64,000 nucleotides of DNA from Selaginella moellendorffii. Its lineage: Eukaryota; Plantae; Lycopodiophyta. The stretch is from contig NW_003314346.1 in assembly GCF_000143415.4 (NCBI RefSeq), positions 186,001 through 250,000 on the forward strand, in the 5' to 3' direction. The notes beneath the pieces are model-generated. The model was not told the origin of the DNA and searched no databases. It saw only the letters and a list, made by a program, of their open reading frames with translations. Below, one piece after another: positions 1 to 64,000 of the stretch (its first letter is position 1; every line of letters starts with the position of its first letter). The position numbers and the translations under genes are program-made.

Positions 1-1071
1 CGAGATGGAGTCCGAGATGGAGTCCGAGATGGACCCGAGATGGAGTCCGAGTCCGAGTCCGAGTCCGGAGCCTGAGAGGGTGAAAGCCCAAAGCGTTCGT
101 CTCCCAGACCCTGGGGGGTTTGGTGAGCCCCAAAAGTATAGTAGGGGGAGGACTGCAGTGGAGCCAGTTTGGCCAGGAAAGGCCAGTTTGGCCCAGGAAG
201 GCCAGACCCAGTGTTGGGTGATGAGCTGCCCACTGGGAAGTCCAAGACTAGAGTGAACACAGACCGACAAGCGGGGTAGCTTGGTGAAGTGTTCAAGAGC
301 CGGCTCTAGTTCCCCCGGGAGATCGACTGGCCGATGCTCCCAGTCCAAGTGTGGGTGGCACTACCTACTTGGATACCAGGCGTGGCTCAACGGAACCTCG
401 CTCTAAGCCCATGGCTAGAGCACCTAAAGGCGATAGGTGGGGAGAGTACCCAGGTGGCTCGCGTAAGGCCACGGTGTTCCGAAATGTTGTCCCAAAGGCC
501 CAGACTGTGGAAAGGAAGAGGAGCAGTCCTCTGGGGTAGTGACCAAGGACACAGTCATGTGGTGAGGAAGTCCCAGAGGACCGTGGGACTTAGTGGTCGG
601 GCCTGTGGGCCTCGATCCAGTGGCAGTGTTGGCAAACACGGCCAGGGGCAGAAAGGGACTTGGTAGGAACTGACAAAGGGACTTTGGGGAAGGCAATTCC
701 CCAGGTCTGTGGGCATCCTAAGGATGCTAAGGAGTGGATCTAGGATGACCACTCGTGGACACATGGCCCAGTCTTGGAGAGACGAGGTGGTGATGCAAGT
801 GGTGTTGAACCACTAGTGCAGCAAAGGTGAATGGGCATGGCCTTAGCGTAACGGGCCGAGATGTCAGTGGTACTTTTGGGTGTCGGTCTCAGGACCAGAC
901 ACATGGAGCACTTGGACCAGGTGCAAGTGTGGAGTGGCATGGATGCCATTCTTGGGGCTAGCAAGTCCCAAGTCCTGAATTGGATTGATGGAGGTTGTGA
1001 ATGAGACTCCTCCAAGTGGTCGGAGGTGTGGTTAAGTGACTAAAGTAGAATGGAAAATTTAGTCGCTTACA
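1..1071 (+). repeat. Family A LTR (5'-truncated by window edge)
   Basis: Near-identical to the 3' part of LTR 5125-6865; ends TTACA before the PBS. Confidence 0.92.
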
Positions 1072-1074
1072 ATT

Positions 1075-1086
1075 TGGTATCGGAGC
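1075..1086 (+). promoter_or_regulatory. Primer binding site (tRNA-iMet-like), family A
   Basis: TGGTATCGGAGC 3 nt after the LTR; one mismatch to the canonical TGGTATCAGAGC. Confidence 0.85.
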
Positions 1087-3558
1087 TGTTCCTTAGTCCG
1101 ACTTTTATTGGTGCTCAAGCATATCACCACTGGTGCTAGCAACGGAAGGTCCAAGAAGTGGGCCTATCCTTGAGGAGTAGCAAGTCGGGAAGACATGGCT
1201 CTCCATTACAGTTCATGTGTGAACTTGTAGACAAGGTGGTGGATAGAAAAGGGGCCAATAATAGAACGACTTTGGGATCTTGGGAACAGTGTAAGGTTTT
1301 CCTCATTGAGTTGAGGAAGTGATCCAGATGAGCGTTTGACTCAGCAAACGGGCTAATGTAGTTGGGGTAAACAACTATAGTTGGGATCACGGGGAAGATA
1401 GAGACTCCAAAAACAATAAAGGAGTCACGAGTTTATCCTCACATGGTTGAGGCTGGTGCTCATGAAGGTGAGACCGGAATGGATGACCGTGAGAGGTCAA
1501 GTATGGATGAGGACACGAGTCCTGGAAATGGTAGCCGGGGCTACCTCTAATAAATGCTGGAACAACCCCAGGAGTTGGGGGTGTATTAAGTGGATGAGTT
1601 GGTGTTCTCATCACATGGACAAGTAGTCCTAAGGGGCAAAGGTTGCCCCCAGAGAACAAAATCAAGTGTCGGAGTAACACTTGTGAAAATAGTCCTTTTG
1701 AGTAGGACAGGAATGCAAGAAGTGTATTCCAGTGAGCTAGTGCCTCACAAGTAGGACCTTACGGGTCTGTGGATTAACCAAGTCCAAAACTGCTGGATGA
1801 CTCAAGTAGAGTCAACGGATGGTCCTAAAAGGACTGATGGAAGCATTTGGACTGAGGTGTGTTGTACCCCATAAAGGATGGGGGGGGATCATAGGATCCA
1901 AGGATGAGAACGGAGGGTATCTCATCGATGGCAAAATATGCCATGCTAAAGTTATGGGAAAGGTGTTCCCAGAAGAAAACAACTTTGACACAAAGTTGTG
2001 TGTGACCTCTATGGTGTAGTGCTAACGGATGGTTGGCATGAGAAAGAGCGATGTTGGTCTTGGCAAAGACTTAAACACGAAGGGGAAATGTCATAGAGGT
2101 AGGCTCGTGGAGCCAATGGTGTGGAGACACCAAATGTGCCAAAGTGTGATACCTTGAGGCTATGATGGTGGGTTCATGAGAACCCCTTGCCAAAGGAATC
2201 CCAATGGAAATGGGAATGGCATAGCCTAAGCTGCAGAGCATGCAGTTGGAGTGTGGTGACCCAGATAATGATGGAGGTGTGAAAGCACCAAGCAATGAGT
2301 TGTAGGACTTGACAACTATGAGGCAACTAAGCAAGAGGTGCAAAATAACTGGTTAAAAGGGTAGAAGGTAGCTACCCAAGACTTCTTAATAGCATAAGGA
2401 AGTTGGATATACCCTTACGGGGGATAAGTTGCTTGTGTTGCGATATAGTAAGTCAATGTCATAAAAGGAAATACTCATTGTCAAGAGAGCCATCATTGGG
2501 ACACCCGGACACTCTAGAACACCAGAAGGTGGTGTTTGATGTCGCGAGGGCAATGGATAAAGCCCAAGGGACTAAGTCCCTAGCGAATGATGGATAGAAG
2601 ATGCTATCCAAATGTCCAAGGTTGCGGAGACAGGAGAGACTATCTACCCGAGTTGGACAAAGCCAAAAATGGAATTTTGGCAAGGCTAGTGATGGGCATG
2701 TAAAGGCCCATAAGCAACAATGTAATCCCAGTGTGTGGGATTATAAGGTGAGCATACCCGGATTGAGGAACCACTCCCTAGGCTATTGGGTAGGTTCATC
2801 CCTAAGAATACTTGCTAAAGCGTGATAGAAAGTGCAAAGCTACCCTCCTGGTCTGGAGGAGAATGACCAAAGGAAAGGTGTGAAGCCAAAAAGCAAGTAG
2901 TAAGGGGATAGAACCAAACCATAGGAATCGAAGGGCATAACCAAGGTTGGTTATGCCAGCTGGGAGTGGAGAATCAAGTGGGGGCTCGAGGGTGTTGCCG
3001 CTAGCAACCGTGATGCCATGGAGGGTCTAAAATATGGAATTGTCCATGTTAGACTATATGGCAACTATAAAGCTTGCGAAAGGGGAGGCCTTAGCAAGCT
3101 GAGGGACAGAGTTCCTTCAAGGTTCCCAAAGACGATTCTAGATAGCATAGTACCTAGAAAGGCCAAGTGTAAATGGTTCATGGAATGCGCGAAATCAGAG
3201 TGGCGCAGCAGAAGCGTGGTCTTGAAGCTTGCCATGAGGCAAGGTTATCAAGGTTAGGGAAGTAGTTCCCGAGTGTTCAAAGAAAGGGCTTTGAACGAAA
3301 GTCGATGGTCAAGGACTTTCACGCTTATGCAGGAACCATGTTACAATGGTCGGAGGGCTTGCCAAATGAGATTGGCACGTCGGGGGAACAAAGACCCTAG
3401 TTGAAGGTGATAACTTCAAAAAGGGTGGGCCATGGGGCCGAGCATGGAGGAGTCCATGCATGATCACAGACATGTCAAGTGAGAGGACTTGGCAGTGTGG
3501 AGGAACTAGGTTCCTAAGCTGTGATCTGTAGCGCGCTTTAAAAATAGGTTGGTGCACC

Positions 3559-3970
3559 GGCGTGGGGAGTCACGCCAGGCATCTAGTGTGATGCCGTCCG
3601 TAGATGCATATACGGAGGTTGGGTTCGAGTCCCGACCCTCTAGTGCTTGGGTTCGAGTCCCAAATCACTAGGGCGTGGTGATGGTTTGGAATATGAGGAC
3701 ACTCATATTTCGGTGGTCATGGACTCTCAGTGGGGAGACTGGTTTGGGCACACCGCCAAGCGAGGGATGCCTCGGAGTCGTGATGCACGGTTAGATTGCT
3801 TAAGTGTGAAAGCTCAGCATATCTAACTTGAACACTTTGGTGCAAGTGGCACCAAGGTCGTGGTGAGTGAGATGGGGACACCTAATCTCAGTTGCTATGG
3901 ACCCTTGGCCGGAAGGGCTGCCTTGGGCGCACCGCCAAGTGTGGGGGATGCCCCCGGGGTCATAGTTAAC
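3559..3970 (+). other. Putative cis-acting structured RNA (hairpin array with two T-loop arms and GACA-capped stems), family A internal region
   Basis: Stems GGCGTG/CACGCC, GGCATC/GATGCC, TCCGTA/TACGGA, GGTTGGG-TTCGAGT-CCCGACC and AATATGAG-GACA-CTCATATT; homologous to 61809-62053. Confidence 0.6.
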
Positions 3971-5124
3971 AAGTTAAAGGTCTGGAAGACCTAGTACCTA
4001 TTGGCAAACCTGTTAAGGTGCCGAGGTGAGATCACTAGGTGATCTTGTGGCTAAATAAGGACAAAGTCCTTGTTTGGGTTAAGGAATAAGGTTCCTAGTT
4101 CAAAGTGTTGATTTGAACTATTGATGATGGTGTGGCTTGGTCAAGGTGACCAAGTGGGAAAAGCACCTTAGGGAAATGAGCTATGTCATCGCGATGGCAT
4201 AGTGTGTCCAAGGAAAGTAGTCTCTAAATAGACCCAGGAGAGGGTCACAAAGTTGGGCCGAGGATAGAGCCCACAGCAGAAGATGCTAAAAGAGACTTAC
4301 TAGGGGTGAACACCCTAGTCTTGGCAAAGCAGAGCCTTTGCTATGGAATCAAAAGAATACCTCAAGGAGGGAGGTAGAGATTCGATGTTGCTCGGTGCAA
4401 CAATCAACGGATAGGAGCAAAAGATGAGTGGCCAAGATAGGGCCGTGGAATCCCTGGGAAGGAATCCAAGTGACAAAGTTAGGCGAGGAACACTAATGTG
4501 TTGGACGCTAACAAATTGCGGGAAAGGAAGTGTGTTTCCAAGGATGGATTCCGAATTGCTCCGATTTGGCGAAAGTGGAAGCTCCAAGGGAGGGAGCGGT
4601 AAGGTAGCCAAATGATAGGGCCATGAACAGCCCTAACACAAAGTATGATAACTGGAACTTTGGCACGAAATAGAAGAGAGGATGATGGTGCCCTCGAGTA
4701 GAGAACTTCCTAGGAGGGGAAGTGGAGTTGCACAAAAGGTGCAAGGCAAGGTGTCGGAGACACCTAGGAAATTGACTCCAAGAAGTCAAAATTCAAAGTT
4801 CCAAAGTGCAGAGGTTATATCGATGGAAATTGAGACTACTCGAGAAGGAGTAGTGGGATTGACTTAGAGAAGGGTCTCTAAGAGGTTTAGCGAGAACTAA
4901 ACCAATAAAAGGAGAGAACCATTACATGTGGTCCAATCAGTCTCTAAGTTGGAGAGACTACGCTCCTTAAAGGATGGACAAGGCATGGTGAGCCTTTGGT
5001 GTCAAACCATAGACAAAGATTGGCTAGGTGCCAAGGATGGAAATGGTAACACGTGTGGGTGTTACTTTATGAAAGGGTTTACCGTTCGATGAGGACATCG
5101 AACTTCGTCTATGGGTGGTGGAGT

Positions 5125-6865
5125 TGTGAGACACAAAATCCCTAGGCCCCAAAGTGGAGCCGGAAGGGCGCCACATGGTAGTGGCCGAAGCGAGAGCCAA
5201 ACGAGTGTAACACGTTTGGACCAAAAGCTCCGACTTGAAAAGTCAAGAGCGGGAGTGGAACTCCCAACGAAGTGCTCGAGGAACGAGCATGAAGCGAGCA
5301 AAAGGCGAGGCTCCAAAAAGGGACCCAAAAGGACCAACACATGACACGTGGGAGTGTCCGAAATGGACCCGAGTTGGAGTCCGAAGTGGAGTCCGAGATG
5401 GAGTCCGAGATGGAGTCCGAGATGGAGTCCGAGGTGGACCCGAGATGGACCCGAGTTGGAGTCCGAAGTGGAGTCCGAGATGGACCCGAGATGGAGTCCG
5501 AGATGGAGTCCGAGATGGAGTCCGAGGAGGACCCGAGATGGACCCGAAATGGAGTCCGAGATGGAGTCCGAGATGGACCCGAGATGGAGTCCGAGATGGA
5601 GTCCGAGATGGAGTCCGAGATGGACCCGAGATGGACCCGAGATGGAGTCCGAGATGGAGTCCGAGATGGAGTCCGAGATGGAGTCCGAAGTCGAGACCGA
5701 GACCGGGACCGAGACCGGGACCGAGACCGAGACCGAGACCGAGATCGGGACCGAGACCGAGACCGAGGCCGAGGCCGAGACCGAGCCCGAGCCCGAGTCC
5801 GAGTCCGAATCCGAGTCCGAGTCCGAGTCCGAGTCCGAGTCCGAGTCCGAGTCCGAGTCCGGAGCCTGAGAGGGTGAAAGCCCAAAGCGTTCGTCTCCCA
5901 GACCCTGGGGGGTTTGGTGAGCCCCAAAAGTATAGTAGGGGGAGGACTGCAGTGGAGCCAGTTTGGCCAGGAAAGGCCAGTTTGGCCCAGGAAGGCCAGA
6001 CCCAGTGTTGGGTGATGAGCTGCCCACTGGGAAGTCCAAGACTAGAGTGAACACAGACCGACAAGCGGGGTAGCTTGGTGAAGTGTTCAAGAGCCGGCTC
6101 TAGTTCCCCCGGGAGATCGACTGGCCGATGCTCCCAGTCCAAGTGTGGGTGGCACTACCTACTTGGATACCAGGCGTGGCTCAACGGAACCTCGCTCTAA
6201 GCCCATGGCTAGAGCACCTAAAGGCGATAGGTGGGGAGAGTACCCAGGTGGCTCGCGTAAGGCCACGGTGTTCCGAAATGTTGTCCCAAAGGCCCAGACT
6301 GTGGAAAGGAAGAGGAGCAGTCCTCTGGGGTAGTGACCAAGGACACAGTCATGTGGTGAGGAAGTCCCAGAGGACCGTGGGACTTAGTGGTCGGGCCTGT
6401 GGGCCTCGATCCAGTGGCAGTGTTGGCAAACACGGCCAGGGGCAGAAAGGGACTTGGTAGGAACTGACAAAGGGACTTTGGGGAAGGCAATTCCCCAGGT
6501 CTGTGGGCATCCTAAGGATGCTAAGGAGTGGATCTAGGATGACCACTCGTGGACACATGGCCCAGTCTTGGAGAGACGAGGTGGTGATGCAAGTGGTGTT
6601 GAACCACTAGTGCAGCAAAGGTGAATGGGCATGGCCTTAGCGTAACGGGCCGAGATGTCAGTGGTACTTTTGGGTGTCAGTCTCAGGACCAGACACATGG
6701 AGCACTTGGACCAGGTGCAAGTGTGGAGTGGCATGGATGCCATTCTTGGGGCTAGCAAGTCCCAAGTCCTGAATTGGATTGATGGAGGTTGTGAATGAGA
6801 CTCCTCCAAGTGGTCGGAGGTGTGGTTAAGTGACTAAAGTAGAATGGAAAATTTAGTCGCTTACA
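5125..6865 (+). repeat. Family A LTR, shared between tandem units
   Basis: TGTGAGACAC...GCTTACA termini, preceded by PPT and followed by PBS. Confidence 0.93.
5362..5862. repeat. LTR-embedded minisatellite (GAGATGGAGTCC)n grading into (GAGACC)n and (GAGTCC)n
   Basis: Tandem 12-, 10- and 6-bp units are directly visible. Copy number differs in the other family A LTRs (20762-21357, 30113-30655, 41606-42035). Confidence 0.95.
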
Positions 6866-7134
6866 ATTTGGTATCGGAGCTGTTCCTTAGTCCGACTTTT
6901 ATTGGTGCTCAAGCATATCACCACTGGTGCTAGCAACGGAAGGTCCAAGAAGTGGGCCTATCCTTGAGGAGTAGCAAGTCGGGAAGACATGGCTCTCCAT
7001 TACAGTTCATGTGTGAACTTGTAGACAAGGTGGTGGATAGAAAAGGGGCCAATAATAGAACGACTTTGGGATCTTGGGAACAGTGTAAGGTTTTCCTCAT
7101 TGAGTTGAGGAAGTGATCCAGATGAGCGTTTGAC

Positions 7135-10100
7135 GTAATACTGTGATGGTAAGAGTAGCAGCAGAAGGCATAATAGTTCCATGCTAAAACCTACAATGAA
7201 AAGAGTCAATCAATTTAAAATATAAAAAATAAGGAAATGCAAACCTTTTGGATTTAGCCACTTGGTCCTTTTGTTTTGACTGAGATGTTTGAGAGTAGGC
7301 AACCTAATGTAAACTCAACCAATCTAGAGTCATCATTCTCCGCCATCATTGCAAGAAGACCTCCCCAAAATAAAGAACAGGGAAGAATAATTAGCATAAT
7401 ACCCTCATATTGCAACACCTTGGATGCCACATCCACCACTTGAGAAATATGGTTTGGTTAAAGGATGTTCTAGGATGGAGTGTCACCTTTTAAAGGTGGT
7501 AACCCATTAGGCAAGTCGAAGAATGTGAGGTCAATGCCGAATGTATTATTCATTCCCAATCCTCACATCCATCTATGGAACATAAAAGACTCTCGGCTCA
7601 CGTCATTGAAAAGTTGAAAGTAGTTCCCAATAACTATTTCCACATTGCCAACACTTCTTATAGAAGAAAGAGGGTGAATTTGAATAGTGTTCAAAACCGG
7701 GAAATATTAAAGTTTAATACATTTTTTTTTCCATACCTGTTTATATGAAGCCAATGAAGATAACTCTTGGAGGTCATCCTCTATAGTAGTGGGGAGGGAT
7801 GGAAAGAATGCATTTGTATGTTGGCATATAGAGTGTTGGCTAGTTTCTCTAACATCTACAACCAAATTACAATAAGAAAGGTAATTGGAAATCAAGTTCT
7901 TACTCTTTTGGACATCCTTACTATGGAGTTACCTTCATATATTTTGAGCAATTAGGGCTGGATGAGCAGCAATAGTAGAATTTAGGGAATGAGCAACTGC
8001 TGTAGGATGAGATGTGGCATGAGAGTTTTCAGTCGGGTTCTCCACTTGTTCGTCTTTGGTCTACTTAATATGAATCTCGTCCCTGTCTTGAGGCATCTCC
8101 ACTCCCTCCAAAAGTGCCTTTACAATAAAGTAGAAACATAAGTTATTACTAAGAAGTTTTACTTATCAAACTTGGATGACACTTGAGGTAGAGATCAAAC
8201 TCAAAAGGTGACAATGGCATTTGCCTCCACAACTCCAAGTAACATAGACAAAGTTCTCACTCCCATGTAGTGGGACAATAGAACTCTAGCTCATACATGC
8301 GAAGTTTCTTATTTAAATCATTGCCCAAGTGCTCAACTGTACATAGTAAATGTTTTTCTCAAGCTCTTAATTGGTGGGACATGATTAAATAAGCAAGTCA
8401 ATTTCTTGCAATATATCTATATGCCATGTAGCGCGAGAAAAACAATTGGCCTAGCTGGTTCTTGAAATCCATAGAGCTTGAGTTGCCATCAAAAAGTTAT
8501 CCATCCCCAAGCTCTTGAAGGGAAGTTTAAACATATTCTAGAAGTGTTATGCTGGTGCGGGCACTAGTAAGGAACTTCGTATCCCATACTTGAAGTAGCT
8601 CCTTAGTAGCCACAATATTTTGAGTGATATAGAGCTTCTCCTTCATCATATTCTCAAGATTGCTCTCCAACTTCTTATTATTATTACAATGCCAAAGTGT
8701 TGAGGAGCTCCAAGCAAGAGGTTTATTCGTTGAAAGAGAGCTTGCTTTTTGCAATGTTATAGATCAATTCTTTAAGTGCTTTACCATTTCCTACAAGGAC
8801 AAAGATTCAAAGTGGAATGAGAAAGATAAAAGGGATTAACTTATTGCCACAAGAGCATATCTCTGCAATGCAATCCAGCTAATCTTTATCATGTTGGATG
8901 TCTGCAATCGCAAGTAGCTTCTTCACCTTTGATTTCTTTGAGTTCAAAATGTGGTGCTCAATTTGTCGCATTTTAAGGTTCTTTTGCACCTCATCCGTCA
9001 CTTGTGTAATCTTCAAATATGAGTTTTGCTCTGCCTTGAAAATTGGTTAAAAGGAAAACTTGTGAATAGAAAACACAAGTTCATGCAAGAAAAGGATACC
9101 TTTGCCTAGACCGCAACCAAAAAATCCATGAGCACCTGATACCAAATAAACAACTCTTAGCCTTTATGTGCTACAAGCTCTACTTGAATTGCTTCCATAA
9201 CCTCACGACTATACAGCATTTGGATTTCCTCAAGAGAAAGCATGCCAATATATCAAAGATGCTTGATATCATGGACCAATGTATATGCTTGGAAAGCAAA
9301 TTGATTAAGCCTGTAACATAGTTGGTGAGAACAAAGGTTACTAGTAAGGGATTCTTACATGTTGATTTTGTGACATGCCAACTTGAGCCTCACAACTTAG
9401 TTTCAATCCTCTGGCTCCACAAGTGTCATTGGAACACAAATATGTTACTCGTCATCATCCCGGAACTTCTCTTAGATACACCTCCAAAATGCTATCAATA
9501 ATGCAGAACATCCGGCCTACAAAGGCTTGTGTCTCTTTATGGCACACCATCAAAGTATCAAACTTATGAGATTTCCTTTACCATATCTGATCCCAAGTCT
9601 GGTTAATCTTGCAAGTAACCATGTCTATGCAATTTGTTCCAGGGAATGATGATGACATAATAAATGATCCAGCAGTGTGCCCGAATCCAACCTCTATTAA
9701 AGAGGTATAAATAGCCATGTTGAGGTTGTAGGCTAAGTGCACCCAGTGACTCTACTTAAGAAGGCAACGTGGAATCTGAAGATGTTAAGATCCTTTCCAA
9801 GCCATTTCACCTAACACCCTACTGATAGTTCATTCTTGAGCCTAGATAATAGTCTTGTGTACTCGCTCATTCAAGATCATGTTGGCCTCTAGCATAGATA
9901 CCACCTCATTTCTGTGACCTTCAGGAGCAGTAGCATGTCCACCTTTTCCACCACCAAGATCTACCCCACCACCTATAGCACTAGATGCCTCATTTCTGCC
10001 ACCAAGTTCTACCCCACCACCTATGGCATTAGGTGCCTCATTTCCACCACCACCACCAGCTTCTCCTATGCTATAGATAGGTTTTGCATTTCTACGCTCT

Positions 10101-13100
10101 CTAGAACCATTTAGCTCTTGCATGCTGACACCTGGATTAGGATTAACCATTGCTTGGATTTGGACACCATTACTCCCACTATGGTCTTCCTCCAAAGCAA
10201 CACCTTGAACTTGTGTGAGGTGTCCCTAGTGAATCTAGTACAACAATCTAATTGTTTTCCTAGAGAATGGGTCCATTGAGGTTGATTGGCATGCTTCTTC
10301 TATTGTGGCATGATTTTATATGTCAACATTAAAAAAAGTTTTAAAGAAAAATAAGAGCAATTTCCTTTGTGCTAGGAAGATCAATTTGTTGCCAAACCAA
10401 TCTTCTAGCACCAAGGGAACAAAAGAAAAAAAGATAAGAAGTAACTCCCTTGGTGTTGGGAAGATCAGTTCACTATCGAACCAATCTTCCAGCACCAAGA
10501 GAACAAAAAAAAAGAAAAGAAAAGGTAGGATATATTTATTGGAAAAATCTACTATAAACATAGATTTCATATGTTCTTTCCATTCAATGCGTTAGATATT
10601 AAGATATGTGTAATTGATTGTGAGAGGAATAATACTGTTGAAATGAATGGGGTTATGAGTGAGGGTTACTGATTACTGATTACTGGCTACCATAAAAGAT
10701 CGGCAGTTACTGTACCCTTGAGGGTCAACAGTTATATGTGCTTGAGGCTTACATTTCCTTCCATTTTCATTCTTGTTTCTCTTTCTCATAGACATTTTAG
10801 GCAACTTTGAGCAACTTATGGACAAGGTAAAGGGTTTTAAACCATTTATTTTGGCCAAGGGCTCTTCTTTTTGTGCTTTAGAGACATCTACAATAGAGAC
10901 TCATACACTAGCACCATCTTCTACTCCTCTAAAGATTGCTTCTTTCTTAAGAAACCCTTATTAAAGTTTAGCCCAAAAAATAAAAACAAGTACCCTGGTC
11001 TTGATCCTTCACCATTTTGCTTGTAAGTAGGCTTGTTGGGAAGAATTTAACCTTGTCTACCCTCTATTGCAAGAATTTGTGAAAAAAACACCTAAATATC
11101 TCGTGAGATCTAAGAAAAGATAGCCTAAAACATCAATATTGTGGAAAAACATTTACATGTCACCAATTTAGATTGATACCAAGACGCCATTTATATTTTC
11201 AAAAAGCCCAAGACCAGGAGCACCTCTAGAAATAAATAACATCCAAAATAAAGCCCAGAAAAGCACAAATTCCTGTTACAAAAAATGCCCTTACCTAACT
11301 GGAAAAGAAAATCCTTTTGCATGCCACAAATTCTCCTAAATCCACTATTAAGAATCACCACTACTTGCTAGATCTACAAACCCAAATGCATTGGTTTGAG
11401 AAATTCGGCCGAGAATCTAAATGAGAAAGTGGAAACCCCAAAATGTTCACCAAACTAAGCCAAGAAATGTTATATTTCCTCAAATATTGCACAGCTTGAT
11501 AAGCACCATACCTTGCTAGAAAGAGGAGCTCAAGACATATTCAATGCACTCAAGATCAAGTAAAACCTTTGCAATAAAAACAAAAAATCACTCCTCAAAG
11601 TCTGCAATTGAAAGGAAAAGAGAGAAATTGTGCCATAGAAAGCGATGCATGGTTATGCCGAGTTCACCATTTGTTGGGAGAAGGAAGGCTACCTCCCCCA
11701 ATGCTCACTCAAACATAAAAAATGCTTCAATGCTCTTCACAAATACCCCCTTTTGCCCTTGTGGAGCAAGGGTTTTATACAAAGAAGATGAAGATTATTC
11801 CAAGAATTAAAATATTCCTTCTCTCATTCTCACACTTTTTAAGTGGCCATGCCCTAATAAAGGTTTTGCAACTCATTATAGGTTTCTCTTAAGTTTATTT
11901 CCATAGAGAAAGCTTTAAAGAAAAACTTTGTTTGCTCATCAAATCTGCCATGCTTTTTGACATCATTGGTATAATACTAGTCTTTGGCTTTGTTTTTGAA
12001 TATATAGAGGGAAAAAAAAAATTTCTACCCATTTGTTTGATTGAGCTTAATTACTTTTGTGTATTGCTCAATATGTTCTTTCTTTTGATTCTAGAAAAGG
12101 ATGGATATGTAATGACGGTGCCTATTACCATCATGCTTATTGCAATTTAATAAGAAATGTTCTATTTTGCAATTAATATAAGCAAAATAGGTGTTTAGTT
12201 CATGGGGAACTTGGATCACCGTCAGGGGGTAATTCGTCAAATTTAGTTTTTCTTTTATTTCTGGGGAATCACTCTAGTTGTTTTGTGTTCTATTACTTTC
12301 AATTGAAGCAATGGCATTTTCTATATGTTGATGTAAGGAGGAGTAGCATATGGATTCATGTATTTTAGATGACTGTCAAAGTCATATTGGGATTTTTTAT
12401 CTCCTCTTTATTAAGGTGTATTTAATATACTTTTATCTCACTCTCTTTCAAGTTTTTGTTTAGCTTAGTTGAATAATGATTTAGTCTATTCTGAAAGGAG
12501 GTTAAGATTACGAATATCACAAGTAAGTGCTTTGTAATCTTGTTCTAGATCTTGTGAATACTTCTTTCTAAACTACCTTCTGCTCATCAGATTGGGAAAG
12601 AAATGTTATATATCTATTACATTATTTGGTATAGAGAATGATAATTTTATACACAAAAACTAAGCCCTTTAAAACTTTATAGGTAAGATCAATTGTTGGT
12701 CTATACCTATATATTTTGAGGTTTGTTGGAGTTGCTACTATGGCAAGCTTAATTATTATGCCTCATTTGTGGAGTGAGTGGTATAAAGTTTTGGTATGTA
12801 ATGTATTCCCTTTGTATATTGGCCTATCAATCACTCTTAGAAGCAAACACTTAACTTCCCAATCAATTTTGAAATAGGGATGGTTTTCCTCTAAAAGCCA
12901 ATGTGTAGGACATTTTTTATATGAAAGTCCCAAAAATTTCTTGAGCAATAAATGTTATTTTTCATAATATATCTATTTTGATTAAGTGTGGTCCACTTTA
13001 AAATATTTTTACTCCACAAAATTTTGTTGTCTATCAATTTAGATTCAGAATTGATCTAACATCTATTATCCCAATTATCAGTAAGTGTATTTTTGCCTAT

Positions 13101-13496
13101 GAATATCCAAACTTTATTGTGAACCGTTAAAGTTCCCACAATAACTTTTTTGCCTAAAATTGCATAGAATTTTAACAATTGTCTAGTAGACAAAAATTTT
13201 TAAAAACTTTACAGGTTATAATGCTTAGGATTTGCATCTAGCTCGGATAGATAGACTATCCCTCTATTTAGAAAGAATCCTAGTGCTATTTTCCTTTTAT
13301 ATGGGTAACTCCACAAATATATTATATATATATATATATACAAAGTAATTTATATGTATTATCACACCTTCTTTGACAATAGTAAAGGTACTATAAGTTA
13401 GACTTTTGTATACTTTGAGCAGAATATTGTCAAGTATTTCACTTGGTAATTCGTCAAATTGTTTAAGTAATTTCGTTAAATCTATCATTCACTGGT
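7135..13496. other. Old AT-rich decayed sequence, probably TE relics
   Basis: No long ORF. Short tandem duplications at ~9945-10055 (48-bp unit) and ~10350-10520. Weak protease-like IDVRSILNL on the minus strand near 13040-13070. Confidence 0.3.
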
Positions 13497-14088
13497 TGTA
13501 GCACATGTGGTTTTTACCTTTTATCTTACAATGATTTACCATAGGATAACCACGAAGCGGAACCTAAACCTCCATGTGCCATGTGTCATATACCACGTGT
13601 CCAAAGGATAGTGGTGCGGAACTTGAGTTTCAGGGCCTTGGGCCACTAAGTGAAACAACGGAGCCAAACTCCCAAACTTGGAGCTAAAGAGTGAAAGTAT
13701 TGAAGCATGCAGTAACTCTCAAGCGTATAGCCTAAGGAGCAAAAGGATAAGAGCATGGAGTGACTTGGAACAATCCTAGAGTATCCAACATCCTAATGCT
13801 AGGACCAACATGCAAAATAGAGCCAAATGGAGTCTAGGGTTATTTTAGCATATTGGTGGCCTAATGCGAAGATATGGGTACTCTACCAATTAGCATGGTA
13901 TGAAACTTGGGCTTAGACCCAAACCAAATGCAAAACAAGGACAGGCACACAAGCAGGAGCTAAACCATACCTCAGGTTGGTTAACCATGCCCAACCTACC
14001 TATTATCCTTACTATACATTTGGAACCCCCCATAGGCCCCCCATCTTGAGGAATATATGTTTTGGGCTTTCACTTTTAGCCATCCTTA
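13497..14088 (-). repeat. Partial family C LTR (minus strand), truncated at the family B insertion
   Basis: Reverse complement matches the 3' part of LTR 45552-46720 (…AAAACCA…GTGC…ACA end and the TTTGGGCTTTCAC block). Confidence 0.75.
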
Positions 14089-15650
14089 TGTAAGGAACCA
14101 ACTCCCCAAGGTGTCGTAGGCTAAAGGATCCCTGAAAGCACGACCGAAATGATAAAGAGTTCATCGGATGAGATCGAGTCTGAGATAGAGTCCAAGACTG
14201 ACTCTGAGGCTAAGTTCGAGATAGAGTCCGGGATCGAGTCCGAGGCCGATTTCGAGATTGAGTTCAAGACAGAGTTCGAGACAGAGTCCTAGAGTCCGAG
14301 ATCCGAGATTGGGTCCGAGACCGAGTCCGAGGTCGAGTTTGAAGTTGAGTTCGAGATCGGGTCCAAGATTAAGTCCGAGATCAAGTCTGAGATCGAGTCC
14401 GAAGTCGGGTCCAATCAAGTCCGAGACCGAGACCGAGTCCGAGTACTAATACAGGTAATACAGGTCGAGGGGTGAAAGCCCAAAGCGTGTGTTTGCTGTT
14501 CGGAGGGGGGGGGGGGGGGGGGGGCTGTAGGGGGTTCCAAAAGTATAGTAGGGATAGTGAGGTCTAGGTGCAACACTTGCTTTAAGACGCCAAGGTGAAA
14601 CACCATGGCCTAACGGCCCGATATAGGTACCTCTACCCCCCATTTCCATCCCGAAGGGAAGGCTTAAGCCCCTAAGAAGGGCGAGGTCCAGTGAGCCACA
14701 AGGTACTCAAGTGGGGCACCACTCCACATGAGCTAGGAGCACCATAATTAGTTTCCCTTCCAGGAGTGGGAGTTGCTCTTGAGCACTTTCTTGGGTGGTC
14801 CCTTCGACACCACTTGAGTGCATGCTCACTCCCACCCAAGGCCCCTCAGTCCCAGTCTCAACCTCAAGTCAGTTTGGAAGCACCATTGGAGAGTTCCTTC
14901 AAAACTGATTCCTAGACTTGGATGGATGGCTAATGCTTCGTTGCTTGTGTATTGAGTAGTTAAGCTCTATTTCGTTAAAGTGGGATTTATTCAGTAAAAT
15001 GGGACTAGGTACAAATTTTCAAGTATTTGAAAATGACGTGAAATTATATGTTTTTTGTCCAGGGGCTAGACATATCTGGGGTATGGTGACTAGCGCGGTG
15101 ACTTTGTGTCCAGACTGAGTCCATCTGGTTGTATAATAAATCTCATTGTCAAGGTGAACAAGCCGAATCTGAAGCTAAAGAAGAGCGATGGCATGCGCGC
15201 ACACACTATTTGTTTGTTCATTGAGCGTGTGGTGAGCTTTCCAAGATGAATGTCATTCCTATTAGCTAGACATATAACTTAATGGTGAGAACATTTAGAT
15301 ATTATTCAATGTTATCTTTTTCTAACGAATCTAATTGTGAAGGTGTAGCAAGAGGCATTGCTAGTCTGGAGAAGTCATTTAACTCATTTGACCCTTAGTG
15401 TATTTTCATGAAACTAAATAACATTCATATTATTAAGGAATTTCTCTAGTACCTTTTTTTTACGACATAGAGGCTTGCATTTCTTTCAAAGGTGATTTAG
15501 TAAAAGGCCTGAGGGCACATGCCATTCTATTTCTCAGACCGGTATTAAGATATACTAGTGCAAAGGGCCACATGCCATCACGCCTCCTCTGATTCAGATT
15601 CGGATTGTTCACCTTGAAATAAAATACATTAGAAACTTAGTAAAGGAATA

Positions 15651-18600
15651 TTAATGAATCTCACCTTGAACCCGGGTTATGAATGCTCTTGCTGCATCTC
15701 TTGCATGGTCTGGCAAGGTGATGGTGGCACTCTGCTTCCGCATCCAACCATGCACAACATTATCCACCGATATGCTCATGTTGGGATCCCTTGGATTCAG
15801 CACCCATCTCTTTTCTAGGCAATCCTTCGTATATCCGGAACTTGGCTTGAACCACTCCACAGTTACATTGAAGGAGTTAGTTTCCGCGTCCTCCTCTGCA
15901 TCAGTGATGCAGCGCCCCACCCATATCATTTGTTTTTTATTACTGGGTCTGACAAGCACGACCATTCCTTTGCAGACCTGTACTGGATTGAATGCTGAAT
16001 CCGGCTTCTTGTTCCTCGGCCCACAATAGTGATCCTCAACATCGTTATCTGTCACTGCATTTCCAGAGGACATTGTTCCGCTACTATCTGGTGCTCTGGG
16101 TTCTGGCCAAAAGGACTCTTCCAATTCTTCATATACAACCGGCCCATTTTGGATAGCAGATATAATCTTCTCCCAGTATTCGAGCAAAGGCTTGCACCTC
16201 TTAAAATAGGATTCTCCACCAAACACCAACCCCCTCTTCCAGAAGGCAATATGCTGTCTAATCCCGGCCACTATACTTTCCTGGTCTTTGAGTCCATCCG
16301 GGTGCATCGGCCGTGGGGAACCCTGAGGAATCATAGGTTCCCCAGTTATGGGATCTCTCTTGAAGAGTTCAATGCCGTCCACTGGCAGCCACACTGTGTC
16401 CCATTCTCTCATCTTGTACCTCATCACTGGAGCACCGTCACGCATGCTGAAATGAAACTGAAGAGGCTTGGAGTGGCCAATCAGCGTTTCGGATCCGTCC
16501 CTGATGTAGCCTCTTACAAACCCCTTAAAGTCTGGAACCTCTATCACAAGTGCAGCTTCAACAGTGCCTTTGATGCAATTTTGGAATTCATCGTAGAGTT
16601 GTGGGAGGGTGAGGACATTGGATCGCCGGAGGGACTCTGCCAGGTGACTGAACATGGCATCGACGTCTTCATGAGTGTGCCCAACCATGAGAAAGCCAAG
16701 TGTAACCGTTTCAAATATGCCTTTGGCAACAAGCATTGCCAAGTACGCGAAGACGTACATGTTTTTGTTCTCACTGCCAGCATTGTCTGTTTGGAGCAGA
16801 AGATGGGGTGGAAGGCCACATCGGCCGCAAGAACTTCCTTGAGATTCTGCTTTGTTTGGATGAGGCTGTGCATTCACTGGGCGACCAGCCTCGTCGGAAT
16901 GGCATGAGGCCTCACGTGATAACCCTACAATCTGACGGCCAACATATTCACTGGGATGGCATGGGGCCCCACGCGATACTGCAAGCCTTTGCTCCTCCTC
17001 CAGCTGAACCCTGTATGGGGTTCGATCGACAAGGGCCTTATGCAAGGGTTGGCCGTTCAGCTCAGTCTGCGCACTTTGCAGAGACCTTAAGTGTTTTGCT
17101 AGGGACGCAATCATCATGTTTGCACCCCCGCCACCCCATAGAGGTACAAAGAAGTTCCCATAGTTCTGGGCACCATGCCCATGAGCGATTATGCCAAACA
17201 GAGACACAGGCAGCTCCATGGATGAAGAGATTGCCTTGGGGGCAGGATTGAGTCGAGGTAAGCACGTCTTTTTCTGGTCCATTTTGTCGTGGATGATGCA
17301 GAGGTAAGAGTCAGGTCTCTCCATGGAGAGAATCCTGTTATGATAATATGCAGTCCTGCAGCTTCTCTGCTCGATGTTGTGGTCGAGCCGCCTTCTAACC
17401 AACGTCTCTCGCTCTTGAGCGCTGCAAGAATTCTTCGACAAAGCCATTTTGATAGCAGTGCACTCGTCACACTTTGAAAAGCTGGAGTACTTTCCTATAC
17501 TCACATCCCTGAACCTGTTGCTCCACAATCTACTAAATCTAGATTGGCTCAGCTTCCTGTAGCCATTACTCTGGAGTTCCCGATTCACATCTTCCAATAT
17601 GGCCCCCTTGGTATACATGGAAGGGAGAACTCGTTGGGTGTCTCGTGTTCCATCTTCCAAGAGGCGGGTTTTATGTGGTTGCTGCTCGCTACATGTCTCG
17701 ACAAACCTCTTGAAGATTGCCTCTCCATATACAACATGACCCCTGGTTTTGTGCATACCGTCGTTCCCATGGACTGCCTGTTGAACCCTTTGTTCCTCGA
17801 ACTCAGTTTTGATTCTGTAGAATGTGGTTCGAGGGACTCCATAAATGATTCTCCATGCCTTCATGCAGACCAAACCCCTCTGGAAGACCATGCCCCCCAC
17901 CTGATGTTCTGAAGCATCAACAGATGACCGTAATGCCTCATACACAAAATTGCGAGCTGCCTTCCAGGACAATGTCTTGTATCTTGCTCTCTCCTCTTCA
18001 ATAGCATCCCAATCAGCATGTTGACAGCACCTCCTCTTGCAACAAGCAACTGTCGAGACCATTTGAACCTCCATCGCCATTTTCTGCCTTTTCGGTTCGT
18101 TGCTCAGATCCCTTTGGCTGCGCTGTAGGAAGGTGTACTTTCTTTTCCCATGAAGAGATGTTCTGTCATCAGTTGTAGTGGTGTTTGATTGTGAATCCTT
18201 CACATTCTCAAACACTAAATGCCTCAATTTCCACCGCACAATGCTTCTAATAGTCAGATTGTTTTCTTCTGTGTCAACAACCTCTAAAATCGCAACTCCA
18301 ATATCATCCCAGCCCAATTCTTGATTAGCAACCGCATCTCTTGGATCGACAACTGTGGCTAAGCCCTCAACTACCACCTCCCCCTCGGAGTTGTTTAGAA
18401 ACACCTTTGCTTGAATCCATGTAGCACGGTTCTTAAGATCCACGGAGGGAACATGCGTCGCACTTGCGCTGTCCCCAACATCTGCTTTCTTCTGTAGATT
18501 TTTCAAGGCAACAACAACATTTACCCCGACGACCATCTCTCCTCGTTCAATAGCGACCACATTCCCATCGAAGACAGTCTCTACTGATACAGCAGCATTG

Positions 18601-18719
18601 CCTTCCCCAAGCCTTTGACAGTGTATAACAAAGTTCCGATCCATAGACACAAGGGTCCCTTTTGCAACTCTCTTCCCACCATTCAAAATGTAAACCTTTT
18701 CCCCAACCCTGAAGGCCAT
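15651..18719 (-). CDS. Sola1-like (DUF7869-type) DDD transposase, 1022 aa
   Basis: Uninterrupted ORF inside the TIRs. Motifs FSKCDEC, IIHDKMDQKK, LQTDNAGSENKN and FLMVGHTHEDVDAMF are typical of Sola1/DUF7869 proteins. A 3' splice-site-like TTTTCTGCACTTTCAG lies just before the ATG. Confidence 0.85.
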   Translation of the reverse strand: MAFRVGEKVYILNGGKRVAKGTLVSMDRNFVIHCQRLGEGNAAVSVETVFDGNVVAIERGEMVVGVNVVVALKNLQKKADVGDSASATHVPSVDLKNRATWIQAKVFLNNSEGEVVVEGLATVVDPRDAVANQELGWDDIGVAILEVVDTEENNLTIRSIVRWKLRHLVFENVKDSQSNTTTTDDRTSLHGKRKYTFLQRSQRDLSNEPKRQKMAMEVQMVSTVACCKRRCCQHADWDAIEEERARYKTLSWKAARNFVYEALRSSVDASEHQVGGMVFQRGLVCMKAWRIIYGVPRTTFYRIKTEFEEQRVQQAVHGNDGMHKTRGHVVYGEAIFKRFVETCSEQQPHKTRLLEDGTRDTQRVLPSMYTKGAILEDVNRELQSNGYRKLSQSRFSRLWSNRFRDVSIGKYSSFSKCDECTAIKMALSKNSCSAQERETLVRRRLDHNIEQRSCRTAYYHNRILSMERPDSYLCIIHDKMDQKKTCLPRLNPAPKAISSSMELPVSLFGIIAHGHGAQNYGNFFVPLWGGGGANMMIASLAKHLRSLQSAQTELNGQPLHKALVDRTPYRVQLEEEQRLAVSRGAPCHPSEYVGRQIVGLSREASCHSDEAGRPVNAQPHPNKAESQGSSCGRCGLPPHLLLQTDNAGSENKNMYVFAYLAMLVAKGIFETVTLGFLMVGHTHEDVDAMFSHLAESLRRSNVLTLPQLYDEFQNCIKGTVEAALVIEVPDFKGFVRGYIRDGSETLIGHSKPLQFHFSMRDGAPVMRYKMREWDTVWLPVDGIELFKRDPITGEPMIPQGSPRPMHPDGLKDQESIVAGIRQHIAFWKRGLVFGGESYFKRCKPLLEYWEKIISAIQNGPVVYEELEESFWPEPRAPDSSGTMSSGNAVTDNDVEDHYCGPRNKKPDSAFNPVQVCKGMVVLVRPSNKKQMIWVGRCITDAEEDAETNSFNVTVEWFKPSSGYTKDCLEKRWVLNPRDPNMSISVDNVVHGWMRKQSATITLPDHARDAARAFITRVQGEIH

Positions 18720-18882
18720 TCTGAAAGTGCAGAAAAGAAGTTAAGACCATACAAAAAATGATTGGAGAATGGCTTAAATCATAACATACCAAACAACCTC
18801 AATAGCATGAGGCCACATGCCATTATTCAAACATGCTATTGACACCCACGTGAAATTTCGCATTCACAAAATTGGCATGAGC

Positions 18883-19100
18883 CCTCATGCCATTAGTGGT
18901 ACCACTAATGGCATGAGGCCTCACGCTATCTTTGGCACCTGCTAGCCTGTTGCTATATTCGCTTTTGCCTATGGGCAACTGCATATATTTTTGTGTGCGG
19001 GACTAGTCACCCATACCAAAATATATACAGTTGCAGCAAGGCATAAGGAATATGGCAATAAGCTAGCAGGCGCCAAAGATAGCATGAGGCCTCATGCCAT
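18883..19100. repeat. 36-bp perfect palindrome plus ~190-bp foldback built from the element's palindromic motif
   Basis: CCTCATGCCATTAGTGGT|ACCACTAATGGCATGAGG at 18883-18918; long imperfect inverted arms 18908-18992 and 19018-19100. Confidence 0.85.
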
Positions 19101-19290
19101 CTTGATATACACACAGCTGCTGGCAAGTCAAAACATACTTGACAATACGCTAGCCATGAAATTGCAAGGGCCCAAGATGGCATGTGGCCTCATGCCATTT
19201 CTAAATGTGGTCCTAAACCATTCCATGGTGAACATACCAGGAAGCACAAGTGCTGAATATCAAGAGGAAGCGGTAGCCACACCAAAGACA

Positions 19291-19372
19291 GTGCCGCTCG
19301 CAACACCGCAACTACTCATAGCGCCGCTCGCAACACCGCAACTGCTCGTAGCACCGCTCGCACAAACTACCA
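19291..19372. repeat. 30-bp tandem repeat (~2.5 units) in the Sola-like element
   Basis: GCGCCGCTCGCAACACCGCAACTRCTCRTA units; also present at 35153-35235 and 55339-55420. Confidence 0.8.
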
Positions 19373-20221
19373 CTCGCATAAACTGCCACTCGCAATGGCG
19401 CTCGCAATGCCGCAACCGCTTTTAGACGCATAAACCACAGCTCACAACGCCGCTTACACAAGCAGCGCTCACTGCGCTCAGCGGAACCAAGAACACGGCG
19501 CACAAAAATGATAGACCTAGGAATGAGTTCGAGAATTCAAAAATAACACACGCTTGAACGTCACATCAAATCCTCTGACAAACCAGATCTTATGATTCCT
19601 CTGACAAATTTCAAACTGAGTAGCTTCTAGACTTTGCTGTCGGAGGTTGAACTTTGTCACATCATGTCTTTGCCTCGATCCAGCTGTGCCATGTCAGTGA
19701 TTCGAACTTTGCCATGCCATGTCAGCGATCCGCGCCAAGATTATTCGCCATGTAAAGGAATAATTATGCTGTGTGTGTACGTCCATTTATGGCAATATAA
19801 GGCCACACGCCATTCAAAGAATAATGCTAGTCGAGCATTTTTTGGTGCATTTTTGGGTTCAAAATTGCATGAGCCCACACGCTATAAAGTTTACCTGTAC
19901 CAAAAATAGAAACATCTTTATTTACTTGGGAATTTAAGTGGTTGAGGCATTTTTAAACTTACAAACACATGCCCTACTTACATTCATTTGGTTGCTTAAA
20001 ATTCAAAAATATTATAAACCTTTCTTTTTGCATTTTCAATGTTTTCAATTATGGTTTTTGATTTTCGCAGGACCAGCCTAGTAATCTATTTGCATCCCGT
20101 CATGTTTATAGCTAGCTTTCGTTTGTCCCCTTCGCTGGCCTGAGATACATCTGCTCGGAATCTGCCTCTTACAGCATTTGCCCAGAAAGGGCATCTTTCT
20201 TCACGCAGCATTTGCCACATG

Positions 20222-20253
20222 TTTAGGGTTAGGGTTTAGGGTTTAGGGTTTAG
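20222..20253 (+). repeat. Internal telomere-type repeat (TTTAGGG)n, Sola copy 1
   Basis: TTTAGGG TTAGGG TTTAGGG TTTAGGG TTTAG. Confidence 0.92.
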
Positions 20254-20529
20254 CAATTCAGTAGCCTGATAAACATGCAAATACAGAACTTGATGCAAAA
20301 TCCTTTGATATGTCACAATGCCCCTAGGACCATAAACACATTTCAATAGAGAGGGTCCTTTCATTTCATAACTCCTTACGTAGATCTTGGTGAAACCAGA
20401 GTTAGTGAAGTTGGTTTCTTGTGATCCCACATCTGATTGTGATGTCCCTTTGCAGTGTCGATGGAAAGGTCAATGCACACCAAACTGTAGAATCTTGGAG
20501 CAAAATAACGGTCGGATCTATGGCAAATG

Positions 20530-22360
20530 TGTGAGACACAAAATCCCTAGGCCCCAAAGTGGAGCCGGAAGGGTGCCACATGGTAGTGGCCGAAACGAGA
20601 GCCAAACGAGCGTAACACGTTTGGACCAAAAGCTCCGACTTGAAAAGTCAAGAGCGGGAGTGGAACTCCCAACGAAGTGCTCGAGGAACGAGCACGAAGC
20701 GAGCAAAAGGGAGGCTCCAAAAAGGGACCCAAAAGGACCAACACATGACACGTGGGAGTGTCCGAGATGGACTATAGTTGGAGTCCGAAATGGAGTCCGA
20801 GATGGACCCGAGATGGAGTCCGAGATGGAGTCCGAAGTGGAGTCCGAGGTGGACCCGAGATGGACCCGAGTTGGAGTCCGAAGTGGAGTCCGAGATGGAC
20901 CCGAGATGGAGTCCGAGATGGAGTCCGAGATGGAGTCCGAGGTGGACCCGAGATGGACCCGAGTTGGAGTCCGAAGTGGAGTCCGAGATGGAGTCCGAGA
21001 TGGAGTCCGAGGTGGACCCGAGATGGACCCGAGTTGGAGCCCGAAGTGGAGTCCGAGATGGACCCGAGATGGAGTCCGAGATGGAGTCCGAGATGGAGTC
21101 CGAGGTGGACCCGAGATGGACCCGAAATGGAGTCCGAGATGGAGTCCGAGATGGACCCGAGATGGAGTCCGAGATGGGGTTCGAGATGGACCCGAGATGG
21201 ACCCGAGATGGAGTCCGAGATGGAGTCCGAGATGGAGTCCGAAGTCGAGACCGAGACCGGGACCGAGACTGGGACCGAGACCGAGACCGAGACCGAGATC
21301 GGGACCGAGACCGAGTCCGAGTCCGAGTCCGAGTCCGAGTCCGAGTCTGAGGCCGGAGCCTGAGAGGGTGAAAGCCCAAAGCATTCGTCTCCCAGACCCT
21401 GGGGGGTTTGGTGAGCTCCAAAAGTATAGTAGGGGGGGAGGACTGCAGTGGAGCCAGTTTGGCCAGGAAAGGCCAGTTTGGCCCAGGAAGGCCGGACCCA
21501 GTGTTGGGTGATGAGCTGCCCACTGGGAAGTCCAAGACTAGAGTGAACACGGACCGACAAGCGGGGTAGCTTGGTGAAGTGTTCAAGAGCCGGCTTTAGT
21601 TCCCCCGGGAGATCGACTGGCTGATGCTCCCAGTCCAAGTGTGGGTGGCACTACCTACTTGGATACCTGGTGTGGCTCAACGGAACCCGCTCTAAGCCCC
21701 TGGCCAGAGCACCCAAGGGCAGAAGGCGAGGAGAGTACCCAGGTGGCTCGCGTAAGGCCACGGTGTTCCGAAATGTTGTCCCAAAGGCCCAGACTGTGGA
21801 AAGGAAGAGGAGCAGTCCTCTGGGGTAGTGACCAAGGACACAGTCGTGTGGTGAGGAAGTCCCAGAGGACCGTGGGACTTAGTGGTCGGGCCTGTGGGTC
21901 TCGATCCAGTGGCAGTGTTGGAAAACACGGCCAGGGGCAGAAAGGGACTTAGTGGGGACTGACAGAGGGATATTGGGGAAGGCTATTCCCCTTGTCGGTG
22001 GGCATCCTAAGGATGCTAAGGAGTGGATCTGAGATGACCACTCACGGATGGTTTGCCTAGTCTTGGAGAGCCAAGATGGTGATGCAAGTGGTATTGGACT
22101 ACCAGTGTGGCAAAGGTGATCGGGCATGGCCTTAGCGTAACGAGCTGCTATGTCGGTGGTACCTTTGAGTGTCGGTCATGGGATCGGACACGTGGAGCAC
22201 TTTGACCAAGTGCAAATGTTGAGTGGCATGGATGCCATTCTCGGGGCTAGTAAGTCCTAAGTCCTGGATTGGACTTATGGAGGTTGCGAATGAGACTCCT
22301 CCAAGTGGTCAGAGGTGTGGCTAAGTGACGAAAGTAGAATGGAAAATTTAGTCGCTTACA
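20530..22360 (+). mobile_element. Family A solo LTR inserted in Sola copy 1
   Basis: TG...CA termini; 5-bp TSD AAATG (20525-20529 and 22361-22365). Empty site is present in Sola copy 2 (~33987). Confidence 0.95.
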
Positions 22361-23305
22361 AAATGCCCCTGAAACATTGTAAGGCTCGTGTGGTCTCATG
22401 TGGTGTCCGATCGAGATTCTTCTTTGCAGGGTCATCAAGAAGGACATTGTATACCATTCTGTAAAATCTAGTTGCGATCTAACGGTTGGATCTCCAGGAA
22501 ACTCAAAACAATCTCGCGCGTGTTAGAATATTCTAGGAATATACTCCTATGTGCTCCTGAAAATGGCATGCGGCCCCACGCCATTCAAGAGATAACGCCA
22601 GATGACGCCGAGCATTTTTTGGTGCATTTTTTGGGATCAAAATTGCATGAGCCCACATGCTTGAACGTCACATCAAATCCTCTGACAATTTATTTAGCTG
22701 AACATCTGGCATTTTTGGAAATACAAGATGCTTTGGAATATCCAATCATGCATGGTATAAATATAGCGAGGGTATTAAATGATATCCCAATCATGATCTT
22801 TCTTTTGGATTTCACGTGTATGCAGTCCGAGGAATGATGACGTTGCGGATTTCTTTTGGATTTCACGCATGCGCGCGCCGATCCAGAAATTAATGGTGGC
22901 ACCCAAGTCCGAGAAATGATGACGTGGCGGGATTACCAACCGTCGTGACATTTCGCGCGTGTGAGGTTAGGTTTTGCATTTTGCTTCGTACTCGCGCTCG
23001 CATCGCGCTCCCACTTCTCTACAGGTTTCTCGTGTGCATCGGCGTCCACTCGCGCTTGCATCACACTCGCGCTCGCATCGTGCTCGTGTGCATCGGCGTC
23101 CACTTCAAGACACACCCAGTTTGTAACTTCGCCGCCAACTCCGCCGCCCACTCCGCCACCCACACGCAGCCCACTTGGCGTCCCGGGAGATTTCAGCGCC
23201 ACTCTCCAACTGTAAGTGGCAGAGTAGCCTTGCTGCTACGATCCGCTGCACACACAGTGCACATTCGCCAGCGATTCCGGTTGTCACGCCTCCATTCGGC
23301 TTCAA

Positions 23306-24366
23306 ATGGTAAGTCTTTTAGGCCAAGTAGAAAATGGCATGAGGCCACATGCCATTCAGTAGCAACATTGGCATGCACCGATTGGGCTCTCAAGTGCAGT
23401 CCGGTTACAGATGGCGTTTAGCCTCACGCCATCTTAGGATGCAGCCTCAAGACATCTGATGCAGTGGTGAATGGCGTGTGGCCTCACGTTATTTCCAGCT
23501 ACTAGTTTTTCATCTGTCAGCTCTAATTGTTGTGCATTTCTGAACAGGCGAGGAATTGCGTTCTTCTTCCAGCCACTGTCAATGTGGATGCAGAGAAGGG
23601 GGAGGAGCTCACCAGTTGGACTTTCGGGATGGAAGGCGAGGATCTGAGGCTGTACAACACAGATGGTGGGAGAAAAGAATGCATGGGGATCCTCATCCAA
23701 GTGACAGACACTCCATGCAGTTCCATGCAAGAATATGGACTGGCACTTGTGGTAGAGACAGCGTCTGCCTTCAAGATCCACCTTGCACATCCTAGCAGCT
23801 TCCCGGAGGGGGGCAGCGGCTATGAGGAATTCCTAGAGGGAGCTAGGGAGAGGTTGTCTAGGAGGCCCACAATTTCAAAGACGCTGCGGGTCTATGAAGA
23901 TCACATGGAATCCACGGACCTCACCTACGGCGATGTTCAAAAACTATATTCCAACATTGAGCCGTTGAGAGTGACTCTAGTTCGCGAAGCAAAGGGGAAG
24001 GGGGTCGATCTGGAAACTACCTCAAAGCAGAAAAGGGTGGTCAAGCTCAAGCCGACGTCCGACTCTCCTGCTCCAAAAAAGAAGCTACTCAGTGATGCCA
24101 TTGCCTCGGGTTCGAACACTACACCCACCAAAAAGAAGAGCCGCAAAGAGCAGAAAGAGCAAGAAGAGGCAGCAAAAATCGTCGCAGATAATAGTACTTG
24201 TTACTATTCCAACAAAGTATATACAATCGACGTGAGCCGTATCGACATCCAAAGCAAATACAACCATAGGCTAGTATCTGATGAGTGGGTGGAGAAATTG
24301 AAGCAGAAGAGTGATGAAATTCCAAGATTATTGTATAGGCGTTGGAGGCAAAAAATAACAGTCTGA
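23306..24366 (+). CDS. Sola-element accessory ORF2 (spliced, ~273 aa; unknown function, possibly C-terminally truncated)
   Basis: ATG 23306-23308, then intron GTAAGT 23309-23547 ending CTAAT...TTTCTGAACAG, joining in frame to ARNCVLLPAT... Lys-rich NLS-like stretch. Conserved almost identically in copy 2. Confidence 0.7.
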
Positions 24367-25010
24367 GATGGCATGTATTTATTTAAAAATGTAACTTATT
24401 ATGGCATGGGGTTCCATGCCATTGTATTAATATTAAAAGACAATTCTTTGAGAGGATTTGCATTATACTAGAAGTGTTACAGCATGTTATTGGAAGTCTA
24501 CGAAGTTGTTTTATTAATAATGGGAAAGTAAAGATTGAATGGGGACTTGGGCTCCACCTAGACTCGGAGCAACTGAGCCAATATTAAAAGGATGGAAAGA
24601 AATTGGACGACGATGACAAGGAGAAGAGAGAGGTGAAGCAGTGGCAGGGGGAGGAGAAGTGATTGAGTAGACATTTCCTTGTTTAAAAAAAAATGGCATG
24701 TGCCTCAATGCAGTTGAATTTTGTTATATTTATATACTATATAAAGGTTTGGAAACCTTATTTTACAAGTGGGATAATGACAATTCCCACTTTAACGAAA
24801 TAGAGCTTAGTTGAAATCAAGTAGGACCAAGTAGGAACTGGTACAATAGGCGAGAACCTTGGCGAGAGAATTTAGCTAAAAAGCCAAGGCAATGTTGGTC
24901 GGATAGATGAGGTAAGCTGGCAAATTGGAAAGGAAAAATTTGTGGCTTACAATTTGGTATCGAAGCCTTTTCCTCAGTTCTAGCGAAGGATAGAGGTAGA
25001 TTTCTGGGAG

Positions 25011-27001
25011 ATGGCAAAGGTAGGGCAAAAACAAACCAAAGCGGAGATGGAACTTCCTCTAGAGCTGGAGCCTCTGATCGAACAAGAGGCTATGAATGAG
25101 GAATCTTTGCATGAAGAGGACTCCAGTGAGGAAACCTCCAAACAAGAGTCCGGTGGTGAGGTTCAGTCGTGCAAGGCTTGATTGAACGTTCTAGAAGGAC
25201 AATTGGCACAGACCAATGCCCTGCTAGAGACTCTCATACGCAAGCTAAGGCATGACGAGAAGCGGAAGAAAAGGCAAAAGACTATGGATGCTAGTAATGT
25301 AGAAGGTGCAGACCCTTCAGTAGGGACTAAGGTAGAACCAAACAAGGTCAAACAAACCGAAGTGGAATTAGTCCCTCAGGCAGTTCCCAAGTACAAACCA
25401 AAGCCCCCACCGGTCTTCAAGGGAGTGAATGATTATAAGGTGGTGGAGGATTGATTTTACAATATGGAGGATTACTTTCGAGCATTGCGGTTACCGAGCT
25501 TGGAGAAGGTCCCATATGCAAAACCATACTTGGCAGATAATGCCAAGTCTTAGTGGAGAATGACAGAGGCCAACAAAGGACCGGTGACCATTTGGGAAAT
25601 GATGAAGGCGAGGATTCGCGCGACTTATGTTCCTCCGAATGCTACTCTGCATCTAAGGGATGAGCTGAGTAGGCTGAAGCAAACCAGAACCATTCAAGAG
25701 TATGTGAATGGGTTTATGGCAAAGAGGATACTGGTCACGGATATGGGTGATATGGATGTGTTCCATGCCTTCATATCAGGCTTGCAAACCTAGGCTCGTG
25801 GTGAGGTGATATGTTAGAACCCGACCAACTACAAGGAAGCATTGGATGCGGCTATCAAGGTGCATTTTAATGATAACCTGCGAAAGGGGAACACAACGAG
25901 GTCGGGGTCCATGTTTAGCAAAGGGGCCAAACCAAGGAGAACATATAGCAAAGGGAAACTCAAGAGGAGTTTCTCTAAGAATGAGTCCTCGGGGTTCCAG
26001 AAAGGAAAATTCAATGGCCAACGAGCAAGTACATAGGGGAGTCAAGCAAAAAGAGACAAACCCATGGATAAAAAGGTCAAGTCTTTTAGCAACGTGGGAA
26101 ACAACGTATGCTACAACTGCGGTGAAGCGGGATACTTCTTGAGGGAATGTCCCTACCCGAAGAAGGCCAGAGCCAATATGGCCATTAAGTTAAGAAATCC
26201 AAACTAAGGTATATGATCCAGTCCCTAGCTCAAAGTTACTCATTACACGAGCAACTTTGGTAGAGAGTCATTTGTGACATCTACTAGCCCTCTGAGGGAA
26301 GCTCGGAAGTAGCTTTGTTAAAATCCTTATTGACACAGGTGCTTCGGATAATTTTGTGGCTGTAGACATAGTCCAGCAAGCAGGATTAACGGTACAATGG
26401 CTGGGTGAACCAAGGACGATAGAGTTTGTTCAAGGTAGCCAAAGCACCGATGAGATACTTCGACAAGTGAGAGTCGAAGTAGGGACATGGAAAGTAGATA
26501 TGGATTTCACCATGTTGGACATGGCGGGATTTGATGTAATCTTTGGGATGGATTGGTTCAATCGGTTCATAGTAGCCTTGCATGGACAAAGGAGGAACCT
26601 TGTGGTATTAGCGAATGCCCGGGGAAAATGATCTAGGGTGGAGGCTCAGGATCTAAAGGTAGGGCAATGTAAGGCCAAAGACTCCTGCTTAAACCTGGTG
26701 TCCACAAGTGGACAACTCACTAAAGGAACCAAGGTAGCATTTTTGTGGTTACTCTCAGTGAAGAGTGACAAAAAGACAAGAACAGAAGAAGTACCTTTAG
26801 TGATCTAGCGGGAATTGGACCAATTCTAGGATACCATGCCAGAGGAGCTACCAGCGGGGTTGCCCCCCACACGACCGATAGAACACAAGATTGAGCTGGT
26901 CGAGGGTGCTAAGGTGGTGGTTCGTCCCCCCTATTGTTTGAATGAAAAAGAACTCGAGGAGCTCAAGCGCCAACTAGAAGAGTTGGTGGACAAATGGTAT
27001 G
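25011..27001 (+). pseudogene. Decayed gag-protease of family B
   Basis: Collinear with 56944-58933 but with multiple stops and frameshifts. Confidence 0.9.
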
Positions 27002-30000
27002 TGTCGCAAATGTGACTTCAGGTATCGAAAGTTACCTGTCGACCAGTCCTTTCGGATATTCTTTCTTTACTGCCACGATAGCAGGAGGTTGGTATTGCTG
27101 GATCCATTATTAGTCTCCGCCTGAGCTAGTTGAGAAACTGGTCATCACATGTGCACTTAGACCGGTAGGGCACTAAGGAAGCAAATCTTAAGTTGTCATT
27201 TGTGAAGCAGACTTGACACGGTGATGAGAAACTCATGATGTTGACTTGCACTTGCTAGTGTTGGGAACCCCTGCAATATTGAGCTTGGTCCCTCAATATT
27301 CGCTAGATGATAGCTTACCGTGTCTGCCAAACACCCTCGCTATCATGCCCTTTGTGTTAGTCTCATTTCAGTCCCAAATGCTATTTATGAAAAGTGTCCA
27401 GATTTGCTCATTTGCATATCTACGGAATGTAGAGATCGGCCTGAACACAATGGAGTTTGTCCCGTGTCCAAATTCACAATCTAGGGACATTCTATATTTA
27501 GTTTCCTCAAGGGGGAGGGGGGGGGCTGTGGGGGGTTCCAAATGTATAGTAGGGATAGTGGGTAAGTCGGGCATGGCTGACCAACCTGAGGCATAGTCTA
27601 GCTCCCGCTTGCGTGCCTGTCCTTGTTCTACATCCGGCTTGGGTCTAAGCCCAAGTTCCATTCCATGCTAGCTGGTGGAGTACCCATGTCCTCACGTTAG
27701 GCCACCGGTATGCTGAAATAACGCCAGACTCCGTTTGGCTCTGTTTTGCGTGCTAGTCTTGGCATTAGGATGCTGGTTGCTCCAGGACTGTTCCAAGTCG
27801 CTCCGGGCTCTTGTCCCTTCGCTCCTTGGGCTGTATGCTTGGGAGTTGCTCCATGGTTCGGTTCCATCACTCCTTGGCTCTATGCTTGGGAGTTTGGCAT
27901 TGTTCCTTCATTCAGTGGCCCAAGGTCCTCAACCTCATATTCCACACCACTGTCCTTTGGACATGTGGCATGTGACACATGGCATCTGTCACGTGGCACA
28001 AAGAGGGTTTAGGTTCTACTTCGTGGTGTTATCCTATGGTAAATCACTATAGGATAAAGGATAAAAACCATGTGCACTACATTTGGTATCAGAGGATGAG
28101 TCTTGGTGAGTACTATCCAATGAGATTGGGCAACTATCTCATTGCATACGCAGAGATGAAAACGATGATCCAAGTGGCTACACGTTTGGGTGCAAAGACT
28201 TTGCAATCGTTCCTTGGGTATGGATTTGGTTACCATTTGTACCGCATTGTGTGAGCTTGCTCTTGGGCTCATAAGAAGGATTGAGTTGTACCGTTAGCAC
28301 GAGTTTGAGCTTGGGCTTGTGAGTGAGGCACATTAGCAACTCGAGGTTACATTTTGAGTTGGCAAGATTAATGTTAGCCTATCGGTGGTTCCATGAGATG
28401 TTCCATGTACCGTGGGTGAAAGTAAGCTTTCCTTGGGTTTGCTATGAGTGGCAAATAGGCTAGTTCGTAACTATTTAGCACGGCACTAGTGGATCCTTCC
28501 TAGGCATGATTATGGGAGAATCAATCAAGACTGTGGGGATTGGTCTATTGATTCAAGTAATCATTACTGTGCTCTCTCATAAACTTTTCTTGGATTGAAC
28601 TGAAAGTAGTGCGAATGCAAGCTTGAGGTTTAGTCAAGATGAGGCTGGAAAGAGAGTCATCAGGAACGAAGGATCAAACACGTAAATCATTTTCTCTTCT
28701 TGGAGAGATGAATTGCAACGAGGTGTTAACTCATTGCTTATGTTCACATCATGCAAACAAGAGTCCCTATCTTGATGCATATTGGAGATGATGGTCTTAC
28801 AATGGTGAGTTGTAGGATGGATAGCGGTGAAGTGCTATACCATTTTGTCTAGGCTTGCTATTGGAAGACTTGGGTTGCAATGCTCAATTCTTTTCCAGGG
28901 AACTTTGTTATTGCTCCTTGAGAAGCTTGGTGTTGGATTAGTGTTGAGTTTTGTTGGAAAGAGAGTGGCATGAGTTTGTCCATGTTGTGAACAAAAGTTA
29001 ATGGTGTTAGGTGTTGTAAATCTCTATTGATGGGGTGTGGCATTTATGTTGAATTTTGTCGAATTAAGTTGGCACTTGATATTCACATAAACCTTTGCAA
29101 TAATGACATAGGTGTAAGCGACTAAATTTTCCATTCTACTTTAGTCACTTAACCACACCTTCGACCACTTGGAGGAGTCTCACTCACAACCTCCTTAGCC
29201 CAATTCAGGACTTGGGACTTGCTAGCCCCGAGAATGGCATCCTTGCCACTCAACACTTGCACATGGTCCAAGTGCTCCACGTGTCCGGTCCCAAGACCGA
29301 CACCCAAAGGTACCACTGACATCTCGGCCCGTTACGCTAAGGCCATGCCCACTCACTTTTGCTGCACTAGTGGTCCAATACCACTGGCATCACCATCCCG
29401 TCTCGCCAAGACTGGGCCATGTGTCCACGAGGGGTCATCCTAGATCCACTCCTTAGCATCCTTAGGATGCCCACAGACTTGGGGAATCGCCTTCCCCAAA
29501 GTCCCTTTTTCAGTTCCTACCAAGTCCCTTTCTGCCCCTGGCCGTGTTTGACAACACTGCCACTGGATCGAGGCCCACAGGCCCGACCACTAAGTCCCAC
29601 GGTCCTCTGGGACTTCCTCACCTCACGACTGTGTCCTTGGTCACTACCCCAGAGGACTGCTCCTCTTCCTTTCCACAGTCTAGGCCTTTGGGGCAACTTT
29701 TCGGAACACCGTGGCCTTACGCGAGCCACCTGGGTACTCTCCCCGCCTTTCGCCTTTAGGTGCTCTAGCCATGGGCTTAGAGCGAGGTTCCGTTGAGCCA
29801 CACCTGGTATCCAAGTAGGTAGTGCCACCCACACTTGGACTGGGAGCATCGGCCAGTCGATCTCCCGGGGGAACTAGAGCCGGCTCTTGAACACTTCACC
29901 AAGCTACCCCGCTTGTCGGTCCGTGTTCACTCTAGTCTTGGACTTCCCAGTGGGCAGCTCATCACCCAACACTGGGTCCGGCCTTCCTGGGCCAAACTGG

Positions 30001-31971
30001 CCTTTCCTGGCCAAACTGGCTCCACTGCAGTCCTCCCCCTACTATACTTTTGGGGCTCACCAAACCCCCCAGGGTCTGGGAGACGAACGCTTTGGGCTTT
30101 CACCCTCTCAGGCTCCGGACTCAGACTCGGACTCGGACTCGGACTCGGACTCGGACTCGGACTCGGACTCGGATTCGGACTCGGACTCGGGCTCGGGCTC
30201 GGTCTCGGCCTCGGCCTCGGTCTCGGTCCCGATCTCGGTCTCGGTCTCGGTCTCGGTCCCGGTCTCAGTCCCGGTCTTGGTCTCGACTTCGGACTCCATC
30301 TCGGACTCCATCTCGGGTCCATCTCGGGTCCATCTCGGACTCCATCTCGGACTCCATCTCGGGTCCATCTCAGACTCCATCTCGGACTCCATCTGGGGTC
30401 CATCTCGGGTCCACCTCGGACTCCATCTCGGACTCCATCTCGGACTCCATCTCGGACTCCATCTCGGGTCCATCTCGGACTCCACTTCGGACTCCAACTC
30501 GGACTCCACTTCGGACTCCAACTCGGGTCCATCTCGGGTCCACCTCGGACTCCACTTCGGACTCCAACTCGGGTCCATCTCGGACTCCACTTCGGACTCC
30601 AACTCGAGTCCATCTCGGACTCCACTTCGGACTCCAACTCGAGTCCATCTCGGACACTCCCACGTGTCATGTGTTGGTCCTTTTGGGTCCCTTTTTGGAG
30701 CCTCGCCTTTTGCTCTCTTCGTGCTCGTTCCTCGAGCACTTCGTTGGGAGTTCCACTCCCGCTCTTGACTTTTCAAGTCGGAGCTTTTGGTCCAAACGTG
30801 TTACGCTCGTTTGGCTCTCGCTTCGGCCACTACCATGTGGCGCCCTTCCGGCTCCACTTTGGGGCCTAGGGATTTTGTGTCTCACAACTCCACCACCCAT
30901 AGATGAAGTTCGATGTCCTCATCGAACGGTAAACCCTTTCATAAAGTAACACCCACACGTGTTACCATTTCCATCCTTGGCACCTAGCCAATCTTTGTCT
31001 ATGGCTTGACATCAAAGGCTCACCATGCCTTGTCCATCCTTTAAGGAGCGTAGTCTCTCCAACTTAGAGACTGATTGGACCACATGTAATGGTTCTCTCC
31101 TTTTATTGGTTTAGTTCTCGCTAAACCACTTAGAGACCCTTCTCTAAGTCAATCCCACTACTCCTTCTCGAGTAGTCTCAATTTCCATCGATATAACCTT
31201 TGCACTTTGGAACTTTGAATTTTGACTTCTTGGAGTCAATTTCCTAGGTGTCTCCAACACCTTGCATTGCACAGATTGTGCGACTCCACTTCCCTATCCT
31301 AGGAAGTTCATTACTTGAGGGCACCATCATCCTCTCTTCTATTTCGTGCCACCTTGGGCACTAAGTTCCATTTATCACACTTTGTGCTAGGGTTGTCCAT
31401 CGCCCTATCATTTGGCTACCTTACCGCTCCCTCCCTTGGAGCTTCCACTTTCGCCAAATCGGAGCAATTCGGAATCCCTCCTTGGAAACACACTTCCTTT
31501 CCCGCAACTTGTTAGCGTCCAACACATTAAAGCTCTATTTCGTTAAAGTGGGAATTGTCATTATCCCACTTGTAAAATAAGGTTTCCAAACCTTTATATA
31601 GTATATAAATATAACAAAATTCAACTGCATTGAGGCACATGCCATTTTATTTTAAACAAGGAAATGTCTACTCAATCACTTCTCCTCCCCCTGCCACTGC
31701 TTCACCTTTCTCTTCTCCTTGTCATCGTCGTCCAATTTCTTTCCATCCTTTTAATATTGGCTCAGTTGCTCCGAGTCTAGGTGGAGCCCAAGTCCCCATT
31801 CAATCTTTACTTTCCCATTATTAATAAAACAACTTCGTAGACTTCCAATAACATGCTGTAACACTTCTAGTATAATGCAAATCCTCTCAAAGAATTGTCT
31901 TTTAATATTAATACAATGGCATGGAACCCCATGCCATAATAAGTTACATTTTTAAATAAATACATGCCATC

Positions 31972-33032
31972 TCAGACTGTTATTTTTTGCCTCCAACGCC
32001 TATACAATAATCTTGGAATTTCATCACTCTTCTGCTTCAATTTCTCCACCCACTCATCAGATACTAGCCTGTGGTTGTATTTGCTTTGGATGTCGATACG
32101 GCTCACGTCGATTGTATATACTTTGTTGGAATAGTAACAAGTACTATTATCTGCGACGATTTTTGCTGCCTCTTCTTGCTCTTTCTGCTCTTTGCGGCTC
32201 TTCTTTTTGGTGGGTGTAGTGTTCGAACCCGAGGCAATGGCATCACTGAGTAGCTTCTTTTTTGGAGCAGGAGAGTCGGACGTCGGCTTGAGCTTGACCA
32301 CCCTTTTCTGCTTCGAGGTAGTTTCCAGATCGACCCCCTTCCCCTTTGCTTCGCGAACTGGAGTCACTCTCAACGGCTCAATGTTGGAATATAGTTTTTG
32401 AACATCGCCGTAGGTGAGGTCCGTGGATTCCATGTGATCTTCATAGACCCGCAGCGTCTTTGAAATTGTGGGCCTCCTGGACAACCTCTCCCTAGCTCCC
32501 TCTAGGAATTCCTCATAGCCGCTGCCCCCCTCCGGGAAGCTGCTAGGATGTGCAAGGTGGATCTTGAAGGCAGACGCTGTCTCTACCACAAGTGCCAGTC
32601 CATATTCTTGCATGGAACTGCATGGAGTGTCTGTCACTTGGATGAGGATCCCCATGCATTCTTTTCTCCCACCATCTGTGTTGTACAGCCTCAGATCCTC
32701 GCCTTCCATCCCGAAAGTCCAACTAGTGAGCTCCTCCCCCTTCTCTGCATCCACATTGACAGTGGCTGGAAGAAGAACGCAATTCCTCGCCTGTTCAGAA
32801 ATGCACAACAATTAGAGCTGACAGATGAAAAGCTAGTAGCTGGAAATAACGTGAGGCCACACGCCATTCACCACTGCATCAGATGTCTTGAGGCTGCATC
32901 CTAAGATGGCGTGAGGCTACATGCCATCTGTAACCGGACTGCACTCGAGAGCCCAATCGGTGCATGCCAATGTTGCTACTAAATGGCATGTGGCCTCATG
33001 CCATTTTCTACTTGGCCTAAAAGACTTACCAT
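31972..33032 (-). CDS. Sola accessory ORF2, copy 2 (spliced)
   Basis: One amino-acid difference from 23527-24366; same ATG|GTAAGT exon at 33032-33030. Confidence 0.68.
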
Positions 33033-34263
33033 TTGAAGCCGAATGGAGGCGTGACAACCGGACTCGCTGGCGAATGTGCACTGTGTGTGCAGCGGATCGT
33101 AGCAGCAAGGCTACTCTGCCACTTACAGTTGGAGAGTGGCGCTGAAATCTCCCGGGACGCCAAGTGGGCTGCGTGTGGGTGGCGGAGTGGGCGGCGGAGT
33201 TAGCGGCGAAGTTACAAACTGGGTGTGTCTTGAAGTGGACGCCGATGCACACGAGCGCGATGCGAGCACGAGTGTGATGCAAGCACGAGTGGACGCCAAT
33301 GCACACGAGAAACCTGTAGAGAAGTGGGAGCGCGATGCGAGCGCGAGTGTGCGAGCGCGAGTACGAAGCAAAATGCAAAACCTAACCTCACACGCGCGAA
33401 ATGTCACGACGGTTGGTAATCCTACCACGTCATCATTTCTCGGACTTGGGCGCCACCATTAATTTCTGGATCGGCAAGCGCATGCGTGAAATCCAAAAGA
33501 AATCCGCAACGTCATCATTCCTTGGACTGCATACACGCGAAATCCAAAAGAAAGATCATGATTGGGATATCATTTAATACCCTCGCTATATTTATACCAT
33601 GCATGATTGGATATTCCAAAGCATCTTGTATTTCCAAAAATGCCAGATGTTCAGCTAAATAAATTGTCAGAGGATTTGATGTGACGTTCAAGCATGTGGG
33701 CTCATGCAATTTTGATCCCAAAAAATGCACCAAAAAATGCTCGGTGTCATCTGGTGTTATCTCTTGAATGGCGTGGGGCCGCATGCCATTTTCAGGAGCA
33801 CATAGGAGTATATTCCTAGAATATTCTGACACGCGCGAGATTGTTTTGAGTTTCCTGGAGATCCAACCGTTAGATCGCAACTAGATTTTACAGAATGGTA
33901 TACAATGTCCTTCTTGATGACCCTGCAAAGAAGCATCTCGATCGAACACCACATGAGACCACACAAGCCTTACAATGTTTCAGGGGCATTTGCCATAGAT
34001 CCGACCGTTATTTTGCTCCAAGATTCTACAGTTTGGTGTGCATTGACCTTTCCATCGACACTGCAAAGGGACATCACAATCAGATGCGGGATCACAAGAA
34101 ACCAACTTCACTAACTCTGGTTTCACCAAGATCTACGTAAGGAGTTATGAAATGAAAGGACCCTCTCTATTGAAATGTGTTTATGGTCCTAGGGGCATTG
34201 TGACATATCAAAGGATTTTGCATCAAGTTCTATATTTGCATGTTTATCAGGCTACTGAATTGC

Positions 34264-34294
34264 TAAACCCTAAACCCTAAACCCTAACCCTAAA
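34264..34294 (-). repeat. Internal telomere-type repeat, Sola copy 2
   Basis: (CCCTAAA)n run. Confidence 0.9.
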
Positions 34295-35590
34295 CATGTG
34301 GCAAATGCTGCGTGAAGAAAGATGCCCTTTCTGGGCAAATGCTGTAAGAGGCAGATTCCGAGCAGATGTATCTCAGGCCAGCGAAGGGGACAAACGAAAG
34401 CTAGCTATAAACATGACGGGATGCAAATAGATTACTAGGCTGGTCCTGCGAAAATCAAAAACCATAATTGAAAACATTGAAAATGCAAAAAGAAAGGTTT
34501 ATAATATTTTTGAATTTTAAGCAACCAAATGAATGTAAGTAGGGCATGTGTTTGTAAGTTTAAAAATGCCTCAACCACTTAAATTCCCAAGTAAATAAAG
34601 CTGTTTCTATTTTTGGTACATGTAAACTTTATAGCGTGTGGGCTCATGCAATTTTGAACCCAAAAATGCACCAAAAAATGCTCGACTAGCATTATTCTTT
34701 GAATGGCGTGTGGCCTTATATTGCCATAAATGGACGTACACACACAGCATAATTATTCCTTTACATGGCGAATAATCTTGGCGCGGATCGCTGACATGGC
34801 ATGGCAAAGTTCGAATCACTGACATGGCACAGCTGGATCGAGGCAAGGACATGATGTGACAAAGTTCAACCTCCGACAGCAAAGTCTAGAAGCTACTCAG
34901 TTTGAAATTTGTCAGAGGAATCATAAGATCTGGTTTGTCAGAGGATTTGATGTGACGTTCAAGCGTGTGTTATTTTTGAATTCTCGAACTCATTCCTAGG
35001 TCTATCATTTTTGTGCGCCGTGTTCTTGGTTCCGCTGAGCGCAGTGAGCGCTGCTTGTGTAAGCGGCGTTGTGAGCTGTGGTTTATGTGTCTACAAGCGG
35101 TTGCGACATTGCGAGCGCCATTGCGAGCGGCAGTTTATGCGAGTGGCAGTTTGTGCGAGCGGCGCTACGAGCAGTTGCGGTGTTGCGAGCGGCGCTACGA
35201 GTAGTTGCGGTGTTGCGAGCGGCACGGTCTTTGGTGTGGCTACCGCTTCCTCTTGATATTCGGCACTTGTGCTTCCTGGTATGTTCACCATGGAATGGTT
35301 TAGGACCACATTTAGAAATGGCATGAGGCCACATGCCATCTTGGGCCCTTGCAATTTCATGGCTAGCGTATTGTCATAGTATGTCTTGAGTCCCCAGCAC
35401 CTATGTGTTTATCATGATGGCATGAGGGCTCATCCCAATTTTGTGAATGCGAAATTTCACGTGGGTGTCAATAGCATGTTTGAATAATGGCATGTGGCCT
35501 CATGCTATTGAGGTTGTTTGGTATGTTATGATTTAGGCCATTCTCCAATCATTTTTTGTATGGTCTTAACTTCTTTTCTGCACTTTCAGA

Positions 35591-38500
35591 ATGGCCTTCA
35601 GGGTTGGGGAAAAGGTTTACATTTTGAATGGTGGGAAGAGAGTTGCAAAAGGGACCCTTGTGTCTATGGATCGGAACTTTGTTATACACTGTCAAAGGCT
35701 TGGGGAAGGCAATGCTGCTGTATCAGTAGAGACTGTCTTCGATGGGAATGTGGTCGCTATTGAACGAGGAGAGATGGTCGTCGGGGTAAATGTTGTTGTT
35801 GCCTTGAAAAATCTGCAGAAGAAAGCAGATGTTGGGGACAGCGCAAGTGCGACGCATGTTCCCTCCGTGGATCTTAAGAACCGTGCTACATGGATTCAGG
35901 CAAAGGTGTTTCTAAACAACCCCGAGGGGGAGGTGGTAGCTGAGGGCTTAGCCACAGTTGTCGATCCAAGAGATGCGGTTGCTAATCAAGAATTGGGCTG
36001 GGATGATATTGGAGTTGCGATTTTAGAGGTTGTTGACACAGAAGAAAATAGTCTGACTATTGGAAGCATTGTGCGGTGGAAATTGAGGCACTTAGTGTTT
36101 GAGAATGTGAAGGATTCACAATCAAACACCACTACAACTGATGACAGAACATCTCTTCATGGGAAAAGAAAGTACACCTTCCTAAAGCGCAGCCAAAGGG
36201 ATCTAAGCAACGAACCGAAAAGGCAGAAAATGGCGATGGAGGTTCGAATGGTCTCGACAGTTGCTTGTTGCAAGAGGAGGTGCTGTCAACATGCTGATTG
36301 GGATGCTATTGAAGAGGAGAGAGCAAGATACAAGACATTGTCCTAGAAGGCAGCTCGCAATTTTGTGTATGAGGCATTACGGTCATCTGTTGATGCTTCA
36401 GAACATCAGGTGGGGGGCATGGTCTTCCAGAGGGGTTTGGTCTGCATGAAGGCATGGAGAATCATTTATGGAGTCCCTCGAACCACATTCTACAGAATCA
36501 AAACTGAGTTCGAGGAACAAAGGGTTCAACAGGCAGTCCATGGGAACGACGGTATGCACAAAACCAGGGGTCATGTTGTATATGGAGAGGCAATCTTCAA
36601 GAGGTTTGTCGAGACATGTAGCGAGCAGCAACCACATAAAACCCGCCTCTTGGAAGATGGAACACGAGACACCCAACGAGTTCTCCCTTCCATGTATACC
36701 AAGGGGGCCATATTGGAAGATGTGAATCGGGAACTCCAGAGTAATGGCTACAGGAAGCTGAGCCAATCTAGATTTAGTAGATTGTGGAGCAACAGGTTCA
36801 GGGATGTGAGTATAGGAAAGTACTCCAGCTTTTCAAAGTGTGACGAGTGCACTGCTATCAAAATGGCTTTGTCGAAGAATTCTTGCAGCGCTCAAGAGCG
36901 AGAGACGTTGGTTAGAAGGCGGCTCGACCACAACATCGAGCAGAGAAGCTGCAGGACTGCATATTATCATAACAGGATTCTCTCCATGGAGAGACCTGAC
37001 TCTTACCTCTGCATCATCCACGACAAAATGGACCGGAAAAAGACGTGCTTACCTCGACTCAATCCTGCCCCCAAGGCAATCTCTTCATCCATGCAGCTGC
37101 CTGTGTCTCTGTTTGGCATAATCGCTCATGGGCATGGTGCCCAGAACTATGGGAACTTCTTTGTACCTCTATGGGGTGGCGGGGGTGCAAACATGATGAT
37201 TGCGTCCCTAGCAAAACACTTAAGGTCTCTGCAAAGTGCGCAGACTAAGCTGAACGGCCAACCCTTGCATAAGGCCCTTGTCTTTCGAACCCCATACAGG
37301 GTTCAGCTGGAGGAGGAGCAAAGGCTTGCAGTATCGCGTGGGGCCCCATGCCATCCCAGTGAATATGTTGGCCGTCAGATTGTAGGGTTATCACGTGCGG
37401 CCTCATGCCATTCCGACGAGGCTAGTCGCCCGGTGAATGCACAGCCTCATCCAAACGAAGCAGAATCTCAAGGAAGTTCTTGCGGCCGATGTGGCCTTCC
37501 ACCCCATCTTCTGCTCCAAACAGACAATGCTGGCAGTGAGAACAAAAACATGTACATCTTCGCGTACTTGGCGATGCTTGTTGCCAAAGGCATATTTGAA
37601 ACGGTTACACTTGGCTTTCTCATGGTTGGGCACACTCATGAAGACGTCGATGCCATGTTCAGTCACCTGGCAGAGTCCCTCCGGCGATCCAATGTCCTCA
37701 CCCTCCCACAACTCTACGATGAATTCCAAAATTGCATCAAAGGCACTGTTGAAGCTGCACTTGTGACAGAGGTTCCAGACTTTAAGGGGTTTGTAAGAGG
37801 CTACATCAGGGACAGATCCGAAATGCTGATTGGCCACTCCAAGCCTCTTCAGTTTCATTTCAGCATGCGTGACGGTGCTCCAGTGATGAGGTACAAGATG
37901 AGAGAATGGGACACAGTGTGGCTGCCAGTGGACGGCATTGAACTCTTCAAGAGAGATCCCATAACTGGGGAACCTATGATTCCTCAGGGTTCCCCACGGC
38001 CGATGCACCCGGATGGACTCAAAGACCAGGAAAGTATAGTGGCCGGGATTAGACAGCATATTGCCTTCTGGAAGAGGGGGTTGGTGTTTGGTGGAGAATC
38101 CTATTTTAATATCTGGATATCTGGATATCTGCTATCCAAAATGGGCCGGTTGTATATGAAGAATTGGAAGAGTCCTTTTGGCTAGAACCCAGAGCACCAG
38201 ATAGTAGCGGAACAATGTCCTCTGGAAATGCAGTGACAGATAACGATGTTGAGGAACACTATTGTGGGCCGAGGAACAAGAAGCTGGATTCAGCATTCAA
38301 TCCAGTACAGGTCTGCAAAGGAATGGTCGTGCTTGTCAGACCCAGTAATAAAAAACAAATGATATGGGTGGGGCGCTGCATCACTGATGCAGAGGAGGAC
38401 GCGGAAACTAACTCCTTCAATGTAACTGTGGAGTGGTTCAAGCCAAGTTCCGGATATACGAAGGATTGCCTAGAAAAGAGATGGGTGCTGAATCCAAGGG

Positions 38501-38637
38501 ATCCCAGCATGAGCATATCGGTGGATAATGTTGTGTATGGTTGGATGCGGAAGCAGAGTGCCACCATCACCTTGCCAGACCATGCAAGAGATGCAGCAAG
38601 AGCATTCATAACCCGGGTTCAAGGTGAGATTCATTAA
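35591..38637 (+). pseudogene. Sola1-like transposase pseudogene, copy 2
   Basis: TGG>TAG stop at 36344-36346; deletion with GATATCTG-repeat filler and frameshift at ~38108-38130. Confidence 0.88.
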
Positions 38638-40681
38638 TATTCCTTTACTAAGTTTCTAATGTATTTTATTTCAAGGTGAACAATCCGAATCTGAATCAGA
38701 GGAGGCGTGATGGCATGTGGCCCTTTGCACTAGTATATCTTAATACCGGTCTGAGAAATAGAATGGCATGTGCCCTCAAGCCTTTTACTAAATCACCTTT
38801 GAAAGAAATGCAAGCCTCTATGTCGTAAAAAAAAGGTACTAGAGAAATTCCTTAATAATATGAATGTTATTTAGTTTCATGAAAATACACTAAGGGTCAA
38901 ATGAGTTAAATGACTTCTCCAGACTAGCAATGCCTCTTGCTACACCTTCACAATTAGATTCGTTAGAAAAAGATAACATTGAATAATATCTAAATGTTCT
39001 CACCATTAAGTTATATGTCTGGCTAATAGGAATGACGTTCATCTTGGAAAGCTCACCACACGCTCAATGAACAAACAAATAGTGTGTGTGCGCATGCCAT
39101 CGCTCTTCTTTAGCTTCAGATTCGACTTGTTCACCTTGACAATGAGATTTATTATACAACCAGATGGACTCAGTCTGGACACAAAGTCACCGCGCGAGTC
39201 ACCATGCCCCAGATATGTCTAGCCCCTGGACAAAAAACATATAATTTCACGTCATTTTCAAATACTTGAAAATTTGTACCTAGTCCCATTTTACTGAATA
39301 AATCCCACTTTAACGAAATAGAGCTTATTAGTGTTCTTCGCCTAACTTTGTCACTTGGATTCCTTCCAAGGGATTCCACGGCCCTATCTTGGCCACTCAT
39401 CTTTTGCTCTTATCCGTTGATTGTTGCACCAAGCAACATCGAATCTCTACCTCCCTCCTTGAGGTTTAGGACCATCCGTTGACTCTACTTGAGTCATCCA
39501 GCAATTTTGGACTTGGTTAATCCACAGACCCGTAAGGTCCTACTTGTGAGGCACTAGCTCACTGGAATACACTTCTTGCATTCCTGTCCTACTCAAAAGG
39601 ACTATTTTCACAAGTGTTACTCCGACACTTGATTTTGTTCTCTGGGGGCAACCTTTGCCCCTTAGGACTACTTGTCCATGTGATGAGAACACCAACTCAT
39701 CCACTTAATACACCCCGAACTCCTGGGGTTGTTCCAGCATTTATTAGAGGTAGCCCCGGCTACCTTTTCAAGGACTTGAGTCCTCTTCCGTATTTGACCT
39801 CCCACGGTCATTACTTCTGGTCTCACATTCATGAGCACCAACCTCAACTATATGAGGAAAATCTTGTGACTCCTTTATTGCTTTGGAGTCTTTATCTTTC
39901 CCGTGATCCCAACTTTAGTTGTTTCCCACAACAACCTTAGCCAATTTGCTGAGACAAATGCTCATTCGGATCACACCCTCAACTCAATGAGGAAAACCTT
40001 GCACTATTCCCAAGATCCCAAAGTCGTTCCATTATTGGCCCTTTTCTATCCACCACCTCGTCTACAAGTTCACACATGAACTGTAATGGAGAGCCATGTC
40101 TTCCCGACTTGCTACTCCTCAAGGATAGGCCCACTCCTCGGACCTTCCGATGCCAACACTAGTGGTGATATACTTGAGCACCAATAAAAGTCAGACTAAG
40201 GAACAGCTCCGATACCAAATTGTAAACGACTAAATTTTCCATTCTACTTTAGTCACTTAACCACACCTTCGACCACTTGGAGGAGTCTCACTCACAACCT
40301 CCTTAGCCCAATTCAGGACTTGGGACTTGCTAGCCCCGAGAATGGCATCCTTGCCACTCAACACTTGCACATGGTCCAAGTGCTCCACGTGTCCGGTCCC
40401 AAGACCGACACCCAAAGGTACCACTGACATCTCGGCCCGTTACGCTAAGGCCATGCCCACTCACTTTTGTTGCACTAGTGGTCCAATACCACTGGCATCA
40501 CCATCCCGTCTCGCCAAGACTGGGCCATGTGTCCACGAGGGGTCATCCTAGATCCACTCCTTAGCATCCTTAGGATGCCCACAGACCTGGGGAATCGCCT
40601 TCCCCAAAGTCCCTTTTTCAGTTCCTACCAAGTCCCTTTTTGCCCCTGGCCGTGTTTGACAACACTGCCACTGGATCGAGG

Positions 40682-40708
40682 TTTAGGTTTAGGGTTTAGG
40701 GTTTAGGG
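40682..40708 (+). repeat. Telomere-type repeat at a rearrangement junction inside an LTR
   Basis: TTTAGG TTTAGGG TTTAGGG TTTAGGG between two duplicated ~360-bp LTR segments; absent from the other family A LTRs. Confidence 0.92.
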
Positions 40709-43700
40709 ACTTGCTAGCCCCGAGAATGGCATCCATGCCACTTAACATTTGCACTTGGTCCAAGTGCTCCACGTGTCTGATCCCATGACCGACACTCAAA
40801 GGTACCACCGACATAGCAGCCCGTTACGCTAAGGCCATGCCCAATCACCTTTGCCACACTGGTAGTCCAATACCACTTGCATCACAGTCTTGGCTCTCCA
40901 AGACTAGGCAAACCATCCGTGAGTGGTCATCTCAGATCCACTCCTTAGCACCCTTAGGAGGCCCACCGATAAGAGGAATAGCCTTCCCCAATATCCCTCT
41001 ATCAGTCCCCACTAAGTCCCTTTCTGCCCCTGGTCGTGTTTGCCAACACTGCCACTGGATCGAGGCCCACAGGCCCGACCACTAAGTCCCACAGTCCTCT
41101 GGGACTTCCTCACCACACGACTGTGTCCTTGGTCACTACCCCAGAGGACTGCTCCTCTTCCTTTCCACAGTCTGGGCCTTTGGGACAACATTTCGGAACA
41201 CCGTGGCCTTACGCGAGCCACATGGGTACTCTCCTCGCCTTCTGCCCTTGGGTGCTCTAGCCATGGGCTTAGAGCGAGGTTCCGTTGAGCCACGCCTGGT
41301 ATCCAAGTAGGTAGTGCCACCCACACTTGGACTGGGAGCATCGGCCAGTCGATCTCCCGGGGGAACTAGAGCCGGCTCTTGAACACTTCACCAAGCTACC
41401 CCGCTTGTCGGTCCGTGTTCACTCTAGTCTTGGACTTCCCAGTGGGCAGCTCATCACCCAACACTGGGTCCGGCCTTCCTGGGCCAAACTGGCCTTTCCT
41501 GGCCAAACTGGCTCCACTGCAGTCCTCCCCCTTACTATACTTTTGGAGCTCACCAAACCCCCTAGGGTCTGGGAGACGAACGCTTTGGGCTTTCACCCTC
41601 TCAGGCTCCGGACTCGGACTCGGACTCGGACTCGGACTCGGGCTCGGGCTCGGTCTCGGTCTCGGCCTCGGCCTCGATCTCGGTCCCGGTCCCGATCTCG
41701 GTCTCGGTCTCGGTCTCGGTCCGGGTCTCGGTCCCGGTCTCGGTCTCGACTTCGGACTCCATCTCGGACTCCATCTCGGACTCCATCTCGGGTCCATCTC
41801 GGACTCCACTTCGGACTCCAACTCGGGTCCATCTCGGGTCCACCTCGGACTCCATCTCGGACTCCATCTCGGACTCCATCTCGGACTCCACTTCGGACTC
41901 CAACTCGGGTCCATCTCGGGTCCACCTCGGACTCCACTTCGGACTCCAACTCGGGTCCATCTCGGACTCCACTTCGGACTCCAACTCGAGTCCATCTCAG
42001 ACTCCACTTCGGACTCCAACTCGAGTCCATCTTGGACACTCCCACGTGTCATGTGTTGGTCCTTTTGGGTCCCTTTTTGGAGCCTCGCCTTTTGCTCGCT
42101 TCGTGCTCGTTCCTCGAGCACTTCGTTGGGAGTTCCACTCCCGCTCTTGACTTTTCAAGTCAGAGCTTTTGGTCCAAACGTGTTACGCTCGTTTGGCTCT
42201 CGCTTCGGCCACTACCATGTGGCGCCCTTCCGGCTCCACTTTGGGGCCTAGGGATTTTGTGTCTCACAATAGGCATTGCCCATAGTGTTGCTTGATTGAT
42301 GATCAAGTCATTGTGATTTATATCATATCCATGTGATAATGAGCAATATGTTTACGAAGTTGCTTGGGTAAATGATGATCAACCCCAAAGTGGTTGATGG
42401 AGAAGCTAGTCTACTTGCACGAAGTAGCATTGTAGTAGCTTTGACTAAATTCTTAATGATGGTCCATTATGCTAAGCTTAAGTTGGCACCTTGTTTCCTT
42501 GAGTTTGCCCATTAGATGTTGGAAAAGAGTTAAAGCATTCACTTGCTATGGCTTGTTGGTTGATCTGTTAGCACTTGGAGTAGATTGTTGGATGGAGAAG
42601 ATGTGTAGTTAGGGCATTGACATCACTAGCACTTGTGTTAGTGGAAGTGGCATTGTTACTTCGAGTGATGAGGAATTTTCCTTGGACCTTGATTTTCTAT
42701 GTCATTTTTTTTGTTAGTGTTTTGACTTCACATTAGATCTTGAAGGTGATTGAAGAAGGGTGTTAGTGTAATGTGGATATCCAAAGATGTGGTCTTCGTG
42801 ATCAAGCCTTAGATGTTCATTTTGCACTTTGTGGATGTTGGTGTTGGATATCGGTTAGATGGACAAAGATGTTTGATGCTTAAGCATACTATTGGGTCAT
42901 GAGAATTTGTGTTAAAGTGAATCTATGTGAAGTTGTTAGTAAGAGGAAGTTTGTTGAATTTTGAAAGTTTGTATTCCTAGACTGAGAGTTATTCTTTCTC
43001 TGGGATGGAAAATTTTCCACAAATTTTCTTAGACTTTTCCAATAGCTGATCTGTTGATCACTTTGTTCGAAAACCATTCCATTTTCATAAGCCAGTACAA
43101 ACTAGTGAAGGGGTTGGAGTTGACTTTGGTTAGCTTAGACTTTAATAGATAGTTTGTATGATGAAACCTGAAAGGGATGCTAACTTTTGGGGCTAAGGCA
43201 ATTGAGTTGGATAGAGTCTGGAGTTGGTGTACCTTACATTTCGTTAGACTCTATGAGAGTAGTGAGCTCTCACTGATCTTGACTTGGTCTTGGTAGCCTT
43301 GTGCCTTGGCTGAGGATGGTGATATCCAACTTAGTTGTTTGAGGTTGAGATGTTGGTACCCATACTATAGCTTTGTCTATGAGGAGGTTGTGTACCAATA
43401 TGAGTCCATCTCATGGTCTACACTTTAGTTTCAACTAAGTGTTGATTATGTATAGCTAGCCTCTTCAAGGCATGCTCAGAGCTATTGATTAGACGTGTTG
43501 GTGAGCTTATTGCGGTTGAGTTGGATTCGAGTGGTCATTTGGTTCGTGCTTGTCCATGAACCTTTATCTCGTACTAGGATATTAAGTTCATGTTAAACAA
43601 ATATATAACTTGATGGTATGAGTTTAGTGTTTGGGTCTTGTGAAGGCACGTTGAAGAGTGATTGTTGGTTGTTTTGCGACTAGTGATTGTTTGTAGGCTT

Positions 43701-46700
43701 TGTCAAAGACTTTTGACACTTGCTTCACTTGATGATGATTTAGCATGATGGGTTTGCTTTACCAGATGGTGTTGCAGAGGATCGTGTTGTTGGCATTACA
43801 TGGTTTTCCATGTTAGCATATTGACTCTACCTCTGTCGATATCATTTAGTTGGGTTTAGTCTATGGTGTTGGATTTCATTGAGTCTTGGACGTGGTGATT
43901 CACTCCTTGAAGATGTATTATTTGTAGCTAGGTATTGTTGAAGGATTAGTCTCGAATACTAAATATAGTATTTTCGACTTTGGTTAGCTTGGTTACTAAA
44001 GAGCTTTGAGTGGTGATTCACTCTTACTTTCTTCTAGCTTTGTTATGGTGTTGATGGCATTGAAGTGATGCTTTGTCATTGACATTGTTGATATTGAGAT
44101 CTGAGTGAAATGAGATATCTTTCCAGGGATTGATATTGAATTTCATTAGTCTTGATGAAGATAGTGTTGATGATTTAGCTTCTTTGTGTTGTTGGCATTC
44201 ATACATTTGCTAATTAGCAACTGTGTTGACGTTCAAATGAACTGAGTGGCAAGTTGAGTTAGTTGTGTTTTAGATGAGGTTGCTTAGTAGGGGTTGAGCT
44301 TTGAGCTTTTCTTTGAAAGTGATTTAGCCATGGATTATGCTAACTTTACAAGACGAAGAGTTAGTGATTGATATTGAATGATTGAATCTTTGTTGGAGTT
44401 GAGTTGGAATATATTGATCATTAATGATTCTTTTTGTGCTTGTTATGAAGTGAGTTACGTTTTGCTATAGATGGATTCATAGAGGATCGTTTAGTGATCA
44501 CTTGTTGAGCATAGCTTCATTATGTTTAGCTTTTGGATTGATGTAGACATGCTCTTCATTAGCTTTGGCATTATGAAGTTTAGCTTATGGATGTGTTGAG
44601 AAAGATATTGTGGGTTATACCCTGATTTCTTCTTTAGCATTGAAGTTAGTTCATGCAAGACTTATGATCATTATAAACAAAGACTTAGCTATAGGCTTCT
44701 TCAAGTTTTTGATTCTTTGAGTTTTTATGCTCAATGTTCCATTTGTTAAAAGTTATTGGGGAAGGCATTTTGGCTCATTAGCTTCGATGTTGAAGTTGGC
44801 TTTTGCATCTAGCAATCATTGGTGATGATTGACTATCATCTAGGATAATTGATTTTTCAATGATAGTGATCTTGGTGGTTCCTATACTCAACAACTAGTT
44901 TATTAGATGATACCTTACTTGGAATACTTTTGTGTTCTAATCTAAGATATATTCACTGATAATTACGACTCTAAGATATCATTGTCTATGACTTTGATAT
45001 TATCCATCTATTAATCTTTGAGTTTGGGCCAGTATAGGCAGGCTGGCTTTGGCACTTCGTGTGCATGTTGAAATCTCAAGTCATGGGGTAGCTACTATCG
45101 ACTGGTCACATCACCCGCCTCTCTGTCGGTGTTCCTTATTCCATTAAAAGGGCGTGACTGTGTAAACAACTCTAATTGCCTATTTACAGTAGTCTATCTA
45201 AACCTTACCGATGGGTTTGGTTTCTTTGCTCATGAGGGTTGGGGCCTTCGGCTTCTCTCTCTATGTCTTTGCGGGCAAGGGCATATCACACTTTTGTAAG
45301 CTGGGTGACTCCCAGAGCAGCAAGGGTGGTTAACTTTGTTGGTAATTTTCCTTGTCAGCGACGGCCGGAAGGTGTCTGAGGTGGTAGCGCATCCGCGTTA
45401 GACAAAGAGGTTACCCCCTAACTCATTTAAGTTGGTGCATTTCTTACATAGTGTGAGTACCGTGAACTTTTTCTGGAGTTGTTTCCTTGGCAGTATTCTA
45501 GACTGGAATATGCATCAATGAGGACATCGATCTTCCCCAAGGGGGGGAGAGTGTCGCGAATGTGACTTTGAGTATCGAAAGTTACCTGTTGACCAGTCCT
45601 TTCGGATATTCTTTCCTTACTACAACGATGGCAGGAGGTCGGTATTGCTGGATCCGTTATCAGTCTCTGTCTGAGCTAGTTGAGAAACTGGTCATCACAT
45701 GCGCACTTAGACCGGAAGGGCACTAAGGAAGGAAATCCTAAGTTGTCATTTGTCAAGCAAACTTGACACGGTGATGAGAAACTTATGATGTTGACTTGCA
45801 TTTACTAGTGTTGGGAACCCTTGCAATATTGAGCTTGGTCCCTCAATATTCGCTAGATGATAGCTTACTGTGTTTGCTAAACACCCTCGCTATCATGCCC
45901 TTTGTGTTAGTCTCATTTCGGTCCCAAATGCTATTTATGAAAAGTGTCCAGATTTGCTCATTTACATATTTACGGAATGTAGAGATGGGCCTGAACACAA
46001 TGGAGTTCGTCCCGTGTCCAAATTCACAATTTAGGGACATTCTATATTTAGTAAGTTTCGAGCTTGACCCAGAGACTAACTCCTGATACTAAGGGAAGCT
46101 TGGGGTGAAAGCCCAAAGCGTGTGTTCCTCAAGGGGGGGGGGCGGGGGGGGGGGGGCTTTGGGGGGTTCCCAATGTATAATAAGGTTAATGGGTAGGTCT
46201 GGCATGGCTGACCCACCTAAGGCATAGTCTAGCTCCCCCTTGCGGGCTTGTCCTTGTTCTGCGTCCGGGTTGGGTCTAAACCCAAGTTTCATTCCATGCT
46301 AACTGGGGGAGTACCCATGCTCTCACGTTACGCCACCGGTATGCCGAAATAGCGCCAGACTCCGTTTGGCTGTGTTTTGCGTGCTGGTCTTGGCATTAGG
46401 ATGTTGGTTGCTCCAGGACTATTCCAAGTTGCTCCGGGCTCTTGTCCCTTCACTCCTTGGGTTGTATGCTCCAGAGTTGCTTCGTGGTTCGGTTCCCATC
46501 ACTCCTTGGCTCCATGCTTGGGAGTTTGGCACCGTTCCTTCGGTTCAGTAGGCCCAAGGCCCTCAACCTCGGGTTCCACAACCACTGTTCCTTTGGACAC
46601 GTGGCATTGTGACATTGTGGCATCTGTCACGTGGCATAAAGAGGGTTTAGGTTCCGCTTCGTGGTGTAATCCTATGGTAAATCACTATAGGATAAAGGGT

Positions 46701-46725
46701 AAAAACCATGTGCATTAACAGTATG

Positions 46726-49314
46726 TTAAGGTTACTAACCAGATCAAGGTAGCAGAGGAAGATGTCGAGAAGACAACCTGTCGAACATGGTATGGGAGTT
46801 TTGAGTTTTTGGTGATGCCCTTTGGGCTATGCAATGCACCGGCAATGTTTTCAGCGCTGATGAACCACATCTTTGTACCCTATCTAGATCACTTCATGGT
46901 CGTGTATATTGACGACATCCTGATCTATAGCGAGACGCTAGAAGAACATGCCAAACACTTAACGAAGGTGTTTGAGAAACTAAGGGAACACAAACTGTAT
47001 GCTAAAGAGAACAAATGCGACTTTGCTCAACAAAAGGTAAAGTTTCTCAGGCATGTGGTGGGCTAAGATGGGCTCAAGGTGGACCCTAAAATGGTCCAAA
47101 CGATCCAGGAATGGGAGTGACCATCGAATGTACATGAGTTGAGGGCGTTTTTGGGGTTATGCAACTGCTACCGAAAATTTATCAAACACTATTCAAGAGT
47201 AACCCTGCCTTTAACAGACCAAACGGGTAAAGGGAAGATGGTATAGACAGCGGAATGCAAGGCGGCATTTATCCACCTCAAAGAGAAGTTGAGGAAGACA
47301 CCCGTGTTAGTGTTACTTGACTTTGGTAAAGACGTTGAGGTAAAAATAGATGCTTTGGACTTTGCATTGGTTGTAGTTTTGAAGTAAGACAACCATCCAG
47401 TGGCATTGTTCTCGAAGAAGTTGGACAAGGCTCAGCAAAAGTGGCCTGCCCATGAGAAGGAATTATTTGTGGTGGTCAAGGTGCTCAAGGAGTGGCGACA
47501 CTACCTTCGGAGGCATTTCAAAGTTTACACGGATAATGTGGCAATGAAACACTTCTTGTCACAACCCGACATAAGAGGGAAATAAGGTCGGTGGGCCAAT
47601 GCTTTGGCTAAGTTTGATTGCGAAATTCTGTATAAACCTGGGAAGAGCAACATCGTGGCAGATGCTCTAAGTCGAAATGCAAGCTTGAAGTTGGTGATAT
47701 CTAGCATGACAACAACCTTTTGGGACGATGTGCGAACAGCATATGAGAACGATGGTCTAGCACAAGAAGTGTTACTGAGGAACCAAGAGGTGCGAGAAGC
47801 TCACCAAGGAGGCGAGTTGCTAATAGAAGAGAAAAAAGATTATATAGAATGTAATGGACTCATCTATTATAAAAAAACAAGGGTGTATGTTCCTGAAGGG
47901 GAACTAAAGAAGGTAGCCTTAGAAGAGTGTCATGACGGACCTCTTGCAAGACACAGCAGAGTGCCCAAGATGATGGGCTTACTCAAGAGGAAGCATCACT
48001 AGCCAGATATGGCTAAGGACGTTCAAGATTATGTAAAGATATGTCTAACATGTCAACAAGTCAAAGCCGTGACTAAGGCTAGTGGGGGCTTGTTACAAAG
48101 CATCCCAATTCCAAATCGGCCGTGGAAATGTCTTATGATAGACTTCATCACAGAACTCCCTCCAAGTGAGGGGTTCGATGCGATATTCGTGGTGGTGGAA
48201 CAATTTTCGAAGATGGCACATTTCATACCCACCACAATGGAAGTGGATGCGGAAGGTGTGATAAAGCTGTTCTTCAAACAAGTGGTTCGAGTGTGGGGAA
48301 GGCCAGAAGAGATCATCTCAGATCGAGATAAGATCTTCACCAGTAGGTTCTAGAGGACTCTCCTAGAATAGTATTACACCAAGTTGAAATTCAACACAAC
48401 CTATCACTCACAAATAAGTATTGGGTATTAAGTTAAGTTTGATGGCACTAACACTTCTTGACAGACAGACGAACAGAAAGGGTGAATAGGCAGCTGGAGA
48501 ATTATTTGCCATGTTATTTCTCAGGAGATTAGACCGATTGGGTAAGTCATTTGGGACTTGCGGAAATGTGCTATAACAACTCACCACACTCGAGTATCAG
48601 GGTGAGTCCATGAGAAGTCATCAATGGGAGCTATTGAAAGTGCTGTGGAACTTGGCGTGGCTGAGTATTATGGAGAGTTACTTGCAGTGGAGGCATTCAC
48701 GGCAAAAAGACTCAACATTTGGAATTTAGTGAGGGATTCCTTGGAACAGGCTCAACAAAGGCAAACCAAATACATGAACCAAAAGCGCCAGGATGTAGAG
48801 TTCCAAGTTGGGGAGAAGGTGTGGCTGAACACCAAGAACCTTAGGCTACCAAGTGGGATCAGCAGAAAGTTGACCCAAAGGTAAAAATGCATATATTCCT
48901 GTAAATGAATTGATCTTGAGTTCCTTAAGCAGGTTCGCAAGGCCTTACAAGATTGAGGTACGAATCGGTAAAGTGGCTTACCATCTCCGACTTCCTCAAA
49001 AGATGGGGAAGATGCACCTAATGTTCCACGTGAACTTGCTCAAGTCGTACTTTAAGGATCCGCTTCTCAAGGACCAAGTAAGACCTTTACCTGAGGTTAT
49101 CCAAGGGGAAGAGGAATACAAAGTCGAGGCCATCCTCAATGCGCACAAAAACAAGCAACAAGGACACGAGGTGAGAGAGTTCCATGTGAAGTGGAAAGGA
49201 TTTCCACACTGTGAAGCAACATGGGAACCAAAGAAGAACCTAGTGAATGCACGAGATCTAATGGAGGAATTTTTGCAAGGTAGAACTCTATGTACTTATG
49301 CAAAGTTCAATTAA
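46726..49314 (+). pseudogene. Decayed RT-RNaseH-integrase-chromodomain of family B, retaining both introns
   Basis: YIDDILIYS and chromodomain fragments; introns at 48418-48464 and 48881-48932. Confidence 0.9.
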
Positions 49315-49890
49315 AGTATCTAATTATGAAGTTGAGCAATGGCATATGTTGGGACCCGAAGGCGCGCGGAAGGTAAGTTAATTAGCATGGGTTAGCTAGG
49401 TCGACCAGGCATAAGGAACTACACCCAACTCCCCGCGGGGATGTCGAATCCGTAGACGTATTTTACTGAGGTTAGGTTCGAGTCCCAACCCCCTAGTAAA
49501 GCAAGGCTGAGTTCAAGTCCCGACCCCATACTAGGGCATGGTGAGGTGAGGGGTATAGGGACACCTATATTTTGTTGTCATGAGCTCTTGGCCGGGGAGG
49601 CTAACTTAGGCACACCGATAAGTGGGGGGATGCCCCTGAAGACATAGGCAACAAGTTGTAGGATTAAAATGAGACGTTCAATGTGGGCATCGAACTTCTT
49701 CTATGGGTGGTGAAGTTGTAAGGAACCAACTCCCTGAGATGTCGTAGGCTAAAGGATCCCCAAAAGCACAACCGATATGATAAAGAGTTCATCGAATGGG
49801 ACCGAGTTTGAGATCAAGTCCAAGATTGACTTTGAGGACTTAGTTAAAAAGCCAAGGTAGTGTTGGTTGGATAGACAAGGTAAGCTGGCA

Positions 49891-50491
49891 TCATCTCATG
49901 TTAATGATGACTTGGATGATGAAGAGGAAGAAATACTAATCAAAACCAAAAAGAAACAGACACAGGGAAAAGACATGAGACATGTATTGAAGAAGTTAAC
50001 TTTAACTAAACTTAAATAAAGAGTTTTTTGTACAAAATGCAAAAATGAAGGACAGTCTGTTTCAGACTGTAAATTCCATTTACCCAAATATCAGATTTAT
50101 GATAGAGAAGGACATATAGCCAAGAATTGTCAATAGAGAAATACCACTGAAGTTTCAAGAGTGGAAAATGTTCAACGAGGACCACCACGACAAAATTATC
50201 AAGGAAACAACAAACAAGAACAAAGACCACCAAGAAACTATTATTACCAAGATAATCAACAATATAATCAAGGATATAATCCCCCACGAAATCAAAACTA
50301 TAGTCCAGGACAAAATAATTATAAAGGCAATTACAACCAACAACGATACAATGGACAACTAAACAATTATCAACATCCATAAGGGAACAACTACAACCAA
50401 AGCCAACAAAGGCAATATAACAATTATAACAATTAAGCATCGCAACAAAATTATCAACCAAGACAAAATCAACCACAAGAAAATCAAACTA
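49891..50491 (+). pseudogene. Relic gag (degenerate zinc knuckles plus Q/N-rich linker) of an older retroelement
   Basis: FCTKCKNEGQSVSDC and ...REGHIAKNC-like translations followed by a Q/N/Y-rich ORF (50161-50382). Confidence 0.5.
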
Positions 50492-51151
50492 AAGCTCTAT
50501 TTCGTTAAAGTGGGATTTATTCAGTAAAATGGGACTAGGTACAAATTTTCAAGTATTTGAAAATGACGTGAAATTATATGTTTTTTGTCCAGGGGCTAAA
50601 CATATCTAGGGCATGGTGACTAGCGCGGTGACTTTGTGTCCAGACTGAGTCCATCTGGTTGTATAATAAATCTCATTGTCAAGGTGAACAAGCCGAATCT
50701 GAAGCTAAAGAAGAGTGATGGCATGCGCGCGCACACTATTTGTTTATTCATTGAGCGTGTGGTGAGCTTTCCAAGATGAACGTCATTCCTATTAGCCAGA
50801 CATATAACTTAATGGTGAGAACATTTAGATATTATTCAATGTTATCTTTTTCTAACGAATCTAATTGTGAAGGTGTAGCAAGAGGCATTGCTAGTCTGGA
50901 GAAGTCATTTAACTCATTTGACCCTTAGTGTATTTTCATGAAACTAAATAACATTCATATTATTAAGGAATTTCTCTAGTACCTTTTTTTTACGACATAG
51001 AGGCTTGCATTTCTTTCAAAGGTGATTTAGTAAAAGGCCTGAGGGCACATGCCATTCTATTTCTCAGACCGGTATTAAGATATACTAGTGCAAAGGGAAA
51101 AAGGTATTTGGTGATCAAGTAAATGGCATGAGGGCACACGCCATTATAAGC

Positions 51152-51409
51152 CTAAGCGCTAGTGGACACCTCCTTTTTGGTACTCTCAGCGGTACTATCA
51201 TCCTTCTCCGGGTCAGTTGTTTTGCTTTGGATTGTTGTCTCTGACGTTACTGGGGCGTTCTCGATAGTTGTTAATGTTGCCGTTTGTTCAGAAAAATGAT
51301 CACCTGGAGTATAGTACGGGGAGTTTGGAAGACTTATATATTCTACATCTTCACCTATCTCCTTCTCCGTCTCCTTTTCTGCCTCATTTACAGATTTTGT
51401 GCTTGCCAT
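51152..51409 (-). CDS. Small acidic/Thr-rich ORF (~85 aa) in the extra segment of Sola copy 3
   Basis: MASTKSVNEAEKETEKE...; upstream CTATAT and a possible UTR intron; no homology recognised. Confidence 0.3.
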   Translation of the reverse strand: MASTKSVNEAEKETEKEIGEDVEYISLPNSPYYTPGDHFSEQTATLTTIENAPVTSETTIQSKTTDPEKDDSTAESTKKEVSTSA

Positions 51410-51610
51410 GAGAACGCTCTTCACCCTAAAATATGGAGTTCGTTGTGTTATAAAAGGAAACCAACACACACGCTGCAAGGGAATGATGGTGTAAGCAACC
51501 AAAGGGAACGACTTGAGAGACGATCCATGGGGTTCAAATATAGAGGGAAAGGGCCCATGAACAAGAGTGCACCCCCTTTTCCAATCGGTTAAGGGTCTTG
51601 GGATATTTAG

Positions 51611-51666
51611 AGTTAAGCGTCCTTGGGTTTGAATAGTACTGGGCTGGGTGACCTCCCGGGAAGTCC
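51611..51666 (+). promoter_or_regulatory. 5S rRNA-derived internal control region (A box, intermediate element, C box)
   Basis: AGTTAAGCGTCCTTGGGTTTGAATAGTACTGGGCTGGGTGACCTCCCGGGAAGTCC matches about 49/56 nt of the angiosperm 5S ICR as recalled; flanks are not 5S. Confidence 0.85.
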
Positions 51667-52321
51667 AAACTCAGGAGTTTACAGATGGTACATAAAGCGC
51701 GTAAGCCCACAATATGGGTTTATGTGCCATTAATATGGGCCACACGCCATATTATTAGATTTATGCACGTGTGATTGGTAAATGCATATGTCACATCATC
51801 TTTGTTTTACCTTACACACTATATCAGGCCTAATGAACCATATCACATGTGCGCACATGCTATATATATGGAGAAGTATTATGCAAGGATAGAAAAATTC
51901 AATGCATGATTGTGGAGAGCAATGGCATGAAGCCACATGCTAAATAACATTTTAGAGAAAGAATTAAAATAGAAACATGCAAACAGTACTGAGTGGACCA
52001 AGACTTAGAAGTGCACAATTGAATGAGGTATTTCTAATAAATATTTCACTCACCTCATATAGGAATGGCTACCACTCTCAAATGGCGTATCACCTCATGC
52101 CATCACCTCGCAATTTGTTATAACAATCCGATGAATTCATATTCGGCTTGTTCACCTTGAACTTTAAGTAAGATTTGTTAGAACAACTAAGAATTTATAC
52201 TTGTTATTTGTATCATCTCACCTAGGAATGGCATAAGGCCACATGCCATCATGCCTCCTCTGATTCAGATTCGGATTGTTCACCTTGAAATAAAATACAT
52301 TACAAACTTAGTAAAGGAATA

Positions 52322-54974
52322 TTAATGAATCTCACCTTGAACCCGGGTTACGAATGCTCTTGCTGCATCTCTTGCATGGTCTGGCAAGGTGATGGTGGCA
52401 CTCTGCTTCCGCATCCAACCATGCACAACATTATCCACCGATATGCTCATGCTGGGATCCCTTGGATTCAGCACCCATCTCTTTTCTAGGCAATCCTTCG
52501 TATATCTGGAACTTGGCTTGAACCACTCCACAGTTACATTGAAGGAGTTAGTTTCCGTGTCCTCCTCTGCATCAGTGATGCAGCGCCCCACCCATATCAT
52601 TTGTTTTTTATTACTGGGTCTGACAAGCACGACCATTCCTTTGCAGACCTGTACTGGATTGAATGCTGAATCCGGCTTCTTGTTCCTCGGCCCACAATAG
52701 TGTTCCTCAACATCGTTATCTGTCACTGCATTTCCAGAGGACATTGTTCCGCTACTATCTGGTGCTCTGGGTTCTAGCCAAAAGGACTCTTCCAATTCTT
52801 CATATACAACCGGCCCATTTTGGATAGCAGATATAATCTTCTCCCAGTATTCAAGCAAAGGCTTGCACCTCTTAAAATAGGATTCTCCACCAAACACCAA
52901 CCCCCTCTTCCAGAAGGCAATATGCTGTCTAATCCCGGCCATTATACTTTCCTGGTCTTTGAGTCCATCCGGGTGCATCGGCCGTGGGGAACCCTGAGGA
53001 ATCATAGACGTACATGTTTTTGTTCTCACTGCCAGCATTGTCTGTATGGAGCAGAAGATGGGGTGGAAGGCCATATCGGCCGCAAGAACTTCCTTGAGAT
53101 TCTGCTTCATTTGGATGAGGCTGTGCATTCACCGGGCGACCAGCCTCGTCGGAATGGCATGAGGCCTCACGTGATAACCCTACAATCTGACGGCCAACAT
53201 ATTCACTAGGATGGTATGGGGCCCCACGCGATACTGCAAGCCTTTGCTCCTCCTCCAGCTGAACCCTGTATGGGGTTCGATTGACAAGGGCCTTATGCAA
53301 GGGTTGGCCGTTCAGCTCAGTCTGCGCACTTTGCAGAGACCTTAAGTGTTTTGCTAGGGACGCAATCATCATGTTTGCACCCCCGCCACCCCATAGAGGT
53401 ACAAAGAAGTTCCCATAGTTCTGGGCACCATGCCCATGAGCGATTATGCCAAACAGAGACACAGGCAGCTCCATGGATGAAGAGATTGCCTTGGGGGCAG
53501 GATTGAGTCGAGGTAAGCACGTCTTTTTCTGGTCCATTTTGTCGTGGATGATGCAGAGGTAAGAGTCCGGTCTCTCCATGGAGAGAATCATGTTATGATA
53601 AGATGCAGTCCTACAGCTTCTCTGTTCGATGTTGTGGTCGAGCCGCCTTCTAACCAACGTCTCTCGCTCTTGAGCGCTGCAAGAATTCTTCGACAAAGCC
53701 ATTTTGATAGCAGTGCACTCGTCACACTTTGAAAAGCTGGAGTACTTTCCTATACTCACATCCCTGAACCTGTTTCTCCACAATCTACTAAATCTAGATC
53801 GGCTCAGCTTCCTGTAGCCATTACTCTGGAGTTCCCGATTCACATCTTCCAATATGGCCCTCTTGGTATACATGGAAGGGAGAACTCGTTGGGTGTCTCG
53901 TGTTCCATCTTCCAAGAGGCAGGTTTTCTGTGGTTGCTGCTCGCTACATGTCTCGACAAACCTCTTGAAGATTGCCTCTCCATATACAACATGACCCCTG
54001 GTTTTGTGCGTACCGTCGTTCCCATGGACTGCCTGTTGAACCCTTTATTCCTCGAACTCAGTTTTGATTCTGTAGAATGTGGTTCGAGGGACTCCATATA
54101 TGATTCTCCATGCCTTCATGCAGACCAAACCCCTCTGGAAGACCATGCCCCCCACCTGATGTTCTGAAGCATCAACAGATGACCATAATGCCTTATACAC
54201 AAAATTGCGAGCTACCTTCCAGGACAATGTCTTGTATCTTGCTCTCTCCTCTTCAATAGCATCCCAATCAGCATGTTGACAGCACCTCCTCTTGCAACAA
54301 GCAACTGTCGAGACCATTCGAACCTCCATCGCCATTTTCTGCCTTTTCGGTTCGTTGCTCAGATCCCTTTGGCTGCGCTTTAGGAAGGTGTACTTTCTTT
54401 TCCCATGAAGAGATGTTCTGTCATCAGTTGTAGTGGTGTTTGATTGTGAATCCTTCACATTCTCAAACACTAAGTGCCTCAATTTCCACCGCACAATGCT
54501 TCCAATAGTCAGACTGTTTTCTTCTGTGTCAACAACCTCTAAAATCGCAACTCCAATATCATCCCAGCCCAATTCTTGATTAGCAACCGCATCTCTTGGA
54601 TCGACAACTGTGGCTAAGCTCTCAGCTACCACCTCCCCCTCGGGGTTGTTTAGAAACACCTTTTCCTGAATCCATGTAGCACGGTTCTTAAGATCCACGG
54701 AGGGAACATGCGTCGCACTTGTGCTGTCCCCAACATCTGCTTTCTTCTGAAGATTTTTCAAGGCAACAACAACATTTACCCCGACGACTGTCTCTCCTCG
54801 TTCAATAGCGACCACATTCCCATCGAAGACAGTCTCTACTGATACAGTAGCATTGCATTCCCCAAGCCTTTGCAAGTGTATAACAAAGTTTCGATCCATA
54901 GACACAAGGGTCCCTTTTGCAACTCTCTTCCCACCATTCAAAATGTAAACCTTTTCCCCAACCCTGAAGGCCAT
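52322..54974 (-). pseudogene. Sola1-like transposase pseudogene, copy 3
   Basis: Stop at 54045-54047; ~415-bp deletion at 53007/53008 removes the GHTHEDVD motif. Confidence 0.88.
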
Positions 54975-56943
54975 TCTGAAAGTGCAGAAAAGAAGTTAAG
55001 ACCATACAAAAAATGATTGGAGAATGGCCTAAATCATAACATACCAAACAACCTCAATAGCATGAGGCCACATGCCATTATTCAAACATGCTATTGACAC
55101 CCATGTGAAATTTTGCATTCACAAAATTGGCATGAGCCCTCATGCTATCTTGATATACACACAGCTGCAGGCAAGTAAAAACATACATGACAATACGCTA
55201 GCCATGAAATTGCAAGGGCCCAAGATGGCATGTGGCCTCATGCCATTTCTAAATGTGGTCCTAAGCCATTCCATGGTGAACATACCAGGAAGCACAAGTG
55301 CCGAATATCAAGAGGAAGTGGTAGCCACACCAAAGACAGTGCCGCTCGCAACATTGCAACTACTCGTAGCGCCGCTCGCAACACCGCAACTGCTCGTAGC
55401 ACCGCTCGCACAAACTGCCACTCGCATAAACTGCCGCTCGCAATGGCACTCGCAATGCCGCAACCGCTTGTAGACGCATAAACCACAGCTCACAATGCCG
55501 CTTACACAAGCAGCGCTCACTGCGCTCAGCAGAACCAAGAACACGGCACACAAAAATGATAGACCTAGGAATGAGTTCGAGAATTCAAAAATAACACACG
55601 CTTGAACGTCACATCAAATCCTCTGACAAACCAGATTTTATGATTCCTCTGATAAATTTCAAACTGAGTAGCTTCTAGACTTTGCTATCGGAGGTTGAAC
55701 TTTGTCACATCATGTCCTTGCCTCGATCCAGCTATGTGTAAGGAACCGACTCCCCGAGATGTCGTAGGCTAAAGGATCCCCAAAAGCTTGACCGAAGTGA
55801 CAAAGAGTTCATCGGATGGGACCAAGTCGAGGATCGAGTCCAAGACCGACTCTAGGACCGAGTTCGAGATAGAGTCCGGAATCGAATCCGAGACCGACTC
55901 GGGGACCGAGTTCGAGTCCGAGTTCGAGACCGAGTTCGAGACGGAGTCCGGATCCGAAATCGGGTCCGAGACTGAGTCCGAGGTCGAGTCCGAGGTCGGG
56001 TCCGAGATCGGGTCCGAGATCGAGTCCGTGATCGAGTCCGAACCCGAATCCGAAGTCGGATCCGAAATCGGGTCCGAGATCGAGCCAGAGACTAAGTCCA
56101 AATACTAATACGGGTCAAGGGGTGAAAGCCCAAAGCGTGCATCTCCCGGGGGGGGGGGGGCTGCAGGGGGTTCCAAAAGTATAGTAGGGATAGTGAGGTC
56201 TAGGAATCAGTCTTGAAGGAATTCTCCAGTTGGGCTTCCAAACCGACTTGAGGTTGGGACTGGGACCGAGGGGCCTTGGGTGGGAGTGAGCATGGGCTTG
56301 GCTGGTGCCGGAGGGGCCACCCAGAGAAGTGCTCAAGAGCAGCTCCCACTCCCGAAAGGGAAACCGGTTGCGGTGCTCCCGGCTCAGGTGGAGTGGTGCC
56401 CCACTTGAGTACCTTGTGGCTCATTGGTCCTCGCCCTTCCGGGGGCTTGGGCCTTTCCTTCGGGATGGAAGAGGGGGGGTAGAGGTACCCATACCGGGCC
56501 GTTAGGCCACGGTGTTTCGCCCCGACGTCCCGAAGCAAGTACTGCACCCAAGGCTTGGGATTTAGAGGGTCCCATGATCAAGCCTTGTGATACCTTGGGG
56601 TGTTAGGAATCTGGAGGCTTGGTGTGCTTGGCTGCTTGTGCCTGCGGGGAGTGTAGCCGAACCTTAAGTCCAGTCTAACCCGGGGAGGGGGATTGGGAGA
56701 GATTTGGGAATCCGTAGATGGATGGCTAACACTCCGTTGCTCGTGCAGTAAGTAGTTGAAACCAAGTAGGAGCTGGCACCATAGGCGAGAACCTTGGCGA
56801 GGGAACTTAGCACAAGCCAAGGCGGAGTTGGTCGGATAGGCGAGGTAAGCTGGCAAATTGGAAAGGAAAAATTTGTGGCTTACAATTTGGTATCGGAGCC
56901 TTCTCCTCAGTTCTAGCGAAGGATAGAGGCGGATTGCTGGGAG

Positions 56944-59900
56944 ATGGCAAGGGCAGGGCATAAGCGAACCCAGCGGACAGAACCTCCGCCAGAGCTGGAG
57001 CCTCCGGTCGAACAAGAGGCTATGGATGAGGAATCCTTGCATGAGGAGGACTCTAGTGAGGAAACTTCCAAACAGGAGTCCGGTGGCGAGGTTCGGTCGT
57101 CCAAGGCTCGATTGGACGTTCTAGAAGGTCAATTGGCGCAGACCAATGCCCTGCTGGAGACTCTCGTACGCAAGCTAAAGCGTGACGAGAAACGGAAGAA
57201 AAGGCGAAAGACTGCGGATGCTGGCAGCGCAGAAGGTGCGGACCCTTCGGCAGGGACTGAGGCAAAACCAGACAAGGTCGAACAGACCGAAGTGGAATCA
57301 GTCCCTCAGGCAGTTCCCAAGTACAAACCAAAGCCCCCACCGGTGTTCAAGGGAGTGAACGACTATAAGGTTGTGGAGGATTGGTTTTACGATATGGAGG
57401 ACTACTTCCGAGCGTTACGGTTACCGAGCTCGGAGAAGGTCCCATGTGCAAAACCATACTTGGCAGATAATGCCAAGTCTTGGTGGAGAACAACGGAGGC
57501 CAACGAAGGACCGGTGGCCACCTGGGACATGATGAAGGCGAGGATCCGCGCGACATACGTTCCTCCGAATGCCACTCTGCATCTGAGAGATGAGCTGAGT
57601 AGGCTGAAGCAGACTGGAACCATCCAGGAATATGTGAATGGGTTCATGGCAAAGAGGATACTTGTCACGGACATGGGGGATATGGATGCGTTCCATGCCT
57701 TTATATCAGGTTTGCAAACCTGGGCTCGCGGTGAGGTGATGCGCTGGAACCCGACCAACTACAAGGAAGCGTTGGATGCGGCCATCAAGGTGCATTTCAA
57801 CGATAACCTGCGAAAGGGGAACACGACGGGGTCGGGATCCACATTTCACAAAGGGGCCAAACCGAGGGGAACATATAGCAGGGGGAAATTCAAGAAGAGT
57901 TTCTCTAAGAATGAGTCCTCGGGATTTCGGAAAGGCAAATCCGGTGGCCAGCGAGCAAGTACGTGGGGGAGTCAAGCGAAAAGAGACAAACCCACGGATA
58001 AGAAGGTCAAGTCATATAGCAGCGTGGGAAACAACGTATGCTATAACTGCGGTGAAGCGGGACACTTTTCAAGGGAATGTCCCTACCCGAAGAAGGCCAG
58101 AGCCAATATGGCCATCAAGTCGGGCGAAGTCCAAAATGAGGTATGTGATCCAGTCCCTAACTCAAAGTTACTCATTACACGAGCAACTTTGGTAGAGAGT
58201 CGGTCGCGACATCTACTAGCCCTCCGAGGGAAGCTCGGAGGTAGCTTTGTTAAGATCCTTATTGACACGGGTGCTTCGGATAATTTTGTGGCTGCAGACA
58301 TAGTCCGGCAAGCCGGACTAACGGTGCAGCGGCTAGGCGAACCAAGGACTATAGAGTTTGTTCAAGGTAGCCAAAGCACCGATGAGGTACTTCGACAAGC
58401 GAAAGTCGAAGTAGGGACTTGGAAGGTAGACATGGATTTCACCGTGTTGGACATGGCGGGATTTGAGGTGATCTTCGGGATGGACTGGTTCAATCGGTTC
58501 GTGGTAGCCCTACATGGACAAGGTAGGAACCTTGTGGTACTGGCGAATGCCCAAGGAAGAAGATCTAGGGTGGAAGCCCAGGATCTAAAGGTAGGGCAAA
58601 GCAAGGCCAAAGAATCCTGCTTAAACCTGGTGTCCACGAGAGGACAACTCACTAAAGGAACTAAGGCAGCCTTTTTGTGCTTACTCTCGGTGAAGAGTGA
58701 CAAAAAGACAAGAACGGAAGAAGTGCCTTTAGTGATCCAGCGGGTGTTGGACCAATTCCAGGATACCATGCCGGAGGAGCTACCGGCGGGGCTGCCCCCA
58801 GCACGACCGATAGAACATAAGATTGAGCTGGTCGAGGGTGCTGAGGCAGTGGTTCGTCCCCCTTATCGTTTGAACGAAAAAGAACTCAAGGAGCTCAGGT
58901 GCCAACTAGAGGAGTTGGTGGACAAAGGGTATGTTAGGTTGAGCAAGTCGCCGTATGGGGCGCCGGTGTTATTTGTGAAAAAGAAAGATGGATCTATGCG
59001 CATGTGCATAGACTACCGCTTGCTCAACAAGTATACAAAGAAGAACAAGTACCCTTTGCCAAGGATTGAGGACCTGTTCGATAGGTTGGGAAAGGCAAAA
59101 TACTTCTCGAGGATTGACCTAAGGTCAGGATACTACCAGATCAGGGTAGCCGAGGAAGATGTCGAGAAGACAACCTGTCGAACGAGGTATGGGAGCTTTG
59201 AGTTTCTGGTGATGCCCTTCGGGCTATGTAATGCGCCGGCAACGTTTTCGGCGCTAATGAACCACGTCTTTGTACCCTATCTGGATCACTTCGTGGTCGT
59301 CTATATCGACGACATCCTGATCTATAGCGAGACGCTAGAAGAGCATGCCGAACACTTGGCGAAGGTGTTTGAGAAACTAAGGGAACACAAGCTGTATGCT
59401 AAAGAGAGCAAATGTGACTTTGCTCAACAAGAGGTAAAGTTTCTCGGGCATGTGGTGGGCCAGGACGGGCTCAAGGTGGACCCGGAGAAGGTCCAAGCGA
59501 TCCAGGAATGGGAGCGACCATCGAATGTACATGAGTTGAGGGCGTTCCTGGGGCTATGCAACTACTATCGAAAGTTTATCAGACACTATTCAAGAGTAGC
59601 CCTGCCCTTAACGGACCAAACAGGAAAAGGGAAGATGGTATGGACAGCAGAATGCGAGGCGGCATTCGTCCACCTCAAAGGGAAGTTGAGGAAGGCTCCC
59701 GTATTGGCATTGCCAGACTTTGGTAAGGACTTTGAGGTAGAAACGGATGCTTCGGACTTTGCGTTGGGCGCAGTTCTGAAGCAAGACAACCATCCGGTAG
59801 CGTTCTTCTCGAAGAAGCTGGACAAGGCTCAACGGAAGTGGCCTGCCCATGAGAAGGAATTGTTTGCGGTGGTCAAGGCACTCAAGGAGTGGCGACACTA

Positions 59901-61713
59901 CCTTGGGAGACACTTCAAGGTTTACACGGACAATGTGGCGACGAAACACTTCTTGTCACAGCCCGACCTAAGAGGGAAACAAGGTCGGTGGGCCAATGCC
60001 TTGGCCGAGTTTGATTGCGAAATTCTGTACAAGCCTGGGAAGAGCAACATCGTGGCGGATGCGCTAAGTCGAAAAGCGAGCTTGAAGTTGGCAATATCCA
60101 GCGCAACAGCAACCTTCTGGGACGATGTGCGGACAGCATATGAGAACGATGGTCTAGCACAAGAAGTGTTGCTGAGGAATCTAGAGGCGCGGGAAGCTCA
60201 CCAGAGAGGTGAGCTGCCAACGGAAGAGAAAACGGGCTATGCGGAACGCAACGGACTCATTTATTACAAGCAAACGAGGGTGTATGTTCCAGAAGGGGAA
60301 CTAAGGAAGGTGGCCTTAGAAGAGTGTCATGACGGACCTCTTGCGGGACACGGCGGAGTGCCCAAGACGATGGGCTTACTCAAGAGGAAGTACCATTGGC
60401 CAGATATGGCTAAGGACGTCCAAGACTATGTAAAGACATGTCCAACATGTCAGCAGGTCAAAGCCGTGACTAAGGCTAGTGGGGGCTTGTTGCAAAGCAT
60501 CCCAATTCCAGATCGCCCGTGGAAATGTCTTACGATGGACTTCATCACGGGACTACCCCCAAGCGAGGGGTTTGATGCGATATTCGTGGTGGTGGACCGA
60601 TTTTCAAAGATGGCACATTTCATACCCACCACAACGGACGTGGATGCGGAAGGTGTGGCGAAGCTGTTCTTTGAACAAGTGGTTCGAGTGCGGGGAAGGC
60701 CGGAAGAGATTATCTCAGATCGAGATAAGATCTTCACTAGTAGGTTCTGGAGGACACTCCTAGAACAGTATCGCACCAAATTGAAATTCAGCACAGCCTA
60801 TCACCCACAGACAGGTAATGGGTATTAAGTCAAGATTGATGGCACTAACACTTCTTGACAGACGGACAAACGGAAAGGGTGAATAGGCAGCTGGAGGATT
60901 ATTTGCGATGCTATGTCTCGGGAGACCAGACCGACTGGGTAAGTCATTTGGGACTTGCGGAAATGTGTTATAACAACTCACCACACTCAAGCATCGGGGT
61001 GAGTCCATGGGAAGTCATCAATGGGCGAGCTATTGAAGGTCCTGTGGAACTCGGCGTGGCCGAGTATCATGGAGAGTTACCCGCAGTGGAGGCATTCACG
61101 GCGGAAAGACTCAACATTTGGAATCTAGTGAGGGATTCCTTGGAACGGGCTCAACAAAGGCAAACTAAGTACGCGAACCAAAAGCGTCGGGATGTGGAGT
61201 TCCAAGCTGGGGAGAAGGTGTGGCTGAACACCAAGAACCTCAGACTACCAAGCTGGATCAGCCGAAAGTTGACCCAAAGGTAAAGACGCATGTATTCCTG
61301 TAAATGAATTGATCTTGAGTTCCTTAAGCAGGTTCGCGGGGCCTTATAAGATTGAGGCACGAATCGGTAAAGTGGCTTACCGACTCCAACTTCCTCGAGA
61401 GATGGGGAAGATGCACCCAGTGTTCCACGTGAACTTACTCAAGCCGTACTTTGAGGATCCGCTTCGCAAGGACCAAGTGAGACCTTTACCTGAGGTTATC
61501 CAAGGGGAAGAGGAATACGAAGTCGAGGCCATCCTCAATGCGCGCAAGAGCAAGCGACAAGGACGCGAGGTGAGAGAGTTCCATGTGAAGTGGAAAGGAT
61601 TTCCACACTGCGAAGCAACGTGGGAACCGGAGGAGAACCTAGCGAACGCTCGAGATCTAGTGGAGGAATTTCTGCAAGGCAGAACTTTATGTACTTATGC
61701 AAAATTCAATTAA
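56944..61713 (+). CDS. Gag-Pol polyprotein (Gag, CCHC, PR, RT, RNase H, IN, chromodomain); spliced join(56944..60814,60862..61279,61332..61713), 1556 aa
   Basis: [40 protein letters not shown] and MDF...SDRD...TER motifs, plus EEYEVEAIL...VKWKGF...TWEPEENL chromodomain. The three ORF pieces join in frame only after removing two GT-AG segments. Confidence 0.88.
60815..60861 (+). other. Spliceosomal-type intron 1 (47 nt) in the integrase core
   Basis: G|GTAATG...CACTAAC...TTCTTGACAG|AC; removal gives HPQT-D-GQTER. Confidence 0.85.
61280..61331 (+). other. Spliceosomal-type intron 2 (52 nt) before the GPY motif
   Basis: AAAG|GTAAAG...TTCCTTAAGCAG|G; removal gives KLTQ-R-FAGPY. Confidence 0.85.
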
Positions 61714-61808
61714 AAATATCAATTTGCAAAGTTGAGCAAATGGCATATGTTGGGACCCGAAGGCGCGCCAAAGGTAAGCTAATTAGCATGGGTTGGATAG
61801 GTCGACCA

Positions 61809-62053
61809 GGCGTAGGGCACTACGCCCGACTCCCTGCGGGGATGTCGAATCCGTAGACGTATTCTACGGAGGTTGGGTTCGAGTCCCAACCCCCTAGTAA
61901 AGCAAGGCTGGGTTCAAGTCCCGACCCTATACTAGGGCGTGGTGAGGTGAGGAATATAGGGACACCTATATTCCGTTGTCATGGGCTCTTGGCCGGGGAG
62001 GCTAACTTAGGCACACCGCTAAGTGGGGGGATGCCCCCGGAGACATGGACAAC
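61809..62053 (+). other. Putative structured RNA in the chromovirus 3' UTR (double T-loop, GACA hairpin)
   Basis: Successive hairpins with compensatory differences relative to family A 3559-3970; also present at ~49407-49660. Confidence 0.6.
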
Positions 62054-63801
62054 AAGTCGTAGGATAAAACGAGACGTTCGATGTGGGCATCGAACTTCTT
62101 CTATGGGTGGTGGAGTTGTAAGGAACCGACTCCCCGAGATGTCGTAGGCTAAAGGATCCCCAAAAGCTTGACCGAAGTGACAAAGAGTTCATCGGATGGG
62201 ACCAAGTCGAGGATCGAGTCCAAGACCGACTCTAGGACCGAGTTCGAGATAGAGTCCGGAATCGAATCCGAGACCGACTCGGGGACCGAGTTCGAGTCCG
62301 AGTTCGAGACCGAGTTCGAGACGGAGTCCGGATCCGAAATCGGGTCCGAGACCGAGTCCGAGGTCGAGTCCGAGGTCGGGTCCGAGATCGGGTCCGAGAT
62401 CGAGTCCGTGATCGAGTCCGAACCCGAATCCGAAGTCGGATCCGAAATCGGGTCCGAGATCGAGCCAGAGACTAAGTCCAAATACTAATACGGGTCAAGG
62501 GGTGAAAGCCCAAAGCGTGCGTCTCCCAGGGGGGGGGGGCTGCAGGGGGTTCCAAAAGTATAGTAGGGATAGTGAGGTCCAGGAACCAGTTTAGAAGGGA
62601 CTCTCCAGTTGGGCTTCCAAACCGACTTGAGGTTGGGACTGGGACCGAGGGGCCTTGGGTGGGAGTGAGCATGGACTTGGCTGGTGCCGGAGGGGCCATC
62701 CAAGGAAGTGCTCAAGAGCAGCTCCCACTCCCGAAAGGGAAACCGGTTGCGGTGCTCCCGGCTCAGGTGGAGTGGTGCCCCACTTGAGTACCTTGTGGCT
62801 CATTGGTCCTCGCCCTTCCGGGGGCTTGGGCCTTTCCTTCGGGATGGAAGAGGGGGGGTAGAGGTACCCATACCGGGCCGTTAGGCCACGGTGTTTCGCC
62901 CCGACGTCCCGAAGCAAGTGCTGCACCCAAGGCTTGGGATTTAGAGGGTCCCATGATCAAGCCTTGTGATACCTTGGGGTGTTAGGAATCTGGAGGCTTG
63001 GTGTGCTTGGCTGCTTGTGCCTGCGGGGAGTGTAGCCGAACCTTAAGTCCAGTCTAACCCGGGGAGGGGGATTGGGAGAGATTTGGGAATCCGTAGATGG
63101 ATGGCTAACACTCCGTTGCTCGTGCAGTAAGTAGTTGAAACCAAGTAGGAGCTGGCACCATAGGCGAGAACCTTGGCGAGGGAACTTAGCACAAGCCAAG
63201 GCGGAGTTGGTCGGATAGGCGAGGTAAGCTGGCAAATTGGAAAGGAAAAATTTGTGGCTTACACTATGCCATGTCAGTGATTCGAACTTTGCCATGCCGT
63301 GTCAGCGATCCGCGCCAAGATTATTCGCCGTGTAAAGGAATAATTATGCTGTGTGTGTACGTGCATTTATGGCAATATAAGGCCACACGCCATTCAAAGA
63401 ATAATGCTAGTCGAGCATTTTTTGGTGCATTTTTGGGTTCAAAATTGCATGAGCCCACATGCTATAAAGTTTACCTGTACCAAAAATAGAAACAGCTTTA
63501 TTTACTTGGGAATTTAAGTGGTTGAGGCATTTTTAAACTTACAAACACATGCCCTACTTACATTCCTTTGGTTGCTTAAAATTCAAAAATATTATAAACC
63601 TTTCTTTTTGCATTTTCAATGTTTTCAATTATGGTTTTTGATTTTCGTAGGACCAGCCTAGTAATCTATTTGCATCCCGTCATGTTTATAGCTAGCTTTC
63701 GTTTGTCCCCTTCACTAGCCTCAGATACATCTGCTCGGCATCTGCCTCTTACAGCATTTGCCCAGAAAGGGCATCTTTCTTCACGCAGCTTTTGCCACAT
63801 G

Positions 63802-63827
63802 TTTAGGGTTTAGGGTTTAGGGTTTAG
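63802..63827 (+). repeat. Internal telomere-type repeat, Sola copy 3
   Basis: (TTTAGGG)3 followed by TTTAG. Confidence 0.9.
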
Positions 63828-64000
63828 CAATTCAGTAACTTGATAAACATGCAAATACAGAACTTGATGCAAAATCCTTTGATATGTCACAATGCCCTTA
63901 GGACCATAAACACATTTGAATAGAGAGGGTCCTTTCATTTCATAACTTCTTACGTAGATCTTGGTGAAACCAGAGTTAGTGAAGTTAGTGAAGTGAAAAT

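What the first reader, a model, noticed from the sequence alone, without database searches (positions are those of the whole stretch)
60780..61400. An intact LTR retrotransposon whose integrase needs two spliceosomal introns removed
Seen: the 1294-aa Gag-Pol ORF stops at ...[10 protein letters not shown]. Excising 60815-60861 (GTAATG...CTAAC...TTGACAG, 47 nt) restores the conserved Ty3/Gypsy motif [12 protein letters not shown]. Excising 61280-61331 (GTAAAG...TAAGCAG, 52 nt) restores KLTQRFAGPY and attaches the chromodomain. Both inserts are AT-richer than the exons, contain in-frame stops and are not multiples of 3. Both sit at identical positions and lengths in the older decayed copy (48418-48464, 48881-48932), so they survived repeated reverse transcription. 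Established: retrotransposition normally purges introns. The cases I know of (Ogre PR-RT intron, copia/EVD subgenomic gag splicing, intron-retaining Penelope-like elements) do not split the IN catalytic core. Inference: the element separates an unspliced, packaged genome from a spliced IN-producing mRNA that is excluded from reverse transcription.
Basis: partly seen in the sequence, partly recalled or inferred. Interest (0 to 1): 0.95.

Follow-up and report, generated by a model that had tools for sequence, protein, structure and literature searches.

The report
Retrotransposon with four real introns
A recently inserted plant (spikemoss-type) jumping gene that copies itself through RNA nevertheless keeps four true host-style introns. 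Two of them split its integrase gene, so a complete integrase can come only from spliced RNA, while new copies must come from unspliced RNA.

Summary
The window holds a complete Ty3/gypsy chromovirus at 55737-63263. It has 1148-bp LTRs that are 98.7% identical and a 5-bp target duplication (CTATG). Two paralogous "empty" sites confirm the insertion.

By its numbers it fits the published SM1-Galahad of Selaginella moellendorffii. That element was described as one 3885-bp ORF plus two short ORFs, with no mention of introns.

The 47-nt (60815-60861) and 52-nt (61280-61331) inserts are GT..AG and AT-rich. They sit at the same places in an old copy that is 11% diverged.

Both inserts are removed exactly in one 2.5-kb contig of a probable transcriptome run. 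The 47-nt one is also removed in one true RNA-seq read.

- A 66-nt leader intron (56845-56910) contains the end of U5 and the whole primer-binding site.
- A 157-nt intron (58141-58297) lies in the protease. Its removal puts a stop two codons after the junction, giving a Gag-only message.

The catalytic glutamate, the SH3-like domain and the chromodomain all lie downstream of the 47-nt intron.

Not shown: the isoform that makes full Pol, the exclusion of spliced RNA from packaging, and the absence of intron-less copies.

The scan has reported these integrase introns before on other copies in this genome.

Class: new variant of a known kind (Ogre, EVD/copia).

The parts
55732..55736 (+). Target-site duplication, left copy (CTATG)
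   Evidence: Paralogous empty sites at about 19684 and 34829 carry the 5-mer once, as CTGTG.
55737..56884 (+). 5' LTR (1148 bp, TG..CA). It has a 12-nt-period repeat region at 55737-56108 and a poly-G run of 13 at 56148-56160.
   Evidence: Self-BLAST gives 98.7% identity to the 3' LTR, with 15 differences.
56845..56910 (+). Intron 1 (66 nt, GAG|GTAAGC...CCTCAG|T), in the 5' leader. It contains the last 40 nt of U5 and the whole primer-binding site.
   Evidence: Exact GT..AG skip in X1 contig record 1. Donor and acceptor are kept in the old copy.
56887..56899 (+). Primer-binding site, TGGTATCGGAGCC (tRNA-Met type), 2 nt after the LTR. It lies inside intron 1.
   Evidence: Read directly from the sequence. 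It matches the published description of a 13-bp tRNA-Met PBS. No tRNA gene in the window to test complementarity.
56944..60828 (+). ORF1 of the unspliced RNA, 1294 aa: Gag (with CCHC), protease, RT, RNase H, integrase zinc finger and integrase core up to ...HPQT. The stop lies inside intron 3.
   Evidence: Pfam families RVT_1, RT_RNaseH, Integrase_H2C2, rve, RVP_2, Retrotrans_gag and zf-CCHC.
58141..58297 (+). Intron 2 (157 nt, GAG|GTATGT...CTGCAG|A). It is coding when retained and includes the protease active site DTGA. After its removal the frame reads ACA TAG, which gives a Gag-only product of 399 aa plus Thr.
   Evidence: Exact skip in contigs of X1 and X3, two studies. It is conserved in the old copy.
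60815..60861 (+). Intron 3 (47 nt, CAG|GTAATG..CTAAC..GACAG|A). It splits the codon for Asp in [12 protein letters not shown], 5 residues before the DDE glutamate.
   Evidence: Exact skip in X1 record 3 and in 1 raw RNA read of X19. Colinearity with Ty3 and PFV integrases and with plant chromoviruses.
60862..61279 (+). Integrase exon 2. It holds the catalytic Glu (GQTERVN), the rest of the core and the start of the C-terminal SH3-like domain.
   Evidence: 138 open codons at 60864-61277. Aligns to Ty3 Gag-Pol 1269-1388.
61280..61331 (+). Intron 4 (52 nt, AAG|GTAAAG...AAGCAG|G). When retained, a TAA follows one codon after the exon.
   Evidence: Exact skip in X1 record 3.
61332..61713 (+). Integrase exon 3: the SH3_Tf2-1 / Integrase_p58_C part, then the chromodomain, then the stop.
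62117..63263 (+). 3' LTR, preceded by the purine-rich tract GGGTGGTGGAG.
63264..63268 (+). Target-site duplication, right copy (CTATG)
24826..27002 (+). Old decayed copy, 5' part: the end of the LTR to mid-RT, 89% identical. It keeps introns 1 and 2 at the same places.
46729..49839 (+). Old decayed copy, 3' part: RT to the start of the 3' LTR, 89% identical. It keeps introns 3 and 4 at 48418-48464 and 48881-48932.

Best explanation
The element is a young, structurally complete copy of a Ty3/gypsy chromovirus. By description it is SM1-Galahad of Selaginella. It has a gene-like architecture with four U2-type GT-AG mini-introns and is expressed by alternative splicing.

What each RNA form would do:
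- Unspliced RNA is the template for new copies. It encodes Gag-PR-RT-RH plus an integrase cut off 5 residues before its catalytic glutamate.
- Removal of intron 2 (in the protease) stops translation two codons later. This gives a Gag-only message, as in copia and EVD.
- Removal of introns 3 and 4 with intron 2 kept is needed for a polyprotein with a complete integrase, SH3-like domain and chromodomain. This works like the Ogre intron, which must be removed to translate pol.
- Removal of intron 1 deletes the end of U5 and the whole primer-binding site. Such RNA cannot prime minus-strand synthesis.

My proposal is that this, perhaps together with packaging signals in the same region, keeps spliced RNA out of reverse transcription and lets the introns persist.

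Shown here:
- the four introns and their exact removal in RNA-type data;
- their inheritance in two copies 11% apart;
- the coding consequences of each splice;
- integration with a target-site duplication.

Inferred:
- that the partly spliced Pol isoform exists;
- that leader splicing is coupled to the other splices;
- that the element supplies its own integrase.
For: Structure of the insertion:
- LTRs, TG..CA ends, PBS, purine tract, 5-bp TSD and empty-site paralogs.

Domains and motifs:
- Pfam families on the separate pieces.
- DTGA, YIDD, HHCC and both DDE aspartates in ORF1.
- The catalytic Glu in exon 2, by alignment to Ty3 7q5b and PFV integrase.

Splicing:
- Four exact GT..AG skips in X1 contigs.
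- Both integrase introns are out in one 2500-nt contig that is 99.6% identical to this copy.
- The 157-nt skip is also in X3, from another study.
- The 47-nt skip is in the only X19 RNA-seq read that crosses it.
- X3 also holds unspliced forms, so splicing is partial.

Inheritance:
- The same four introns sit in the old copy.
- The published family reconstruction has the same 3885-bp ORF1 and a 309-bp chromodomain ORF.

Polarity of the change:
- The sister family SM2-Galahad (single 4731-bp ORF) and chromoviruses that are 47% identical are uninterrupted.

Consequences of each splice:
- One search shows the stop after intron 2.
- One search shows the PBS inside intron 1.
- One search shows the stops in introns 3 and 4.

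Selection:
- Differences between this copy and the expressed relatives are mostly synonymous in ORF1 (13 to 5).
Against: - The RNA evidence for the integrase introns is thin. It is one assembled contig from a run whose RNA nature is a guess, plus one raw read.
- Short contigs cannot phase the introns. The isoform needed for full Pol (intron 2 in, introns 3 and 4 out) was not seen.
- In X1 the assembled form has all four introns out, and that form would encode Gag only.
- Nothing shows that RNAs spliced in the integrase also lack the PBS.
- Intron-less genomic copies could not be counted, because the protein collections hold no member of this family.
- The first exon part of the X1 leader contig differs from this LTR at 10 of 110 positions, so it comes from another copy.
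Confidence: 0.72

Rival explanations
1. The inserts are tolerated lesions. Intron-bearing SM1 copies would be non-autonomous for integration and use integrase supplied in trans. The source would be an intron-less master copy or the related SM2-Galahad, whose Gag-Pol is uninterrupted. Splicing would then be incidental.
For: SM2-Galahad is in the same genome, has hundreds of copies and one 1577-aa ORF that includes integrase and chromodomain. No census of intron-less SM1 copies was possible. The full-Pol isoform was not observed.
Against: Both inserts have canonical splice sites and are removed to the base. Exons 2 and 3 remain open over 138 and 126 codons in a copy whose LTRs differ by 1.3%. 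The published family reconstruction and an 11%-diverged copy carry the same inserts. Lesions would not be expected to stay exactly splice-competent and frame-restoring.
Confidence: 0.15
2. The 'spliced' contigs of X1 are not RNA. They would be DNA of processed, intron-less retrocopies of the element.
For: The tool labels X1 and X3 'RNA? (a guess: may be DNA)'.
Against: X1 holds no unspliced form of a family with hundreds of intron-bearing genomic copies. Its depth over the introns equals that of the spliced contigs alone. Its contig set is only 26 Mb. A copy lacking the PBS and the protease active site could not have spread by itself. A true RNA-seq read (X19) shows the 47-nt junction.
Confidence: 0.05
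3. The introns are kept mainly because splicing helps the element. They could mark the transcript as gene-like (protection from RNA silencing, better export or translation), or remove the PBS target of tRNA-fragment repression. Their role would not be to dose the integrase.
For: Four introns, including one in the untranslated leader, give a host-gene-like architecture. Their sizes (47-157 nt) are host-like. The host's intron length distribution is reported as fungal-like and unlike that of other land plants.
Against: No data here bear on silencing or export. The positions of introns 2, 3 and 4 have direct coding consequences, which suffice as an explanation.
Confidence: 0.08

Closest known systems
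SM1-Galahad, Selaginella moellendorffii chromovirus (Novikova et al. 2012, PMC3350952)
   Same: About 7.5 kb. LTRs over 1 kb with TG..CA ends and a poly-G run. A 13-bp tRNA-Met PBS. ORF1 of 3885 bp without a chromodomain. Two short downstream ORFs, the 309-bp one carrying the chromodomain. This copy is very probably a member.
   Different: The paper reports no intact copy, treats the three ORFs as separate and does not mention introns or splicing. Here the ORFs are exons joined by exact splicing, and two further introns exist. The published consensus sequence was not at hand for a direct alignment.
Ogre (Tat/Ogre lineage, pea and Medicago): an intron between the gag-pro and RT-RH-INT ORFs
   Same: An LTR retrotransposon that keeps an intron in its genomic copies. 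The intron must be removed from a subset of transcripts to translate the downstream part of pol.
   Different: Ogre has one intron, between protease and RT, in a non-chromovirus lineage of seed plants. Here there are four introns. Two lie inside the integrase, one in the catalytic core. One removes the PBS and one yields a Gag-only message.
Gag-only subgenomic RNA of EVD/Ty1-copia, Drosophila copia and BARE
   Same: A splice centred on the protease domain produces an RNA that encodes Gag alone. This provides an excess of the structural protein.
   Different: Those are Ty1/copia elements. In Arabidopsis no such conserved splice was found in Ty3/gypsy elements. For EVD the splice is coupled to premature termination, which was not tested here.
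Retroviral leader splicing that separates genomic from subgenomic RNA
   Same: A 5' splice donor in the leader means that spliced RNAs lack cis elements needed for replication. From my own knowledge, in delta- and spumaretroviruses the major donor lies in R. Spliced RNAs there lack U5 and the PBS, as here.
   Different: Retroviral splicing serves env and accessory genes, and pol is read from unspliced RNA. Here pol itself needs splicing.
Penelope-like elements that retain introns
   Same: Retroelements that keep spliceosomal introns in their genomic copies (abstract).
   Different: They belong to a different class, with no LTR-integrase cycle, and have a different replication mechanism.

Membership tests
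Ty3/gypsy chromovirus (LTR retrotransposon) | Two LTRs ending TG..CA, flanked by a short target-site duplication | tested here: met
   1148-bp LTRs, 98.7% identical. CTATG on both sides. Paralogous sites without the insertion carry the 5-mer once.
Ty3/gypsy chromovirus (LTR retrotransposon) | Domain order Gag-PR-RT-RNaseH-IN | tested here: met
   Pfam hits in that order on ORF1.
Ty3/gypsy chromovirus (LTR retrotransposon) | [quoted passage not shown] | tested here: met
   The Chromo family (E 1.3e-16) is on exon 3. It is joined to the integrase only after removal of introns 3 and 4, as in the X1 contig.
SM1-Galahad (Novikova 2012) | Published architecture: about 7.5 kb, LTRs of about 1146 bp with poly-G, ORF1 of 3885 bp, and a 309-bp ORF3 with a group I chromodomain | tested here: met
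   7527 bp. LTRs of 1148 and 1147 bp with G13 and G11. ORF1 of 3885 bp. ATG-to-stop ORF3 of 309 bp.
SM1-Galahad (Novikova 2012) | Nucleotide identity to the published consensus, and host species S. moellendorffii | not testable with these tools
   The consensus sequence is not at hand and run organisms are coded. The species name rests on the architecture match and on earlier notes of this scan.
U2-type spliceosomal introns | GT..AG boundaries with consensus-like donor and acceptor | tested here: met
   All four have AG|GTA donors and end in CAG.
U2-type spliceosomal introns | Exact removal from RNA | tested here: met
   Four exact skips in X1 contigs. Intron 2 is also skipped in X3. Intron 3 is skipped in one raw RNA-seq read. 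Support for intron 4 is a single contig.
U2-type spliceosomal introns | Branch point and dependence on the spliceosome | tested here: inconclusive
   CTAAC is present in introns 2 and 3. No clear match in introns 1 and 4. Lariats and spliceosome dependence cannot be tested here.
Ogre-type splice-dependent pol expression | Intron kept in genomic copies, removed from only part of the transcripts, and needed to read downstream pol | tested here: met
   Spliced (X1) and unspliced (X3 record 10) forms exist. Stops lie in the retained introns.
Ogre-type splice-dependent pol expression | Tat/Ogre lineage, with the intron between protease and RT | tested here: not met
   This is a chromovirus and the introns lie in the integrase. 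It works like Ogre but is not a member.
copia/EVD-type Gag-only splice | Splice centred on the protease that ends the reading frame after Gag | tested here: met
   Intron 58141-58297 removes DTGA, and ACA TAG follows the junction.
copia/EVD-type Gag-only splice | Ty1/copia superfamily, with coupling to premature polyadenylation | tested here: not met
   The domain order is Ty3/gypsy. Polyadenylation was not tested.
Introner-like elements | The intron sequence recurs as a mobile family in unrelated genes | tested here: not met
   Within the window, introns 3 and 4 match only the two Galahad copies. The rest of the genome was not searched.

The most novel reading that the evidence does not exclude
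An LTR retrotransposon family has evolved a gene-like, four-intron expression programme in which one primary transcript has three fates:
- genome (unspliced);
- Gag mRNA (protease intron out);
- full Gag-Pol mRNA (integrase introns out).

Reverse transcription would be restricted to unspliced RNA because the primer-binding site itself lies in the leader intron. If so, this is a built-in safeguard that lets introns accumulate and persist in a retroelement. It would also make integrase supply depend on host splicing.
Probability: 0.35. Interest if true: 0.8.

Novelty: new variant of a known kind. Interest (0 to 1): 0.66.

Why it matters
Retrotransposition normally erases introns, and loss of an inserted intron is the classic proof that an element moves through RNA. 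A 2025 review lists only Ogre and EVADE as intron-bearing plant LTR elements.

Here an abundant chromovirus carries four introns. One lies five residues from the integrase catalytic glutamate, and one contains the primer-binding site. This would matter in four ways:
- It explains why SM1-Galahad was described as having no intact copy.
- It shows that Gag-only splicing arose in Ty3/gypsy elements as well as in Ty1/copia.
- It gives a natural system to ask how a retroelement sorts unspliced genomes from spliced messages.
- ORF-based TE annotation would score such elements as broken.

Tried and rejected
**Searches that gave nothing**
- I looked for family members in the protein collections, to count intron-less copies and to name the organism. 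The integrase part of ORF1 found nothing closer than 53% identity.
- Exon 2 found nothing at all.
- Exact look-ups of ORF1 and ORF3 were not on record.
- These blanks say only that the collections lack this family.
- No tRNA gene lies in the window to test PBS complementarity.
- The 30-nt loose-end sequence of the X19/X20 LTR reads is not in the window.
- The Ogre splicing paper (PMC2596294) is not held. Ogre is therefore cited through.

**Readings rejected**
- Fungal origin. The short introns and the C>T decay looked like a fungus with RIP. The architecture match to SM1-Galahad, and decay that is largely at CpG, fit a plant with cytosine methylation.
- Introner-type origin of introns 3 and 4. 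There are no other copies in the window.
- Frameshifting or readthrough in place of splicing. The stops and frame changes are removed exactly by the observed junctions.

**Other points**
The X1 contig shows an exact GT..AG skip there.
- Read laying was given 5917 letters.
Full report
**1. What is there**

Self-comparison of the window shows two direct repeats of 1148 bp, at 55737-56884 and 62117-63263. They are 98.7% identical, with 15 differences.
- They start with TG and end with CA.
- They are flanked on both sides by CTATG.
- They are followed by TGGTATCGGAGCC, a tRNA-Met-type primer-binding site, two bases after the 5' LTR.
- They are preceded at the 3' LTR by a purine-rich tract.

The element sits inside another repeat. 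Two other copies of that repeat lie in the window, around 19684 and 34829. They lack the insertion and carry the target 5-mer once, as CTGTG. This is therefore a true integration event with a 5-bp target-site duplication.

ORF1 (56944-60828) has 1294 codons. Pfam finds Gag, a CCHC knuckle, aspartic protease, RT, RNase H, the integrase zinc finger and the integrase core, in that order.

**2.

All of its items are correct.
- ORF1 ends ...[10 protein letters not shown].
- The 47-nt segment 60815-60861 begins GTAATG, contains CTAAC and ends GACAG. The 52-nt segment 61280-61331 begins GTAAAG and ends AAGCAG.
- Both have lengths that are not multiples of three and hold in-frame stops. Both are AT-richer (GC 0.38 and 0.37) than the coding parts (0.50-0.52).
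- Behind them the frames are open for 138 and 126 codons. The last piece carries the SH3-like integrase C-terminal domain and a chromodomain.

On uninterrupted chromovirus polyproteins of seed plants (47% identical) the pieces abut. ORF1 ...HPQT reaches residue 1287 of P0054 and exon 2 starts at 1289. That leaves exactly the one residue encoded by the split codon. Exon 3 follows within 2-3 residues of the expected place.

The solved Ty3 Gag-Pol (7q5b) gives the same result, 1267 against 1269. In the alignment to PFV integrase, ORF1 ends five residues before the position of the third catalytic residue. That position rests on my own knowledge of the D,D-35-E motif. The glutamate of GQTERVN is that residue.

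The product of the unspliced RNA therefore lacks the catalytic glutamate, the rest of the core, the SH3-like domain and the chromodomain.

**3. Inheritance**

A second, old copy lies in two pieces, at 24826-27002 and 46729-49839. It is 89% identical, and about 19.7 kb of other sequence lies between the pieces.
- It carries the two inserts at 48418-48464 and 48881-48932, with identical lengths and with GT and AG kept.
- Its differences from the young copy are dominated by G>A and C>T: 383 of 540, with 159 in CpG context. This fits decay of methylated cytosines.

**4. RNA evidence**

One search for runs and one laying of reads were allowed. I laid 56200-62116 (5917 letters) with two raw RNA-seq runs (X19, X20) and the contig sets of two probable transcriptome runs from other studies (X1, X3).

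X1 shows four exact skips. All are GT..AG once the cut is placed within the stated ambiguity:

| Intron | Coordinates | Length |
|---|---|---|
| 1 | 56845-56910 | 66 nt |
| 2 | 58141-58297 | 157 nt |
| 3 | 60815-60861 | 47 nt |
| 4 | 61280-61331 | 52 nt |

- Both integrase introns are missing from a single 2500-nt contig (59062-61660). It differs from this copy at only 10 positions.
- X3 shows the 157-nt skip. It also has contigs that run through intron 2 and through intron 3 (record 10, 60676-61289). Spliced and unspliced forms therefore coexist.
- In the raw RNA-seq run X19 the element is barely expressed. The one read crossing 60815-60861 is spliced, with 41 letters on the shorter side.
- X1 is labelled RNA only by guess. 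However, it holds no unspliced form of a family with hundreds of intron-bearing genomic copies, and its depth over the introns equals that of the spliced contigs alone. I take it as RNA, and keep the alternative as a rival at 0.05.

**5.

Intron 1 lies in the untranslated leader. Its donor (GAG|GTAAGC) is 40 nt before the end of the 5' LTR, and its acceptor (CCTCAG|T) is 11 nt after the primer-binding site. The intron therefore contains the end of U5 and the whole PBS. RNA that has lost it cannot anneal the tRNA primer.

Intron 2 lies in the protease region and is coding when retained. It holds the DTGA active site. The upstream exon ends on a codon boundary after residue 399, just after the CCHC knuckle. 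After the junction the frame reads ACA TAG. That RNA encodes Gag alone.

Both introns, and the TAG, are conserved in the old copy.

The coding outcomes read directly from the sequence are:

| RNA form | Product |
|---|---|
| Unspliced | Gag-PR-RT-RH plus truncated integrase |
| Intron 2 removed | Gag only |
| Intron 3 removed alone | Integrase core complete, stop one codon into intron 4 |
| Introns 3 and 4 removed, intron 2 kept | Full integrase with chromodomain |

The last isoform is required for a complete Pol. Short contigs cannot show it, so it remains inferred. The fully spliced form assembled in X1 would make Gag only.

**6. Identity**

The numbers match the published description of SM1-Galahad of Selaginella moellendorffii (PMC3350952). 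That description gives:
- about 7.5 kb, with LTRs over 1 kb, TG..CA ends and a poly-G run of 11-25 (here 13 and 11);
- a 13-bp tRNA-Met PBS;
- one ORF of 3885 bp without a chromodomain;
- two short downstream ORFs, the 309-bp one holding a group I chromodomain (here exactly 309 bp from ATG to stop).

The authors found "no putative intact copy", built a consensus, and do not mention introns or splicing.

The same paper describes the sister family SM2-Galahad with one uninterrupted ORF of 4731 bp (1577 aa) that includes integrase and chromodomain. The integrase introns are therefore particular to the SM1 lineage. I could not align the published consensus, and the run organisms are coded. The species name thus rests on this match and on earlier notes of the scan.

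**7. Mechanism**

I commit to the following.
- The introns are genuine.
- The unspliced RNA is the replicating genome.
- Alternative splicing doses Gag (intron 2) and gates the complete integrase (introns 3 and 4).
- The introns survive because only unspliced RNA is reverse-transcribed.

The PBS-containing leader intron gives a concrete reason for that last point. It protects introns 3 and 4 only if leader splicing accompanies or precedes their removal, or if packaging signals lie in the same region. That coupling is not shown.

An RNA that kept the leader but lost introns 3 and 4 would give an intron-less and fully coding copy. Whether such copies exist is the key open question. I could not address it, because the protein collections lack this family.

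**8. Comparison with what is known**

- A 2025 review states that plant LTR retrotransposons generally lack introns, with Ogre and EVADE as the exceptions.
- The Ogre intron lies between gag-pro and RT-RH-INT and is removed from a subset of transcripts, which allows translation of the whole polyprotein. This is the same principle as introns 3 and 4 here, in another lineage and at another place.
- A protease-centred splice that yields a Gag-only RNA is described as conserved in Ty1/copia, and was not found in Arabidopsis Ty3/gypsy elements. Intron 2 is a Ty3/gypsy counterpart.
- My full-text searches found no paper on introns inside an LTR-retrotransposon integrase, or on a PBS inside an intron of such an element.
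- From memory, the major splice donor of delta- and spumaretroviruses lies in R, so their spliced RNAs also lack the PBS. I could not verify this.

**9. Verdict**

The introns are real, inherited and needed for integrase. The sorting of spliced from unspliced RNA is still an inference.
- This scan has already reported the integrase introns on other copies of the same family in this genome.
  - the coding reading of the protease splice;
  - the PBS lying inside the leader intron;
  - the empty-site paralogs;
  - the published uninterrupted sister family as the comparison.
- Class: a new variant of a known kind.

Noticed in passing
window 24826-27002 and 46729-49839: The old Galahad copy is in two colinear pieces about 19.7 kb apart. 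About 190 nt of the element is missing at the break, and both LTRs are cut down to about 125 bp. This looks like one old copy broken by later nested insertions.
   Followed up: partly
window 55001-55736 with 63264-63989; 19082-20412; 34101-35564 (minus strand): The young element is inserted in a repeat that has two more copies in the window, 96-97% identical. These serve as empty sites. What that repeat is was not examined.
   Followed up: partly
window 56200-56709: Most RNA-seq reads of X19 and X20 that lie on the stretch fall in the LTR. They share fixed differences from this copy and leave it at 56709, running on into a sequence that is not in the window. An LTR variant of another element (or a chimeric transcript) is more strongly expressed than this element.
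   Followed up: partly
window 1002-1132 and 6796-6926: Two other LTR ends share the last bases of U5 and the same PBS (TTACAATTTGGTATCGGAGC) with Galahad, but differ before and after. They have GTTAAG where Galahad has the leader donor GTAAGC. This may be a related or non-autonomous family using the same primer.
   Followed up: partly
window 55737-56108 and 62117-62488; also 41584-42070, 5553-5900, 20816-21350, 30037-30622: The 5' part of the LTR is built of 12-nt-period repeats. Similar TCGGAC/TCCATC-type arrays occur at several other places in the window.
   Followed up: no
window 60809-60814 with 60857-60861, and 61278-61281 with 61330-61333: Intron 3 is bounded by a 5-nt direct repeat (GACAG), and intron 4 by AGGT at both ends. 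This accounts for the cut ambiguity reported by read laying. It may bear on how the introns arose.
   Followed up: no
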